Source: an uncultured Methanosarcinaceae archaeon (GTDB taxonomy: Archaea; Halobacteriota; Methanosarcinia; Methanosarcinales; Methanosarcinaceae). From it: 64,000 nucleotides of DNA. The translations under genes and the position numbers were made by a program. The stretch lies in contig CAVTET010000004.1 in assembly GCA_963733675.1 (NCBI GenBank), positions 1 to 64,000 on the forward strand, given 5' to 3'. How positions within the stretch are numbered: the stretch's first letter is position 1; every line of letters starts with the position of its first letter. Under the pieces are notes generated by a model that was not told the origin of the DNA, did not search any database, and worked only from the letters and a program-made list of their open reading frames with translations. Of this stretch, positions 1 to 64,000 are shown in pieces.

Positions 1-79
1 ACTATTAATAATACATCCATAATTTGCAAGACCTTATATGAATTGAGCTAATTCCGCCTAAAATCGGTCTGCGTAATTA

Positions 80-631
80 TTGGAAGATAACAACACTCGC
101 AAAAACTTGAAAAATATTAGATTTTATTTCGAAGACATTAAGTTAAATACGTGTGGAAAATCATTAGATATACTCCTTATTGAGCGTCTTCTTACCGAGC
201 ATCCTCTTAAAAATTCTATGCGTGTAAAAAAATCTTTTGTTCAGCTGTTCCTGTCATCCTCCTTTTTTGATATGTGCATAAAAACGGACGTTGAAACATT
301 GTATGCCCGGGCTTCTGAACTTTACAAGTTAGGGGAACTCTTTAATGAAGAGCAATATATCAAAAATTTGATTGCTGTGGAACAAAGTTTCAAAGAATTG
401 ATTCATGAAGTTTACATTAAATGTATTAGAAGGATTTGGAAAATTCATAATATTAAACAAATTGTTGACAGTGAATACCCAAAAGATCCATTGACATTAG
501 ACTTGTTTCAAAACTTTTCAGAATATTTTTTGAGTGTGGAAATATCAAAAGAAACATTCGAACGAATGTTAAAAGAAATACCATCATCAATGGAAATAAA
601 TCACATGAAGAAAAAACTAATCGAATTATAA
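80..631 (+). pseudogene. Middle fragment of a frameshifted wHTH-regulator-like gene of the integrated element
   Basis: Upstream frames give degraded HNLQDL.*IELIPPKIGLRNYWKIT; the segment FVQLFLSSSFF resembles FKEMLKLSPVFF in ORF 53425-54228. Confidence 0.45.
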
Positions 632-636
632 AAGAG

Positions 637-1056
637 TTGTCTATAAAAATATCAAATGAAATAATCCCAAAAATGATGAAACAGATACATGAAAAGTCTC
701 CAGAAATGCTCAACGAAGAGTTGCATAAAATGCCCCAAGAGATATTGAATAAGACTTCTGAAGAGATATTCAAAAAAATAATGGAAAGACTTCCTGAAAT
801 ATTGAGCGACAAAATAATTAGAATAAAATATTACCACGAAATAAATACGGTAACTTCAGATCTCATTTTCAACCACTGCTTTCAGAGAGACGTCATGGAT
901 GGTACCTCCTCCCCCGAAGAAAGAGAGTTCGTTCATAAAATAAATGAATTAATTTCTATTCATAAAGAAAAGGACCCAACAACTGGACTTAAAGAATTAG
1001 ATAAACTTTATAGTAATTATTTCGAAAAATGCCAGGAAAAAATTATTAGCCCATAA
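637..1056 (+). pseudogene. Probable C-terminal fragment of the same gene (different frame), or a separate hypothetical protein
   Basis: FNHCFQRDVMDGTSSPEEREFV resembles FKFCVGIDMLYGKLSDEAKNYW at the end of ORF 53425-54228. Confidence 0.4.
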
Positions 1057-1236
1057 TGATTGCAAAATAGTTATTTTCAGTTTTAATCATCGTCTCTTTA
1101 AGCCCACAGATTAAGCCATGACAAGCCCGAGCAACCTGCATTGATAAAACAAATTTAGACTACAACTTCAAGCCAGAAAAATATGGGCTAAAATAAGAAT
1201 TCCTTAAAATAAAATCCATTAAAAATTATATATAAA

Positions 1237-2373
1237 TCATTTTCCAGCTTTAAGCATCATCTCTTTCAGCTTAGAGATTTCTTCTAGCTCCTGTTTTAAT
1301 GTATTTTTCATTTCTCTAATTTCGTCTAGATCTGCGAGTTGCATATAATCGGTTTTTACGGATTCTACTGTTGTTGCAGTTTCCTGCGTAAGTGGCAGCC
1401 CACATTTAAAACAAAATAAAGCATTTTCTGGATTTATTTCCTTACAACGTGAGCATTTATTAACAATGAATTTTTTGGTAGCTTCTGCAGTCTCGATTCC
1501 ATGCAACTTAAGTATAGCATTATCCACATCTCGGCCTGACATATGCACATATATACTCGCCATATTACTTGATTTTGTCCAGCCTAAATATTCTTTCAAA
1601 AGTTGTTCAGGTAATTGTTCAGCTAAGTGGGTTGCTCTGGCATGCCTAAAAGCATGTGGATAAACTCTTTTTGGCTGGATAGCTGCTCTACTTGCTATTT
1701 TGTGTAGTTGATCTGCAAGTCCTACAAATGTGACGACACTAAAAGGAGAATTAGTCGAACAGAATAAGTAAGCATCAAGATCATTCTTTAATGGATGCGT
1801 GTCAATCCACTGTTTAAGGTAAGATGAAGCTAATACAAGCCTAACGCGTCGACTTCCTGTTTTCCCTTTTTGGATATTGAGGATTGCCCCATTCTCGTCA
1901 AAAGTCACATGTTTAAGTTGAACTGTTAGTAATTCCCCCCTTCTAGCTCCGCTTTCATAAAAAGTAGCAATTATAGCCCGATCTCTGTTACTTCGACATG
2001 AATCAATTAATTTTTCAATTTCTTCGCGAGTCAAAATATCTTCGGGGATTTTCCCATTTTTTAGCGTTCGTAACTTTATTACGGCTCCTAGTTCATGATT
2101 TATAGAGGTCAAGAATTTTTTCAAAACTGTTCTAATTCGTTGCTGTGTACCAGGTGAGTATTTAACGGCCTTACCAGCTTTGATGTATGTATAGGCATTT
2201 ATAAAATCCAGATAATCGTAAACATCGTCTGTTGTAAACTCCTTTAATTCTCGATCTCCACACCATTCTATGAACTTTATAAGTGTATATTCAGCAGTTG
2301 CAATTGTCTCTTCCGTCAGTCCATCTGCTTGGCACTTCCTTAAGTAATCTTTTAAGATCTTCGAATTACTCAT
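1237..2373 (-). CDS. Tyrosine recombinase/integrase with C-terminal zinc ribbon and coiled-coil tail
   Basis: Catalytic motifs ESGARRGE, KGKTG, PHAFRHARAT, LGW, IYVH; CxxC...CxxC (CSRC/CFKC). Confidence 0.92.
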   Translation of the reverse strand: MSNSKILKDYLRKCQADGLTEETIATAEYTLIKFIEWCGDRELKEFTTDDVYDYLDFINAYTYIKAGKAVKYSPGTQQRIRTVLKKFLTSINHELGAVIKLRTLKNGKIPEDILTREEIEKLIDSCRSNRDRAIIATFYESGARRGELLTVQLKHVTFDENGAILNIQKGKTGSRRVRLVLASSYLKQWIDTHPLKNDLDAYLFCSTNSPFSVVTFVGLADQLHKIASRAAIQPKRVYPHAFRHARATHLAEQLPEQLLKEYLGWTKSSNMASIYVHMSGRDVDNAILKLHGIETAEATKKFIVNKCSRCKEINPENALFCFKCGLPLTQETATTVESVKTDYMQLADLDEIREMKNTLKQELEEISKLKEMMLKAGK

Positions 2374-2415
2374 ACTAACTTAATAGAATTTATCCTAGAT
2401 AAACAATACAGTTAT

Positions 2416-2631
2416 TTATGTTAGTTCAGCTCCAACAAAAAGATGTACATGATCACCATCACTACCAATTACCTCAAACTCAAAATGGTACCTTATATCA
2501 ATTTCAAAGTAGATATATTTCAAATAGTTGATGATGTTATTGTATATCAGAAATTATTTTTGATGCCTCATACCAAAAATATTGAGATATCTTAATTTCT
2601 AGATGCAATGGTTTTCATGATACAGTTCCAT
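2416..2631 (-). pseudogene. tnpA: IS200/IS605 TnpA (HUH Y1 transposase) N-terminal remnant
   Basis: Translation MELYHENHCI*KLRY...FEFEVIGSDGDHVHLFVGAE contains the HUH motif DHVHL and two internal stops; truncated after the motif. Confidence 0.75.
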
Positions 2632-2832
2632 TTCATAATGTAAAAATGATTAAAAATATAGTTGTGGAGTATTCGACTGGAATAAATGTGATAAAACAGT
2701 TATCTAGAGTTAATCCCATAAATTAATTCCCCCAAACGAAATGAGAAAAATCTTTCACTCCCGAAGTGAAATTCAGGGACCACAACGCTGAAAATATATA
2801 ACAAAGCTGACTTCCTAGTGGGTTAATTAGCA

Positions 2833-3081
2833 CTATTGAATTTCAGCTGTAACTTCAAGAATTTCCTGAGCAATTTTGATGAGCCTAAACCATGTATTAA
2901 TAGCTGAGCGAAGGGAGACTGGATCTTCGGCTTTTATTCTCAGTACCATATTTTTTGCGTCCTTAAGAAACAAATATATTTTAGATCTTCCTGAAAAATA
3001 ATCATTAAGCTCGGGCAGCACAACCCTATAAATAGATTCTGCATTTTCGGTTTCAAAAGTGAATTCTGCGAAAAGTATCAG
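2833..3081 (-). CDS. pcc1: KEOPS complex subunit Pcc1 (probable CTG start)
   Basis: LRIKAEDPVSLRSAINTWFRL motif; frame extends to a CTG at 3081 behind a GGAGG RBS; follows the Brix gene. Confidence 0.8.
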   Translation of the reverse strand: MILFAEFTFETENAESIYRVVLPELNDYFSGRSKIYLFLKDAKNMVLRIKAEDPVSLRSAINTWFRLIKIAQEILEVTAEIQ

Positions 3082-3193
3082 GGAATTCCTCCTTGTAAAA
3101 TTTGTTTTTCAAAATGAACCCAAAAAAAGAACTTGCAACTTTGTTTTTTAAATCGATTTTTAAAAATTATGCTCAAAAATAAGGGGTTCGAGG

Positions 3194-3667
3194 TCAGTAT
3201 TTTTTAAAACCTTTGATACTAAGACTAAATAGACACTTCCCGCTACCCATGAAATAAATATCTTTCCCTTCTATAACTATCAAAATGGAACGAGAAGTAA
3301 ATTTATCCATTTTATCGCTTTCAATCCTTTTGAATTGGAAAAAAAACTCAAAAGCTTCTGCAATCTCTCCCTGGCCTATGAGCATGGGCTTAACATCTGA
3401 AAACCGATAAGAATCGATTATTTGAGAATACCAGTCCACAAATCTGAGAGAAAAAAGAAGCTTTCTGCTTCCATCATAAAAACTGAGTTCCCCAGGATTT
3501 CCATGGTACTCCCCTATGACTATGAGGGGCCCACTTTGCGTGAACTCCATAAGTTCCAGCATGCCCATTTTTCCACGTGTTATGCGTCTACAGGATATAA
3601 ACCTCGAAAGCAACTTGCAAAGCTTCCGGGTCTTTGCAGAAGGTTTTCGAGAAGAGGTAATCAACAT
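3194..3667 (-). CDS. Brix-domain (Imp4-like) ribosome biogenesis protein
   Basis: N-terminal [22 protein letters not shown] and GNP motifs; adjacent to pcc1. Confidence 0.85.
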
Positions 3668-3884
3668 ACTCCTTCTGATAAGGTGAGAGTATTTTTTACT
3701 TTCGCTCTGTTATACAACTATTTTTATCTTAACTAATCAGATTTTGAAATCAAAGATTACGAACTAGTGAAATGACAGATCTAATTCTTTAGCCTCATTT
3801 AAATTTGATGGCCAACATGGAACAGTCTCAAATAAATGAACCGATCCCCCCCTAATTTCTTTTGAAAATTGAATCCGTCGTTAT

Positions 3885-4229
3885 TTGGCTAGGAAGTTTG
3901 TTCTAATTTTGGTTCTCAAAATAGTCTACATAATTCTCAATGAATCGACAATTAGTGCCAAAATCCGTTTTGATTACGGTTGTTAAATTGGTTTTTTCGG
4001 CAATTTCACTGCCTCAAAAAATGGATTGATCTAGAATGATCAAAAGAGTTAACAGTCTTGTGGTTTATACACTCATAAATGTTCTTCCATTGCTAATATT
4101 CTCAGCATATGCAGTGAAAAGCAGCATCATTTTTTAGCTAGAGATTATGGATTTTTGGCCTAAAAGTTGGTTATATCATAAAAATGTGATGTTTCTACAT
4201 CTGAATTAACAAGTAATTTTTTGGGTTCC
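3885..4229. repeat. Dispersed ~340-bp non-coding repeat, copy 1 of 3
   Basis: Colinear with 8369-8719 and 31804-32157; anchors GGAAGTTTGTTCTAATTTTGGTT and AACAAGT(G/A)A(C/T)TTTT..GGTTCC. Confidence 0.75.
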
Positions 4230-4374
4230 GTTGCAAAAATATTATTTCTGCAACTTGACACTATAATTTTCATCTTTATGTGTCATTTTCTTTCTAATGA
4301 AAATGATTAACTTTCCTAATTGTGAAGGTTTCTTTCTGATTTTGCAAGAAAGCCAGATTTTTTGCAACGGAACC
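4224..4374. mobile_element. 151-bp MITE with IS6-like TIRs (GGTTCCGTTGCAAAAA), copy 1
   Basis: 16-bp terminal inverted repeats; near-identical inverted copies at 5892 and 6097. Confidence 0.85.
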
Positions 4375-4526
4375 CCATTTTCGATAAAATTTTCGCCACT
4401 ATATATTAACCTTCTTCCATATAGATCCACCATTTACTGTAGAACAATATAGTTCTATGTAGTTTTCGAGAATTTAGATTGCTATTAAGTGAGCTTTGAA
4501 GTTAGTTTGACGGTTAACCACACGAA

Positions 4527-4919
4527 CTACACAATGTGAGTGATACGTGTTATCACCCGTGTTATAAAGTTACTATTTGAATCATTTTTTAAAGTCCCGA
4601 CAACAGGAAAACCCATAAGTGCTCCAGGTCCATGTGCTGCCTTGCTAATTTCTTCGGTGAGGTCCCTTCCTGCATGGTGCCCCTTATGTTCGCCATTTTT
4701 CCAAAGATAGCTATTAGAGACGTCATAGACAATGCCTTGATCGGCAACGTAAGCCGCCTTCATATTTTTACCATTGTACTTTGCAAGTTCTTCAAGTGTA
4801 AATTCTTTTATTTTCGGTGTCTTTGTCACATTATGCATTTCAGCAGCTGCACTTACTATCGCAGCTGTCATTGATACTACAAAAAGGACCAACAGCAAAA
4901 TAGCCAGTACCTTTTTCAT
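4527..4919 (-). CDS. Secreted cytochrome b5-like heme/steroid-binding domain protein
   Basis: Signal peptide MKKVLAILLLVLFVV; FTLEELAKYNG, GIVYDVS, HHAGRDLT, HG motifs. Confidence 0.85.
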   Translation of the reverse strand: MKKVLAILLLVLFVVSMTAAIVSAAAEMHNVTKTPKIKEFTLEELAKYNGKNMKAAYVADQGIVYDVSNSYLWKNGEHKGHHAGRDLTEEISKAAHGPGALMGFPVVGTLKNDSNSNFITRVITRITHIV

Positions 4920-5556
4920 TCTAATAGATGATTGTTTCAACAATTATTTCACTCCTTTATGACTAAAATTAGAAATTATCTTGGAATTTGTTTTTGATAA
5001 CTATTCAAACTACCAAAAATTCGTTAATCGATATCGATTCTAGCACACCAACAGATTTTAATGAACTACAAAACTTACTTAGTTTGTTGGTTATTTTAAA
5101 TTAATTATAAAAAAAATATTGTCTGAATAAAATTTAGTTCCCCATAAAATCTTTTAATGCGAGACAATAATTAAATATTGATACTATTTTATTAATAGTT
5201 CCTGAATAAAGCTTACTTCAGCACGAAACATTTTAAAAATCAACTTCAATTTAATATGCATTAAATTTTTTAATCATTGTAAACAGATAGGATACCAAGC
5301 CAATAGTTTTGCTGGCAAAGTTTCCGCTTTTTTTGTTTTCAATCATGCACAGATTTCATAGCAAAAACTATGATTATCATATAGATCAGATAGGAATTAT
5401 GTGATTGAACCGAGAATCAGCATCATCATATCTAAAATTATATATAGAAATATAAATTGTATAACAATTATTTGAAATAAAAGTTTTTGTTGCTCTTGAT
5501 TTTTGATTTCAAGTGATTAAGCTTCAAAATTAAAAGTATGGAAAGGCATGTAAAAA

Positions 5557-5676
5557 CTACATCTTTTTACTCTTTTCTTTATTTTTTCGATTAGCATAGT
5601 ATTTTTTTATCTTGCTAGCTGCTGCAGCCACCACTGCTGCTGCAGCTGTTACTGTCGCTATAACCAATAATGCCAT
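5557..5676 (-). CDS. Unannotated 39-aa Ala-rich hydrophobic peptide with basic tail (MALLVIATVTAAAAVVAAAASKIKKYYANRKNKEKSKKM)
   Basis: AAGGAG RBS; paralog with conserved reading frame at 60303-60455. Confidence 0.6.
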   Translation of the reverse strand: MALLVIATVTAAAAVVAAAASKIKKYYANRKNKEKSKKM

Positions 5677-5891
5677 AGAGTTACTCACTCCTTAATTTTA
5701 ACTTCTTGGAGGATGAAGTTCGAAAAAGTAAATTGGCATCCATTTTTGAAGTAACGGAGTGATGATGAATTAATTAGGGAAACAAAAGAATTTATTTCCG
5801 ATGCTTTATATAAATATATTACTTAACATTATACAAATAGATGATAATAAAGACAAATTATTGTGTTTTTAAGAAGCGCTGTGATTAAACA

Positions 5892-6042
5892 GATTCCGTT
5901 GCAAAAAATCTGGCTTTCTTGCAAAATCAGAAAGAAACCTTCACAATTAGGAAAGTTAATCATTTTCATTAGAAAGAAAATGACACATAAAGATGAAAAT
6001 TATAGTGTCAAGTTGCAGAAATAATATTTTTGCAACGGAACT
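5892..6042. mobile_element. 151-bp MITE copy 2 (inverted relative to copy 1)
   Basis: Reverse complement of 4224-4374 apart from terminal bases. Confidence 0.85.
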
Positions 6043-6096
6043 ATATACAACTTATTTTTTAGCGCGATTATCCTTATCTATAATATAAACATTATT

Positions 6097-6247
6097 GGTT
6101 CCGTTGCAAAAAATCTGGCTTTCTTGCAAAATCAGAAAGAAACCTTCACAATTAGGAAAGTTAATCATTTTCATTAGAAAGAAAATGATACATAAAGGTG
6201 AAAATTATAGTGTCAAAATGCAGAAATATTATTTTTGCAACGGAACC
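6097..6247. mobile_element. 151-bp MITE copy 3; an extra solo TIR lies at 6378-6393
   Basis: Direct copy of 5892-6042 with a few substitutions. Confidence 0.85.
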
Positions 6248-6525
6248 TAAATTACTCTGTTCTTAATGAAGTCAAATACATTAATCAATTGTTTGATATA
6301 GTTTTATAATGTTAGTGCATTTTCTTTGAATATTCTGATTTTTATTCATTACCTATAGATTACATATTTTTTTGAATTTTTTGCAACGGAACCAATAATA
6401 TTTATAGTCACCTTCACTAAGATTTAATGAGCAAATTTAGGTTGGCTGATTTTAATTAAACATCGCTATTAACCATGTTTATTTCTTTTTAATCAGTTAG
6501 TAATCCAAAGTATCAATCAACTGTT

Positions 6526-7782
6526 TTAGAACTTCCCACGGCCCAGTTGAACATGTGCTCGGGCCAAATGTCCGGCAGCTTGGGCTCCTATGAGAGAAAT
6601 TTCTCCTGCAAGCACAGCAGAAGCTACTATCTCTGCAAATTTTCGAGAATTAGCTCCAGGAATTTCTCCGGCCCCTGAAACATCAAGGATATTAAGGCAA
6701 TCTCTTTGAGTTCCAAGGCCAGTCCCTCCTCCTACGGTCCCCACAGGCAATGTAGGCAAGGTAACAGCGCAGTGAATTTCGTCATACTTCGTTAGTTCCA
6801 TACTCGTAATCGCAGTGCTGCCTTCAACAACATGAGCTGCGTCTTGTCCACAGGCTATGTAAATGGCAGCTATAATATTCGCAGCATGGGCATTGAAGCC
6901 AAGTGATCCTGCTCTTGCAGAGCCTAAAAGGTTTTTGCTGTAATTTACCTCAAACATGGCATCTGGTGTGCATTTTAAGGTTTCTTTGATGATTTCTTTT
7001 GGAATAGTAACGTCAGCTACAACAGTCTTCCCTCTTCCAAGAATTGTATTTATAGAGGCCGGTTTTTTATCTGTACACATGTTTCCTGAAAGGGAAATAG
7101 CCTGTGCTCCAAATTCGTCTTCTATCAGATGTAGTACTGCATCAGTAGCTATAGTCACCATGTTCATACCCATGGCATCTTTTGTATCATATGAGAATCT
7201 AAGGTACACATAAGTACCTGTCACGAAGGGCTTTACAGCAATTAGCTTTCCAAAACGAGTCGTCTTTTCAGCAATTATTTTCATTTGGTCGAAAATTTCT
7301 GGACGCTTCACCCACTCATAGAATTTTTTCGTCCTTTCTATGCTATCAAGCTTAAAAACAGGCGCTCTAGTCATCTCGTCTTCAAAAATTCTTACATTTG
7401 CTCCCCCTGACTTTGTGATGACCGAACATCCCCGATTTACACTGGCAACAAGCCCCCCTTCAGTTGTAGCAAGAGGGATATAATATTCAGCGTTTACATA
7501 TTCTCCCTTAATTTTTAAAAGCCCAGCAACTCCAAGAGGAACTTGAACTGCACCTATCATATTTTCAATATTCTTCATTTTTGCAGTTTCCACATCAAGG
7601 GAAAAATTCTGAATATGCTCGAATTCGAGTTTTGTAAACTTCTGTATTGCAAGCCTCCGAAGTTTTACCGACGTTAGTGGATCTGTAAACTCTTCAATCT
7701 TGCGAAAAGCTATATCCCCATCAAGGACTTTCTTTAAAAGAAGTTTCTCTTCTTCATTTAGTTCATAGTCTTCTTGGAGCAT
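6526..7782 (-). CDS. hmgA: HMG-CoA reductase (NADPH, class I)
   Basis: ENMIG, PLATTEG, DAMGMNM, GTVGGGT motifs. Confidence 0.96.
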   Translation of the reverse strand: MLQEDYELNEEEKLLLKKVLDGDIAFRKIEEFTDPLTSVKLRRLAIQKFTKLEFEHIQNFSLDVETAKMKNIENMIGAVQVPLGVAGLLKIKGEYVNAEYYIPLATTEGGLVASVNRGCSVITKSGGANVRIFEDEMTRAPVFKLDSIERTKKFYEWVKRPEIFDQMKIIAEKTTRFGKLIAVKPFVTGTYVYLRFSYDTKDAMGMNMVTIATDAVLHLIEDEFGAQAISLSGNMCTDKKPASINTILGRGKTVVADVTIPKEIIKETLKCTPDAMFEVNYSKNLLGSARAGSLGFNAHAANIIAAIYIACGQDAAHVVEGSTAITSMELTKYDEIHCAVTLPTLPVGTVGGGTGLGTQRDCLNILDVSGAGEIPGANSRKFAEIVASAVLAGEISLIGAQAAGHLARAHVQLGRGKF

Positions 7783-7961
7783 AAAATCACCAATTAAATT
7801 TTTTTCGTATAATTTTGCCTTTATTCATTAACATCAATTGTCTGAGGAATTGAAATTCATAGTTACTTTTATAAATTATGCAACATTAACCGAATATTTG
7901 AAAATATAGTTCCCATTATTTAGATGGCGAAATGCAATATTCATTTTGATGCCTATTTTAT

Positions 7962-8081
7962 TAAGACTTACGCAATTGAATTGGAACAAAATGGCAACAT
8001 TAAACACTTAATAGTCTAAGTCTAAATGATTATTGAGAGGCCAGATGTACTTTATTTCATCCTTAAACTACGTAAGTCCTA
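7962..8081. mobile_element. Degenerate ~120-bp MITE with TAGGACTTACGCA-type TIRs
   Basis: TAAGACTTACGCAATT ... AACTACGTAAGTCCTA imperfect inverted ends. Confidence 0.55.
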
Positions 8082-8368
8082 TTCCTATTAAAATTCATTC
8101 CCACCTTAATTATGCAAATATTGGCATATAATCCGTTCCATAAACTTGATTTTCTTGCTTTCTTTATTATAGTATCTGAAAAATTGTCAACGTCTGTTTA
8201 ATTTTCACCATCTTTGTCGATTCAAATTTTCCCATTTTTTGATATAAATTTGAATCAACTTTTAATGGATTCACTCAAAACAAATATGAAAACATCTAAA
8301 TTACAGGCTCAGATAGATAAAAATCTGCTCCACCTTAATTCCCTTTGAACATTGGCTCCATTGTTATT

Positions 8369-8719
8369 TTGGGCAGGAAGTTTGTTCTAATTTTGGTTTT
8401 TCAAAGCCGTCTAAAAAATAATGAGTGAATTGTCATCTGAGGCTCAAATGTGACTTTTATCAAGGATGCCAAATTGACCTGTTAGGCAATTCCAATGCCA
8501 AATAAATTGGTGATTAAAATTGGCAAAAATGGTAACCAGATCTTGTGATTCAGATATTAACAAATATTTTTTCATTGCTACTATCTTCAGTATATCCGGT
8601 GAAAAAAGAAGTAACTTTTTGAGAAAAATGATAATGGAATTTTCATCCTTAAAGGTTAAGTTACATCAGAAAATGTGGTGTTATTGCGTGTGATGCAACA
8701 AGTGACTTTTAGGTTCCTA
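8369..8719. repeat. Dispersed ~340-bp non-coding repeat, copy 2 of 3
   Basis: Colinear similarity to 3885-4229 and 31804-32157. Confidence 0.75.
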
Positions 8720-9284
8720 GGTATAATTCACCGATACTTCCACCTTTATTTTACATATCATTACGTGATGGTTTCAATTCATTATGTAATGGTTTCAATT
8801 TTTTCATACTTTTTAAGACTACAAATTCCAGACAATACTCCGAATGCATTCGATAACCATAATAGTATTATTTAAGACTTCCAGTTATATTGTCAGATTT
8901 TACTAGTATACTAGTATTATACTTTCAGTTGCTCTTAATATAACAGTATTTTTGCTATGCAAGGATATGAATTTCCCCGTTAGTTCTAACTTTTGAGGAA
9001 TCTTCAATAACATAAAGCTGCTAAAGAGCCAGATAAACAACATTCAAGAGAATATATTTTTATTGAAAACATATCTCTTTTCACTTTCCACGGATGTATA
9101 AAAGAGTACCATCTATTTTCTCAACATACAGTAGCTTAAAAATTAATCTAACTTTCAATGAATAAGTGAGCAAATAAGCAAACAAATTCTACATGTGATA
9201 ACATCGACAGGATGTCGGGTACATACAAAATTTAAGAAATATTTTTAAGTTAGGGAATCTTGAAAGTCATCGTAAAACTTATAC

Positions 9285-10424
9285 ATGTCTTATGACATTT
9301 ACTCGCAGGTTCAGATGATGAAAGCAGTACTAGGCTTAGAAGACGGAACAGTTATCAGTGGCACTGGTTTTGGTGCCGAAGGAACAGCTTGTGGTGAACT
9401 TGTTTTTACCACTCAATTCACAGGATATGAGGAAGCTCTGACAGACCCATCTTATAAGGGTCAGATTTTAATGTTTACTTACCCACTAATCGGGAACTAT
9501 GGTGTCAGCGGGGAGCGTTTCCAATCAGATAACATCCATGCCGAGGGCCTTGTTGTTCGAGAGGCCTGTAAAAATCCTTATCATTATAAATCAACACGTT
9601 GTATTCATGAATTTTTAGAAGATGAAGGAAAACCAGGAATTGAAGGCGTAGACAGCCGTATGCTCACCATAAGGACAAGAGAACGCGGAACAATGCGTGC
9701 AGCCCTTATCACTGGCAATGATGATGGTGAAGAAGCTGTCTCTGTGGCAAGGAATTTTCCGCAGATGACGGACGAAGAACTGATTTCCCTTGTAACCTGC
9801 AAAGAACCTCGTTTTATTCCCGGATCAGATGGTACCTGGAAAGGTAGCAGTAAGCGCAAACATGCAGTTGTAGTTGACCTTGGGATAAAACGCAATATAA
9901 TAAACAACCTGCATAAAAGGGGAATTGACCTTACAATTGTTCCCGCGACAACAAAAATCACAGAAATTGCAGGCTACGAACCAGATCTCCTTATCGTTTC
10001 AAACGGCCCGGGAGATCCGGAAAAGGCAATCGAAGCAATTAATGTGGTAAAAGCTTTTGCAGGCACGATTCCTATCTGTGGAATATGCTTCGGGCATCAG
10101 ATCATCTCCCTAGCTATGGGAGCAAGGACATATAAATTGAAATTCGGGCACAGAGGGGGGAATCAACCAGTAAAAGATTTAGTGGAAAACAAAGTTTTCA
10201 TAACCTCTCAGAACCATGGGTATGCAGTTGACGCTGACTCTCTGGATGGGACGGGGCTATATGAAAGCTATATCAACGCAAATGACAAAACTGTTGAAGG
10301 AGTTTCCCACAAAAACTTGGACATCTTCAGTGTGCAGTTCCATCCTGAAGCCCAGGCAGGACCTATGGATACAGAGGAAACGTTCTTCAGTAAGGTTGTA
10401 AAAGTCCTAGGGGGTGAGATTTAA
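9285..10424 (+). CDS. carA: Carbamoyl-phosphate synthase small chain (true start probably ~9315)
   Basis: LTDPSYKGQI, SNGPGDP, GICFGHQ, QFHPE motifs. Confidence 0.96.
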   Translation: MSYDIYSQVQMMKAVLGLEDGTVISGTGFGAEGTACGELVFTTQFTGYEEALTDPSYKGQILMFTYPLIGNYGVSGERFQSDNIHAEGLVVREACKNPYHYKSTRCIHEFLEDEGKPGIEGVDSRMLTIRTRERGTMRAALITGNDDGEEAVSVARNFPQMTDEELISLVTCKEPRFIPGSDGTWKGSSKRKHAVVVDLGIKRNIINNLHKRGIDLTIVPATTKITEIAGYEPDLLIVSNGPGDPEKAIEAINVVKAFAGTIPICGICFGHQIISLAMGARTYKLKFGHRGGNQPVKDLVENKVFITSQNHGYAVDADSLDGTGLYESYINANDKTVEGVSHKNLDIFSVQFHPEAQAGPMDTEETFFSKVVKVLGGEI

Positions 10425-13400
10425 TGCCGAAACGCGGGGATATTAAGAAAGTTTTGCTTATAGGTTCAGGCCCTATAACTATCGGCCAAGCTGCAGAGTT
10501 CGACTTTTCAGGTAGTCAAGCCTGTAGATCCTTAAAAGAAGAAGGTGTACAGGTTGTTCTTGTGAACTCAAACCCTGCGACAATCATGACCGATCCAGAG
10601 ATGGCTGATTTTATTTACATCGAACCCCTTGATGCCAAAATTATAGAAAAAATCATCGAAAAAGAGTTGCCAGACGGGATAATCGCAGGTCTAGGCGGAC
10701 AGACTGGCTTAAATATCACAAGTGAACTTGCGGAAATGGGAGTATTTGAAAAATATGGAATCCGTATACTTGGTACTCCTGTTGAAGCCATAAAAAACAC
10801 AGAAAATCGTGAACTCTTCAAGGAGACCATGCTCAGGATAGGAGAAAAGGTTCCCTTGAGTCGTGCAGTTAACTCCCTAAAAGAAGCTGAAGAGGCTGTA
10901 GAGGAACTGGGCCTACCCCTAATTGTCCGTCCGGCATATACTTTGGGTGGGGCTGGAGGCGGAATTGCCCATACAAAGGAAGAACTCCTTGAAATCGCGG
11001 AACGTGGACTCAGACGCAGCCGCATTTCCCAGGTGCTTATCGAAGAAAGCGTGCTCGGATGGGCAGAGATTGAGTATGAGGTAATGAGGGATGCAAATGA
11101 TACCTGTATCATGATCTGTAACATGGAAAACATCGATGCAATGGGTGTGCATACCGGAGAATCCATAGTTGTTGCCCCTTCTCAGACCCTGACAGATGCA
11201 GAGCACCAGATGCTCAGGAGCGCATCAATCAAAATAATCCGTGCTCTTAAGATCGAAGGCGGATGCAATATCCAGTACGCTTTAAAAGAAGGCGACTACA
11301 GAGTTGTTGAGGTCAATCCAAGAGTTTCGAGGTCATCAGCCCTTGCATCCAAAGCTACAGGTTATCCGATTGCCCGCGTAACCGCAAAGATCGCAATCGG
11401 AATGACTCTTGACGAGATCACAAACAATGTTACCCAGAGTACTCCTGCTTCCTTTGAGCCGGCTCTAGATTACTTAATTATGAAAATTCCTAGGTGGCCT
11501 TTTGACAAATTCACAACTGCAGACAAAACCCTTACAACAGCCATGAAAAGCACTGGAGAAGTCATGGCAATAGGCAGGACAATTGAAGAGTCTCTGATGA
11601 AGGCTTTCAAGTCTCTGGATATCGACGACCAGCTAGGTGTAAAGTGCTGGGAAGAGCCAGAAATCAAGACTCTTCTCAAAACCCCAACAAGTGAACGCTT
11701 TTTTGTCATCTTTAATGCGCTTGAGAGAGGAATGTCGATAAAGGAAATTGCCGAACTTTCCAATATCAACCCGTTTTTTGTCTCAAAGATGAAAAAGATC
11801 GTGGACATGGAAAAGCGTATTAGGAGGGAAGAACTCACTACTGAGCTCCTACGTGAGGCAAAAAAAATGGGATTTCCTGACATGCGCCTTGCAGAACTAA
11901 CTTGCAAGACCGAACAGGAAATCAGCGACATCCGGCATGCAGCAAACATTGTGGCCACCTTTAAGATGGTGGACACATGTGCAGCCGAGTTTCAGGCAGC
12001 TACTCCTTATTATTATTCCACTTACGAAGAGACCTGTGAAATAAAACCAACCGACCGGAAAAAGATTCTCATCCTTGGTGCAGGTCCTATCAGAATAGGT
12101 CAGGGGATTGAATTTGATTACTGTACTGTTCATGCGGTCACTGCGCTTAGGGAGGAAGGTATCGAGACCCATATAATCAATAACAACCCTGAAACCGTTT
12201 CCACAGACTTTGACACCTCTGACAAGCTTTTTTTTGAGCCCCTAACCCTGGAATATGTGATGAACGTAATTGAATGTGAGAGGCCTGATGGTGTACTGGT
12301 GCAGTTTGGAGGACAGACTTCGGTGAACCTTGCGCTCCCCCTAAAGCGAGAATTAAAGCGTAAGACAGATCTAGATACTGTAATCATGGGTACCGACCCT
12401 GATGATATGGATCTTGCCGAAGACAGAGAAAAGTTCTATATTTTGATGCAGGAACTTGGGATTCCGCAGCCTGATGGTGGATATGCAACTTCTCATCAGG
12501 AAGCAATTGAGGTTGCGAAAAGGATCGGCTTCCCTGTCCTTGTGAGGCCCTCCTATGTTCTCGGTGGAAGAGCAATGGAGATTGTTTATGACGAAATTGA
12601 CCTTGAACGCTATATGAAAGAAGCTGTAAGAGTATCTCCAGAACACCCGATCCTGATTGACGATTTCCTTGAAGCAGCCTGCGAAATTGATGTTGATGCG
12701 GTCTGTGACCAGAAAGAGGTACTGATAGGCGCAATCATGGAGCACATTGAAGAAGCAGGAGTACATTCCGGAGACTCAGCCTGTGTAATTCCTCCCCAGT
12801 CCCTATCGCCTGATGTGCTTGACCGGGTAAGAAACTACACACGGAAGATTGCACTCGCACTTAGGGTAAAAGGATTGATCAACATCCAGATGGCAGAAAA
12901 AGGTGGAAATGTTTATGTTCTTGAAGCAAATCCGCGTTCGAGTAGGACAATTCCCTTTGTCTCAAAAGCAGTAGGGATTCCACTTGCAAAAATTGCAGCA
13001 AAAGTGATTGCAGGGTATAGCTTAAAGAGTCTGGGATATACGGATGAGCCAAAGCCCAAACACGTTTCCATTAAAGAAGTCCTCCTGCCCTTCGACAAAC
13101 TTCCAGGTGCAGACCCTATCCTTGGCCCGGAGATGAAAAGTACTGGAGAGGTGATGGGGATTGACTACAATTTTGGTAGGGCATACTACAAGGCAGAACT
13201 TGCAGCCGATAACCTCCTTCCCCTTAATGGAAAGGTTTTCCTATCCATCAGTAATGCAGACAAGACCGAACTCGTGGAAGTTGCCAGAAAACTTAATGCA
13301 GCAGGCCTTGAGCTAATGGGTACAAGTGGCACTGTTAGCTACCTTGCACAGCATGGGATTTTCATGGACATAGTAAAGAAGGTTCACGAAGGAAGCCCAA

Positions 13401-13660
13401 ACGTCATAGATATGCTGCGCAGAGACGAAGTTGGCCTTATCATCAACACACCAACAAGCAAAGAGTCCCGCAGGGATGGTTCAAGGATCAGACGGGCAGC
13501 AGTTGATTTCAAGGTCCCATATATCACAACCATCCAGGCAGCATTAGCTGCAGCCGATGCGATCGAGACCATGAAGAAAGGTCAGGAACTCACAATCAAA
13601 TCCATCAACGAGTACCACAGAGAAATGAAGCAAGAAAGCAAGTTCGAGCCGGCAAAATAG
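10424..13660 (+). CDS. carB: Carbamoyl-phosphate synthase large chain
   Basis: MPKRGDIKKVLLIGSGPITIGQAAEFD; duplicated ATP-grasp domains; MGS-like C-terminus. Confidence 0.97.
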   Translation: MPKRGDIKKVLLIGSGPITIGQAAEFDFSGSQACRSLKEEGVQVVLVNSNPATIMTDPEMADFIYIEPLDAKIIEKIIEKELPDGIIAGLGGQTGLNITSELAEMGVFEKYGIRILGTPVEAIKNTENRELFKETMLRIGEKVPLSRAVNSLKEAEEAVEELGLPLIVRPAYTLGGAGGGIAHTKEELLEIAERGLRRSRISQVLIEESVLGWAEIEYEVMRDANDTCIMICNMENIDAMGVHTGESIVVAPSQTLTDAEHQMLRSASIKIIRALKIEGGCNIQYALKEGDYRVVEVNPRVSRSSALASKATGYPIARVTAKIAIGMTLDEITNNVTQSTPASFEPALDYLIMKIPRWPFDKFTTADKTLTTAMKSTGEVMAIGRTIEESLMKAFKSLDIDDQLGVKCWEEPEIKTLLKTPTSERFFVIFNALERGMSIKEIAELSNINPFFVSKMKKIVDMEKRIRREELTTELLREAKKMGFPDMRLAELTCKTEQEISDIRHAANIVATFKMVDTCAAEFQAATPYYYSTYEETCEIKPTDRKKILILGAGPIRIGQGIEFDYCTVHAVTALREEGIETHIINNNPETVSTDFDTSDKLFFEPLTLEYVMNVIECERPDGVLVQFGGQTSVNLALPLKRELKRKTDLDTVIMGTDPDDMDLAEDREKFYILMQELGIPQPDGGYATSHQEAIEVAKRIGFPVLVRPSYVLGGRAMEIVYDEIDLERYMKEAVRVSPEHPILIDDFLEAACEIDVDAVCDQKEVLIGAIMEHIEEAGVHSGDSACVIPPQSLSPDVLDRVRNYTRKIALALRVKGLINIQMAEKGGNVYVLEANPRSSRTIPFVSKAVGIPLAKIAAKVIAGYSLKSLGYTDEPKPKHVSIKEVLLPFDKLPGADPILGPEMKSTGEVMGIDYNFGRAYYKAELAADNLLPLNGKVFLSISNADKTELVEVARKLNAAGLELMGTSGTVSYLAQHGIFMDIVKKVHEGSPNVIDMLRRDEVGLIINTPTSKESRRDGSRIRRAAVDFKVPYITTIQAALAAADAIETMKKGQELTIKSINEYHREMKQESKFEPAK

Positions 13661-14103
13661 ATCCAAAATCATGACGTTCTGAATTGAATCTTAAGTAGCA
13701 GATAACTATTCAGATACCGACAAATAATCTAAGCGATGCCAATTTAGATCTTCCAGTACATGTAGCTAAAAACCTAAACAAAACAGGAAAACATAATCAA
13801 TATAATCAATTAAAAAAATAGATCTCAAAAAATATTTTCTTTAAATATTAATTAAGGAATATACTGATTTTGTTTTCCCCAAGCTGAATAGTTACAGCAC
13901 AGTTCTAACCAACAATTCAGAATCGAAGTTCTAAGCAAAAGTCCTAATCTAAAGTTCTGAAACAAACTATGTACAAAAATTTGAACCAAAAAGGATAGCT
14001 TTTCTCATCCATATATATCTATTATATTAGATTTCAATCTTATTTAATTTCATTTGTTTTAATCCATCAATTTGTTTTAATCCTTTAAAGGGGTAGTAGA
14101 AGC

Positions 14104-15291
14104 ATGACAAAAAAAGTTGCACTTGCATATTCTGGAGGGCTGGATACCTCTGTGTGCATTCCCATCCTCAAGGAAAAATATGGATACGATGAAGTGATCA
14201 CAATTTCTGTAGATGTAGGTCAGCCTGAAGAGGAAATCAAGAGAGCCGACGCAAAAGCCCAGAAAATCAGCAATAAACACTACACGATTGATGCAAAGGA
14301 AGAATTTGTAAAAGATTATATTGGTCCCCTTATCAAAGCCAACGGAAGTTATGAAGGTTACGTAATGGGTACATCCGTTGCCCGTCCTCTTATTGCCAAA
14401 AAGGTGGTAGAGATTGCCAAAAAAGAAGGTGCATTAGCCCTTGCTCACGGTTGTACAGGAAAAGGAAATGATCAACTTCGTTTCGAAGCCATTTTCCGCC
14501 AGACAGATATGAAAGTTATCGCTCCGATGCGGGAGATGAACCTGACTCGTGAGTGGGAAATCAACTACGCAAAAGAGCACGGAATACCGGTAGAAGCCAC
14601 CAAATCCAAACCCTGGAGCGTTGATGAAAATATATGGAGCCGCAGTATAGAAGGTGGCGCGCTTGAAGATCCATCTTTTGTTCCGCCCGAAGAAATCTAC
14701 GAGTGGACTAAATCCCCGGAAAAAGCTCCTGAAAAGCCGAAAATTCTTGATATATACTTCGAAGCAGGATTTCCGGTCTCTCTTGACGGTGAAAAACTCA
14801 GCGGTTACAACTTAGTTAAGGAGCTAAATGAAATTGCAGGCGAAAACGGGATAGGTAGGACAGATATGATCGAAGACCGTGTCCTTGGTCTTAAAGCCCG
14901 AGAGAACTACGAGCATCCAGCTGCAACCGTTCTAATTACTGCTCATGCAGACCTTGAAAAACTTGTACTCACCCGTGGAGAACTCAAGTTCAAGAAAATC
15001 GTTGAAGAACAGTGGTCAGAAATGGCCTACTCCGGCCTGGTAGATGACCCCCTCTTTGCAGACCTCAACGCCTTTATCGACAAGTCCCAAGAAAGGGTCA
15101 CTGGAAATGTGAAAGTGAAGCTCTACAAAGGCGCACTCACCATCCTTGCTCGCTCCTCTCCAAACTCTCTCTACTCCGAAGACCTTGTCTCCTTTGACAG
15201 TCAGACGATTGACCAGAAGGATGCCGAAGGTTTTGCAAAATACCACGGATTTCAGGCAAGAATGTATAAAAAAGTTATGGGTAAACGTTAG
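14104..15291 (+). CDS. argG: Argininosuccinate synthase
   Basis: [22 protein letters not shown] motifs. Confidence 0.97.
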
Positions 15292-15313
15292 AGTATTTCA
15301 ATAAACCCCAATT

Positions 15314-17194
15314 TTAAGTTGGTTGTTTATGGAGCCTATATAAGCAATTTGTTGAAATCGGATGTTTATCGAAATTCTCTGGAATATATTCTGTGTTCCA
15401 AGATTCATTTTGTGACGCGATACCAAGACCAGATAATTTGAGTTGATAATTTGTTAGATCCGAAGCACCTGGATTTGTAGCGATTACTTGGAAATAATTT
15501 TGTATTGGAGTTATTGTTACTTTTAGAGGAATTGCAGAATACTGATGAATGAACAAATAATCAACTTGTATTTTTTCTTTCGATTGCCTCGTGAAGATAT
15601 GAGGATATCTCACAACTCCTACACCATCTTCATTCGAAATATAAGCTTTACTACCATCTATAATGAATATCGTTGAGCTTCCTGTTCTCGAAATATCGTA
15701 AGTGTGCCAATCTCCGAACCAAGACGATCCTATGTTATGGAGATCATAAGTAGACCCTCCTGATTCTAGATAATGGGCACCAGCAATAGATGTAAGGTCA
15801 TTTGAATGAGTTGCCAGTGAATCGGTACTTAACCCAATTTTACATATCTGGCAACTCGGTGAATGGGTTTTTACCCCCACCATAGCTCTCATTGTCAAAG
15901 TGTTATTTTCAATACACCCCCGATTAGCCATTATCCACTCTTCACCATAATTGTAGTTAGTAGGATTTTCCGTAATGGTCAATATATCATTTTTGATATC
16001 CATTTGACCTGTATTTTGTTTATAGTTCCATTTGCTCGGATCCGGAATAATATGGGGATTTGCTTTTAACTGTTTCAGATCGATTTTTTCATTATATGTA
16101 ATTCCATGAGTATCCGAAGTTGTGTCCCTCCCTCCTATAACGTATAAACTACTACCTGAAATAGCAGTTCCCACCCCATCCCTAGGATGTAAACCTAAAG
16201 CAAATCTCTGTGACCATGAATTAGTTGTTATATTATAATAATAAATTTCTGAATGAAAGATGCTTGAAGGCCCCTGACCGTAACCCATAATAATTTTATC
16301 TCCATATAATGTATTCTCACGTGTATGCCTATATACTGAATATGGAGCCGCAGCGAGAGGATTCGACCACGAATTTGAGGACAGGTCATAAGCATATACT
16401 CCGTTACTTCCTATTTTTCCTGAGAGATGTGGGGCTCCTCCAAATAAATATATTTTATTAGTAGCTGGGTAATATACTAAACCACCCCACGAAATGTTAA
16501 CCGGACAATTTGCCAGTTGTGTGTAAATGTCGGTATCTATTCTGTATTTATAAAAATAATTGCCTAGTATGAGATAGGTATTCATGCCATATGTAACCGA
16601 CATCAAACCCTGATGAGAAATAGAAGTAGGCATTTGAACAGGGTCTAAGGTCCAAGAGTTTGTTGTAATGTTATAAATCTGGAGATGAGGAATGGAATCT
16701 AGCCCAAATCTATCGTTACTGCCACCATAACAGTAAATTCTATCTGCGTAATGTACTGTTGTTACCCCCCATGCAGCGATAGGCATTGTCGCACCCTGCG
16801 TCCAAGAATTATTAGCCAAATCATAAATTTGTTCATTGTTGAGAATTATAGAAGATGATGATCCATAGCCGCCAGTCGCATAAATTTTATTATTATACAA
16901 GACAAGAGGTACGTCCGCAGCTCCTGTCAACAAATCTGCCTTTTGTGTGACTAGGCCGTCATATTGTATTGTTGAGGCCGACTTAAAATCTTCAAAAAAA
17001 GTGGGAAATACAGCGTTACCATTTGGAGAAAAACCCACTGCTTTAGTGAGATTGAAGGTTATGGAACTTCCAGATGGAATCGTTTTTGAAATCCATAAGT
17101 TATTATTCCCATCAATCCAGTAAGAAGCAGAAGCATTTGACATCGCGAGTGTACCTAACGCCAGTATTAAAAACAAAGTTAGGTTAAATTTCAT
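15314..17194 (-). CDS. Secreted Kelch-repeat protein with DUF2341-like segments
   Basis: Signal peptide; repeated IYxxGG...YDxxxNSW Kelch blades; GNAVFPTFFEDF and NPGASDLTNYQLKL segments. Confidence 0.75.
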   Translation of the reverse strand: MKFNLTLFLILALGTLAMSNASASYWIDGNNNLWISKTIPSGSSITFNLTKAVGFSPNGNAVFPTFFEDFKSASTIQYDGLVTQKADLLTGAADVPLVLYNNKIYATGGYGSSSSIILNNEQIYDLANNSWTQGATMPIAAWGVTTVHYADRIYCYGGSNDRFGLDSIPHLQIYNITTNSWTLDPVQMPTSISHQGLMSVTYGMNTYLILGNYFYKYRIDTDIYTQLANCPVNISWGGLVYYPATNKIYLFGGAPHLSGKIGSNGVYAYDLSSNSWSNPLAAAPYSVYRHTRENTLYGDKIIMGYGQGPSSIFHSEIYYYNITTNSWSQRFALGLHPRDGVGTAISGSSLYVIGGRDTTSDTHGITYNEKIDLKQLKANPHIIPDPSKWNYKQNTGQMDIKNDILTITENPTNYNYGEEWIMANRGCIENNTLTMRAMVGVKTHSPSCQICKIGLSTDSLATHSNDLTSIAGAHYLESGGSTYDLHNIGSSWFGDWHTYDISRTGSSTIFIIDGSKAYISNEDGVGVVRYPHIFTRQSKEKIQVDYLFIHQYSAIPLKVTITPIQNYFQVIATNPGASDLTNYQLKLSGLGIASQNESWNTEYIPENFDKHPISTNCLYRLHKQPT

Positions 17195-18141
17195 CTAGAT
17201 TCAACTCTGAAGACAATGCAACATTATTCTATATCGCATAACTATATATCATCAAATTAATTTATTTTTCGACTCCAGTTTAGTTTTTTTAACATAAATA
17301 AATTTCGATTCTTCAAGTAAAGTGGAAAGAGAATCTACCTATGGAGGTATATTCAAAACTCTGCGAGTAGTAGGTTGTGTCTCTAGTTATCTTTTTATTA
17401 GGGATCCTAACCACAGGTTTTTCAACATAAACAAGCGTATTGACAGTTATATCTTCACCAAAAATTAGAAATATGCTTTCAAGTTCAATCAATAATAGAG
17501 ACTACTCTATAAAATCACTCATTATAAATTCGAAGAAAGAATTCAGGAAACTAATAAGAGTCCAGTGGCTCACAATTGAGATATTCCCGTAGGATTAAGT
17601 CTTACTATGTATGATTAATTTTAAAGGAGTTTTTTTCCTGAGGCACTGGAAAAACTGGAAAAGATAGTGCTATTAAGTGCATGAAAATGAAAAATATAAA
17701 TTTTTTTGGACCTTTTATTCCCCATCAAATCAAGCTATTCACATTTTATATAATATTGACTGAATACTAATTGAACATCAAAAAATTAAGAACACATTAG
17801 TTACTTTGAAGCCAGGTATTAAGTGTGGCTTCGTTGACAGGATTTGTAACCCTGAATAATGAAATTATAATTAAAGAACTTAGAGAAACTTTTACAGCAA
17901 AACCTGTAAAGATGAGTGAAAACTTGAAATAAAAAGTAAGAAATTCCGTACAAAAGATGCGATCTGAACACACGAATTTCTACGAGAATATATTATATCT
18001 TTAACTTAGAAATTTTATAAAATATACTAAGAGTTATATCCCAGACACAATATACTTTTTTTACCCAATGTACTGTTCTTTGATTGTTTGCACCAGAAAG
18101 TTACTGATGTAATTTCTTAGAAATATTTCTATATTTTTTCC

Positions 18142-18318
18142 TTAAGGTATAATTATAGCCATGGCAATATATATTACTAGCCCTATTCCTTCAAATAGAG
18201 TAAGAGCTACAAAAGCAAGTCTTATTAGAGTAGGATCAATTCCAAAGTATTCACCTAGTCCTCCACAGACTCCAAAAATTTTACGGTCAGTCTTACTCTT
18301 GGTCAAGCGATTCTCCAT
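18142..18318 (-). CDS. PspC-domain membrane protein
   Basis: MENRLTKSKTDRKIFGVCGGLGEYFGIDPTLIRL; start corrected from 18507. Confidence 0.85.
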   Translation of the reverse strand: MENRLTKSKTDRKIFGVCGGLGEYFGIDPTLIRLAFVALTLFEGIGLVIYIAMAIIIP

Positions 18319-19146
18319 AGTGTAAAAAGTTCTTTTTTTATCTATAAATTCTTTTTGAGGCTTTTGTATAATTTTTTCGATTTGTCTTTCATCTTTCATT
18401 CCGAATTCCTCCCTTAAATCAGATTTTGTAAGCCATAGAGTTCCAAAAAAGGTCCCTTGATTTTTTTTCAATTTCATTTTTTCTTGAGAATCCAGATTTT
18501 TGTTCATTTTATTATTTCATTCCTGAGAATTTATACTATGAGAGTCTCTCTCCATTTTCTTCACTATTCTTATTTCAATCTTCAATTTCAGAAATATTTT
18601 GGGCAATATTACCCTTTTCACTGTGATAAATCTGGTTTAACATCAGGATGAGTATTAAAATTTGAAAAACTTATCTCCAAGTATTCGGAAAGTAGTTCCC
18701 CCAAGCTCTAAGGTTTGACTGGCCTATCATTCATTTTTTGGTATATAAACTCCGGCAAGATTCATGTAGAAAGCACTTTGAGATTATTCTCTCATGAAGA
18801 GCTACATAATTCTTCCCAAGAAATTAACAACCATTGTATAATTATTGCATTGATCACTGAATTTGCAAGAAAGAAAAAACACTTATATTTGGAATCCTTC
18901 ATTTAGCTACTAGACTTGCATCGAGAGAAATCAGAGACTTTGAACATGTAAATAGGGATTTCAAAAAAAGCATTACAAAATTAGCATTTGTTCTGCCCAA
19001 AATTAGGGAAAAAAGAAATTTTCTTTCTGGAATTTCGAGAATATTGAAAATGGAACTAGGAGATGTTAATAACTTATCATGTTATCCATTTTATGGGACA
19101 GGGATAAAAATAGAGAAAGAAGGATATTAACTTCATGTAGCTTCCA

Positions 19147-19404
19147 ATGACAAATAAACGTGTTGTCTTTCTGGACCATTATGGTCCGGTAAGTAATGTT
19201 GTATTCAGTCCTGATGGAAAACATGTTGCTACGGCGAGTAAGGATAAAACTGCAAGGTTGTGGATTTTCAGCAGTACAGAAGATCTTATAAAAGAGGCCT
19301 GCATCCGTTTAACCTAGAATCTTACACCAGAGGAATGGAAAACGTATATGGGTGATGAACCTTACCACAAAACATTAAATTTCAGTAAATGTTTGCAAAT
19401 ATAG
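19147..19404 (+). pseudogene. C-terminal remnant of a WD40-repeat protein (internal TAG at 19315)
   Basis: HYGPVSNVVFSPDGKHVATASKDKTARLW...EACIRLT*NLTPEEWKTYMG. Confidence 0.75.
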
Positions 19405-19607
19405 GACTATACAGTTGGAGATTTAATGCTATTGATTTCTCAGTTCAACCGCTTAAGTCCTATTTCATATATTACATAATGAACTCATCCTAAAACCAAC
19501 TTTATGTTCAAATCAAAAAAGTTTCAGGACCATTTTTATAAGCGGAAACTCGATCGATAATTCAGAATTTGTATCTGAAATGTAATTTCGAGTTTTGGGA
19601 TAGGCTC
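19402..19607. mobile_element. Two adjacent degenerate MITE-like elements (19402-19462 and 19481-19607)
   Basis: Imperfect TIR pairs TAGGACT...AGTCCTA and GAACTCATCCTAAAAC...GTTTTGGGATAGGCTC. Confidence 0.45.
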
Positions 19608-19669
19608 AATAATAAAAACTTGTTTTGAACGCAAGTCTATGTAGCTTTTTCTAAAGGAGGTTTAAGAAC

Positions 19670-20017
19670 ATGACTACTGTTGTAATCAACGAAGATATGC
19701 CTATTTTAGTTGAATTCGCGCCTGCTCTTGGTACACGGGATGTTTCAATCACACCGAAAGATATAGAACAAAAATCGGCTGAGGCTCTAAATAGCGCCAT
19801 GAATACAATACATCAAATGACAACGTCTATAGTAGCCACTATAAATTCTGTCTCTGAGAATACTCGACCATCTAAAGTAGAAGCAACATTTGGTCTAAAG
19901 CTCACTGCCGAGGGAAATGCATTAATAACTAAGGGTGGCCTGGAAGCTAATATCAACGTGACTCTCACATGGGAGCTTAAAAAGGAAAATGAGTCAAACT
20001 TTACAAAATCGACATAA
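19670..20017 (+). CDS. CU044_2847/Trypco1-like (trypsin-co-occurring domain) protein
   Basis: PSKVEATFGLKLTAEGNALITKGGLEANINVTLTW signature; GGAGG RBS. Confidence 0.75.
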   Translation: MTTVVINEDMPILVEFAPALGTRDVSITPKDIEQKSAEALNSAMNTIHQMTTSIVATINSVSENTRPSKVEATFGLKLTAEGNALITKGGLEANINVTLTWELKKENESNFTKST

Positions 20018-20379
20018 TAGATTAGGTATATAAAAACGCTGCATCTCGTTTCAATGACTTTATATCTAAAGAAGAAACTTTAAAATACAATTTGAGAGCG
20101 TTAGCCAGCGAGGTTAAGGCGGTAAATACAGAGACTGATCTCTGAGGAGCTCTTGCTTTCGAATCTAATCCCTCGCACTAAACTTTTTTTGAATAGTGTA
20201 AAGCATAAGGTAATGTCTTTTATATGTTTCTTGAAATTGTAAGGTTCTTTATAGCTTACATTGTAATAAAAATTTCCAGTAAGTTCTAAACCTCATGAAG
20301 TCAACCCCACATATTAAACAAAACTGTTACATGGATAATTCGGGAGGAAGGAATCTCATATCATACTTGGTGCCTCCCT

Positions 20380-21320
20380 TGAAAGTTTTTCATTCTTCAT
20401 CTCCCATCTTCGGGCCGATGAGGGTTTCAAGATCTACTGGGCATCTCCCCTCGGGAGGAGGTTGGTAAGGGCGCTTAAGGAGCAGAGGATCCCTCGTCCT
20501 TCGACCACCTGGCCTGGATGCATACCACAATTCCTCCTTCGGCTGTGATCTCTATCTCTGTGCCAATCTCTCCAAGACGATGGAGGTTGATGTTTCTTAG
20601 TAGCCCCCATTGACTTTTCCATCCAACAGTGCTTGAAGGGGCATAGGTTGCGGTAGGTCTTGAAAAGTTGGGCGATGGTTTTGGGCACTAAGTCTGCGAC
20701 TATCTCCGCCTTGGCTGTGGCATAGGCCATGTAGCATCCCAATATCCGTTTTGTCAGAATCGCGTCGTCATCTTCAAGAGTCACTCTGACGTGACCGCCC
20801 TTCACCTCATCGCGGTTTTCAATCCCTAGGTCGAACTTCTTCTTACCTGTGTTGGTAACATCCTTCAGAGCCTCTTTGATTCTATTGGCAAATGGGAGTG
20901 TGGGCAAGCGCCGATGGTCACGGCGTAGGTAGGACAGTAGGCCGGGAGGGGGGATGAGGCCATAACATTTCCCTAGCCATAGAGGCCTGCAACCCTCTCT
21001 ATGTCCTCTTGGGTGTTGATCCCTTCTCGTATTAGGTCTTCAGCAACCTCGTATGGAACCAGACCGGCATCTAGCTGGCAGCCAGGAATGTTGGAAACCA
21101 GACAACTCCGAAGCCTTCACCTATTACGCTTCCATGGTCATCGAAGATCCGGGCTAATATACCCTTAGGATGCTCGTAGGCCACGATCCGACCTCCAGCA
21201 CGGGGATCTCCTCAGCAATCGCATGATATATGCCACAAGCACCTTCTCTGGGTTTTATCACCCCTTTTACACTAGTGGTAAGCATCTCTTTGAGGGTTTG
21301 AGGACATTAATCTCTTCCAT
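20380..21320 (-). pseudogene. GC-rich, multiply frameshifted gene of unknown function
   Basis: Abrupt rise in GC; protein-like segments in several frames (GACGIYHAIAEEI, ARIFDDHGSVIGEGFGVVW, CPFKHCWM). Confidence 0.55.
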
Positions 21321-21488
21321 AATATACATTACGACGTAGTCTCGATAAAAGCTTATAGATATAGCGGAGTGGAATGTGATTCTTCCAAACTCAAAAACCT
21401 TAGGAAAAACTGGATTATAAAAAAATATTCTGGCAATAATGATATCTAGTAAATCTCAGCTTTTTGGGATCCCCTCGTTTTGCCCTTC

Positions 21489-21551
21489 CAAAGTCTATTG
21501 TTGAGGGCCTATATTCGTAGGAGTTCATGTGTTCGAATCGCACTCCTCACA
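21489..21551 (+). pseudogene. Degenerate 3' part of tRNA-Leu(GAG), probable att remnant
   Basis: TTGAGGG anticodon loop, TTCGTAGGAG variable arm, GTTCGAATC T-loop; stems mismatched and 5' half missing; integrase remnant adjacent. Confidence 0.6.
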
Positions 21552-21747
21552 TCACATTTGTCCAGTAACCAGAGTAATCTGTAGCTCTTTATCTTTTCTT
21601 TGCATCCTTTTCTGTTACTTAATTTTCAAGACCAATTTTTTCAAAACACTTAAGATCCCATGGTATGAGGAGTTTAAAGTATCAGAACAATTTTGTATGA
21701 TGCATTCGAAGTGGGGAAATATATACTTCTTTGGACTTTACCATACA

Positions 21748-22005
21748 TCAAACATTTTTTTTGTCTTCATGTCCGATTTTATTATAATATAAATTAAGGA
21801 CAGCCCTCTTATTTCTATGGTTTTGCATTAGCAGGCCTTTTCTAATATCATCTTCTGCTTCTAATAGCAATTCATTAGGAGTCTTATCGATCCATTCGGT
21901 GAATAATTGCATGGCTCTAAGTAATTGTGTTATGTATCCGGTTTTGGATTTAGAGTTTCTAACCAATCGATAATCACAGTATCATCTTTCAGCTCACGAA
22001 CAGCA
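21748..22005 (-). pseudogene. N-terminal remnant of a Methanosarcina-type tyrosine integrase
   Basis: ELKDDTVIIDWLETLNPKPDT (frameshift) QLFTEWIDKTPNELLLEAEDDIRKGLLM resembles the N-terminus of the integrase at 55248-55640. Confidence 0.7.
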
Positions 22006-22966
22006 TTACAGGTGCTCCTAGATAGTATATTACTGCCAAATAAAATAATACTCTTCATGACGGATGTAAATTCTACAACAGTTATAAATGATCTCGGGCT
22101 CTTTGAATGCTCATTTCCAAAAAGAACTTAATGGAATTAAGAGAATTATAAACAATAATTTCTAAAAATATGAATGAGCTTTTAACATAAATAAAAAAAC
22201 TGATGAATTCAAGAGCAAATTTAATAGTTGAACCTTGAGCAGATAAAGCATTGGGAAAAAGTTTCAATTTCATAGTCCTAGAAGGAATTGAAGAAAATCA
22301 ACCTTTTCTAAACCCTAAAAACATGAAAAGACAGTACAAATCCAAAAAAAACACTTGAACTACTGGTAGGTTTATATAATACAATAAAAAAATCCTGCTG
22401 TTCCTTGTATATCTGCGAATTCCATTTGTAAATAATCAGAAAGAAGTAAACATTAAAACGATGAAATTACAGCAAAAAATATCAAGAAATTTCAGAACCA
22501 AATAAGAAACAGTATGTTTATGCTGAATTAGAACCTGCATTTCTACAGTCAGAAAGTACAATTTGTGGTTATAGAAAGGATTCAAGTGGCACTCAATAAG
22601 GAGAAGCTAACTATACCCTGAATAGTTACAAAAAAGAATATAAACTTAGAATGGGCATTTGGGTAGAAGCTAGTGATGTCCTTTGATTACCAGTGCTTCG
22701 AATAAGTAGAAACATATTTTGAAACCTTCCTTTTCGAGATATATAGTTTTAGATCTATAAAATAAACGTTGTCTCAATTCATAGAAAAAATCCATAAATT
22801 TAAGAGGATTATGATAAACCCCTAAATTTCGTAACATACTTATGAATGGTATATTAATACCTCGTAAAAATTAGAGATTTATCGAAATCCTGTTAAATCT
22901 ATTTATTGTAATGGAAAAATTTACTTAAAATAAAATTCCACTCTGAACCCTTATGAAGGTGTATTT

Positions 22967-23917
22967 TTGAACCTTAGAACCTTGAAAAAAGCAATTTTAA
23001 TGCTCTTATTGCTCATGGTAGGAGTATTTTTGGTCCGCACCTACTTGACAGAGATTGTAACTATTCTGGGCGAAAGCTGGGGAATACTTCATGAAAACCA
23101 GATTCATTATTTTAGTCTAGCAGTCTTAGTTCACATAATGAGTATATATTTATTTGCAATTCATTGGCAACAAGTCATTTCTTTCATTGGCTACAATCTT
23201 GAGACTACATGCCTTTTTCCCACTTGTTTTGAAAAAATAGTCGTAAATAATTTAACTTTAGCGAGCATGACAGGATGTGAAATGCTTCTGATACTTTGGG
23301 CTAACAAGAGATTCGGAATAAGTTATACTAATGCTTTCAGATTAATTCTTTCCAAAAGGTCGATTAAAGCAATTTCTATTTTGATACTATTAATTTATGA
23401 CTCATACTCTTTACCTCCGCTAGATATCAAATTATTACCCTTAAGGAATGTTCCAACTCTGACCTCAACTTATCTATTGATTTTTGTTTTTTTCATAACA
23501 GGAATGACAATACGGTTTCTCAGAGCAATTTTGATTTCCTGTCTCAATTTTGTACAGCTAAATTTGAGGCAGCTTAAAAATTTTTTTACTTTATCATTTG
23601 GAGGCTGGATTTTTGATAAAATACATCTCAAAAGGGTTTTTTTAGCCCTGAAAATTCATCTATCTTTACATCTAGTTTCAACAATCTCAATTTTGTACTT
23701 GCTACTTATAAGCCTTCCAATTAGTCCAAGTGAACTTGGAATATTTGAAGGAGGTATTATCTCTATCCTTCTCTATTTAGGGCTGACACTTGCCTCATCA
23801 AGTAACTTCTTTTTTCTCGAATGTTTTGAGCTACTTTGGGCTCAGCAGCATAAAAGATTCCTTCATCCACTTAATTACGGAGGGTTTAAAGTATGGAAAA
23901 GCTCAAAGTTGCACTGA
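22967..23917 (+). CDS. UPF0104/lysylphosphatidylglycerol-synthase TM-domain (flippase-like) membrane protein, divergent
   Basis: Multiple TM segments, LPISPSELGIFEGG motif; in an operon with a glycosyltransferase. Confidence 0.65.
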   Translation: MNLRTLKKAILMLLLLMVGVFLVRTYLTEIVTILGESWGILHENQIHYFSLAVLVHIMSIYLFAIHWQQVISFIGYNLETTCLFPTCFEKIVVNNLTLASMTGCEMLLILWANKRFGISYTNAFRLILSKRSIKAISILILLIYDSYSLPPLDIKLLPLRNVPTLTSTYLLIFVFFITGMTIRFLRAILISCLNFVQLNLRQLKNFFTLSFGGWIFDKIHLKRVFLALKIHLSLHLVSTISILYLLLISLPISPSELGIFEGGIISILLYLGLTLASSSNFFFLECFELLWAQQHKRFLHPLNYGGFKVWKSSKLH

Positions 23918-25023
23918 TCAGTGACTGGTACTTTCCAAAAGTAGGAGGAATTGAGTATTCCATGCATGCCCTCGCAAGGACCCTTGCAGACCATGGCCAC
24001 GAAGTAAGCATTATTACAAGGAGCTATCCAGATGTCCCTGAACATTGTATCATAGATGGGGTATCAGTGATAAGAATAAAAAGTAAACCCTTTCCTGGAC
24101 AGCGTCTTTTTCTCATGCCAAATGCATATAAACAGCTGTACTACCTCTTGAAAAAAGGAAATTATGAAATTGTCAATTGCCACGGACTAGATTCTCCTAT
24201 TGGAATATCTGCCCTTCTTGCATCCAGGAAACTAAAAATTCCTGTAGTAATTACCAATCATTCTCTAGTAGGGCATACTCTATATAAACCAATTTATTAT
24301 CTTATGGGTAAGTTGCTTTTAAGGAATGCTGATGCTGTGATTGCTGTTAGCTCGGCAGTTGAAAAAGACTCAAAGATAATGACATCAAAACCTATTTACC
24401 GGATTTTTAATGGGATTGATTCTGAAGATAATCTTTTCAAGGTTCCCTTTCTTTTTGATACTAAAGGAAAAGTTGTAATCGCCACTGTCGCACGTATGAC
24501 TAAAAAAAAGGGGGTCCTAAATATTGTGAACATTGCTCCTTCTATTCTGAAGAAATATGAAAATGTAATTTTTTTAATGATAGGAGACGGTCCACTTAGG
24601 AAAAAACTGGAAAAAATGGTGGAAAAAAAGGGATTATCTAGAAGCTTTTGCTTTACAGGAGAGGTTCCAAGAGGAAGAGTATTGGGATATCTGGAGCAGG
24701 CAGATATCTTTGCCCTCCCCTCTAGTGATGAAGCCTTCGGAATTGCAATCCTTGAAGCTATCTCAAAAAAAGTCCCTGTTGTGGCAATGAATCATAGTGG
24801 AGTTTCGGATATCATCAAGAATGGAGTGAGTGGATACCTTGCTAATAGTATTAGTGAGTTTTCATCCCATCTTCAGACATTGATAGAAAATCCGGCATTG
24901 AGAAACTATTTTGCCCAGGAAGCAAGCAAGGAGCTTTCAAATTACAATTGGGACAGAATATGTGAACAGACCGATCAGATGTATACAAAGGTCATTTATG
25001 AAAGAAATTACAATAACAATTGA
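23893..25023 (+). CDS. Glycosyltransferase family 4
   Basis: WYFPKVGGIE, IGDGPLR, PSSDEAFGIAILEA motifs. Confidence 0.92.
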   Translation: MEKLKVALISDWYFPKVGGIEYSMHALARTLADHGHEVSIITRSYPDVPEHCIIDGVSVIRIKSKPFPGQRLFLMPNAYKQLYYLLKKGNYEIVNCHGLDSPIGISALLASRKLKIPVVITNHSLVGHTLYKPIYYLMGKLLLRNADAVIAVSSAVEKDSKIMTSKPIYRIFNGIDSEDNLFKVPFLFDTKGKVVIATVARMTKKKGVLNIVNIAPSILKKYENVIFLMIGDGPLRKKLEKMVEKKGLSRSFCFTGEVPRGRVLGYLEQADIFALPSSDEAFGIAILEAISKKVPVVAMNHSGVSDIIKNGVSGYLANSISEFSSHLQTLIENPALRNYFAQEASKELSNYNWDRICEQTDQMYTKVIYERNYNNN

Positions 25024-25717
25024 TGTGGAAGAAGATTGTCCACCTAAACTTATGAGTACAAGAGGTATAGAAGAAGGATTGCCGAAATTATTGGATCTCT
25101 TCAAAAAGGAAAGGATAAAGGCAACTTTTTTTGTAACTGGAATGATGGCAGAGCAGTTTCCGGATCTTATATACAGAATTCTGGAAGAAGGACATGAGCT
25201 GGGTTGTCACGGATACAGCCATGCACGCTTTGACCGAATGGATACAAAAGAAGCAAGAATTGCCCTTAATCAGGCTGTAAAAGTCCTGAAACATTTTGAA
25301 AAAAGGCTGATATCTTTTAGGGCTCCGAACCTTCAATTCCCGGAAAAATATCTTAAGCTTCTGGAAGAAGAAGGTTTTCTGTATGATTCCTCACTTGCGG
25401 CCTACAAACCACCGTTTCCCAGAAGTAGAATAAAAGCTAAAATAATAAGGATTCCTGCTACAATTACCTCTTCTTTTTTAAGGCTTCCTCCAACCTTATT
25501 TCTCCCGCTGCTCAAGCACTCAAAAGATCCTTTAATCTTTGTTCACCCATGGGAATTTGTGGACATGTCCAAATTACCCATACGCTTTGATTGCAGATTC
25601 AACACCGGAGAAAAAGCTCTCCAAAACCTTAAAACTCTAATACATTCCTTCAAAACTGAAGACTATCGTTTTTTAACTGTGGAAGAAAGAGCATGTCTTG
25701 AAAATTATGAGCTATAA
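24998..25717 (+). CDS. Polysaccharide deacetylase family protein
   Basis: TIDVEED, ATFFVTG, HELGCHGYSH, FRAP, HPWE motifs; start corrected to MKEITIT. Confidence 0.88.
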   Translation: MKEITITIDVEEDCPPKLMSTRGIEEGLPKLLDLFKKERIKATFFVTGMMAEQFPDLIYRILEEGHELGCHGYSHARFDRMDTKEARIALNQAVKVLKHFEKRLISFRAPNLQFPEKYLKLLEEEGFLYDSSLAAYKPPFPRSRIKAKIIRIPATITSSFLRLPPTLFLPLLKHSKDPLIFVHPWEFVDMSKLPIRFDCRFNTGEKALQNLKTLIHSFKTEDYRFLTVEERACLENYEL

Positions 25718-26435
25718 AGCTAGATAAAACAAAACCCTACTTACAATAAATCATCTCTAAAATAATACAATATCATTAGAGGTTAGATAAAAATATTAAT
25801 ATAAGTATAACCTTTCGATGTGCCAATCAAACATGATATTATTAAGAGAACTATTCATTTTCACTACAAAAAGGAGAATGTGAAAATTCAAGTATTTCTT
25901 TTGATTAAAAAATCTGATCCGCCTCAAATGAAAGCGGGATCAAAAATTGAAGTCTTTTTTAGAAATTTTGTAATATTTCTCAGTTTTTGTCATATATTAT
26001 AACTGTAGAATGTGGGAACTTATGATGAATTTCTACGATATCATAGGATATTGGAAGATCTCATCCATTGTCACCTTGAATTTGTCATATTTCCTTAACT
26101 TCTGTCACGGAATATAATTTTAAAGCTACAAAAATATGGAGACTCAGTATTATTGCCTTTTTAGAGAAAAGCATGTATTTCCATCAGCAAATACTTTGGA
26201 TAAAATGAAATAAATTAAATCTGAAGATGTTGTGTACAGTTTTTTGTAATAATCTTCAACATTTGATTACATTGAAAATAATAAAAGTATTTTAAGTATA
26301 TTGGAAGCTATCCTTAAAATCAAAGAATAATGAACCAGAAAAATCGAGTCAAATACAGAAATTAGTAAGATAAATTTGGCCAGAGTTCCCACAAAGAAAA
26401 AAATAAGCGATAAATCGTGATCATCTTTAAAACTA

Positions 26436-26521
26436 CGCTGAGGGGGAGATTCGAACTCCCGTAGCGCGTGAGCACTACCGGTTTTCAAGACCGGCGCCTT
26501 AGTCCGCTGGGCCACCTCAGC
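26436..26521 (-). tRNA. tRNA-Ser (anticodon TGA)
   Basis: Cloverleaf GCTGAGG acceptor stem, CCGGT-CTTGAAA-ACCGG anticodon arm, long variable arm, GTTCGAATC, G discriminator. Confidence 0.95.
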
Positions 26522-26674
26522 AGGTTGAAGATATATGTTCTTGTAGCTTATCGAAAGAAAATGATGTAGATAACCCTGATATTTCAGGAAGATATACAGA
26601 GACACCGATTATTATATATATAATTTACGAAGAGAAGAATCTCTTCGCTTTTTTGGTTCAGTCTCAAGATGAAA

Positions 26675-27421
26675 TCAGACTTCTAGTTCTGAGGGTTCTT
26701 CTGATTCATCTCTTGATTCAACCTCATCCTTGGTCTGGGGGGATGACAGGGTTACAGATTCAGGTGTGAATTTTTCAATTAATTGAATCTCTTTTAAACC
26801 AACGTACTTGAAGAGTTCGAATGCAATCCTATTCTTTGCCATGAGCCAGCGTTGGTTGAAGGTCAGGCCTGTGGGTGTGTAGATCTTTGCAATATCATCA
26901 TCAATGGATATTTTTATATCCCTCATTCCGGTGTAAAGAGCCAACAAACCCTTTATTCGTTCGGTTTCAGTCTCAATAACTTTTTCAATGGTGTATTCAT
27001 AGATAACTGTCTTGCCTGCAAGAGGGCTGTTAAAGTCCACAGTGACCCTACGACCTATAACTCTGCTGACAACACCTTCCCTGCCGTCAACCTTAACAGT
27101 CATACCTGGATGGACTTTTCTGTCTTCGAGCTTCGTAATAGAAATTGTTTCTATGAGTTTAGAGTTGCTGGGTCCAAAAGCCTTTTCCGGCGAAATTACA
27201 ATTTTCCCCGTGTAACCGACTTCCTTTCCTTCAAAATTCTCATCGAGGCCCACAATAGTATGCCCTGCACCGACAACAATGATATCTCCACCATAAAGGC
27301 CGCGGGTGTCAAAGATGCCTTCTTTTTTTGCAATCTCTTCGTCAGTTGTGTCGAAAACTCTGTTATCTTCGAACCTACCTGTATAGTTTAATGTTATGAA
27401 ATCGCCTTTCTGAATCACCAT
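26675..27421 (-). CDS. FKBP-type peptidyl-prolyl cis-trans isomerase (long archaeal type)
   Basis: GDFITLNYTG, VFDTT, PEKAFG, VDFNSPLAGK; start corrected to MVIQKG. Confidence 0.9.
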   Translation of the reverse strand: MVIQKGDFITLNYTGRFEDNRVFDTTDEEIAKKEGIFDTRGLYGGDIIVVGAGHTIVGLDENFEGKEVGYTGKIVISPEKAFGPSNSKLIETISITKLEDRKVHPGMTVKVDGREGVVSRVIGRRVTVDFNSPLAGKTVIYEYTIEKVIETETERIKGLLALYTGMRDIKISIDDDIAKIYTPTGLTFNQRWLMAKNRIAFELFKYVGLKEIQLIEKFTPESVTLSSPQTKDEVESRDESEEPSELEV

Positions 27422-28925
27422 AATTCTAAACTCTCCTATAAACTCTTCTATCAAATTAGCCAAATTTATAAGTAAGAAAATTTTTTTATCAAATATTTCA
27501 TAACTTTCTGAGCAAATATATTTCACGCTATAGAACTCTGCCTTTAATAAGCTTTTTGGGCATCAGCAAGGTTACTCCAAATCTGACAGGGAATTGTAAT
27601 ATTAAATTTCAAACTAATATCCTCTGAACCTGTTCCATTTTACCTGATCAATATCTCTCATTTGAAAGATCATGAGTCTAAGAGAAAAAATATAAAATAC
27701 GGTACAAAAAATTAGATCACAAAAAAACTAAAATGGAACTAAACTCGATATCTACAAACTTTTTTAATCTATGCGGTTTGGAAGTGACAAATTCATAGAA
27801 TTTTGATGCAATTTATTAAGGCTGTTAAACAATTTTTTGCAAAAAGATGAGGCTTCACCCCAAATGGAAATTTTACCACCAAAATAAGATTGTAAAAAAA
27901 ACTGTACAATTTAAGAATTATTGCAAATAACGTTTCTCACTTTAATAAATTTAAACTAATTTTATGGGACTACTTAGAGAAACTATTTCGAATTCAAAAT
28001 TAAGTGATCACTCTAAGCAACAAACGTACTATTGAATATGAGAAAACATCAGAATATTATTAGTTTAAGTGATCTAATCAATAGAGATCATGAATTGACA
28101 GAATCACAAATTATATTCTGCATATAATAGACTTTATGCTTCTGTTTACTTCATAAGATTCAAAGTTATATTGGGGCTAGTCAACTGAGTAAAACAAAAT
28201 CACTAGCAATCTTATCAAAAGTTTAGTGAATAATTTTATTGGAGCCCATTTTCTTAATTGTTAGCTATTGATCTTTTTTATCTTTTTTGCATAGACTGAT
28301 AATTACATTTTTTTGACAACTCCAAACCAGCACCTAAAACTTAATTTTGGATAGCTGAATAATTCGTTATATTTTATACTAGTTGATTGCGACATTTTTT
28401 TACAAATATATTCTGTCAATATGGTAATTTATATCTAATAGAATAAATTATAATTTAATAGAATATGTGGAATTTTGGATATAATGTATCACAGTAATGA
28501 TTCTATACTTATCATATCCAAAAAAAGCTAATAAAATTTGCTTGAGGGCAATTTCAGATAGAGATTTTAGATTCCTCTAATAACTCGAATTTGGGACTAA
28601 TACTGATAAAAGAATAAAAATCGATGTTAAACATTATTTTTCTGCAAAACTCGTTAAAAATGGGTAGAATTTTACTGGTAGCTGAGCAGCTGGTGAAGTC
28701 CTTAAACATTTACAGTAGTATAACTTATATATATATGAAACTCATTAATCAGAAAAAACCCGTGTAAAAGACTCCATGTGAAATCCTAAACCAGTTCATG
28801 GAGTTTGAGCAGGTTTAAATTAATAAGTTAAACTTGTTAGATTTATTCATTTTCAAAATTAATCCATTTCAAATTTATACCTACTATGATTCTTCCGTAG
28901 TTGAAAGAATAAAAAATAATTATTA

Positions 28926-29570
28926 TTGAATTTTAATGGTGAGGACAACTTGGTTTCAGAAACATTAAAAAAGCAGATCGATCGATTTCTGCTAGCTTTC
29001 GGTTTTTCACTTATGTTCGGGATAATGATTCTTGGACAGAATTTCAGGCAGACTGTTGGGGAAACTGTAGGGGTTTTAATGAATCCTCTACTTGCCCTGG
29101 TCGGACAAGAAAATTTTCATCTAGTGCTTTTAGTAATGGCAGGTATTACTGCTATTTATGCATCCCTAATCCAAAAGTATACAATCGACTGGGATCTCAT
29201 GAGGAACACCCAGGAACGCATGAAAATTTTCCAAAAAGAATTCCGGGAGGCACAGCTTTCCCAAAACACTTACATGCTAAAAAAGCTCGAAGATCAACGA
29301 AAGGATATGATGGAAGATCAGATGAAGATGTCCAAACAGCAATTCAAGCCTATGGCTTATATAAGTATCATCTCCATTCCTCTTTTAATGTGGATTTACT
29401 ACTACATAAGCGGTCACGGATCTGCCACCATAGTTTTTCCCTTCTGGGGTAAACAACTGCTCACTTCTAATGCCTTTGGCCCCTTTCAGCACTGGATTTA
29501 CTGGTACTTTATCTCTTCACTTGGAGTCAGCCAGTTGATAAGAAAGGCGCTGAATATTGGTGGGGTCTGA
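28926..29570 (+). CDS. DUF106 / EMC3-TMCO1 (Oxa1 superfamily) membrane protein
   Basis: TM-coiled coil-TM layout, FKPM motif, WIYWYF; adjacent to cmk. Confidence 0.85.
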   Translation: MNFNGEDNLVSETLKKQIDRFLLAFGFSLMFGIMILGQNFRQTVGETVGVLMNPLLALVGQENFHLVLLVMAGITAIYASLIQKYTIDWDLMRNTQERMKIFQKEFREAQLSQNTYMLKKLEDQRKDMMEDQMKMSKQQFKPMAYISIISIPLLMWIYYYISGHGSATIVFPFWGKQLLTSNAFGPFQHWIYWYFISSLGVSQLIRKALNIGGV

Positions 29571-30112
29571 TGCAGATAACATTAAGCGGACTCCCAGGGA
29601 GTGGGACAACAACTACCTCAAAGCTTTTGAGCGAATACTATGAACTTGAATTAATATCCTCGGGAGAAATTTTCAGGAAAATGGCTAAGGAGAAAGGGAT
29701 GACCCTTGCAGAATTCGGAGTTATGGCCGAGAAAGATCCTTCAATTGACTTGGCCATCGATAAAAATCAGAGGGCTATTATCCGAAGTCAGGACAATCTA
29801 GTTCTCGAAAGCCGGCTTGCTGGCCATATGGCTGCAGGTGTTCCGAATGTGCTAAAAATCTGGATAAAGGCTCAATTACCTACCCGAGTGAAACGTATTC
29901 AGAAACGGGAAAAATCAGTATCTTTTGATGAAGAGTTCAAGAGAACTACATTACGGGAAAAATCCGAAGCTCTTCGCTACATAAACTATTACAATATTGA
30001 CATTGGAGATCTCTCTATTTACGACATTGTTATTGATTCTGAAAAATGGAACCAATATCAGATTTTGGATATTCTCAGAGTTGCTATCGATTCCCTTGTT
30101 GGGCCACAGTAA
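29570..30112 (+). CDS. cmk: Cytidylate kinase (archaeal type)
   Basis: ITLSGLPGSGTTT P-loop, ESRLAG motif. Confidence 0.93.
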   Translation: MQITLSGLPGSGTTTTSKLLSEYYELELISSGEIFRKMAKEKGMTLAEFGVMAEKDPSIDLAIDKNQRAIIRSQDNLVLESRLAGHMAAGVPNVLKIWIKAQLPTRVKRIQKREKSVSFDEEFKRTTLREKSEALRYINYYNIDIGDLSIYDIVIDSEKWNQYQILDILRVAIDSLVGPQ

Positions 30113-30602
30113 TTTCTTAGCCCTATTTTTACAAAATATTGGATTTTCATAAGCGTATAGTTTAAGCTGCATGGAATATAGATATGCTGTACTGGATATT
30201 TGAGTTTTTCACAACCGATATCACAGTTAGGGGTAGCAATCACAATGTATCTAGTAATCTTTGCTACATTAAGGATACGCTGACATGAAGATTTATGTAA
30301 TGGCCTCATAGTTTATTTTATTCAACTTGAATAAATTATCTAAGCTTCTAAGCTCAAAAATGAAATATTAGTTTCAATTGTTATGTTAGATCTTTAAGAA
30401 ACTTATGATAAACAAAATTGCTATTCAATCGATACTAAGTACAGGAAAATATTTTCTATATACCTGCAGCAATGTTAGAGATTAAATAATACATCTCTGA
30501 TTTCACACGTCTATAAATGCGTTTTTTCAAATATTATCAACTTAGCAGTTTATTATTAAGCTAGATTGAATATACATACAGCTCAGGAGTTTTCGATAAA
30601 CA

Positions 30603-31619
30603 ATGTTACAAGTCAGCAAATTGCCATCAGAAACTGAAAGAACTCTAGTCAGAAAATCCGGTGCCTGGACAAACCCCTGTTACGGCTGTTGTCCGGAAAA
30701 ACGCCCCATTCTTGAGTATATAGAAAAAGGAGTGGTGAACATTGATAAACCCAGAGGGCCCACAAGCCACGAGGTCGCAGCCTGGGTAAAAGATATACTT
30801 GAAGTGAATAAAGCCGGTCATGCTGGCTCTCTTGATCCCAAGGTTACCGGACTTTTACCTACACTTTTAGGAAAGGCTACAAAAGTTGTCTCAGCTCTTC
30901 GCCTTTCTGGAAAAGAGTATGTTTGTCTTCTAAAACTTCACAAAGAAATGCCTCCAAAACTTGTTCGAAAAGTATGTGAGGAGTTCTCTGGTCCCATTTA
31001 CCAGGTCCCTCCTATTAAATCCGCTGTAAAGCGCGTACTCAGGATAAGAACGATATATTATATTGAAATAATTGAAATTGAGGGAAGATCTGTGCTCTTT
31101 CGTGTAGGATGCGAGGCAGGGACTTATATCAGGAAACTCTGCCACGATATAGGGCTTGCTTTAGGTTGTGGTGGACACATGCAGGAACTCAGAAGAACAA
31201 AAGCCGGGCCTTTTACTGAGAAAACGCTTGTTACCCTTCAGGATCTGAAAGATGCATATGTTTTCTGGAAAGAATACGGGGATGAATCCGAAATCAGGAG
31301 GGTCATAAGGCCAATGGAATCGGCGGTATCTCATCTTCCCAAAATTCTCTTGAGGGACAGTTCAGGAGATGCAATTTGTTCGGGAGCTTCTCTAGCTGTG
31401 CCTGGTATTACAAGCCTAGATTTAAATATTGTGAAAGGCGATCTTGTCGCTTTATTTACCCTAAAAGGTGAGCTTGTAGCTCTGGCAAAAGCTGAGATGA
31501 GCACAGAGGAGATCCTCAAATCATCGTTTGGTCTTGCAGCTACACCTACTAGAGTGATGATGAAAATCGGAACTTATCCGAAATGTTGGGCTAAAAAAGA
31601 AAAAAATATACAACTTTAA
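30603..31619 (+). CDS. cbf5: RNA-guided pseudouridine synthase Cbf5
   Basis: DKPRGPTSHEV, GHAGSLDPKVTG, GTYIRKLC, C-terminal PUA domain. Confidence 0.95.
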   Translation: MLQVSKLPSETERTLVRKSGAWTNPCYGCCPEKRPILEYIEKGVVNIDKPRGPTSHEVAAWVKDILEVNKAGHAGSLDPKVTGLLPTLLGKATKVVSALRLSGKEYVCLLKLHKEMPPKLVRKVCEEFSGPIYQVPPIKSAVKRVLRIRTIYYIEIIEIEGRSVLFRVGCEAGTYIRKLCHDIGLALGCGGHMQELRRTKAGPFTEKTLVTLQDLKDAYVFWKEYGDESEIRRVIRPMESAVSHLPKILLRDSSGDAICSGASLAVPGITSLDLNIVKGDLVALFTLKGELVALAKAEMSTEEILKSSFGLAATPTRVMMKIGTYPKCWAKKEKNIQL

Positions 31620-31803
31620 TATTTAAAATGATTTATATCATCACACTTCAGTATTTCTGATTTGGTATAATTTCGAATGGCTACTATCAAGAAAATTTAA
31701 TAATAATCCACCTAAACAAACATTAAATTCTTTGAACTATAAATTTAAAAAAATTTTAAGTGCCCGCTCCTTTACTTTTGTTAGCTATTCACCCTACCGC
31801 TAT

Positions 31804-32157
31804 CTGAGAAGGAAATTTTTGTCCTAATTTTGGTTTTCAAAACCGTTAAAGAACTAATAAGTTAATTGACGTCGAGGGTTAAAATGTGATTTTGATCACT
31901 GGAGCCAAATTACCATCAAGACAATTCAAATGAACAAATAGATTTTGTGATCTAAATTGTTAAAAATAGTAACTAAATCTCGTGGTTTAAACATTCATAA
32001 ATTTTTATTTATTGTTACTACTCTCAGTATATGAGGTGAAAAACATCGGCAACGTTTCGAGATAAATGATGATAAAATTTTAGTCCTTGAAAATTGGATT
32101 ATATCAAAAAATGTAACGTTGTTACATGCGAATCAACAAGTGACTTTTGGATTCCTA
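31804..32157. repeat. Dispersed ~340-bp non-coding repeat, copy 3 of 3
   Basis: Colinear similarity; ends CAACAAGTGACTTTTGGATTCCTA. Confidence 0.72.
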
Positions 32158-32944
32158 TTTATGATCAATTGATGAGACATTTACCTGTTCTAATTGGAAA
32201 TGTAAGAAGTATGGGGCATTTACACACAAAAAAGCAGATGAGATATATTCAGAAGTCATTGCACAACTTGCACGGGATAAATGAGTTATTCATTCAGATT
32301 TTTCCAATAAATCATAGAGAATTCCGTTCCTGTCTAATGTTCGGCTTCGACACAAACTTGTGCAAAAAAAGCAAATATCAAAAATGAAACTCACTCTATT
32401 CTCACACCTTAAATGTTTAATCGAAGTTATGTGCTGAAAGATATTATTGACAAAAACAGTATCTCAATTACTAGCATAAATTTATTTAGGTAAGACTCTT
32501 GACTAAATTTTAGAAAGCTTTCTACAAATATTCGTAAAAAGTGTTCAGATAGAAAGAATTTGTCAACAGAAATATCTCACAGAGTTGTAGCGTGAAAACA
32601 ACATATTGGACTAAAAAATATGTTTAAATGAACCCAGTGGGAAGAAAAAAGCAAACAAGTAAAGAGAAACAAAGATAAAACTTTGACTTTGAATTTACAG
32701 CAAATTTGCAATACAATCTACCCATTTTATAAGCGTGATTAAGTCGCTGGTTTACTATAAGCAATTTCGATAAATCTCTGATTTTCACGAATTATTTCTA
32801 TACTATTATATAAGCATATGACGAAATTTAGGAATCTATCAAAATCTCCCATCATATTACTTCTCCTCTAAATATGAAAATCTCCTTTCAACATAAAAAT
32901 TAAAATATCATATTATTGATTCGAAAGCAATACTTTTTCTTCAT

Positions 32945-33703
32945 TTATGGCTTATTTTTTTCAGAAGTATCATACTCAGGTTTTCCTTTTTCAGTCTCAC
33001 TTGCCTCCTTCTCAAGAAATTCTTCTTCTGTGAATTCCTCATTAGGACTACCCGCATAACCTACTGGCTGAATATTCTGAACTTCTGCAAATTGGCTTAC
33101 ACTATTGGCAATAAGTTGAGGGTATTTTTCGATCTGTTCTCTTGGAATGAAACCTTCTGCTTCTGAAGATTTTATGATCTTTTCTCTTGCATCTTTTGCT
33201 GCTTTGCTTAAGTCTTCAAGCTGCTGCCTGCTTGCAATATAACCTATTTCTTCAAGTGCCAGAGCCGTCCAGAGAGTTACAACCTCCATCCTATTTGTAA
33301 CAGCACCTGACCCTATGATCTCAAGAGTGTCAACAGCACTTTTTGCAGCATCGAGCATCTGAAATTGTGCCGCCCCTTTTCCTATTTCCTGTAAAGCTTT
33401 TGAAAAAGATAAGAGTGCAGTTGAAAATTTTTTCCCTAATGTAAGTTCAGCAAGTGTTTTAAGAGCTTTCACATCAACGGATGCAACATTCTCAAATTTT
33501 TTCTGGATAGCTTTGTTCCCTATATTCCGGAGTGAAATTATGACTCCCTTTAAGTCAGTCTCCAAATTTGCCCCGAGTAACTCTTCCCCGAATTCCCTAA
33601 GGTATTCAACAACTTGAAGCGCATCGTAATCATTTTGTTGTCTTATTGCTTTCTCTCCAGTTTGTCCAAGTTCGATAGCTTTCTGTTGATTCAGTGAGAA
33701 CAT
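32945..33703 (-). CDS. Hypothetical alpha-helical repeat protein with acidic tail
   Basis: 252-aa ORF with an RBS-like AAAGGGG; recurring LxxIGxxA motif. Confidence 0.7.
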   Translation of the reverse strand: MFSLNQQKAIELGQTGEKAIRQQNDYDALQVVEYLREFGEELLGANLETDLKGVIISLRNIGNKAIQKKFENVASVDVKALKTLAELTLGKKFSTALLSFSKALQEIGKGAAQFQMLDAAKSAVDTLEIIGSGAVTNRMEVVTLWTALALEEIGYIASRQQLEDLSKAAKDAREKIIKSSEAEGFIPREQIEKYPQLIANSVSQFAEVQNIQPVGYAGSPNEEFTEEEFLEKEASETEKGKPEYDTSEKNKP

Positions 33704-33989
33704 ATTAAAACCCCTTTACAGTAAAATTATATCAAAGATGCTTGAATTATGAGACAATAATTACTTATATAGTTTTGCTATGATATTAGTCTTACTGCTT
33801 TGTGAAAATTAATTGGTAACTGTCAATGACTGGAAATAATTCAGGAGGATTCCGATTTACCTTTAATTTTGCTCTTTGTGGGATTCCTGTCTAACTCTTT
33901 CTCGCTAATTTATGTTTTTGACCCGATTTTTTCTTTTCTGGGTTATCATTCTTTGATTTTGAATACAGCTCCCGCTATCCTAAAGATAC

Positions 33990-34915
33990 TCTTTTTATTT
34001 CCAACCTCGTAAAATAATAGACATTATGAAAAAAAGCTATACAAAATCTTCAGACTCACTCTTTGAACAGTAGTAACAAGAATTTTCTCTACTTTAAATA
34101 TCTTTTTAGTTACTACATAAACTCGTTCCACTTTAGCTTTTTTTGAGCTGATCCTCTGGTTTCTTAATATATCATCCATTCACTTAGGATGTACTTTTAA
34201 TGCTATTTTCATTGTTGAATTATAACTTTTGATTTTGTTTCAAAGTATCCTTTATCTCTGTAAACCACTTCATTTTTGTCTGATGAATTTACCTGAGAAT
34301 CATAAAGTGCTGATAGCGTTGTTTTGAATCTTCTGATCAACTCATGATCCCTGTCTATTATGCTATAAAATTTAAACCTAAAATGTAACTTACCACCCTT
34401 TTTTGTGTAGGTTTTAGCTCTTTACCTTTTTATTTTTGCCTCATTTTCCCGAGGTCTATCCTCTTTTGCATGTTCAGGATCTGAATAAATAAAAACGGCG
34501 TCCTAAATCATTCTCGTTTTTATTTTCAAACCAAGGCAATTAATTGGCTTTGCAACTGTCTCAATATTATATTTCCTTGCAGTTATCAATAATCTTATCT
34601 CTTAATGACCAAACTATGGTAATGTCTTGTATATACTCAGGAAAACCAATAAAATTGTTGAAAAAAATTCAATCAATAAATTAGTTCTCAAGTTCAAAGT
34701 CTGAAAGACCATGCAATTGCTGTAAAAAAGTATCTTAAATATAATGACTACTTCAGATTCAGGTCTGTCTCAGAAAATTATTTTGTTAAAATATATGAAC
34801 TTAAAAATGATACGAAAAGATTTTCAATCATTTAAGAAAATTAATTTTAGCAGTTTGTCTCTATGACTGAAGACCGTTATATTTTTCTTAAGACCAAAAG
34901 CAGTATAATTTCTTA
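33990..34915 (-). pseudogene. Heavily degraded IS5-family transposase
   Basis: Fragments QQLHGLSDFELE, YSDPEHAKEDRPR, KKGGKLHF, ELIRRFKTT, VYRDKGYF, ERVYVVTK with many stops and frameshifts. Confidence 0.75.
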
Positions 34916-34989
34916 TGAGTAAAAATTATTACGAAGAGATTTAAACTTTCCATTGCTCAAATGAATAGAAGTTTAATGAAAATTCTCTC

Positions 34990-35595
34990 ATCATTATCGG
35001 TGGATTAAAATTTCTCCGTTTCAATCATTGGAAAAATTTGAGAATTTGGAATACTGCTGAAAAAAAGTAAGTCTTTTTGATACAAGATTTAAGTTAACAA
35101 AACTTGAACATCAGTGAAATCGTCAAACAAACAGGTTTTGACAAAAAAACTGCATGAAAATACCTCCAGCTGAAAACCTCGCCAGAAACACAGAAAAGTT
35201 CCGGAAGAAAAAGCAAGTATAATCCTTTCAAGCTCACCTTTCTGAGAAATTTGATAAAATTATATATATTTCTTTTTGACTTTATAGAAAATCAAATAAA
35301 TTAGTCTTGGAGAGGAAAAACTACTTCAGAAAACTTCATAAAATGGGTTAGACCTATACAAAACGTCTCTGCCGTACTTCGCTATGAAACCAAAACAGGA
35401 AATTAAGGTATGTATTGACTGGATAAAGATGGCAGCAGTTTAAATGGACAAAAAGATAAAGAGATTTATTGCTTCAACATTATTCATAATTATTCAGGGG
35501 AATAGTTTGAATTTACACCGAGCATAGATACCTTCACTCTAATCAAATATCACTAGAATTCATTTGAGTACTTTGGAGGATATACACAGGACATC
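34990..35595 (+). pseudogene. istA: IS21-family left end and degraded istA
   Basis: NISEIVKQTGFDKKTA*KYL HTH, AVLRYETK, FEYFGG fragments. Confidence 0.7.
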
Positions 35596-36063
35596 AACAA
35601 AACCTTCAAAAACGATGACATTTCGTTTCTTGGGGAGAGTATTCTATTCCTTACAGATTTGAAGGAAGAATATCCGAAATTCAAATATTTGAAGAAAAAT
35701 CAGAGGTTTATTTAGATTACAATAACTTACGAAATATTAGATCTCCCAAGAAACGAGAGTTTCGAGAAAGAAGAAATATTTTCAGAATATACATAGTGAA
35801 GTTTATAAAAGAAAATTCAAATTCATGAAAAACTCACCGACACAATTGAAGTTATCAGGTAATGAATCTGAAAAGAGGCTTATTGCAGTCTATTAAACTA
35901 TTATTGACGGAGGTTTTGGATACGACATTTTGCAGATGTGCACATATATAAAATTTATTTACCTGTTTGGCCATTATTCCTCATTGAAAGTTAGAGTAAT
36001 ATTTAAGCTACTGTTATATTGAGAAAATAAATGATATTTTTGTGCACATCTGCGAATGTAGGG

Positions 36064-36666
36064 TTAAACAGCAGTTTGTGTTTTTTTGTAATTTCTGGAG
36101 ATCTTCAGGAAATTTTCAATTATTTTCAATCCCTCTGGAGTAAGTACGGATTCTGGATGGAACTGCAAGCCATAGATAGGATACTGCACATGTTCGACTG
36201 CCATGATACTCCCGTCTTCCGCACGCGCAGTAACCTTAATTCCAGGTGCAGGTTCGCCGATCTCAAGGGAGTGATAACGGCCTGCCTCAAATTGGTCTCG
36301 GAGGGCTGTAAACAATGCAGATTCGGTATGAAGAATCTTTGAACTTTTACCATGCACCGGTCCGACTTTACTCCTTCTTACCAACCCACCGAAAGCCACG
36401 TTAATTGCCTGGTGCCCTAGGCAGACTCCAAGAAGAGGAATTTCTCGACCCATTTCTCTGATTATTTCCAGGCAATTGCCTATATCCTTTGGGTCAGAAG
36501 GACTTCCAGGTCCTGGAGAAATGACCAAAGCATCAGGTTTTATCTCCCTTAGTTCATCTAAGGAAACCGTGTTAGGAAGGACCAGTGTATCTTTTTCAAA
36601 GTAAGAAATGTAGTCTACGAGGTTCCATACAAAGGAATCCTTGTTATTTATGAAAACAACCTTCAA
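36064..36666 (-). CDS. trpG: Anthranilate synthase component II
   Basis: DSFVWNL, SPGPGSP, GVCLGHQ, RYHSL, QFHPES. Confidence 0.95.
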   Translation of the reverse strand: MKVVFINNKDSFVWNLVDYISYFEKDTLVLPNTVSLDELREIKPDALVISPGPGSPSDPKDIGNCLEIIREMGREIPLLGVCLGHQAINVAFGGLVRRSKVGPVHGKSSKILHTESALFTALRDQFEAGRYHSLEIGEPAPGIKVTARAEDGSIMAVEHVQYPIYGLQFHPESVLTPEGLKIIENFLKISRNYKKTQTAV

Positions 36667-37026
36667 CTTAAAATGCCTCCTAATCTTATTTATTTACAAA
36701 CCCAAATTAAGTAGAATCATAAACTTGATTACGCATGGATGGGCTTTATGCTTCTGTTTTTCCTACACAATTAAAAGTTAGATCTTATGTTCTTTGACTT
36801 CAACATTTTTTACTTGATACATTCTATTGATAAATACGTTTTTTGTAATAATAATACTGTGTCAGTTGGCAGAATTAATCTAATTTGGGTTACGAATCAT
36901 TTCCTCTGATTTTGTTCTTGTCTTGTCTTTTTTTTGAATTCTTTTATCTGAACTTATCTTCTCTAAAATGCTCCTATCTAAAAATTAATTAATACATCAC
37001 ATCCCAGGTTTATTGACTATAATACC

Positions 37027-38682
37027 TCAAAGTTCTCCGGTAATAGCCGCCAACATTGCTGCCATCTTTCGTTCAGTTTCCATAAATTCGTATCCTGGAT
37101 CTGAATCTGCTACAATTCCTGCCCCTGCCTGCACTGAAGCTTTTTTGCCTTGTAAAACCACGGTACGGATCACAATTGCAAAATCTGCATCTCCGTTCCA
37201 ACTGTAATATCCAACTCCACCACCGTAAATTCCCCTTGGAGTGGGTTCAAGTTCGGAAATAATCTCCATGGCACGAATTTTCGGAGCTCCAGAAAGAGTT
37301 CCTGCCGGAAATACTGCCCTGAAAGCGTCGAACTGATCACATTCTGGCCTTAAGGTTCCTGAAACTGTGCTTTCTATGTGCTGGACATGGGAATACTTCA
37401 AGACTTCCATGAATCCTGAAACCCTCACTGACCCACTTTCAGCAACCATTCGTACATCATTTCTCCCTAGGTCGACAAGCATTACATGTTCAGCCCTTTC
37501 CTTTTCATCATTTAGCATATGAGAAGCCAAGGTACCATCCTCTGCATCGGATTTCCCACGCGGACAAGTGCCTGCAATTGGATTTGTGATTACCATCCTT
37601 TTATGTACAGTCAGTAAAGTTTCAGGACTTGCACCGACAATTGCCAGTTCTCCAAACTCGAATATGTACATGTAAGGACTCGGATTTATTTTTCGAAGCT
37701 GAATATAGAGTTCAAAAGGAGACTTTTCAAGGTTGAATTCACATTTCCTGGAAAGAACTACCTGGAAGATATCCCCTACAAAAATGTGCTCTTTTGCCTG
37801 AAGTACAGAAATCTCGAACTTTCTTCGATCAGTATCACAGACAGGAGCAAGTGAGCCTAAAGCTGTTGATACAACCGGAACTATTGTTTCGATTGACTCC
37901 CCATACTGGGCAGCTTCCTTGAGTGTGAAGCTAAGTCTTTCTGCCTCCATAAGTGCCTGTTTATAAATATCTCCGGTATCTGAATCCGGATTTACTAAAG
38001 GAGTTACTACTATGTAGATCTCATCAGTCAGATGATCGAACACAAAAGTTTTTGAGACTAATAAGTACTGAAGTTCAGGAATCTCGGACTTAAAGCCTTT
38101 TTCAACCCCAAGCCAGCTTTCGTAAATTGCATCATAAGCTGTATAACCGATAGCTCCACCCAGGAAAGTATGCCTATCAAAACGTTTCGCATTTAAGAGT
38201 TCAATTCCATTTGCAGTAGGAAAAGCCAGGCGAAGTGCATCGAATGCATCTTTCCCTTTGGGAATTGAAGCCATAAACTTTTCTTTATTCAGTTCTGCAG
38301 CATCTCTCCCCTGATTCTCTGTTCTCATGGTTTCAGGGCCGCAGCTACTCTCTATTTTCGATCGGATGATTTCAAAAAAAGCGGAAGCTTTTGGGTTTAA
38401 GAGTTCAATTGAAATTTTTTGATCACTTATTTTAAGCACTGCGTCAGGGTCGTTTCCAACAAATGAGTATCTTGCCTTGATTGCTTGTTTTTCCACGGAT
38501 TCCAGCAGATAAGAGTATCCTGAAGTCCCTGAAGCTCGCAGGGTGCTGTAAAGATCTAGAGGAGAGCAGGTCATAGAGCCTGTATCAACTCTTGCAAGTA
38601 GTTGGATAAGGCAGGGTTGCTTTATCCCTGAAACGAGATTTTCGAATTCTTCTTTTCCAAGATCAAAGGAAAGCATTAGCAC
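37027..38682 (-). CDS. trpE: Anthranilate synthase component I
   Basis: LLES, NPSPYMY, KERAEHVMLVDLGRND, FPAGTLSGAPK. Confidence 0.96.
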   Translation of the reverse strand: MLMLSFDLGKEEFENLVSGIKQPCLIQLLARVDTGSMTCSPLDLYSTLRASGTSGYSYLLESVEKQAIKARYSFVGNDPDAVLKISDQKISIELLNPKASAFFEIIRSKIESSCGPETMRTENQGRDAAELNKEKFMASIPKGKDAFDALRLAFPTANGIELLNAKRFDRHTFLGGAIGYTAYDAIYESWLGVEKGFKSEIPELQYLLVSKTFVFDHLTDEIYIVVTPLVNPDSDTGDIYKQALMEAERLSFTLKEAAQYGESIETIVPVVSTALGSLAPVCDTDRRKFEISVLQAKEHIFVGDIFQVVLSRKCEFNLEKSPFELYIQLRKINPSPYMYIFEFGELAIVGASPETLLTVHKRMVITNPIAGTCPRGKSDAEDGTLASHMLNDEKERAEHVMLVDLGRNDVRMVAESGSVRVSGFMEVLKYSHVQHIESTVSGTLRPECDQFDAFRAVFPAGTLSGAPKIRAMEIISELEPTPRGIYGGGVGYYSWNGDADFAIVIRTVVLQGKKASVQAGAGIVADSDPGYEFMETERKMAAMLAAITGEL

Positions 38683-39379
38683 ACCTCACTTCTTCAATAA
38701 AGCTTTTGATTTTCAGAGAATCTTTTTTCCCGAAGACCTCTACCCCTGAGGCCGTGTCTACAGCATAAGGGGAAACAGCCTTTATAGCTTCCTGTACATT
38801 TTCAGGCTTTAGCCCTCCTGCAAGGATAATAGGAAGCCTGGTTTCGTCAGCAATTCTCCTGCTCAGGGTCCAGTCGTGCACACAACCAGTTCCACCGGAT
38901 TTTCCTGACTTTTCTGTATCGAGGAGGATGGAATCTACAACCGCTGTTTCTTCCAGCAGGCTGACTTGCTCTAGAAGATCAAAAACAAAGGTAGAATTCT
39001 CTAATTTTTCTAATGAAATCTCATCATGTGCGGCTACGTAAAGAGTCTTTATGATGGGAATGTCGATATTTTCCTTTATTAATTCAAGTTCGGAAAGTGG
39101 AAGCTTGGAATGAATTTGCACAATATCGGGTCTTACTTTTTCGATAAGTTCCAGACACCTAGCTGAATTTTCTGGCATAATAACAAGCACTGAATCTAGG
39201 CACCTTGGAACTTCAGAAACGAGGAAATTAGCAGTGCTGTAATCAAGATTTCTTGGGCTTTCAACAGGAACTTCCGTTATAAAGCCAACTGCATCAGCTC
39301 CATAACGAGCTGCGAGCTCTATTTCCTCTGGGGTACGGATTCCACAGATTTTTATCCTGGTTTTTGGTTTCGTTTTCAT
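38663..39379 (-). CDS. trpF: Phosphoribosylanthranilate isomerase
   Basis: IKICGI, GGTG, LAGGL, VDTASGVE. Confidence 0.95.
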   Translation of the reverse strand: MKTKPKTRIKICGIRTPEEIELAARYGADAVGFITEVPVESPRNLDYSTANFLVSEVPRCLDSVLVIMPENSARCLELIEKVRPDIVQIHSKLPLSELELIKENIDIPIIKTLYVAAHDEISLEKLENSTFVFDLLEQVSLLEETAVVDSILLDTEKSGKSGGTGCVHDWTLSRRIADETRLPIILAGGLKPENVQEAIKAVSPYAVDTASGVEVFGKKDSLKIKSFIEEVRCANAFL

Positions 39380-40476
39380 ACTTTTTTCCCCGAATTCTGG
39401 CTTGATATGGAAATGATGGGAGATGCAAAACTTTTTTCCCCCTGGGAAGTACCTTCAAAATTTTGTCTGTAAAGCCCGGGTATAAAAGTCCTGAATTGAT
39501 TGAACTTGACCATAACCTTCCCACTGTCAATAGCATCTTCAGCAATAGGAATTGCTTGCCTGATTGAACCTACTATTCCACTCACATAAAGAGCAGCAGC
39601 TGCATTAATGACTACCAGATCCCTTTTCGGACCTTTCTGCCCCTTGAAGATGCCCAATAGATCCCTGGCATTTTCTTGAGGGGACCCACCGATAATATCT
39701 CCTGGACTTGCTTTTAGAATACCAAGAGACTCTGGGGTTAGAGTATAAGTTGAAACAATACCGTTTTTTAATTCCGCAACAAATGTCTCACCTATGTTTG
39801 AGATCTCGTCCATCCCATCTCCATGCACTACCAGCGCCTGCTCAATTCCAAGTTCTGCAAGAGCATATGCTATCGGTTCGCATAGTCTTTTATCAAAAAC
39901 TCCTATTACCTGGCCTTTAACGCCTGCAGGATTTGTCAAAGGCCCAAGGATATTGAAGACCGTACGGACCCCAAGTTTTTTTCTGATTCCAGCAACTCGC
40001 TTCATTGTAGGGTGGAAGACTGGAGCAAACATGAACCCTATACCTATTTCTTCTATTGCCCTTCTGACATGTTCCGGAGCCTGGTAAACCATGATACCCA
40101 GGGCTTCAAGCACGTCCGAACTTCCTGACATTGATGAAACAGCCCGGTTTCCGTGTTTAGCTATCGGAACACCTGCTGCCGCGGTCACGATTGCTGCCGC
40201 TGTTGACACATTGATAGTATTAAGACCATCTCCCCCAGTCCCGCAAGTATCCACAAGCCTGAAAGTTACTCTGGGTTTGATTGTATGAGCTGCTTTCTTC
40301 ATGCCCCTCACAAAACCTGTGATTTCTTCGGATTTTTCACCTTTTGCCTTCAAAGCAAGCAGAAATTCTCCAATCTCGTCATCCTTAGCCGTACTTAGAA
40401 TTAATCCTATTGCATTTTCAGCTTCTTCAGAACTTAGATCACGTCCTTCGTTCAATTTTTTTATGTATCTTTCCAT
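39376..40476 (-). CDS. trpD: Anthranilate phosphoribosyltransferase
   Basis: DTCGTGGDG, KHGNR, FNILGPLTNP, GMDE. Confidence 0.96.
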   Translation of the reverse strand: MERYIKKLNEGRDLSSEEAENAIGLILSTAKDDEIGEFLLALKAKGEKSEEITGFVRGMKKAAHTIKPRVTFRLVDTCGTGGDGLNTINVSTAAAIVTAAAGVPIAKHGNRAVSSMSGSSDVLEALGIMVYQAPEHVRRAIEEIGIGFMFAPVFHPTMKRVAGIRKKLGVRTVFNILGPLTNPAGVKGQVIGVFDKRLCEPIAYALAELGIEQALVVHGDGMDEISNIGETFVAELKNGIVSTYTLTPESLGILKASPGDIIGGSPQENARDLLGIFKGQKGPKRDLVVINAAAALYVSGIVGSIRQAIPIAEDAIDSGKVMVKFNQFRTFIPGLYRQNFEGTSQGEKSFASPIISISSQNSGKKV

Positions 40477-40580
40477 TTTCCCGCCACCTTTAGAAACCCA
40501 TATTCACCTTCTCTAGTTTTTTCCAAATATATTCGCTTTTATGAATTTTCTTATTTTTCTGTATTTCACCTTTTTCAGCT

Positions 40581-41372
40581 TTAGCTGGCATTCAGTATAC
40601 TATATTTGAGATCTCTTGCAAGAGATTCCAGCTTTTCATTCACATTTTGTCCTTCTTCGATAATCCTAACAAAAGCCGAGCCGACTATGACAGCATCTGC
40701 TCCTGCTTTTATAACTTCATTAGCCTGCCTTCCCGTGGATATCCCGAATCCCACCGCTTTTGGAAGTTCTGTTTCTACTCTAGAAAGTAATTCATTAGTA
40801 GAAGATGAAACATCTTCCCTGGTTCCTGTGACTCCAAGCCTTGAGACAAGGTACAGGAAACCAGAGCCTCTTTCCAGAATCTTCCCAACTCTTTCATCAG
40901 TTGTCGTGGGAGCAATCAAAAAAATTAGGTCAAGACCATTCTTTTCACAACTATTCTTCAGATCAGCTGTCTCTTCTACCGGAATATCTGGTATGATCAA
41001 GCCGCTAATCCCAGAGTCTGCGGCTCGTTCTATAAATTTTACTACCCCGTACCTGAACACAGGGTTGTAGTAGGTCATGCACACAAGAGGAACCGTAACA
41101 TCAAGATCTTTGATAAGATTAAAATAGCGCTGGATGCTCATGCCTGCTGCAAGCGCTCTTTGACCTGCTGCCTGGATGGTTAAGCCGTCGGCTACAGGAT
41201 CCGAAAAAGGAAAACCAATTTCTATGATATCTGCGCCTCCATTTACCAGGGCTTTTACAATCTCACCGGTTGCCTCCACAGAAGGATCTCCTGCCATTAC
41301 ATAGCAGATTAAACCTCCTTCCTTTCTTTCCCTGAGCTCGCCGAATTTTTCTGAGATCGTTTGCCTTCTCAT
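40581..41372 (-). CDS. trpA: Tryptophan synthase alpha chain
   Basis: PFSDPVADG, GVTG, GFGIS, IVGSA. Confidence 0.96.
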   Translation of the reverse strand: MRRQTISEKFGELRERKEGGLICYVMAGDPSVEATGEIVKALVNGGADIIEIGFPFSDPVADGLTIQAAGQRALAAGMSIQRYFNLIKDLDVTVPLVCMTYYNPVFRYGVVKFIERAADSGISGLIIPDIPVEETADLKNSCEKNGLDLIFLIAPTTTDERVGKILERGSGFLYLVSRLGVTGTREDVSSSTNELLSRVETELPKAVGFGISTGRQANEVIKAGADAVIVGSAFVRIIEEGQNVNEKLESLARDLKYSILNAS

Positions 41373-41373
41373 T

Positions 41374-42642
41374 TTAGATTCCTCTCTTCAAGTTCAGGAC
41401 GGTTTCCAGATCTTTGTCCCCTCTTCCGGAAAGATTTACAACCACAATATCCCCTAATTCTCCGTTTTCCGTCGCCTTTTTCAGGTAAGCAAGAGCGTGA
41501 GAAGATTCCAGAGCAGGAATGATTCCTTCAAGCCGGCTCAGTTCATGAAAAGCCTCAACTGCTTCATCATCAGTAGCGTAAAGGGCTGTAACCCGATGGG
41601 TTTCAGATAGGTAGGCTAGTTCAGGCCCAACCCCTGAATAGTCCAGTCCGGCAGAAACAGATTCTGATTCAAGGATCTGTCCATTTTTATCTTGTAGCAC
41701 CTTTGTTAGAGCTCCATGTAGGATTCCTTCTTCTCCAGCACAGAGGCAGGCCGAGTGAAAGGCTGCTTTTTCTGTACATTTCAAGCCTTTTCCTCCGGCT
41801 TCAACGGCAATGAGTTTAACCTCTTTATCGTCGACAAAGGGATGGAAAATTCCCATTGCGTTGCTTCCGCCACCAGCGCAAGCAATAATTGAATCAGGCA
41901 TACGTCCTTCCTTTTCCAGTATTTGTTCCTTCACCTCGCGTCCAATAACGCTTTGAAAATCCCTTACTATCATAGGATAGGGATAAGGCCCCACAACCGA
42001 ACCTATTAGGTAATGAGTATTGACTATATTTGTGACCCAGTCCCTGAATGCCTCATTGATCGCGTCCTTGAGAGTCTTTGAGCCTGTATATATGGCTTTT
42101 ACCTCAGTGCCCATGAGTTTCATTCGATATGCATTCATCTGTTGACGTTTGACATCTTTAGCACCCATGTATACAATAGTTTCAAACCCAAGGTTTGCCC
42201 CTACCATGGCAGTTGCAGTTCCATGCTGGCCTGCACCGGTTTCTGCGATCAGCCTGGTCTTACCCATATATTTTGCGAGCAAGGCCTGTCCAATGGCATT
42301 GTTTAACTTATGAGCCCCTCCGTGAACCAAATCTTCGCGCTTTAGATAGATTTTTGACCCGTATTTTTTGCTCAGGTTTCGGGCAAAATAAAGGGGTGTT
42401 TTCCTACCTGCAAAGTCTCGCAGATAATGATCAAGCTCTGCAATAAATTTGATGTCATTTTTGTACCGTTCGTATCCCTTTTCAAGTTCCTCTAGTGCCG
42501 GCATGAGGACTTCAGGTACGTACTGTCCCCCGTATTTGCCATATTTTCCTCTAACCTGGGTTGTATTGCCGGTTTTCGAACTTGCAAGTTCATTTGAGTA
42601 AGAACCCCTTGTATGCGATTCTGAAACGTTAGTTTCTGCCAA
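41374..42642 (-). CDS. trpB: Tryptophan synthase beta chain
   Basis: [32 protein letters not shown]. Confidence 0.97.
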
Positions 42643-42844
42643 TTCAACTACCTCTTGTCTATAAGTGTATTAAATATAGCTTGATTTATGATCTCTTGAC
42701 TTCTGGTATCAAAATTTCTGTTATCTTAATTTCTTGTAATGTGATTGTATGATATTTATGAAGCAGAATTCAATTTTAAAGTGGAGGCGAATTTTTCAAT
42801 CTTGATTCCACCAAGAGGCAGATTTCAGAAAATTAACAAAACAG

Positions 42845-43657
42845 TTATTCACGCCAGCAAAGACTCTGAACTAATTCTTCAGTTGTTTCAAAAACAGAGT
42901 CGCTTTCCATAATCGCAGACCCTATCAATACAGCATCTGCTCCAACCTGGATAACTCTCCTAATATCTTCTGCGTTATTCATCCCGCTCTCACTTATAAT
43001 GAGATGTCTGGTCCCATGGTTAACGTCGTACTCTCGGATGAGGGGGGCAAGCTCTTCTGTAGTAGCTAAATCGATTTTAAGTGTCTCAAGACTTCGGTTG
43101 TTAATCCCAATAATCCTTGTGATGGTTTTCAGTGCAAGCTCAAGCTCGGCTCTGTTATGAACTTCAACCAGCGGTTCAAATCCCTTTTGAAGAGTAAGTT
43201 CGACAAAGGTCAGTAGCTCTTTCCCAAGGATACCTGCAATTAGGAGCACCAGATCGCTCTCTACTTCCTCAAGCTGCCTTCTGTCAATAATAAAATCCTT
43301 CCTAAGGACAGGCAAGAATATATTTTCTCTCACTGCATTCAAATTTTCAAGTGAGCCCCGAAAAACTCCTGGCTCTGTTAAAACCGAAATTGCAACAGCT
43401 CCAGCCTGTTCCATCTCCCGTGCAAGCCTTACAGCTGTTGCAGGCAAAATATCTCTGAAAACTTTACCCGGAGATGCAGGTTTGATCTCCGCAATTACTG
43501 GTATTAACCCTTCAGCCTTTGCACTTTCAACCGCAGAGAGGAAATTCCTTTTCTCAAATTGTATTCCAATATATTCAGAGCATTTATGCGGTCCTAAAGC
43601 CTGAAGGCGTGTTTTTGTTGTGGTTAGGATGTGGAGGATAGTGGCGTGCATTAACAA
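42845..43657 (-). CDS. trpC: Indole-3-glycerol phosphate synthase
   Basis: IAEIKPASP, SVLTEP, LRKDFI, GINNR, SESG. Confidence 0.96.
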   Translation of the reverse strand: MLMHATILHILTTTKTRLQALGPHKCSEYIGIQFEKRNFLSAVESAKAEGLIPVIAEIKPASPGKVFRDILPATAVRLAREMEQAGAVAISVLTEPGVFRGSLENLNAVRENIFLPVLRKDFIIDRRQLEEVESDLVLLIAGILGKELLTFVELTLQKGFEPLVEVHNRAELELALKTITRIIGINNRSLETLKIDLATTEELAPLIREYDVNHGTRHLIISESGMNNAEDIRRVIQVGADAVLIGSAIMESDSVFETTEELVQSLCWRE

Positions 43658-43664
43658 TCACTGA

Positions 43665-43690
43665 TGTATATTTAAGTACAATGATGCATA
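43665..43690. promoter_or_regulatory. Putative TRP-box-like operator (TGTATA-N4-AGTACA-N4-TGCATA) upstream of trpC
   Basis: Three TGTACA-like hexamers at 10-bp period between a TATA-like element and the trpC start. Confidence 0.45.
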
Positions 43691-43779
43691 ATACAGCACT
43701 TCTTATAAATAGGTTTTGGATCAAACAGCATTTCCGAATAAAAATAAATAACATGTAGCCTTTAAGGATAATGATATTA

Positions 43780-43806
43780 ATGGTAATAGGATTTACAATG
43801 ATAAAT
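43780..43806 (+). pseudogene. Detached 5' end (MVIGFTMIN) of the Lrp/AsnC gene whose body lies at 55726-55938
   Basis: ATG GTA ATA GGA TTT ACA ATG ATA AAT joins the distal ORF in frame through the shared 12-bp core. Confidence 0.8.
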
Positions 43807-43930
43807 ATGTATATGGAGTCTGGTAGGTTACGCCAGCTGAATTAGCAGCAAGAGTATACGTCAATCCAAGCGATACACTATCACCGATTTTCTGTTGAAT
43901 TTCAGGAGTTAATTTAGTAGGTCTTGCCAT
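43793..43930 (-). pseudogene. Truncated HTH protein resembling terminase-small-subunit-like N-termini (MARPTKLTPEIQQKIG...AGVTYQT)
   Basis: 45-aa ORF with a GGTG RBS; runs into attL. Confidence 0.5.
43795..43806 (+). repeat. attL core ACAATGATAAAT
   Basis: Identical to 55723-55734. Confidence 0.8.
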
Positions 43931-44623
43931 TGATAACACCGTTTTTTACTATTTAAAATAAATATCAATTAATGTTGTATTTATATTTTCTTAGTTCCCT
44001 TTGACACAACGACGGGGTTTATGTGCATAAAATCAAAAATGAGCTATTCTAGAGCGTTTAGACCAAATTAAATGCCCACAATTTTGTTGACAGACGACGG
44101 TGGGTGACCACGAGATATATTTCATATACGTTTTATTACTCTTAAAGTATAGAACTTATGTTATACTTATTCGTATTTGGTCTTTAGATAGGAAATGCAC
44201 TTTTAGATATAGTTGGGTTAAAAAATAAAGCGTAGACTTTATGGGAGAACTGATTTGGGCTGAGTTTTGGATATATAGTTTAGCGACCGTGGTGCATATA
44301 ACAGAGATACTATAGTATAATCTTGATCCTGACAGAGCCCCTGAAAGGATTACGACTGTTTCAGTGTACTGTTTAGCTTTGGCAGTTTGTTCGGTTGCGG
44401 TGGTTTTTGTGATCTATGTTTATCTGGAATTAATTAAAAAATAGTAAATAGCGAATTTATTTGATATTTATTTGATGATTTTCGCTAATTTAAGGAATTT
44501 TATTTGAATTATTTGATTCATTTCAGTAGTTTTTGTCACTTTTATTTAATAATTGAATTGATCTTAGGATTTATTCGTCAATTTATGACTAACATCGGAG
44601 ACGTCAAAAACGTTTATATTCCG

Positions 44624-45400
44624 TTATAACTCAGCCTTCCACTCATTAGCCTGGAATTGCTTCATCATATTCGCATTCTCATCTGGCTTTACAGTACGGT
44701 AAAGATGATGGTCAGATGGAATCACTTCAACCATAATATCGATCATTTCTTGTGGATCGTTCTGATGAGAAAAAATATCTTTGAAGTAAGGGAATTTTAT
44801 TAAATTTTTATCAGGATCGTACCACTGAGATACACTTTCTGCTCCAGTATCATTAAAACCAGTTAGGAATGCGCCTGGATTAATAGTCGCGACTTTCACA
44901 CCATAGGGCTCTAGCTCTTCTTTCATTGCCCAAGCAATGGCTTCGATAGCATGCTTAGTAGCGCAATAAGTTCCTACAAACGGTACCTTAAAAATTCCAG
45001 CCACCGATGAAATCCAAATAACCTTACCATCGCCTTGTTTTATCATTTTACGCGCAAAGCCCTGCGACAGCTCTAGATGACTGAAAACATTTGTCTCAAA
45101 GGATTCACGTACCCTTTCCAGAGGTATATCGACCATTGCACCACTTTCCATAATTCCGGCATTATTAACTAGAATATCAATGTCATAGGTCAGCGCACGC
45201 TGCTGATCGATATAATCTCGAATATCGAGCTTAACTACTTCAAGTTCGATAGCTTGTTCTTTGGCTTCACATCTTAAATCCCAGACCTGGGACCAGATTT
45301 GTGCAGCAGCAATAACTTTATGACCTGCCTTTGCCAAACCAAATGCTATCCCTTTACCAAAACCATGTCCAGCACCAGTAATAAGAATTGTCTTGCTCAT
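44624..45400 (-). CDS. Short-chain dehydrogenase/reductase
   Basis: TGAGHGFG, NNAG, YCATK motifs. Confidence 0.92.
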   Translation of the reverse strand: MSKTILITGAGHGFGKGIAFGLAKAGHKVIAAAQIWSQVWDLRCEAKEQAIELEVVKLDIRDYIDQQRALTYDIDILVNNAGIMESGAMVDIPLERVRESFETNVFSHLELSQGFARKMIKQGDGKVIWISSVAGIFKVPFVGTYCATKHAIEAIAWAMKEELEPYGVKVATINPGAFLTGFNDTGAESVSQWYDPDKNLIKFPYFKDIFSHQNDPQEMIDIMVEVIPSDHHLYRTVKPDENANMMKQFQANEWKAEL

Positions 45401-45508
45401 AATTTCGTCCTTCTTTCTAATTCATTAAATTCATTCCTCCCCCTTTTAGTCTCACAATCTGTCTCGTAGGAGATAGCCTGTGTGTTCACATTCGATCCTA
45501 TTTCAATT

Positions 45509-47863
45509 TCACTGCCGGACCATGGCAATACGCATCTCAGCTTCCTTATCTTCTATCAGTTGGCCGCTTACATCCACAGTCACGCTACGGATCTTGCCTG
45601 TGAACTCAAAGGGAGGACGGTAGTCTGGTGTGACTGGTGATCTATGAGCTGACCCACAGGTTACTCCACCAGTTAGTCCTAATGCAAACGGAGTAGTCAC
45701 AGGTACATCAACTTGACCGACTAACTTTCCATCTATAAATAGCTTAGCAATTCCAGGTGAACCCTTACCATTAGCAAAATCTGGCTTACCTGTTACCTCG
45801 AACTCAAACCCGAGTTGATGTCTCCCTTCAGGAACATTCTCATTGGACTCTACATGATAGAAAGCCCTAGATACGTAGTTGTATACCCAGTGAAGCTTTC
45901 CGTATTTGACATAGAATGAATATCCGCCATCGATACCACCATGAGAGAGTAATATCCCTTCAGCTCCTCCTGCAGGGATCTCAACATCGGCTAAAATACT
46001 ATGCGAGCGGTTGAGAACGTTGACTGCTACAGTTGCGGGGATCTCCTGAGTTCCGGGATAATAGGTGTAGTGCGTTCGATTAATTGTAATACTTGGCCGT
46101 TCATCAGTAATACGCAAAACTCCGCGACCATCAATAGGTAGCACATTATATTTTCCGGCTTCTGCATACCATGTGGAGATCATCTCAATTAATTTCGATC
46201 GATTCTCAGCAGCCACGTTAAAATTCTCTGCCCAATCCTTCTCAATATGATAAAGCTCCCAGCCTTTTGCGTCTAGCTCAGTTAATGTATCTGCAGAAAT
46301 AGGTTCGCCGAATGGTTTTCCTGCTTCAGTGAAAGAAAGGCCAGGCCATGGACATACGGCACGCCAGCCATCATGATACAGTGAGCGGTGTCCCATCATC
46401 TCGAAGTACTGTGTATGGTGCTTGGTTGGCGCATTGACATCGGCAAATGTATGTGCAAAACTTACCCCTTCGATAGGTGATTGACTTACACCTTTGATAA
46501 TAGTAGGAGGTTCAATTCCCAGGCATTCCAGAACTGTAGGTACCATATCAATAGCGTGAGCATACTGAGTGCGAATCTCTCCTTTAGCCTCAATTCCTCT
46601 GGGCCAGTGGACTATAAATGGATCACTTATACCTCCGCGATAAGTCTCTCTTTTCCAACGGCGGAAGGGTGTATTTCCAGCAAATGTCCAGCCCCAGGCA
46701 TAATGGTTGTAAGTCTCTGGACTCCCTAGTTTATCTAGAGCTGCGAGATTCTCCTCGAGAGATTCGAGCACATTATTGAAAAATCTGGATTCGTTAATTG
46801 ATCCCGTGGGACCACCTTCAGCACTTGCTCCGTTATCGGAAATTACCATGATCAACGTGTTCTCAAACTCGCCAATATCTTTCAGTAATTGCAACAGCCG
46901 ACCAATATGGTAATCGGTGTGTTCTAAGAACCCTGCAAAGACCTCCATCATACGGGCATAGAGTTCCTTTTCTTCAGGTGAGCATTTGTCCCAGGTCTTG
47001 ACATCCGGATCATGCCGAGATAGCTCTGTTTCTTTTGGAACTATACTAAGTTCCTTCTGCCGAGATAATGTAATCTCCCGGTAAAAATCCCAGCCGTCAT
47101 CGAATTTGCCTTTGTATTTGTCTGCCCATTCCTTCGGAACATGGTGAGGAGCATGCATGGCTCCTGGACAGAAGTACATGAAAAAGGGCTTGCTAGGTGC
47201 GACTTGTTTGGAGTCAGCAATGAACTGGATTGCCCTGTTCACTATATCCTCATTTAATGTGTAACCCTCTTCTGGAGTTTTGGGAGGGTCTATGGAATGA
47301 TTATCATATATAAGCTCAGGATAATACTGGTTTGTCTCACCTCCTAAGAAACCGTAGAAACGCTCGAAACCCCGTCCCAAAGGCCATCTGTCATAAGCCC
47401 CCGCTGCCGATATCTGTTCTGCAGGGGTCAGATGCCATTTACCGATAGCATAGGTGCTGTAACCATGTTGCAGAAGCATCTCTGACAAAAAGCCATTCTC
47501 AAAAGGTATATAACCATTATAGCCTGGATAACCAGTCGAGCCTTCGGTGATGCAGGCCATGTTGTTAGAATGATGGTTTCTGCCGGTAAGCATGCACGAG
47601 CGGCTAGGTGAGCATAGTGCAGTAGTATGCATATTGGAATAGGCAAGCCCCCCAACAGCTAAACTATCAAGGTTGGGTGTATGGATAGGGCTACCATAGC
47701 ATCCAAGTTGTCCAAATCCTGTGTCGTCCAGGATGATGAACAGTACGTTAGGAGCGCCCTCTTTAGAGCGCAGTGGTTCTGGCCAAGCTGGCTCTGACTG
47801 ATCTTCTGTGCGGGCGATTACACCTGGAAAAGTAGTTCCTGGTTTGTATTCTTTCATTGACAC
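45509..47863 (-). CDS. Arylsulfatase (Cys-type, formylglycine-dependent)
   Basis: PNVLFIILDD, LCSPSRSCMLTGR (CxPxR), GKWHL, SDNG; GTG start at 47863 after GGAGG. Confidence 0.93.
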   Translation of the reverse strand: MSMKEYKPGTTFPGVIARTEDQSEPAWPEPLRSKEGAPNVLFIILDDTGFGQLGCYGSPIHTPNLDSLAVGGLAYSNMHTTALCSPSRSCMLTGRNHHSNNMACITEGSTGYPGYNGYIPFENGFLSEMLLQHGYSTYAIGKWHLTPAEQISAAGAYDRWPLGRGFERFYGFLGGETNQYYPELIYDNHSIDPPKTPEEGYTLNEDIVNRAIQFIADSKQVAPSKPFFMYFCPGAMHAPHHVPKEWADKYKGKFDDGWDFYREITLSRQKELSIVPKETELSRHDPDVKTWDKCSPEEKELYARMMEVFAGFLEHTDYHIGRLLQLLKDIGEFENTLIMVISDNGASAEGGPTGSINESRFFNNVLESLEENLAALDKLGSPETYNHYAWGWTFAGNTPFRRWKRETYRGGISDPFIVHWPRGIEAKGEIRTQYAHAIDMVPTVLECLGIEPPTIIKGVSQSPIEGVSFAHTFADVNAPTKHHTQYFEMMGHRSLYHDGWRAVCPWPGLSFTEAGKPFGEPISADTLTELDAKGWELYHIEKDWAENFNVAAENRSKLIEMISTWYAEAGKYNVLPIDGRGVLRITDERPSITINRTHYTYYPGTQEIPATVAVNVLNRSHSILADVEIPAGGAEGILLSHGGIDGGYSFYVKYGKLHWVYNYVSRAFYHVESNENVPEGRHQLGFEFEVTGKPDFANGKGSPGIAKLFIDGKLVGQVDVPVTTPFALGLTGGVTCGSAHRSPVTPDYRPPFEFTGKIRSVTVDVSGQLIEDKEAEMRIAMVRQ

Positions 47864-48176
47864 ATCTTTTCCTCCAATCGCTAATTGACATTTTGTAAAG
47901 CTCTGAAAGAGAAGGCTAAATAGGGGAAAAAACTTTATTATTTTGACCACTTTTTGTTAGAATTCGTAATTTGGCATGTCCACGAGTTTTTGAAAATTAT
48001 AACCATAAGGCTCGTCCTACATTTCTCTAAAAATGGGAAAAGCACTTGTTTTTCATATTTTATCAATGACTCAAGGATATGACTCACAATTTCTTGCCTG
48101 AAGATCAATTATTAAAAAAATAAAGTGGTTTCCAGAGAGTTTATTCCCTGGTAAAAATCTGCTTTCCCGACTGACT

Positions 48177-48665
48177 TTATTCTTCGGCAAAAGTTGCACG
48201 CAGTTGGCTTTCTTCTTCCTTTGACAGGTTGGTAGCAATTATTTCAAACTTGGACTTTTTCATAACTTCTACTACTCTATCCTCAACAGCATCGCTAGTC
48301 ATCAGGAAGAGAGCTGAAGTGCCTTCAGTCACTTTGTTGCGAACAGACTTTATGAAATCTTCATTAATACCCACGTGGGTCATGGAACCGGCAAATGCGC
48401 CTATTGCTGCACCAGCAACCAGGCCAACCAAAGGAATGAAGAAGAGGATACCAAATAGTAGACCCCAAAAAGCGCCGCTCAGTGCACCTTCACCGGTCAA
48501 ATTAGTCAAGTGCTTTGTTTTTGGTTTAGTTTTTCCTTCAGGCCAAGTGACTATAGCCGCATCATGTAGTTTTATCATTTGTTGCTTACTTAAGTCCTCA
48601 ATCACTTCAAGTTCATTTTCTGCACCATCAGCAGTGTCAAACTTCAAAACTGTTAAAGTTGCCAT
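48177..48665 (-). CDS. DUF1269-family membrane protein
   Basis: DAAIVTWP, GALSGAFWGLLFGILFFIP glycine zipper, TNLSKEEE. Confidence 0.85.
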   Translation of the reverse strand: MATLTVLKFDTADGAENELEVIEDLSKQQMIKLHDAAIVTWPEGKTKPKTKHLTNLTGEGALSGAFWGLLFGILFFIPLVGLVAGAAIGAFAGSMTHVGINEDFIKSVRNKVTEGTSALFLMTSDAVEDRVVEVMKKSKFEIIATNLSKEEESQLRATFAEE

Positions 48666-49133
48666 TACTCAATCTCCTTTCATGCGTTCATATTTATTTC
48701 GCAGTTTTTTGGGTAGCATGCCGATCAAAGCTACACGTCTTTTTGTAATCTTCAACCTGAGAACTGCTACGATTTAGAAGAGCCGAAACAAGTCGTTTTA
48801 TCAGCTGGTAATCTAAAAATTGACCATGCGCTAGGTTGTTATCGGCAGCGTTGCAATCCATTGGTTAGGTGATCCATTAATAAGTATTATGCTTTTTTCC
48901 AATTTAAGGTCCATTCTCTCGCTCAAAATTTTCCCATATAACCGCAACTCTAGGACTTTTACCAGTCCACGGGTTTCTAATACATTCTTTTTTCGCGAGT
49001 CAAATTTTAAATGAATTTATGGGACACGTTGTTGTTTTTCATAATATCGGTTTATAACGATGTAGCTTTATCTGATACGACATATTATCTAAAATGAGAT
49101 ATATATTTGCATTAATTTTATTATCTGAAATCA

Positions 49134-49487
49134 TTATTTGGTTATTAAGGCGTGTGTTTTTAAAGTGGGGTACTCTTCATAACAATTGTCACATAAAACA
49201 GTTACAGTAGGGCTTTTACCCCGTTGTCTTACAGTTTTTATCATCCCACATTTTTCTAACTCATCCAATGCTTTCGGAAAAGCCCAACCTGGGATAGGTA
49301 GAAATAAGTTTATGCCCTTTAGGGTGACTACTAAGTCTTTAGATTTCTTAACTCCTTTTAAATGCCAAATATACATAGCCATCCTGTATGTATGCCCCAC
49401 CGAATTGGAAGGTAACTTTATAATCCATTCTGAAGGCATTTGCGATATGAAAGAGCCTTTTATTTTATCTTTAGAATTCACTAGCAT
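49134..49487 (-). CDS. Small winged-helix DNA-binding protein, candidate replication initiator
   Basis: KALDELEKCGMIKTVRQRGKSPTVTV helix-wing; adjacent to the repeat array and the polymerase. Confidence 0.6.
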   Translation of the reverse strand: MLVNSKDKIKGSFISQMPSEWIIKLPSNSVGHTYRMAMYIWHLKGVKKSKDLVVTLKGINLFLPIPGWAFPKALDELEKCGMIKTVRQRGKSPTVTVLCDNCYEEYPTLKTHALITK

Positions 49488-49588
49488 ACTTTACCCCAGT
49501 TAATATTATCATTAAATATTAAGAAGAAATAAAGAAGATATATTAAAGAAATATAAGTAGTAAAACAGATATCATGAGACGTTAGAAT

Positions 49589-49693
49589 TTAGCTGCACAG
49601 CTAATTAATTTTAGCTGCAGAGCGAAATATATTTTGCTGGGCAGCTAATTAATATTACTCCACAGTTAAATTGGAATTTGGCTCTACAGCTAA
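49589..49693. repeat. Five imperfect 16-bp palindromes (consensus TTAGCTG-CA-CAGCTAA), iteron/origin-like
   Basis: Units start at 49589, 49611, 49633, 49654 and 49678; a very AT-rich tract lies at ~49500-49565. Confidence 0.75.
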
Positions 49694-49739
49694 ATAGAAA
49701 AGTTTGTCCAGAGGCTTTGAGCCTCATTTATGGTGGGTT

Positions 49740-51509
49740 TTACTCTTGTTTTACTTCTGTGAGGATTCGCATAATAAGCTCCCAAGTTTCGGCACCTTTC
49801 TCATCTATATACCTGTCAGGATAGCGGACAATATCGACATCTGTTTTCAATCTGTTACCTGCACCCAAAACGATCTCGGATGCATCACACACCAACTTTC
49901 TCGCTATCTCTATCTCTTTGTCTACCGCCTTTTCGTCGCACTCAATCGTCAACGCATCGTGAACTGGAGCAACAATTTTAATTTTATTTTTTGAGAGAAG
50001 GATGCATGCCACTCTAAGAATTTCAGCTCCAGTAGCTTGGATTGGGAAATTTTGAACGGTCAACATTTCCTTATTACTGGAGCCTGAAACAATCATTTTC
50101 CATTTGTAGCAGGTTTCGATCCTTTTCATTAAACAGGCTTGAGTCCACGTCATATCTACCCAACGCCAATAATTTTTGAAGACTCTTTTGTGATGACTAA
50201 GCAGTTCTTTTGCATAAGGTGTAGGCTTATCAATTTTAAGACCAAGTGATTCTGCACCCAAGCCATACTGAACGCCTAGTACACAGGATTTAAAAAGCTG
50301 CCTCATACTACCATGCGTTTCTTTTGTAGCGTCTGCTGGAACTGCACCTGCCAGTTTTGCAAAAGCCAGATATGGATCCCTACTTCTATATGCCTCAATC
50401 ATATTGGGGTCATTAGAGAGAACTGCCGCAATAAAGAACTCTTGCTGCGCATAATCAATATATGCAAGCACTTTTTCTTCAGTAGGTTTTATTAAACTTC
50501 TCAGACTAGCAGGAAGTCCAAACATAAACCTAACTCTTAATTCTCCTCTATTCTTTTTTTCTTCGTCATCCTTAGGGGCATTTCTACCTGTCTTAGTCCA
50601 GAATGGGGAGATTAAGGTTCGACTCCTGCCATCTGAACCAGCCATAATAGACTTAAAGTTTAACCCACCGATAAGAGCTCTTAATTCCTTTAAAGGCCTG
50701 ATTTCGATATGGATTTCTGCCATTTCCTTAAAAGTTTCCGTGTCTATTTTTGGCAAATCCGTATAAGTTCTTGGCCACACCCAATTATGGACTTGAAGTA
50801 ATCTCACAAAATTATTTATCTTAAAACTTGTACCTTCATAAATTCCAAACTTGTCAATATTTTTGATTAACTTTAATTTTATTTTTTCCCAGTTTTCTTG
50901 TAACTTGTTAAGTAGATCGGTATCTATTGGTATACCATTATACTCAATTTCTGCCACATATTTCATATACTCCCCCCGATATAGAGAAGTTGGTATATCA
51001 AAATCAGGGACTTTAATCATTTGTTTGAATAACTCTGCTGTTTCAAGCACGTCAGATTCACAATAACGCATAATGTATTCTTGATCTTCTTCAGAGTCAG
51101 GACCGCCAGCTAAAATACGATCTCTTGCAGCGTCTTTCTCCACTTTGCTAATGGTCTCTATGCCAAAAGCTTCACACGCATCCAGTAGATTTGCGCCTCT
51201 TCGTTCATAAGAATGATTAGAAAAGCACCTGTACTCCACGAAAGTATCAATGATATTGGATGGTAAAGGCCAGTTTAAGATCAGGTGACGTCCCCACTCC
51301 GCTGAACTCATATGAGCAACAAATAAGTCATTCTCACCTATCTAGTAGGGTGGCTGTGGATTACTTTCTTCAAAAAGCCACATTTTTTTAGTTTCTCCAG
51401 AATTTATCTCATGGGAAGCAACACAAACAGGTATTGGATGTTCGCTCGGTTTCGCGATAAACTCAAAGTCTATCACGTAAATGTTATCAAAAAATTGTAG
51501 GGGGAGCAT
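49740..51509 (-). CDS. Family A DNA polymerase (3'-5' exonuclease + polymerase, no 5' nuclease), 589 codons with an in-frame TAG at codon 56
   Basis: ExoI IDFEF, ExoIII YCESD, motif A DYAQQE, motif B RQLFKSCVLGVQYG, motif C VHD; ATG at 51509 overlaps the upstream TAA; TAG at 51342-51344. Confidence 0.88.
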
Positions 51510-52078
51510 TAAAGCTCGCCTCTGAGTCTCTTTAAAATAGGGTGGTTATAGTCATCTATAAACCGGTCCTTGAAAGCTATCTCGATAGCTTTGACTATGT
51601 TTTCCGGTTCGTCAGGCCATTCAGGTTCAGGAAGTTTACTTATCGCTAAGACGATATCGTAAGCTCCGATTGAGTAATTCCTTTGCAGCTTTACCCATTG
51701 AGTTTCCCCTGTGGTGTATGCGATCCGTCGGGTACGATTGAACTCATTGTCCTTACCTTCCGCGTCAGGTTGGGCTATTTCTGAGAGAAAAATTTCACCT
51801 GACCCGTAGGTAATTCCAACGTGAATTCTGACAAGCTTTAGCCTTTTTGTCTCCATCACCTTAGGATACAGATCTGGATTGAGGAGGTCTTTTCCTTCCC
51901 CTTCACTGTTGCCACCTAAATCCAAGAGAGAAGTGTCGAATTTCCATTCTGGCCCTGGCCTGATCCTGAAAAATTCCACACCAGTGTTGGGTTTTTTAAG
52001 AGGAATTGAAGTCACCACGCGCTTTATAAGGATGGGGGTAACTTCGGTAACTCGGAGAGCCTCAAAGTTAAAAGGCAT
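51509..52078 (-). CDS. Polymerase-associated protein, putative ssDNA-binding/accessory factor
   Basis: Coupled to the polymerase gene (TAATG overlap); GGAGG RBS; PEPEWP...IAFKDRFIDDYNHPILKRLRG C-terminus. Function is an inference. Confidence 0.6.
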   Translation of the reverse strand: MPFNFEALRVTEVTPILIKRVVTSIPLKKPNTGVEFFRIRPGPEWKFDTSLLDLGGNSEGEGKDLLNPDLYPKVMETKRLKLVRIHVGITYGSGEIFLSEIAQPDAEGKDNEFNRTRRIAYTTGETQWVKLQRNYSIGAYDIVLAISKLPEPEWPDEPENIVKAIEIAFKDRFIDDYNHPILKRLRGEL

Positions 52079-52227
52079 CTAAAAAACCTCCATACTTGAA
52101 GTAAAAGTTGCTAGACTATACATGCAACTGCTAGATGCAGAGCTAAAAAAGAAACTATATTTGATATGAAAACTCTATCATTCATAATGCATCACTCTTT
52201 GTTTATGGGTTGATCTGTTCTCGTGGG

Positions 52228-52569
52228 TCACTCGTGCGAAAGTAAGCATCTTTCAGTGGTGTTTTGCGAAATTTCCGACTGCTTGGCCGCTGTGGACATT
52301 CGCGAATCACTAACTGCAACGTTTTTAATTAAGATGGCTTGTACTTTATCATATACATATCCTGTTTTGAGTATCAAAGCAACCTCTACTCTCGTTTTAC
52401 TGTTTCCAGAGTTGCTTCTCCTCTTATCGATGGATGCTCTTATTGGCAGGAGACGTACCTTAGCCATTTTCTCGATTTTGATCATTGTTTTATGTACTTT
52501 GGAAAGATGCTGATCAAGTTTTACATCTATCGTTAAAGTTTTATTTTTATAATATCTATTATTCATCAT
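52228..52569 (-). CDS. Hypothetical protein (element-borne, uncertain)
   Basis: ORF track only; co-oriented with neighbours. Confidence 0.3.
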   Translation of the reverse strand: MMNNRYYKNKTLTIDVKLDQHLSKVHKTMIKIEKMAKVRLLPIRASIDKRRSNSGNSKTRVEVALILKTGYVYDKVQAILIKNVAVSDSRMSTAAKQSEISQNTTERCLLSHE

Positions 52570-52638
52570 GATGCCCTCGATATTTTGATAGCCGGCAGTA
52601 TCTTGATCCGTATGCCGGTTACAATTCTAAGTATATTT

Positions 52639-52881
52639 TCATTTTTCAATTTTACTGTTGTTGTTTTTATCTCTGGATTTACTGATTTCATCCAAAGCAT
52701 AGGCAAAGCTGTCATAAAAGCACCCTGCTTGCAACTTATGGAAGATACAAAAAAAATCAGTATTCAGAGCCAAGTTAAGTTCGATCAAATACCTTAGCTG
52801 GGATAGCTTCTTCTTATCAGGAGTAACTTTCCATTGGATTTGTGGAAGTTTGATACTTCCTACAATCTTGTTTTTAAGCAT
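52639..52881 (-). CDS. Small hypothetical protein (element-borne)
   Basis: 80-aa ORF with GGAG RBS. Confidence 0.5.
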   Translation of the reverse strand: MLKNKIVGSIKLPQIQWKVTPDKKKLSQLRYLIELNLALNTDFFCIFHKLQAGCFYDSFAYALDEISKSRDKNNNSKIEK

Positions 52882-52947
52882 TAATCTCCACTCCTGCTGT
52901 TTTTAATATATCCTTCGCAATAACCCTATTTAACGGATTATCACTTT

Positions 52948-53253
52948 TCAACATGAGCAATAAAACTTCGTTATTTTGCTCACTAACAAGTCTTGCCCAT
53001 TCCGAAAACGAAAAAAATTATCTTTTCTGGTTATAGAGTTCATTACATTCACCTTCTTCCAGATGGTTGTGTTAATCTCGGTTCTGCGGGCCCGGTAAGA
53101 TTCTACAGGAACTGGGGTTATGATAATTCTTTGTTCATTGTCCATTTCGATCTTTACGTTTTCAGGATTCTCTGACCTGATCCACTGTATCGGCAGACTA
53201 ATTAAAAAGCTGCCTCCTTGTCTAAATATTGATCTTTTACCGATATTGAGCAT
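52948..53253 (-). CDS. AbrB/SpoVT-like DNA-binding protein
   Basis: KRSIFRQGGSFLISLPIQWI...VKIEMDNEQRIIITP swapped-hairpin pattern; GAGG RBS. Confidence 0.7.
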   Translation of the reverse strand: MLNIGKRSIFRQGGSFLISLPIQWIRSENPENVKIEMDNEQRIIITPVPVESYRARRTEINTTIWKKVNVMNSITRKDNFFRFRNGQDLLVSKITKFYCSC

Positions 53254-53424
53254 TTATGTTACCTCAATTTGACTTCGATATGACTAATGTTATAATTTTA
53301 TATATAGTTTTATATATTGATAAATAGATTTATTAGAACAACATATTGTGAGATAATAATATACATCCAACATGTTGGTAAAATATCACTATTATTTAAT
53401 AGAAGTTACAATTTGTCTTATAAC

Positions 53425-54228
53425 ATGGAAGAAAAACCTATCAAGAAAACAATAAAAGACAAAATTTTAGAAAGCTTAGTATATTATCCGAAAACAAACA
53501 CTCAACTGTTGCAAGAGCTGGGTTATAGTAATAAACAACATGGTAACATTTCTAAACAATTAAATCAGCTAAAAACAGATGGGTTTATTGTTGATGGAAA
53601 AGAAAAATCTCCAAATATAGATGACTATGCTACATCATGGTCAATAGTTCCAACTCTAGAAAATTTTAGGTATATAGGAAAAGATCCAAATTTAGTACCA
53701 GTGTTGCAAAAAAAAGATGTTGTTCTCGAAATTATTGCGGAGAACATGCGTGTTTCAATTATTCAAGATGTTATTCTGGATATAGACGCTACTAGTTCTC
53801 TTATAAGTAAGAAAATAATTAGAGGAGATCAGGAAGAATTATATTCACTTCTTGAAAAGCCTAAAAGAAAATTTAAGGAAATGTTAAAATTATCTCCTGT
53901 ATTCTTCAAATTTCATCTACTTCATGAAGATTACAACACGGACTCATGGAGTGATTTTGAAAGGGATATTGAAGAATTAGGACATATAGCTAAATTTCAA
54001 CTTATCCCTCCTCGTAATATAGTACGGTATTATCTATTTCTGAATTCATATGATTTTAAATTTTGTGTTGGTATAGATATGTTATATGGAAAATTAAGTG
54101 ATGAGGCAAAGAACTACTGGATTGAAATAAAAAATTATTTGAAAGAAGAAGAAATAAATATTAAGCCCATCACAGAAGCCGTCAGAAAAGCCATCACAAA
54201 ACAAGAATATAATTCTGCATTGAAATAA
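53425..54228 (+). CDS. Winged-helix transcriptional regulator-like protein
   Basis: KILESL..PKTNTQLLQELGY...NISKQLNQLKTDGFI; divergent from the AbrB-like gene; start corrected to MEEKP. Confidence 0.65.
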   Translation: MEEKPIKKTIKDKILESLVYYPKTNTQLLQELGYSNKQHGNISKQLNQLKTDGFIVDGKEKSPNIDDYATSWSIVPTLENFRYIGKDPNLVPVLQKKDVVLEIIAENMRVSIIQDVILDIDATSSLISKKIIRGDQEELYSLLEKPKRKFKEMLKLSPVFFKFHLLHEDYNTDSWSDFERDIEELGHIAKFQLIPPRNIVRYYLFLNSYDFKFCVGIDMLYGKLSDEAKNYWIEIKNYLKEEEINIKPITEAVRKAITKQEYNSALK

Positions 54229-54337
54229 ATTTTCTCTAAAGATCTTTTACCTAAATTTCTAAAAATATTAAAAGAATTTGTATTACAATATTATTGTCTA
54301 ATTGAGGAATTGGTTTCGTTTTAGACAACCATTAAAA

Positions 54338-55640
54338 TTACTTTTCATTTTTAAGCATGGCCTCCTTCAATTTAGAAATTTCGTCAAGCTCCCTTTTTAA
54401 TTCGTTCTTCATTTCCCATATTTTTTCAAGGTCTGCATATTGCATATAGTCAGCTTTGATAGATTCGGTGGCCTTCATTTTTTCTATCTCTGCCTTGAGT
54501 TCCTGCAGCTCCGATCTTTCCACAACATGCCTGGCTGTTTCAGCTTGTAAAATCTGATTTTCCTGTTTGATCCGCAGGTACTCAGGACTTTCTGAGATAT
54601 CCATCTCTTTTTGAATTGTAAGATAAGGCATATATTTTCCAATATCTTTGCTAAAGAGTTTTGATCAGATCGAAAATAAGCGGCTTTAGTTCTATCAATT
54701 TTATGTCCCATTGTAAACTCAACAAAGAAAGAGTCACAACCAACATTTAACAGAGCAGAGTCATAGTATTTCCTTATATTGTGACTTCGCATGATATTCC
54801 ATTTCCCTTTAGGTGTTGATTTACTGGCTTTCTCATTAAGCATTCTGTATATCTTGAGGAACGAATTCCTTTCAAGCTTCCTTAGAGACTCATCTTTTTT
54901 ATCAAGCCATTCAGCAGGTATTTTTCGACCAATGAAAAGGTAATCGTTGTCAGAGTAAACATGTTGCTTCTGTAATTGTTTTTGTTTCCTTATATCGGTT
55001 GAGTCAGATTTCCTATTTCTAAAATCTAAATAATCAATTACTGCTTGACTAGTTTCTGGCGTCAGAAATGTGATAAAATCTACCTTAGTTTTACCTCTAC
55101 GTAGTTTTAAAGTTGTTATTCCAGTTGTGGAATCATATCTATCCTTGAAGTTTCCAACTTTTAAATTTATGATCTCATTTGAACCTAATCCACTGCTTAA
55201 ACCTACTAAAACTACAGCTATTTCTAGCGGATCAGCCACTTTTAATATTATTTTAATATCATTTTTTGAAGTATCTCAATGTTACTTTCTAATACTGTGG
55301 ACTCAAGATTCCTTTGTTTAGGAAATTGAATATTATAATATGTATAAAATGACTGAATAGCCATTATATAACCTCGAATAGTGTTTGGAGCAAGATTCTT
55401 GTTTTTTAAATGCTGTTTAAATCTAGGAATATCAACGAAGATCGATCTTTCATCCATTAGCATTCCTGCTTTAATCTCAGCTTTAGCTTCAGTTATAAGT
55501 TGATCTGGGATTTTGGACAGAAACTCACAGTAAGCATTTATAGAATGCGTATAATTTCTTCTGGTATTAGATGAAGCTTCAATAGCTAACATCCAATTGT
55601 CTACCTTGGTAGACAATACAAAGTTAATATCAACAGTCAT
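54338..55640 (-). pseudogene. Tyrosine integrase broken by two apparent single-base deletions (~55271, ~54641)
   Basis: Three consecutive ORFs join into one protein: SAM-like N-terminus, SSGL, RRGKT, HNIRKYY, MGH, AYFR, PYLTIQKE tail. Confidence 0.85.
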
Positions 55641-55722
55641 AAGTAATTACCTCTATCATTTCATCCATTTTAAAATATTCGTTTTCCAAAAAATTTAGGG
55701 TTGTGTTACCATATACGGTATA

Positions 55723-55734
55723 ACAATGATAAAT
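55723..55734 (+). repeat. attR core ACAATGATAAAT
   Basis: Identical to 43795-43806. Confidence 0.8.
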
Positions 55735-55938
55735 GTGCTGCCAAGCTATGAAAAGGCAGCATATAGGGAATTTAGGACTATAGAAGGAATTAAAGACGTT
55801 TACCATGTCTTTGGAGAATATGATTTTGTAGTAATTATTAATGTCAAAGACCTTAGCACACTTAATTCAGTAGTGGACAGGATAAGGGAAAGCGAAACAG
55901 TAACCGCTACCCAGACAATTGTTGGGGCAGATCTTTAA
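55726..55938 (+). CDS. Lrp/AsnC ligand-binding (RAM) domain protein, 5'-truncated by the element
   Basis: VYHVFGEYDFVV, IRESETVTATQT motifs; the first 6 codons are found at 43780. Confidence 0.85.
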   Translation: MINVLPSYEKAAYREFRTIEGIKDVYHVFGEYDFVVIINVKDLSTLNSVVDRIRESETVTATQTIVGADL

Positions 55939-56289
55939 ACTGGAAGTCTCAAAATAAGATTAGGCCGTTTGATGTAAATGAAAAACATATATTTTTTAAA
56001 AAAATTCTGGATTTTTATACTTTAAACTTTTATCGACATCAATCTCTTGCTTCCAAAATTCTCATAAATAATTCGGTTTGAATAATCACCACAAAAAACT
56101 ATATTGAAATTTATGCCGAAGAAGAGACATTGATAGAAAGAATATTTTATCGTTGCGAGAAAATACTACTAATAAAAGCATCTATAATCTAAATTCCTGC
56201 CTCAAATATTTATAAGGTAAATAATAAGAGAACATTAGTTTTATTCTAAGGAAATGTTAGATTAATTTTTCAACCTGAGGTAAAATTCT

Positions 56290-58155
56290 ATGGAAGTCCC
56301 TATTGCAGAAGAACTTGCCAAAAAACAAAAGTCTATAAGTGTCGCCGAATTTTTTGAAAAAAATAGGCACATCCTAGGTTTTGACTCTGCACCACGAAGC
56401 CTTATCACAACAGTAAAAGAAGCCGTTGACAACGCTTTGGATGCCTGTGAAGAAGCAGGAATCCTGCCTGACATCCTTATCCAGATCGAAAGGGTGGAAC
56501 AGGACTATGTAACCGTCATTATAGAAGATAATGGACCAGGAATCATAAAAGAGCAAATACCAAAAGTTTTTGCAAAATTACTGTATGGTTCGAGGTTTCA
56601 TTCCCTCAAACAGAGCAGGGGACAACAGGGAATCGGAATCTCTGCAGCCGTGCTCTATAGCCAGATGACCACAGGCAAGCATACGAAAATCCTCTCCAAG
56701 ACAGGACTTAATACCCTGGCCCATTATTATGAGCTCATGATCAATACCAGCACGAATGAGCCCGATATCCTGAAAGACGAAGTAAAGGATTGGTTTCGCG
56801 CCCACGGAACCCAGATAGAGCTGGAGATGAAGGCTGCTTACGTAAAAGGAAGACGGCAATCTATTTATGAGTACCTCAAAGCCACAGCAATTGTAAACCC
56901 TCATGCAAGGATTACCCTGGTCGAACCTGACGGCAACGAGGAAGTTTTTGAAAGGGCTACAGATAAAATGCCGGACCTTTCAGAAGAAATATTGCCCCAT
57001 CCAGAAGGTATCGAGCTAGGTACTCTTATGAAAATGCTGCATCACACAGAGCGCCAAAAACTTGCCTCTTTTCTTAGATACTCTTTTTGTAAAATCGGCC
57101 TACTCACTGCCGAAGAAATATGTAAGGCTGCAGGGCTTGACCCTGAAATAGACCCTCATTTTCTTAGCCATCATGAAGCAAGAAAACTAATTGAGTCATT
57201 TGAGAAAGTAAAGATCATGGCGCCTCCCACAGACTGTCTTTCCCCAATAGGCGAAGAGCTGATTTACAGGGGGCTTGAAAAAGAAACAAAAGTGGACTTT
57301 ATTGCTACAAGCACACGAAAACCGGCTGTATATTCAGGAAATCCCTTTGTAGTAGAAGTGGGGCTTGCTTACGGGGGAAATTTATCGAAAGAAGAAAAAA
57401 TTAGCATAATGCGTTTTGCTAACCGTGTTCCTTTGCTTTACCAGCAAGGAGGATGCGTGACCACACACGCAGTTGAAGATATTAAGTGGAAGCAGTACGG
57501 CTTAAACCAGCCCGGAGGAGGAATTCCTGTAGGTTCAGCCCTCCTTCTAATTCATGTAGCTTCCATCAATGTGCCTTTTACATCAGAATCAAAGGACGCT
57601 ATTGCTGACATTCCTGTGATAAAAGAAGAAGTGAACCTTGCAATCAAAGATGTTGCCAGAAAACTTAAACACTATTTGAGCAAGCAAGACAATCTCAAGA
57701 AACGCCGAGAAAAAGAAATAATTATCACAAAAGTGCTCCCAAAAATGGCATTGAAGGTTGCAAATATCCTGGGCAAAGAGGTTCCTGACATAAATCCTGT
57801 TGTTGCAATGATTATGGGGAATCTGCTTGTGTACAGAAAAGTGAAAAAGAATGAGGAAGGGACTGCACATATTGTAATCAAAATCAAAAACTTTGGGAGC
57901 TCAACCCATTCCTTCAGGATACATGAGATGCTGCCCTGGACAATCAGCAGGGCAAAGCCTGAGCCAAAAATGGTTACTATAGGCAACGATTATGACTATA
58001 TATGGGAAGTTTCGGCAGCAGTAGGGTCTTCAAAGGTGCTCAGCTACATAATAGAACATGCAACAGACAAAGAGCTAGGAAAACTCCCTGATCTCATTGT
58101 AGAAGGGATCGAAGAAGAGCTGGTTACAGGAGCAAAGGCCTTTAAGGAGATATAA
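56290..58155 (+). CDS. top6B: DNA topoisomerase VI subunit B
   Basis: [35 protein letters not shown] motifs. Confidence 0.97.
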
Positions 58156-58156
58156 A

Positions 58157-59266
58157 ATGGCCAGAGAAATAAATAGCAAAAAAACATCGGGAGATGTCAT
58201 AGCAAGAGATAGACTTCTTGAGCTTGCAGGAAAAATTTATGACCAATTTGAAAATGAGGTTATCCCAAGCGTCAGCCTCCCAAGCCGAACAAAGGCAAAT
58301 ATAGAATATTCCGACGAGAGTGAGGTATGGGTCTATGGGGATAGAGAAAGTGAAAGGAGTGCAAAAACAGTAAAAGGTGCATTTCAGCTCCTGAAGACGA
58401 CTTATGCGACAGATTTTCTCATAAAAGAGCACCTGACCCAGAATCGTGGTTCGACACTTCGAGAACTGTACTATATATCGGAGGGCTGGGACTCCGCCAA
58501 GTTTAAGGAACAAACTGAAAGCGACCGTCTAATCGAAGATCTGGAACTCCTAACCAGTCTTCAGAGAGAGTATTTCCACATGCGCCCTGAAGAAGATGGA
58601 GCTACGATGTTTGGACCTATTGAGATATCAGAAAAGACAAAGAGAGGAGAGCGGGATATCCACTGCCAGAAAGATGTAGGAGAAGGAGGATACCAGATTC
58701 CTTTTAACGTGGAAAATATAGAGTTTAAGGGCCATGAAGCCAATATGATTATTGCTATAGAGACAGGAGGAATGTATGCACGGCTGATGGAAAACGGTTT
58801 TGATGAGGCCTACAAAGCAATACTTGTTCATCTCAAAGGCCAACCTGCAAGGTCAACCCGCAGAATCATCAAGCGGATGAACGAGGAATTAGGCATACCC
58901 GTAGCTGTTTTTACTGACGGAGACCCCTGGTCCTATAGAATTTATGCCTCTGTAGCCTATGGCGCTATAAAAAGTGCGCATCTATCGGAATTTATGGCCA
59001 CTCCTGCAGCCAAATTCCTGGGTCTCCAACCCTCGGATATAGTTGAATACGAACTCTCTACCGACAAGCTCACAGAACAGGATATAGGCGCATTACGCAG
59101 TGAACTTTCAGATCCACGTTTTGAATCCGAATATTGGAAGGAGCAAATCCAGCTACAGCTTGATATAGGGAAAAAGGCTGAACAACAGGCCTTTGCCGGA
59201 AAAGGTCTGGATTTTGTAACCGATGTATACCTACCTAACCGGCTCAGAGAACTGAGTATAATATAA
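58157..59266 (+). CDS. top6A: DNA topoisomerase VI subunit A
   Basis: TLRELYY, AIETGG, TDGDPW, KAEQQA. Confidence 0.97.
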
Positions 59267-60302
59267 AAAATATAATTTGCAACGTTAGAAGACGCTTTAA
59301 AACCTACTCAAATAGGAAGAGCTTATTATTTGATATCACTTATGAGTAATAAAATAACGGGTCAGCTTATTTTTGTTATGTGGCTTTGTAACTGCTGAAA
59401 GCAGACCGTCGAAATACCTTCAAAGCGTAGCCATAAGCCGTATTAAGGTCTTATCAAGAAAATTTTTACAAAGCCAATGCAAAAATACATGGATGAGAAG
59501 TTCCAAGTCCTTAGGATGTCTAGAAATATACTTTTTGAAGTTAACACCATATGTCAGTATCTAAAATCCTGACAAACAATATATTGTGTAATATATCCGA
59601 TGTCTGGAAAAAGTATGATATTTGAAACGAAAGGCGGCATAGAGGCCGCATTCGGTAGCTCAGGTGACACGTCTTAGGTGGACATTTTGCAAGCTGCATC
59701 TGCGGATGCGTCGGCGAATCAGGTGTTCCTATAGCTAAGTATTAATGCAGAATAACGTGGATACACTAGATGATAAATTTACACAGACAGTTCCATAAAC
59801 CATGTAAATAATTAAAAGAAAACTCCCCTATGTGGCTTTCTTTTCCTCATTTTATACATGGTTGTTTACTGCAAGGGTCATCCTAGTAAACAGCCTTTTT
59901 GTAGATAGAATCTGTAACTGACTCATATTTAGCAGTTACTATATCTCTCTAATTTGTGCTATCACTTCAGCAGTGTACCAAAAGTTCGTAAAATATGGTT
60001 GAATCTGTATCCTTTTTCTTTCACTATAAAAAATAGGGTATAAATCTACATTTATACCAACAAAAATTATGTCATTATTGTTTTCATTGATGCATAGTTT
60101 TTGTGACAAAAACTAGGCATTTAGCAATTATATATTGAATAGAACCCATGCGACCGAACGAAGAATCTGAATTTTTATACCTGAAATACACAAGATCTTA
60201 ACTTGTAAAACAATAATTTAAAATAAAAATGTATGTTGCATTTGATTTTTGATTTCAAGTGCTTAAGCTTCAAAAATTAAAAGTAGGAATGGTATGAAAA
60301 AT

Positions 60303-60455
60303 TTACATCCTTTTATCCTTGTCTTTGTTTTTATAAATAGCGTAGTATTCTTTCATCTTACTAGCTGCTGCTGCTGTCACTGCTGCCGAAGCTGTCAATG
60401 TTGCTATAATCACTAACAACAAACCAGTGAGCATCTTTTGAATTTGTTTTGCCAT
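60303..60455 (-). CDS. Unannotated 50-aa hydrophobic/Ala-rich peptide with basic tail (MAKQIQKMLTGLLLVIIATLTASAAVTAAAASKMKEYYAIYKNKDKDKRM)
   Basis: AAGGAG RBS; paralog of 5557-5676. Confidence 0.65.
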   Translation of the reverse strand: MAKQIQKMLTGLLLVIIATLTASAAVTAAAASKMKEYYAIYKNKDKDKRM

Positions 60456-61589
60456 AGAGTCTTAACTCCTTAATTTTTACTTTTTTGGAAGACGAGGTTG
60501 TGCATAAAAAGCGTTAGCCTTCAATATATGGATTTAATCAATATGCAATATCTACCGAAAAAAATTGTAGTATTTGAAAGGCTATTTGAATAGCTGCTAA
60601 ATCTTCTATTTCAGATGATTCCTACAGAGCCTGAATTTCATTATCGTTTTTCTGTCGAACTCATTTTCATTGTTTGAGCATTTCCTGAGTTTTTCGCATA
60701 CCAGCTATAACTTATTTTTTTAACGCGATCCTTTTTTTTCATATCACTTAGTTTTAATTTTATTATTTTATTACTTTATCCATTCTCATTACTGCAACTT
60801 TCTTTTTCTGTTCTACAGTCAGAAGTTCCACATCTCACCATCGCAGTCTGTATTACTGACCCTTTTCCTGCTAAATCGTGCATGTTTCAGTATCTCCTTT
60901 GAGCGATAATATTCTTTAAAAAATAAGGGTTATCAAAAGAAAAAAGAATGAATGTTGTATTTAAACAGCCTTAGCAGAATTAACTGAAGATTCTGTTTTT
61001 ACAACCGGTTCAGCTGTATTTTCTGCATTAAAGTCACCCGCTGTAGGTAATACTTTTGAATCTGACTTTATCATACTATATATCTCCTCATATTTCGATA
61101 TATGTAATGCAGATTTATTTGTAGTAATTGCTATAAGATATAAAGATGTTGCAACCTATAAGTAACAATGTATTTTTTAATTTCTTTGCAGAGTTTCACT
61201 ACTAAATTTAAAAATAAGCTCACAAAAATTTGTCATTGGGTCTAGATAATGATGTCTATAGATGCTTTTTATCTTGGCTGAATCGTAAATATTACTGTTT
61301 TCCTGGATTAAGCTTTGAATATGGACAGCTTTATTATGCATAGATCTTTGGTAGTAAAACGTATGTATTTTTTCCAAATTTCAGTGGCAGTGTGATTAAT
61401 GTATATCTGATACTGCACCGAAAATCTGAAACCTTCTACCCTGCAAGAAAGTAATTGGAAAAATTCAGAAAATTGCTTATTTATACCAAATATGTGTTAG
61501 TTTGTCACCATAACTTCCAGCATATTTTTTTAATTGAGCGGCTATATGTGATATAAAAGCTATAATATATGTTATATATTATGCCTATT

Positions 61590-61727
61590 ATGCCTGAAAC
61601 AACAAATATCCAGATAACAAAGCAAACCTACGAAGAGTTACGGAAAATTGGAATAATGGGGGACAATTATAATAAGCTTATTAATGAACTGATAGTCAAA
61701 CAAAATCTAAATGAACTAAGTGAGTAG
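61590..61727 (+). CDS. Small ribbon-helix-helix-like DNA-binding protein (45 aa)
   Basis: TTNIQITKQTYEELRKIG..GDNYNKLINELI beta-alpha-alpha pattern. Confidence 0.55.
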   Translation: MPETTNIQITKQTYEELRKIGIMGDNYNKLINELIVKQNLNELSE

Positions 61728-62399
61728 GAGAGAAATTTATAAGAAAACATAAAGATGAGTTTGTGAGTATCGATAGCCTTTAAAGTTTTTGTGCAACCCC
61801 CTCTCTTAGCTAAGGTTTCTATGGAACGAAAAGGACATATAAAATCTGCAATAAAAGAGTTTACAAATCCATTTCCAAATAATTACGAAGGCAAAAAGAA
61901 CTCAATGGAACTCAAATCTTTATATACTGTCTGGGAGTTGGAGATTATCGGGTTTTCTATCAAATTGATGAAGAAGAAAGGAAAGTGTACATTTTTGATA
62001 TTTTGACCACTGAACAAGTGCATTAAAAATATGGAAGAATTTAAGATTAATTATCAAAACTTCCACTAGTGCTTTCTTATTCTAAAATTTTTAGGAAGTG
62101 ATTTACTGTTTAACCTTCTGCTCCTTGAATTAATAGTTGAATCTTAATCCATGGATTATGCATATTTTTTACTATAAAACATATGTATTATCTCAAATTC
62201 AAATTTTCATTAATATTTATCACTATTACCTACTCACAAACTTAAAAGCATAGAAAAACGCATACACAATTGATGTTGAACAAACTAGTTAATTTATAGT
62301 CCAATTTACTTTTCTGCTCACAAGGCTAATACTAAATATTGTGTCATCTTTATGAGTATAATGTAAGAAGCTTGCTGCTTCAGATACGAGTCCACGATT

Positions 62400-64000
62400 T
62401 TATAATCTTAATTTTGTCCGTATGAAACCGCCAACTACTGTAGCAATAATAGCACAAGCGACTGGAAATAATGGGTGATGAAATATTGACTCTTCTTTAA
62501 CTGTTAGAGTAAATGCAGGTGATGTGCTAGGTTTGAAGTGATTATTACCTATATATTGAGCTGTGATCGAATGTGAGCCAACTGAAAGCGCTGAAGTAGT
62601 CAAAATTGTCTGTCCCGAATTTACAGCTTCAGCTCCGATTTGCGTTTTTCCGTCTAGGAAAGTAACTGTACCTGAAGGTTCTTCTGTTTCTTGTGATGTC
62701 GTATCAACTTTGGCAGTAAATGTTATTAGCTGGCCAGATACATACTCAGTAGCAGTAGAAGTTAACCCAGTCTTTGTATCTACCATAGGATTATCTAGGG
62801 ATCCAGGTCGTTGATCTGGACCAGGCTTATCTAGAACTATTAATGTGAAAATAGATGATGTGCTAGGTTTGAAGTTATTATCACCGCTATATTGGGCTGT
62901 GATCAAATGTGAGCCAACTGAAAGCGCTGAAGTCGTCAAAATTGCCTGTCCCGAATTTATAGTTCCAGTTCCTATGGCCATGGTCCCATCCATGAAAGTA
63001 ATTGTACCTGATGGCTTTTTCACTCTTTGTGACGTCGTACCAATTGTAGCAGTAAGTGTTATTATTTGGCCAAATGTATATTCATTAGCTGAAGAAGTTA
63101 ACTTAGTCATTGTGTCTGACATTGGGCTAGAATTCTTACTAGGAATGTTGGGATTAGGAGTTTGACTAGGGATAGTGAGATTCGGAGTTTGGCTAGGAAT
63201 GTTGGGATTAGGAGTTTGACTAGGGATAGTGAGATTCGGAGTTTGGCTAGGAATGTTGGGATTAGGAGTTTGACTAGGAATAGTGAGATTCGGAGTTTGG
63301 CTAGGAATGTTGAGATTAGGAGTTTGACTAGGAATAGTGAGATTCGGAGTTTGGCTAGGAATGTTGGGATTAGAAGTTTGACTAGGAATGTTGGGATAAG
63401 GAGTTTGGCTAGGAATGTTGGGATAAGGAGTTTGACTAAGAATGTCGGGATAAGGAGTTTGGCTAGGAATGTTGGGATAAGGAGTTTGACCAGGAATGTT
63501 GGGATTAGGAGTTTGGCTAGGAATGTTGGGATTAGGAGTTGTGCCTAATTTAGCTAGAACAAGTCTTTTATCAGCCCAACCATTTGAATTATGTGGATTA
63601 ATTTCAACTGCTTTGTCATATGCTTTTTTTGCGTCATTGAACTTACCTAATTTGGTTAGAGCATTTCCTTTATTGAACCAAGCATATGAATCCTGCGGGT
63701 TAATTTCAATTGCTTTGTCGTATGCCTTTATTGCTTCATCAAATTTATTTAAAGAACTTAGAGCCACGCCTTTGCCTGTCCAAGCCATTGAATTATGTGG
63801 GTTAATTTCAATTTCTTTGTCATAAGCTGTTATTACTTCCTCGTACTTGCCCGAGTCTTTAATGAAGTTTCCTTTTATATACAAAGCATTATTAAAATCG
63901 ACGCGATTGTTGCTGTCGGAGTTTGGAATCTCTGAAGGTAGCAACGCACCTGCGGTATTCACTAGAATTAGAAGTATTAGCACAATAATTTCTAAAACCT
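62400..64000 (-). CDS. Membrane-anchored surface protein: signal peptide, TPRs, Pro/Thr-rich tandem linker, two Ig-like domains, C-terminal TM (5' end may lie outside the window)
   Basis: YDKAIEINP TPRs; duplicated GTxTFxDG...LSVGSHxITAQY Ig-like domains; frame stays open to the window edge. Confidence 0.85.
   Translation of the reverse strand, partial: VLEIIVLILLILVNTAGALLPSEIPNSDSNNRVDFNNALYIKGNFIKDSGKYEEVITAYDKEIEINPHNSMAWTGKGVALSSLNKFDEAIKAYDKAIEINPQDSYAWFNKGNALTKLGKFNDAKKAYDKAVEINPHNSNGWADKRLVLAKLGTTPNPNIPSQTPNPNIPGQTPYPNIPSQTPYPDILSQTPYPNIPSQTPYPNIPSQTSNPNIPSQTPNLTIPSQTPNLNIPSQTPNLTIPSQTPNPNIPSQTPNLTIPSQTPNPNIPSQTPNLTIPSQTPNPNIPSKNSSPMSDTMTKLTSSANEYTFGQIITLTATIGTTSQRVKKPSGTITFMDGTMAIGTGTINSGQAILTTSALSVGSHLITAQYSGDNNFKPSTSSIFTLIVLDKPGPDQRPGSLDNPMVDTKTGLTSTATEYVSGQLITFTAKVDTTSQETEEPSGTVTFLDGKTQIGAEAVNSGQTILTTSALSVGSHSITAQYIGNNHFKPSTSPAFTLTVKEESIFHHPLFPVACAIIATVVGGFIRTKLRL
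63135..63539 (-). repeat. 15 x 27-bp coding tandem repeat (TPNPNIPSQ variants)
   Basis: Direct count of 9-aa units. Confidence 0.92.

Follow-up and report, generated by a model that had tools for sequence, protein, structure and literature searches.

In the genome of an uncultured Methanosarcinaceae archaeon (G000), a stand-alone RAM-domain gene is interrupted at its start by an 11.9-kb insert that is an integrative element, now decaying. The locus is probably best explained by integration through a classical tyrosine integrase, followed by decay of the element and retention of the gene as a 70-aa form expressed from a promoter in the element's P arm. The attP of an element with a classical, non-suicidal tyrosine integrase recombined at codons 6-9 of the 76-aa gene upstream of top6B, where a core of 9-12 bp (CAATGATAA) is located, with exact strand-exchange positions that we infer. 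Integration shifted the native promoter and first six codons 11.9 kb away, to attL, and placed the P arm ahead of the gene body at attR. The core ATG would then be the new start of a 70-aa protein, and the A/T-rich box of the P arm would most likely be the replacement promoter, yielding a leaderless or short-leader transcript. The features concerned are collected in Table 1; the window is the whole 64-kb stretch of DNA analysed.

Table 1. Positions in the window of the attachment sites, the integrated element and the flanking host genes
Feature	Position	Strand	Basis or remark
trpC (indole-3-glycerol-phosphate synthase), left host flank	42845..43657	-	Pfam IGPS 1.2e-61; contiguous with the RAM-domain gene in G019
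Native promoter region and first five codons of the RAM-domain gene (ATG 43780)	43660..43794	+	Now apart from the gene body; corresponds to positions 1-151 of the uninterrupted attB region in G019
attL core copy	43795..43806	+	9 bp common to all related junctions, CAATGATAA, at 43796-43804
Integrated element, 11,916 bp	43807..55722	.	Missing from the same site in G019 and other relatives
Truncated terminase-small-subunit-like gene	43793..43939	-	Codons 1-41 homologous to ~140-149-aa paralogues; tail enters the core
GTATATGG, right arm of the 8-bp inverted repeat, P' arm remnant	43809..43816	+	Related P' arms have GTATAAGG or GAATAAGG 6 bp further out
Cargo block: short-chain dehydrogenase (44624-45400), sulfatase (45509-47950), DUF1269 membrane protein (48177-48665)	44624..48665	-	Pfam
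117-aa gene kept in the element family	49134..49487	-	No family match
Family-A DNA polymerase, N-terminal exonuclease part	49740..51509	-	Pfam DNA_pol_A 1e-25; phrog_17 7.4e-51
189-aa backbone gene	51509..52078	-	Paralogues at 88% and 69% identity; no family matches
303-aa backbone gene	53317..54228	+	74% identical copy in L050
Tyrosine integrase pseudogene	54338..55640	-	Pfam; tblastn with the unbroken G073 orthologue (419 codons)
P arm of the att site, putative outward-facing promoter of the 70-aa frame	55641..55722	+	Conserved in 7 lineages
P-arm parts: A/T box (55688-55697), GGGTTGTG (55698-55705), CCATATAC (55709-55716), GGTATA (55717-55722)		+	
attR core copy	55723..55734	+	Includes the ATG at 55726
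70-codon body of the stand-alone RAM-domain gene	55726..55938	+	Open; a stop lies 10 codons upstream, and the ATG is the earliest in-frame start behind it
top6B, right host flank, conserved neighbour of the RAM-domain gene	56290..58155	+	Pfam Topo-VIb_trans 8.7e-67; synteny across the order

The 12-bp core (ACAATGATAAAT) occurs exactly twice in the window, both times on the forward strand, at the positions given in a preliminary description of this DNA (43795 and 55723). Joining the outer flanks, as that description proposed, yields ATG GTA ATA GGA TTT followed by the core and GTG CTG..., a 76-codon frame that was checked by script and is matched by the intact genes of relatives, which in eight of nine loci read MVIG[FVI]TMINVLP… and encode 76 aa. 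The MVIG[FVI]T codons are coding, as shown by variation among relatives at third codon positions. In the nearest relative (G019, locus L002, ~90% identity), 807 bp of the left flank and 577 bp of the right flank are contiguous, and they overlap by exactly the 12-bp core. The reconstruction of attB proved sound, with empty sites present in relatives and the RAM-domain gene contiguous with trpC in G019, while an origin of the stub and body from different asnC paralogues is contradicted by the contiguity of these flanks. The insert is thus bounded by a terminal direct repeat that exists as a single copy at the relatives' empty site, the arrangement of a site-specific integrative element, and its occupied form is bridged by metagenome contigs (Logan) at both attL (X1 record 1) and attR (X1 record 8 and X2 record 24).

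Coincidence, or duplication of a target site by a transposase in place of site-specific recombination, could also be imagined for a repeat that is short (12 bp) and A/T-rich, but the probability of this is negligible. Only 0.05 core matches were expected by chance in the window, and none of 100 shuffles reached two; the boundaries agree with the empty site to the base; Pfam identified no transposase at the insert ends; and in another species (G073) an orthologous integrase has inserted its element at this core, which also flanks remnants in four more. The empty site of G019, together with the shared core in G073 and the remnants, refutes this explanation. Two details of the surroundings fared less well. 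The ATTTA/TAAAT symmetry previously described around attB is at chance level (1766 of 5000 shuffles), and is absent from the attB of most relatives, in which the left side reads GGAGTC-A or GGTGTT-A. The divergent arrangement with trpC was seen in G000 and G019 only; the neighbour that is kept throughout the order is top6B.

The integrase starts 82 bp from attR and, as had been suspected, is broken: relative to its intact G073 orthologue, the SAM-like N domain, the catalytic domain and the coiled-coil tail are each in a different frame, with shifts near 55263-55269 and 54643-54655. Both parts of the gene are at the attR end, and the breaks are frameshifts (~55266 and ~54650) outside the att core, unlike the splitting of a suicidal SSV-type integrase. 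The catalytic piece in the window scores 37.4 bits against Pfam Phage_integrase and the G073 orthologue scores 49.8 bits (cut-off 27.1), placing both in this family, and the SAM-like N domain scores 33.2 bits. The catalytic residues of tyrosine recombinases follow the pattern R...K...HxxR...H/W...Y. Across 18 aligned integrases, a count that leaves out the L023 row, H284, R287, K181, R179 and Y319 (G073 numbering) are invariant, and the presumed Arg-I position reads GL[S/G/A]xx[E/D], lacking the Arg. The nearest intact homologue is that of G073 (86% identity in the catalytic part), which adjoins the same gene at the same core. The expectation that homologous integrases would sit beside asnC genes was borne out for the closest intact one, but not for the more distant members of the family (47-60% identity), for which this RAM-domain gene was found within 1.5 kb at none of 23 loci. 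The central proposal, of site-specific integration into a protein-coding gene by a tyrosine recombinase, was upheld, with the site being the 5' end of the gene.

Decay extends beyond the integrase, and the G000 element is now immobile. Its left end is deleted into the terminase-small-subunit-like gene, cut at codon 41, a full-length paralogue of which matches phrog_4102 (terminase small subunit, 2e-20). The 48-aa ORF at this end was considered as an excisionase-like gene or the end of an insertion sequence, and rejected as either, being the truncated N-terminus of this multi-copy gene. The family-A polymerase has one in-frame TAG (51342-51344, seen in the read-through translation), and its paralogue is a single 683-aa frame. 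Only these two genes and the integrase were recognised by Pfam or PHROGs when the element was assessed as a provirus, and no capsid, portal, large terminase or tail genes of a head-tailed provirus were detected among its ORFs by either resource. The cargo block is missing from a colinear paralogous element (L023/L018 comparison). A repeat search of the L023 element gave no convincing flanking repeat; comparison with G019 suggests tentative boundaries near L023 positions 2903 and 10835, with ACTAAAA in common, the two corresponding G019 flanks lying on different contigs.

Five further genomes of the genus have an insertion at this core. In G073 it holds a 33.7-kb island with the intact orthologous integrase, an AEP-type primase and arsenic-type cargo, while in G018, G013, G020 and G045 there are remnants of 0.3-3.5 kb that keep only the P arm and up to ~70 integrase codons. 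In G074 the gene start is duplicated, and in G052, G072 and G069 the site falls at contig ends. Another integrase lineage (~33% identity) inserts at codons 1-5 of the RAM-domain gene; its elements (type 2, in G046 and G008) bring replacement codons, whereas those of the first lineage (type 1) bring none. On a tree of the RAM-domain gene and top6B, and hence of the locus itself, the occupied genomes are scattered over four positions.

The target had been described as an Lrp/AsnC gene. This is correct as regards the ligand-binding (RAM) domain, but the product is not a full regulator of about 150 aa with HTH and RAM domains: the intact protein is 76 aa without an HTH, and the 70-aa frame, which opens at the core ATG as anticipated, matches only the ligand-binding domain (Pfam AsnC_trans_reg, 1.6e-11). 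Its nearest solved chains are 75-aa stand-alone AsnC-type proteins (2e1a and 2cvi, E ~5e-4). In an AlphaFold model, the 76-aa protein forms a single βαββαβ domain with β1 at residues 2-10 (pLDDT block mean 93). Because residues 2-6 are absent from the 70-aa form, five of the nine β1 residues would be lost, and this form might be impaired.

Nevertheless, the 70-codon body is open, with the core ATG as its first in-frame start, in all six occupied genomes. Mean pairwise ω was 0.065 for 13 pairs of occupied genomes against 0.064 for 57 pairs with empty sites, values drawn from 70 codons in genomes that are related and hence non-independent. Between G018 and G013, which have a homologous remnant in common, the gene body has accumulated 12 synonymous and no non-synonymous changes, and it is conserved (ω ~0.06) in the four species with integrase-less remnants. 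These substitution patterns are the mark of purifying selection on the gene body in occupied genomes, and the target gene is probably not switched off by integration. In G000 itself the insertion is recent, with only six synonymous and two non-synonymous differences from the empty-site G019 in the gene body. Retained function in this genome is consequently argued by analogy with the other lineages, as is expression of the 70-aa form, which we infer on the same grounds. RNA run X17 contained a small share, in short pieces only (one at 55577-55727), from which no conclusion on transcription is drawn.

The source of such expression may be the P arm. In its last 31 nt before the ATG, 24 columns are invariant across seven lineages, while the 60-70 nt further upstream are poorly conserved. 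A promoter is suggested because the A/T box is conserved and ends 27 nt upstream of the core ATG; this role is deduced from position and conservation, and the same conservation could instead reflect integrase-binding sites. The inner flanks, when joined, give CCATATAC-N20-GTATATGG (script-checked), the perfect 8-bp inverted repeat of the preliminary description. When the two 40-nt arms were shuffled 5000 times, 44 shuffles produced an inverted repeat of at least 8 bp centred no more than 3 nt from the core, so the repeat exceeds chance, but not overwhelmingly. It is present in G000, but is not conserved as such in relatives, the attP arms of which have a degenerate CCWTWTWC motif in inverted orientation, with a spacing 6 bp wider than in G000.

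An unlikely alternative for G000 is simple inactivation, in which the 70-aa frame is unexpressed or non-functional and has had too little time to decay since a recent insertion. The eight substitutions separating its gene body from that of the empty-site sister are few enough to fit this, as do the incomplete β1 and the differences of the P and P' arms from the G073 type, including the 6-bp shorter spacing. However, the same type of junction is under purifying selection in five other genomes, at no fewer than three other positions in the tree, and the G000 P arm has retained both the A/T box and the GGNTGTG and CCATWTWC-GGTATA blocks, with unchanged distances to the ATG. Retention of the gene behind a P-arm promoter remains the preferred explanation.

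The preliminary description instead saw a reversible switch, with integration silencing or truncating the RAM-domain gene, and excision restoring the 76-aa gene, such that the element toggles the regulator. Precise joining of the outer flanks would indeed restore a perfect 76-codon gene, and integration takes away the native promoter and half of strand β1; as a weak hint, metagenome contig X5 record 32 starts exactly at 55723, possibly the point at which assemblies of the occupied and empty forms diverge. Yet a switch of this kind is very improbable. Firstly, the integrase is a pseudogene, whose closest paralogue in the genome has no more than ~48-51% identity. Secondly, neither joint (43806|55723 or 55722|43807) was found in the contigs of four runs, although contigs cannot show absence or rare excision. 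Thirdly, among 12 public contigs with the P-arm motif, this was fused to the gene body in all 12, with an integrase stub of only ~70 codons in eight, and a free attP in none; neither the P-arm-plus-core nor the core-plus-P'-arm pattern had a match in viral contigs. A pattern scan of genome contigs returned one record, though the loci of other genomes show the motif, making this count unusable as a frequency. Fourthly, the gene body is under equal purifying selection in occupied and empty genomes, including those with integrase-less remnants of 0.3-1.5 kb.

Archaeal integrases are known mostly from tRNA gene targets. Elements in protein-coding genes include NitGar-E6, in an AsnC-family regulator gene of Nitrososphaera gargensis (PMC6563490, PMC8371274). 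NitGar-E6 resembles the present element in having an archaeal tyrosine recombinase, short att sites and an AsnC-family coding target, with verification by empty-site comparison. However, the 14 thaumarchaeal cases are described there as lying in 3'-distal gene regions (PMC6563490, PMC8371274), whereas here the site is codons 6-9 of a stand-alone RAM-domain gene, two integrase lineages have inserted there repeatedly within a single genus, and the gene outlasts decay of the element. One review notes that such protein-coding targets have never been tested for recombination, or for the dyad symmetry they offer (PMC8371274). The Methanosarcina mazei elements MGE1 and MGE2 are described as non-viral tyrosine-integrase elements with replication genes such as a primase-helicase, recombining with the 3' part of tRNA-Leu (PMC4779613); the G073 island is of this general kind, but the target differs. 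That paper contains no occurrence of "AsnC" or "topoisomerase VI" (PMC4779613). In SSV-type integrases, as outlined in PMC7253208, attP is within the integrase gene, which is split on integration. Both are archaeal tyrosine integrases of mobile elements, but here attP lies outside the gene, 82 bp upstream of where it begins, and frameshifts account for the breaks in it.

The closest parallel in design is bacterial. The dusA-specific integrases of islands and prophages are tyrosine integrases that insert at the start of a conserved protein-coding gene; its former 5' end stays as a remnant, the element brings new upstream sequence with putative promoter elements, and the gene is thought to be still expressed (PMC4482086). 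The methanogen locus is alike in its 5' gene-end target, left-behind 5' remnant and element-supplied upstream sequence with a putative promoter. It differs in integrase clade and target, and while dusA islands supply replacement N-terminal codons, type-1 methanogen elements supply none, the core ATG becoming the start of a protein six residues shorter. Prophage regulatory switches ("active lysogeny", such as elements in comK or sigK) interrupt a regulatory gene that precise excision restores. Precise excision would likewise restore the gene here, but the integrase is broken, reversible excision was not seen, and the gene is kept in the occupied state.

A tentative generalisation, which is quite possibly correct, is that the first 25 bp of the RAM-domain gene, which abuts top6B in sister families, form an integration hot spot contested by two unrelated tyrosine-integrase lineages of Methanosarcina-like methanogens. 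The type-1 P arm would donate an outward promoter, with the core ATG as a new leaderless start, such that the gene survives six residues shorter; following decay, the P arm would stay as a domesticated promoter, apparently in at least three to four lineages. A literature search returned no description of this Methanosarcina site, and supplementary tables (e.g. Table S2 of PMC6563490) may list comparable targets. The locus offers a compact comparative set: a single 9-bp core, occupied in six genomes and empty in many others, four remnants lacking an integrase, the intact G073 orthologous integrase, usable in assays, and a second lineage inserting in the neighbouring 15 bp. Annotators should note that this process has produced the 70-aa "AsnC" ORFs found behind an integrase stub in several Methanosarcina-like genomes. 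Integration at the 5' end of a gene can thus be tolerated, and an att arm may become a host promoter. Should the generalisation above hold, the locus would represent the first example in archaea of an element that targets the 5' start of a gene and donates a promoter to it, as well as a natural record of how a mobile element's att arm can replace a promoter.

The window contains exactly two copies of the 12-bp core ACAATGATAAAT, as the preliminary description had reported, both on the + strand (see table); 0.05 matches would be expected by chance, and two copies arose in none of 100 shuffles. At the corresponding locus of the closest relative compared, G019 (L002, about 90% identity), the left flank (807 bp) continues directly into the right flank (577 bp), and the two overlap by exactly the 12-bp core. 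The frame that begins ATG GTA ATA GGA TTT upstream of the left copy resumes past the right copy, and the 76-codon gene expected from joining the outer flanks was found intact (MVIG[F/V/I]TMINVLP...) in eight of nine relatives' loci, the ninth being cut 6 nt ahead of the core. As restored, the gene of the window's genome, G000, differs from that of G019 at 2 of 76 residues. Hence the empty site (attB) is real, and integration is proven by these unoccupied loci.

The interrupted gene does not encode a full Lrp/AsnC regulator. Its intact product has 76 aa, with profile matches to the ligand-binding (RAM) domain alone, and variation in its first six codons is chiefly at third positions between species, so these codons are coding. 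The closest solved structures are the 75-aa stand-alone 'AsnC' proteins 2e1a and 2cvi (E about 5e-4), to which the alignment is shifted by six residues, the size of the missing N-terminus, and the AlphaFold model is a single βαββαβ domain (mean pLDDT 91.4) with β1 at residues 2-10. By profile and predicted fold, then, the RAM protein is not a DNA-binding Lrp/AsnC regulator. The divergent trpC was seen in G000 and G019 only: the 3-18 kb upstream in G004, G005 and G015 contain no trpC. Linkage to top6B is instead kept across the order; in 4 of 4 genomes of one sister family (G027, G032, G036, G040) the RAM gene stops just short of top6B, by a few bases, an arrangement suggestive of co-transcription with topoisomerase VI, and in the window's genus about 200-400 bp or more separate the two genes. 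In the empty-site locus L020 of G005, a genome 84% complete, codon 16 of the 70-codon RAM body is an in-frame stop (…AAYRE*RNIEG…), which could be a sequencing error, a true pseudogene or a recoded codon.

Features of the occupied locus, of other inserts at the same site and of the paralogous element
Feature	Location	Strand	Size or remark
trpC	42845-43657	minus	IGPS match 1.2e-61; left flank of element
48-codon ORF	43793-43939		leftmost in insert, running into left core
Left core copy (attL)	43795-43806	+	12 bp
Insert	43807-55722		11,916 bp
Cargo block	right of 48-codon ORF		from right to left: DUF1269 protein, sulfatase, short-chain dehydrogenase
117-aa gene	right of cargo block
Family-A DNA polymerase	right of 117-aa gene		with exonuclease part
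In-frame TAG of polymerase	51342-51344	minus
189-aa gene	right of polymerase
303-aa gene and several small ORFs	left of integrase
Tyrosine integrase	right end of insert		start 82 bp from core
Right core copy (attR)	55723-55734	+	12 bp
70-codon RAM body	55726-55938	+	Lrp/AsnC ligand-binding domain match 1.6e-11
top6B	56290-58155		right flank, beyond RAM body
Type-1 insert, G000	window		11.9 kb
Type-1 insert (island), G073	L052/L068, G073:C1 about 1119981-1153654		33.7 kb; same att site
Type-1 insert, G045			about 3.5 kb
Type-1 insert, G013			about 1.45 kb
Type-1 insert, G018			about 0.94 kb
Type-1 insert, G020			about 0.3 kb
Paralogous element L023	G000:C4 about 166.9-174.8 kb (L023 about 2904-10834)		TerS-like 138 aa, 118 aa, polymerase 683 aa, 336 aa, integrase 429 aa

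The element in the window is an ordinary, decaying integrative element. Its integrase, already described as broken, is split over three frames relative to the intact 419-codon orthologue of G073, with shifts near 55263-55269 and 54643-54655. The sole lesion of its polymerase is a single in-frame TAG, at a place where the paralogue has Ser. The host is a Methanosarcina-like methanogen, and such hosts insert pyrrolysine at some TAG codons; this one may therefore be read through. The paralogue, L023, is a colinear, more compact element on the same contig that lacks the cargo block; it is apparently intact, is missing from the matching G019 flanks, which lie on two separate contigs, and has a possible bounding repeat of 7 bp, ACTAAAA. 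Its 138-aa protein matches PHROG 4102 (terminase small subunit) at 2e-20. The 48-codon ORF of the window consists of TerS-like codons 1-41 plus 7 unrelated codons, homology to its many paralogues ending at 43818, 11 bp from the core. Since the TerS-like gene of L023 is whole and about 650 bp inside the presumed boundary, the window element has probably lost about 1 kb of its left end, and with it most of the element-side arm at attL (the P' arm). Because neither a capsid nor a portal nor a large terminase gene was recognised in it, the element looks like an integrative plasmid or a satellite-like element rather than a complete provirus. The TerS-like HTH family (about 140-149 aa) is itself greatly expanded in G000, with 35 tblastn match rows, 14 of them open for at least 136 residues, and dozens of copies in G019 as well; sulfatase/DUF1269 cassettes, or the 117-aa gene and polymerase module, often follow these genes. 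Integrases of the window's family number only 4-5 in G000.

Eight soil-metagenome runs cover most of the window stretch, and 43300-56400 was compared with contigs from one RNA run and three DNA runs. These contigs span both junctions in the occupied form, and neither an attB joint nor that of the excised circle (attP) is listed among the contigs of the four runs, contigs being blind to rare forms and transcript ends. One contig of run X5 starts exactly at 55723; a variant in X1 and X2 joins 52091 to 52463, skipping 52092-52462 (371 bp) with a shorter side of just 28 nt; and one X1 contig diverges from the window at 55270, the site of the first integrase frameshift. Element variants may coexist in these samples.

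The same site has been used repeatedly. When 59 genomes of the genus were scanned for the intact attB region of G019, 49 gave a match, and the regions matched were then compared. Junctions of the window-like integrase lineage (type-1) have the stub of severed first codons next to the core at one end, and the P arm (the element side at attR), core and gene body at the other; they were found in six genomes. In the four short inserts nothing is left but the P arm with, at most, about 70 N-terminal integrase codons; G052, G072 and G069 may also be occupied, their sites lying partly at contig borders. The G073 integrase is intact and 86% identical to the window's in the catalytic part, yet it is all that the two elements have in common: the G073 island carries an AEP-type primase, an IS (DDE_Tnp_1), an MtrA-like gene and an arsenic-type cluster (ArsR-like regulators, ArsM-like methyltransferase, LMW phosphatase, ArsP_1 permeases and an SBF/ACR3-like carrier). 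The proposed check for homologous integrases beside asnC genes was thus positive for this close homologue, but not more widely: among 24 other integrase loci of the family in the genus, the RAM gene lies within 1.5 kb at that of G073 alone, and at 0 of the remaining 23 (47-60% identity). In a tree of 19 genomes (930 columns, from the RAM gene and 720 nt of top6B), type-1 occupancy falls at four positions, namely G000 (its sister G019 being empty), G020, G073 with G045, and G018/G013, which implies at least three to four integration events, on a tree built from the locus itself.

Two loci show other rearrangements. Locus L019 of G015 has two identical ~75-bp copies of RAM codons 1-25 (11685-11760 and 15535-15610), one base short ahead of AATG and 3.85 kb apart within a duplicated unit that contains UPF0228; the intact RAM gene lies 3-7 kb downstream of them, and no integrase is nearby. 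Locus L064 of G074 has the native promoter, stub and core in duplicate (about 3975-4038 and 1295-1564), after one copy come a type-1 P' arm and 2.4 kb of other DNA, and after the second an intact gene with core CAATGGTAA; this duplication goes beyond simple integration.

All type-1 junctions share a 9-bp core, CAATGATAA, and an ordered P arm consisting of an A/T box, GGNTGTG-N3-CCATWTWC-GGTATAW and the core. Across seven lineages, 24 of its last 31 nt are invariant, and the 60-70 nt beyond are poorly conserved. Four junctions provide P' arms, of which three contain an inverted CCWTWTWC (window GTATATGG, G073 GTATAAGG, G074 GAATAAGG), with TTACAAGG at that place in G045; this motif lies 10 nt past the core in G073, G045 and G074, and 4 nt past it in the window. 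Hence the 8-bp inverted repeat proposed for attP is real and exceeds chance (44/5000 shuffles), but the perfection of the repeat and its N20 spacing belong to the decayed window copy alone, whereas the symmetry proposed for attB is at chance level (1766/5000 shuffles). The 18 aligned integrases (L028-L062) have invariant R179, K181, H284, R287 and Y319, with GL[S/G/A]xx[E/D] at the usual first catalytic Arg position and a C-terminal coiled-coil tail in every member. A second lineage (type-2), at about 31-34% identity, uses the bases next to this core in G046 (stub and body about 29 kb apart) and G008 (two contigs). Here the integrase adjoins the stub, a repeat of about 15 bp, (A/T)TGGTNATAGGAGTN, spans RAM codons 1-5, the element side supplies a fresh start codon (TTG or ATG) and fresh upstream sequence, and an inverted repeat flanks each reconstructed attP.

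The proposal that excision acts as a switch for the RAM gene is not supported, because a gene needing excision would not stay intact so long after integrase loss. The 70-codon body is open in all six occupied genomes, with an in-frame stop 10-19 codons upstream and the core ATG as the first start. Mean ω (pairwise Nei-Gojobori) is 0.065 in 13 occupied-occupied pairs and 0.064 in 57 empty-empty pairs. The remnants in G018 and G013 are homologous, matching over 605 bp at 88% and over 174 bp at 90%, and the RAM genes of these two genomes differ by 12 synonymous and 0 non-synonymous changes. In each of the 12 public contigs that contain the P-arm motif, it is fused to the gene body; the integrase is full in 2, a stub of about 68-72 codons in 8 and absent in 2. 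The G000 insertion is itself too young to show selection, as its RAM gene has only 6 synonymous and 2 non-synonymous differences from that of G019. The P arm would donate a candidate promoter to the RAM body, judged by position and conservation: its A/T box ends 27 nt from the core ATG, and the native promoter region has a similar box about 29 nt ahead of its own ATG, a geometry that would fit archaeal TATA-box promoters and leaderless mRNAs. The core's ATG would then become the start of a 70-aa protein. In the AlphaFold model this form is without five of the nine β1 residues, a predicted loss that counts against full function.

Archaeal elements in protein-coding genes are documented, including one in an AsnC-family regulator gene of Nitrososphaera gargensis (PMC6563490; PMC8371274), but in the portions of these accounts consulted the thaumarchaeal insertions are described as 3'-distal, whereas this Methanosarcina-like site is at the 5' end. 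The Methanosarcina mazei tyrosine-recombinase elements, in the excerpts consulted, are at tRNA-Leu (PMC4779613), and no prior description of this site was found in the literature searched, supplementary tables lying outside its scope. The nearest functional analogue is the family of bacterial dusA-specific integrases, which, according to the part of the report consulted, replace the target's 5' end and apparently its promoter (PMC4482086). Rather than a switch, the evidence suggests that the RAM gene survives integration, with an att arm remaining as its upstream region. The value of these observations lies in the locus: the 5' end of a conserved small gene serves two integrase lineages as a recurrent att hot spot.

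Follow-up and report, generated by a model that had tools for sequence, protein, structure and literature searches.

A stretch of 64,000 nucleotides from an uncultured Methanosarcinaceae archaeon (the window) carries an 11.9-kb insertion that probably holds its own replication module, formed by an accessory gene (acc), a family A DNA polymerase (PolA), a repeat array and a gene for a small winged-helix (wHTH) protein. The best overall explanation, which we favor with some reserve, is a conserved element core in which a gp32-like OB-fold single-strand-binding partner (acc) would accompany a translationally coupled, proofreading polymerase of the CHEAP type, with repeats of 21-23-nt period and an AT-rich tract right behind the polymerase gene and a small winged-helix protein completing the set. 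All three genes lie on the minus strand, the common orientation that an earlier note on this DNA had described. That note had proposed a minimal replicon of ~3 kb, a description that the element, at 11.9 kb and with cargo genes, does not fit.

Borders and gene content of the element

The insertion occupies window positions from about 43808 to 55722, between two copies of a 12-nt direct repeat (Table 1). In the sister genome G210, whose site is empty, junction alignment gives the same 12-nt core, and a metagenome contig (run X4) presents a second empty site in which 43794 is joined to 55723 and 12 letters fit either side. These direct repeats and empty sites bear out the claim that the whole element lies inside the window. 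The features of a tyrosine-recombinase integrative element (integrase domains, direct repeats at the flanks, an empty site) are all present, and the interval is a mobile element integrated in a Methanosarcina genome. A tyrosine integrase probably inserted it at the 12-nt core, which shares positions with the start codon of a small gene for an Lrp-domain protein. This target gene is present at the empty site, and a Methanolobus element adjoins a homologue of it; a search of that element's borders for a repeat of at least 11 nt found none. Rfam returned no match in window positions 43000-57000.

Table 1. Features of the integrated element and its insertion site, in window coordinates.
Feature	Position	Strand	Basis or remark
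attL core, 12-nt direct repeat ACAATGATAAAT	43795..43806	.	identical 12-mer at both ends
Terminase-small-subunit-like gene remnant, 38 aa	43817..43930	-	tblastn
Cargo short-chain dehydrogenase	44624..45400	-	PF00106 at 3.7e-41
Cargo sulfatase	45509..47950	-	PF00884 at 5.6e-68
DUF1269 membrane protein, multicopy in genome	48177..48665	-	PF06897 at 7e-37
117-aa winged-helix protein, candidate iteron-binding initiator or regulator	49134..49487	-	family profile
AT-rich tract, candidate unwinding element and/or wHTH promoter	49488..49586	.	composition
Iteron-like array, about five palindromic 16-mers, 22-nt spacing	49587..49700	.	repeat search
Family A DNA polymerase, 3'-5' exo + pol, TAG-interrupted	49740..51509	-	Pfam, PHROG, motif alignment
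acc, 189-aa accessory protein, predicted OB/gp32-like fold	51509..52078	-	AF2 model and weak structural matches
Iteron-like half match upstream of acc, possible operator (weak)	52131..52146	.	3 mismatches
Three small ORFs (113, 80, 101 aa)	52228..53253	-	last AbrB/MazE-like
303-aa winged-helix and helical protein, probable regulator	53317..54228	+	AF2, Foldseek
Tyrosine integrase pseudogene, three pieces	54338..55640	-	PF00589 and SAM-like domains
attR core	55723..55734	.	overlaps start codon of target gene
Target host gene, 70-aa Lrp/AsnC ligand-binding-domain protein	55726..55938	+	PF01037 at 1.6e-11

Several genes outside the core recur elsewhere. The terminase-like remnant shares 76-84% identity (tblastn) with residues 1-38/40 of 138- and 151-aa genes that come after the wHTH gene in sister elements and match phrog_4102, a terminase small subunit family, at 2e-20 and 8.8e-23. 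A sulfatase stands near the trio in three other related loci, and the DUF1269 gene has about eight genomic copies at 70-89% identity, one of which again adjoins a wHTH copy. The three small ORFs have partial homologues in sister copies; the match of the 101-aa ORF to PF04014 (0.0036) falls under the cut-off. The 303-aa protein, confined to the Methanosarcina lineage of elements, is modeled by AF2 (pLDDT 62.8) with a wHTH at residues 46-110 and helices after it, and its Foldseek matches to MarR/PadR regulators cover the wHTH part only. Intact integrases of 429 and 443 aa map by tblastn to frames 3, 2 and 1 of the window locus, and because the gene is spread over three different frames it is a pseudogene.

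The family A polymerase and the decay of the window copy

The polymerase matches Pfam PF00476 at 1.4e-25 (90.5 bits, cut-off 34.3) and phrog_17 at 9.5e-51. The exonuclease motifs DFE (residues 14-16) and YCESD (149-153) and the family A motifs A, B and C all occur as the earlier note had read them, and the catalytic positions of both domains are kept in 62-67 of 67 full-length relatives. Within the exonuclease, D14 is kept in 64 and E16 in 62 of the 67; within the polymerase domain, D352 is kept in 65, D518 in all 67, and R403, K407, Y415 and G416 in 63-66. Motif B position 3 is a leucine (L411) in 66/67, and motif C reads HDA rather than the usual HDE in every sequence, a departure that counts against the replication-module reading. 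The protein had been said to lack a 5' nuclease, and indeed its 589 aa leave no space for that domain. Its closest solved relative is 8jrb_A (E 2.2e-16), with Taq at 1.3e-11 and Prex at 5.7e-6. By motif features as described in PMC10201439, the polymerase is probably a member of the CHEAP subfamily. An Aquificae-like 'Hot Spring 1' PolA, a type also reported in Methanomicrobia, was rejected on two counts: the residue at motif B position 3 is Leu, not Phe, and Prex scores worse than Taq.

The window copy of this gene carries an in-frame TAG at codon 56 (51342-51344), where three sister copies have TCA (Ser); without readthrough, the frame yields a 55-aa piece with DFE and a 523-aa piece. A pyrrolysine reading of the codon (TAG=O) was dropped and the TAG treated as a stop, because the Pyl machinery was not found: in the 92%-complete assembly no pylS scores above the cut-off (best 30.2 bits against 178), none of the 48 tRNAs is a tRNA-CUA, and MtmB was not found. 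With this stop and two frameshifts in the integrase, the window copy is, judging by its sequence, decayed or dead, and it therefore cannot operate in a methanogen as the PolA replicon that the earlier note had envisaged. The element is multicopy in the window's genome, and none of its copies has all three genes intact.

In a PolA phylogeny, which the earlier note had proposed, the archaeal PolAs form a single clade (20 rows, SH-aLRT 100) nested among bacterial rows. On balance, the replication module appears to have reached the Methanosarcinaceae from bacteria.

The accessory protein

The stop codon of acc and the start of the polymerase overlap by 1 nt as TAATG, confirming the overlap claimed for the polymerase and a 189-aa upstream gene. 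The C-terminal tail of acc, HPxLKRLRGE, is invariant (alignment A5), and tail and overlap together give indirect support to binding between acc and PolA. In Pfam/PHROG-type profile searches neither the window acc nor the window wHTH protein has a family match. Searched against Pfam, 34 acc members gave no real family and one weak unrelated match (VipE) that was taken as chance; the ESM Atlas gave no usable match, and the acc profile against PDB sequences reached an E value of only 0.78 at best. The acc family numbers 5,607 cluster representatives at E <=0.001.

Structures were predicted with AF2, and structural matching included Foldseek against BFVD. The acc model (pLDDT 84.7) finds its best matches in gp32 (Z 4.4) and RB69 SSB (Z 4.3), weak values beside a caution line of ~8, and matches other OB folds too. 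Against BFVD, Foldseek returns phage proteins named as SSBs, again weakly (probability 0.82-0.91, E 0.007-0.04), and all Foldseek E values for acc are 0.0017 or worse. A predicted acc-PolA complex for the intact pair of locus L025 scores 0.29, the mark being 0.34, a value that speaks neither for nor against binding. The SSB-like role once assigned to acc thus stands as a resemblance of fold, with structural matches that are weak; the model tentatively points to a gp32-like OB-fold single-strand-binding partner of the polymerase as the likely identity of acc.

Winged-helix gene, repeat array and AT-rich tract

Compared with the PDB, the profile of the wHTH family finds GntR/MarR/FadR winged helices (best E 2.4e-4), in agreement with the reading of the small downstream gene as a wHTH protein. 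Of 30 members compared with PHROGs, five match DnaD-like loaders and two or three match each of three replication-initiator families; one member scores 19.8 bits with RepL, under the cut-off of 20.3.

The palindromic repeat array and AT-rich tract that had been placed between the polymerase and wHTH genes are both real. The array contains four copies of TTAGCTGnnCAGCTAA with at most two mismatches, spaced by 22 nt, and the whole window holds 11 matches to the repeat against 3.4 expected, a count reached in 0/100 shuffles. The tract is 77.8% AT, compared with 62.9% for the window. Repeats of 21-23-nt period, different in sequence, occupy the same place in seven archaeal loci and also lie behind the polymerase gene in bacterial loci (L053, L064, L076 and L082), so that the period recurs as the repeat sequence varies between lineages; in each archaeal sister locus read, the repeats are followed by an AT-rich tract. 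The layout of an iteron-type origin is accordingly present: tandem repeats whose period approximates two helical turns adjoin an AT-rich tract and a gene for a DNA-binding protein. The wHTH protein and the repeats could also be simply a repressor-operator pair, and the AT-rich tract simply a promoter.

Conservation of the trio

The comparison covered 140 related loci, drawn from the Methanosarcinaceae and from many phyla of bacteria. Of 91 loci, 89 have PolA after acc; of 82, 75 have the wHTH gene after PolA. The main recurrent neighbors are recombinases, namely tyrosine integrases (in 37 and 11 loci) and a serine recombinase (in 10). A tRNA gene adjoins the integrase in nine of the eleven bacterial loci scanned, and one bacterial element is flanked by 29-nt repeats 9.2 kb apart. 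Distribution is sporadic, with the element in 6/201 genomes of the order. In high-GC bacterial loci acc seemed fused to PolA, or PolA to the wHTH gene; these cases were set aside as ORF-calling artefacts or a ~150-aa insertion in PolA.

Among element ORFs of at least 70 aa, no primase, helicase or HUH Rep family finds a match, which upholds the claim that the element has no AEP/DnaG primase, SF3/MCM helicase or HUH Rep. No co-operonic COG3378- or DUF927-type helicase occurs in the window element or in ten recurrent neighbor clusters. Annotation of the recurrent neighbor clusters gave no recurrent helicase or primase; occasional helicases among singleton neighbors or the 82 neighbor ORFs of at least 450 aa could have been missed. 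The earlier note had proposed a survey of whether the trio and its repeat array persist next to integrases in loci that lack primase and helicase; in the related loci they do persist, and neither enzyme recurs there.

Relation to known systems

Iteron-type plasmid origins combine tandem repeats and an AT-rich tract with the gene of a winged-helix Rep protein (RepL, phage O/DnaD-like initiators). The element shares with them ~22-nt tandem repeats by an AT-rich tract and a winged-helix gene, with family matches that are weak; it differs in that its protein is a single winged helix of ~120 aa with no known helicase-loading partner.

The earlier note had likened the element to pipolins; a better analogue is found in CcPol-MP and the PolA-SSB primase-polymerases of SCC-type elements (PMC7581432, PMC10061031). 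CcPol-MP is described as priming de novo, with its origin just downstream of its operon (PMC7581432), and PolA-SSB pairs as widespread in Bacillota mobile elements (PMC10061031). Like CcPol-MP-Cch2 of SCC, the element sets a family A polymerase beside a small OB-fold single-strand-binding partner (here predicted) in a recombinase-bearing integrative element, and it too has origin-like repeats just downstream of the operon. Compared with these systems as published, the element differs in several respects. Gene order is reversed, with the SSB-like gene upstream of the polymerase rather than downstream, and the partner acc is larger (189 aa) and gp32-like. The polymerase has a complete exonuclease domain, unlike CcPol. 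A helicase accompanies 17/17 of the PolA-SSB pairs as reported in PMC7581432 and PMC10061031 and none accompanies the pair here, where a small winged-helix protein stands in for the origin-binding helicase of SCC. Finally, the recombinase is mostly a tyrosine integrase, and the hosts are Gram-negative phyla and Methanosarcinaceae rather than Bacillota.

CHEAP polymerases, which form cluster 15 in Czernecki et al. 2023 (PMC10201439), are described as the subfamily closest to CcPol, and one CHEAP enzyme as active. Like the polymerase here, they have ~580 aa, no 5' nuclease, intact exonuclease and polymerase motifs, a leucine at motif B position 3 and a DxE exonuclease motif (PMC10201439). They occur in Proteobacteria and in Methanomicrobia, where CHEAP-type PolA had already been noted, and do not replace Pol I, as is also the case here (PMC10201439). 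That paper gives them 'no known partners' and describes no element context. Pipolins (PMC7385651) resemble the element as integrative elements with their own, perhaps self-priming, DNA polymerase; theirs is of family B (piPolB), not A, and no SSB partner or winged-helix/iteron set is described for them. Across the papers found, the supplements of PMC10201439 and PMC12926913 lying outside the search, none describes the trio or the element in archaea or Gram-negative bacteria.

Proposed replication and alternative readings

If the core acts as a replication module, the element would first be excised as a circle. The winged-helix protein would bind the repeats and the AT-rich tract would open, after which acc would coat the single strand and the polymerase would be recruited via the invariant C-terminal tail of acc. 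The acc-PolA pair might start synthesis de novo, as CcPol-MP does, or from the transcript of the polymerase operon, and the small circle would be copied by strand displacement or handed over to host replication proteins. At its most ambitious, the proposal is that a self-priming, strand-displacing PolA and its gp32-like partner form a replicase aimed by the wHTH protein at iterons, a helicase- and primase-free replicon in Bacteria and Archaea that in Methanosarcina drives a small-terminase-bearing satellite of head-tailed viruses; taken whole, this version is unlikely.

Transcript-started (R-loop) synthesis is familiar from ColE1 or pAMbeta1-type plasmids. The same replicon might likewise dispense with self-priming, with a transcript from the acc-PolA operon or a host-primase primer supplying the start and acc acting only as an SSB or processivity partner, a possibility that we take seriously but lean against. 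It is favored by the position of the repeats and AT-rich tract, which in every archaeal locus read lie directly downstream of the acc-PolA operon and share its orientation, and by the full proofreading exonuclease of the element polymerases. According to PMC10061031, both CcPols with demonstrated priming are N-terminally truncated; seven published PolA-SSB models keep the exonuclease too, which again favors a primer, as does the description of the I. dechloratans CHEAP enzyme as an efficient primer-extending polymerase, with no mention of de novo priming (PMC10201439). Yet the archaeal host, which does have a primase, lacks Pol I-dependent plasmid machinery, and the strict acc-PolA coupling and invariant acc tail suggest a dedicated two-protein enzyme like CcPol-MP.

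A different account would make the element a virus satellite resembling phage-inducible chromosomal islands, whose replication genes are primase-helicases. A head-tailed archaeal virus would act as helper, inducing and packaging the element, and the TerS-like gene would redirect packaging; we consider this distinctly unlikely, and even then acc-PolA-wHTH would remain the replication module. The order of integrase, regulators, iteron-bearing replication module and small-terminase-like gene fits that of virus satellites, and the elements read have no capsid, portal or large-terminase genes. In Methanosarcina-lineage elements the phrog_4102-matching gene of 138-151 aa lies directly after the wHTH gene, and the window element keeps its remnant at the attL end. 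However, the TerS-like gene has 17 near-full copies in the window's genome, in varied contexts and for the most part far from any PolA, and may serve another role or be part of another kind of element; it is found in the archaeal lineage only and does not recur in bacterial loci. No helper virus has been identified, and just one of the 2.9 million IMG/VR contigs carries the acc gene.

Improbable, in our judgment, is the reading in which the core is no replicon at all, PolA being auxiliary cargo of a repair or translesion type, the wHTH protein a regulator, the repeats its operators and the AT-rich tract a promoter. The subfamily is named 'cellular ... auxiliary polymerases' and given no known partners in PMC10201439, and the iteron-like half match upstream of acc, kept in L025 and not in the C1 copy, would suit an operator. 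Plasmid, contig and metagenome data also yielded no extrachromosomal (episomal) form, a result that weighs against the favored replication-module explanation as well: PLSDB holds no plasmid with a relative at E <=1e-20, terminal overlaps were found in 0/22 whole contigs and 0/80 metagenome loci (not all 80 being whole contigs), and contigs of the metagenome runs, a level at which rare joints would not appear, contain no circular joint. Against this reading, the order and tight spacing of the trio are kept beside recombinases across phyla and two domains, copies decay as entire elements, and multi-copy tandem repeats of 21-23-nt period by an AT-rich tract typify origins rather than simple operators. 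A role in anti-virus defence is very improbable, since the match of PolA to the PADLOC model RTasPolA (DRT; 3e-27, 93.7 bits) is no better than that to the generic Pfam PolA, the partner proteins match nothing in PADLOC, and the genes move together with integrases and att sites, being element core and not cargo.

Implications

In the Methanosarcinaceae, these elements would point to an integration hot spot at the start of the small Lrp-domain gene. Should the trio work as a replicon, no simpler polymerase-encoding replication module would be known to bridge the divide between bacteria and archaea. The idea of PolA-SSB primases would then extend beyond Bacillota to a very large unannotated partner family, and CHEAP polymerases would gain both a partner and a role. 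For Methanosarcina genetics, the trio might serve as the backbone of compact vectors and provide a new polymerase-SSB pair with proofreading.

Gene content and boundaries of the element

On either side of the integrated 11.9-kb element, window 36002-43809 and window 55723-59631 align to a sister genome (~92% identical), and the two alignments overlap by 15 nt where they meet. The junction alignment places the core ACAATGATAAAT at each end of the element, and a single copy of it in the empty site of the sister genome. A contig from a metagenome run joins 43794 to 55723, bypassing 11,928 bases, and 12 letters at the joint could belong to either side; because it differs from the window at 13 other positions, it probably comes from an element-free related strain rather than being an excision product. 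The core at attR, the right-hand border, overlaps the start codon of a 70-aa Lrp/AsnC-domain gene, and in a Methanolobus genome a related element adjoins a homologue of the same gene, beside topoisomerase VI B. What looks like a full tryptophan operon (trpG, E, F, D, A, B, C; window 36064-43657, read from translations) is divergent to this target gene, and the insertion now lies between the two. In a complete Methanosarcina genome (locus L098), the 5' end of the Lrp-domain gene (13291-13502) is repeated upstream in two additional 48-nt copies (6199-6246 and 10049-10096), 3.2-3.9 kb apart and with duplicated 203-aa ORFs between them; this attachment site may thus have taken up further insertions or tandem units.

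Features of the element, in order from attL (left border) to attR
Feature	Position	Orientation	Size or state
Small-terminase-like gene remnant	43817-43930		38 aa
Short-chain dehydrogenase, sulfatase, DUF1269 protein			
Winged-helix (wHTH) gene	49134-49487	minus	117 aa
Spacer between PolA and wHTH gene			252 nt
Palindromic repeats in spacer	49587-49700		22-nt spacing
Family A DNA polymerase (PolA) frame	49740-51509	minus	589 aa; interrupted by TAG at codon 56
Accessory gene (acc)	51509-52078	minus	189 aa
Three small ORFs, one AbrB-like			
Winged-helix and helical protein		divergent	303 aa
Tyrosine integrase	attR end		spread over three frames

Profile searches matched none of the element's genes to primase, helicase or HUH Rep families, as the earlier note had claimed, and its description of three co-oriented genes with a family A polymerase devoid of a 5' nuclease also holds. 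PolA matches Pfam PF00476 (1.4e-25) and phrog_17 (9.5e-51), its closest solved structure is 8jrb_A (2.2e-16), and its exonuclease and polymerase domains leave no space for a 5' nuclease. The acc stop and the PolA ATG have one base in common (TAATG).

Decay of the window copy

The PolA frame is open only with readthrough of its TAG, a point the earlier note missed. Because this codon is TCA (Ser) in three sister copies, and no pylS above the cut-off, tRNA-CUA or MtmB was found in the genome's own 92%-complete Methanosarcina assembly (M. acetivorans, the control, scores for pylS and for MtmB), the TAG is most simply a stop. The same genome holds ~8 PolA copies or fragments, just one of them free of stops; since the acc of that copy is frameshifted and fused, there is no intact trio of acc, PolA and wHTH anywhere in this assembly. 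The window copy is a decayed relic. The catalytic motifs are intact in relatives: exonuclease and polymerase catalytic residues are conserved in 62-67 of 67 full-length sequences, 66/67 have Leu at position 3 of motif B, and motif C (residue 519, window ~49953-49955) reads HDA rather than the usual HDE in all 67 examined. Some Planctomycetota PolAs (L043, L064, L073, L081) carry a ~140-160-aa insertion between the two domains.

Accessory and winged-helix proteins

A Pfam search with acc found no family. Its predicted fold (pLDDT 84.7) best matches T4 gp32 (Z 4.4) and RB69 SSB (Z 4.3) across 133-134 residues, with further OB folds ranking behind them; RB69 SSB also ranks first in Foldseek against the PDB (E 0.18), and matches in BFVD are phage proteins (probability up to 0.99), with 4 of the top 50 named SSB. 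These model-based matches are weak but agree with one another, and hint at an SSB-like OB fold. The last residues of the protein are an invariant HPxLKRLRGE. For the wHTH family, the profile hits winged helices of the GntR/MarR/FadR type (best E 2.4e-4); some members reach RepL at a score slightly under the cut-off, and phage DnaD-like or replication-initiator PHROGs are matched by 5, 3, 3, 3 and 2 of 30 members. The window wHTH protein itself matched neither RepL nor these PHROGs.

Conservation and spread of the trio

Within the order, 6/201 genomes match PolA, four with full-length open homologues (46-51% identity); in three of these four, acc and the wHTH gene accompany PolA in unchanged order. 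Homologues of acc occur at 59 loci in species genomes, nine in Methanosarcinaceae or other Methanobacteriota and 50 in bacteria (Planctomycetota, Pseudomonadota, Thermodesulfobacteriota, Myxococcota, Elusimicrobiota, Bdellovibrionota and Verrucomicrobiota), on one IMG/VR contig, in 357 metagenome stretches (80 kept for analysis) and in 5,607 cluster representatives at E <=0.001. Among the 140 loci collected, PolA follows acc in 89 of the 91 that extend far enough downstream, and PolA is in turn followed by a wHTH-family ORF in 75/82. Annotation of neighbours covered the ten recurrent clusters, apart from 82 large singleton ORFs: two clusters are tyrosine integrases (37 and 11 loci), one is a serine recombinase (10 loci), and the remainder matched a methyltransferase, a sulfatase or nothing. 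A tRNA gene adjoins the integrase in 9/11 bacterial loci scanned, and one Bacteriovoracaceae element lies between two copies of a 29-nt repeat spaced 9.2 kb. At this locus (L062, 3576-4740), the upstream copy of the repeat, in tRNA-Leu, is also where a second integrase ends, suggesting two tandem elements at one tRNA. In a quick maximum-likelihood tree with midpoint root only, 7/7 named archaeal PolAs and 13 metagenome sequences group as a single clade (SH-aLRT 100) surrounded by bacterial sequences, a topology that would fit a single transfer from bacteria.

An origin-like repeat array

The earlier note's palindromic array and AT-rich tract between PolA and wHTH are borne out. The spacer contains the palindrome TTAGCTGnnCAGCTAA four times in good form and once in degenerate form, and the palindrome has 11 matches across the window against 3.4 expected (0/100 shuffles reached 11); beyond the repeats lies a 99-nt tract of 77.8% AT. 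Tandem Repeats Finder detects repeats of 21-23-nt period in seven archaeal genome loci, starting at or just past the PolA stop and followed by an AT-rich tract and the wHTH gene; spacers of the own-genome sister copies, read directly, have the same layout. Four bacterial loci (L053, L064, L076, L082) have the same kind of repeat in the same position, and the repeat sequence varies among lineages. Judged from sequence, the arrangement is that of an iteron origin, and it would also suit an operator-promoter region. In three runs, contigs match the wHTH gene and repeats alone (window 49153, 49703) before diverging on both sides, so this unit exists also apart from the window PolA copy. Solo wHTH copies lie in the own genome at C4:382498 and C12:322101.

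A proposed replication module of the PolA-SSB kind

The best-supported reading of the trio and repeats is that they serve an integrative element as its replication module, one of the PolA-SSB kind. In the proposed mechanism, the element would excise to a circle, the wHTH protein would bind the repeats, acc would contact PolA, and a putative acc-PolA priming mode would operate. Counting against autonomy, no relative was found among PLSDB plasmids, a phage search gave one partial match only, and neither circular contigs carrying the module nor a circular joint in the metagenome-run contigs examined was seen. Of the operating PolA replicon inferred in the earlier note, the trio's conservation beside integrases, which that note proposed as a check, is borne out; the window copy is decayed (TAG stop, integrase in three frames), and no circular form was found. 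A satellite reading is raised by the small-terminase-like gene (phrog_4102, 138-151 aa), which comes after the wHTH gene in Methanosarcina-lineage elements; however, of the 17 near-full copies in the own genome (e.g., C13:5697-6107 and C7:47011-47421), which are joined by numerous fragments, most lie away from any PolA. Two copies there have as neighbours a UvrD-type helicase, present in full (522 aa) at one site and as a 225-aa C-terminal piece at the other, and an unannotated 440-aa protein.

As for the replication-module reading, related systems have been described. The CHEAP subfamily of family A polymerases, defined by Czernecki et al. 2023, covers Proteobacteria and some Methanomicrobia, with Leu at B3; the paper lists no known partners for it and places it closest to CcPol (PMC10201439). 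Bebel et al. 2020 demonstrated de novo DNA priming by CcPol with the small protein MP, and an SCC origin downstream of the CcPol-MP operon (PMC7581432). Rice 2023 showed MP to be an OB-fold SSB, places PolA-SSB pairs on many Bacillota elements, every pair with a helicase, and allows that more diverse forms might have escaped its search (PMC10061031). A 2026 survey reports a bacterial PolA3 group in prophage regions (PMC12926913). Our literature searches found no account of an element with acc, PolA, repeats, wHTH and integrase. Unlike the PolA-SSB pairs of Bacillota, the present module comes without a helicase and with a predicted winged-helix origin binder.
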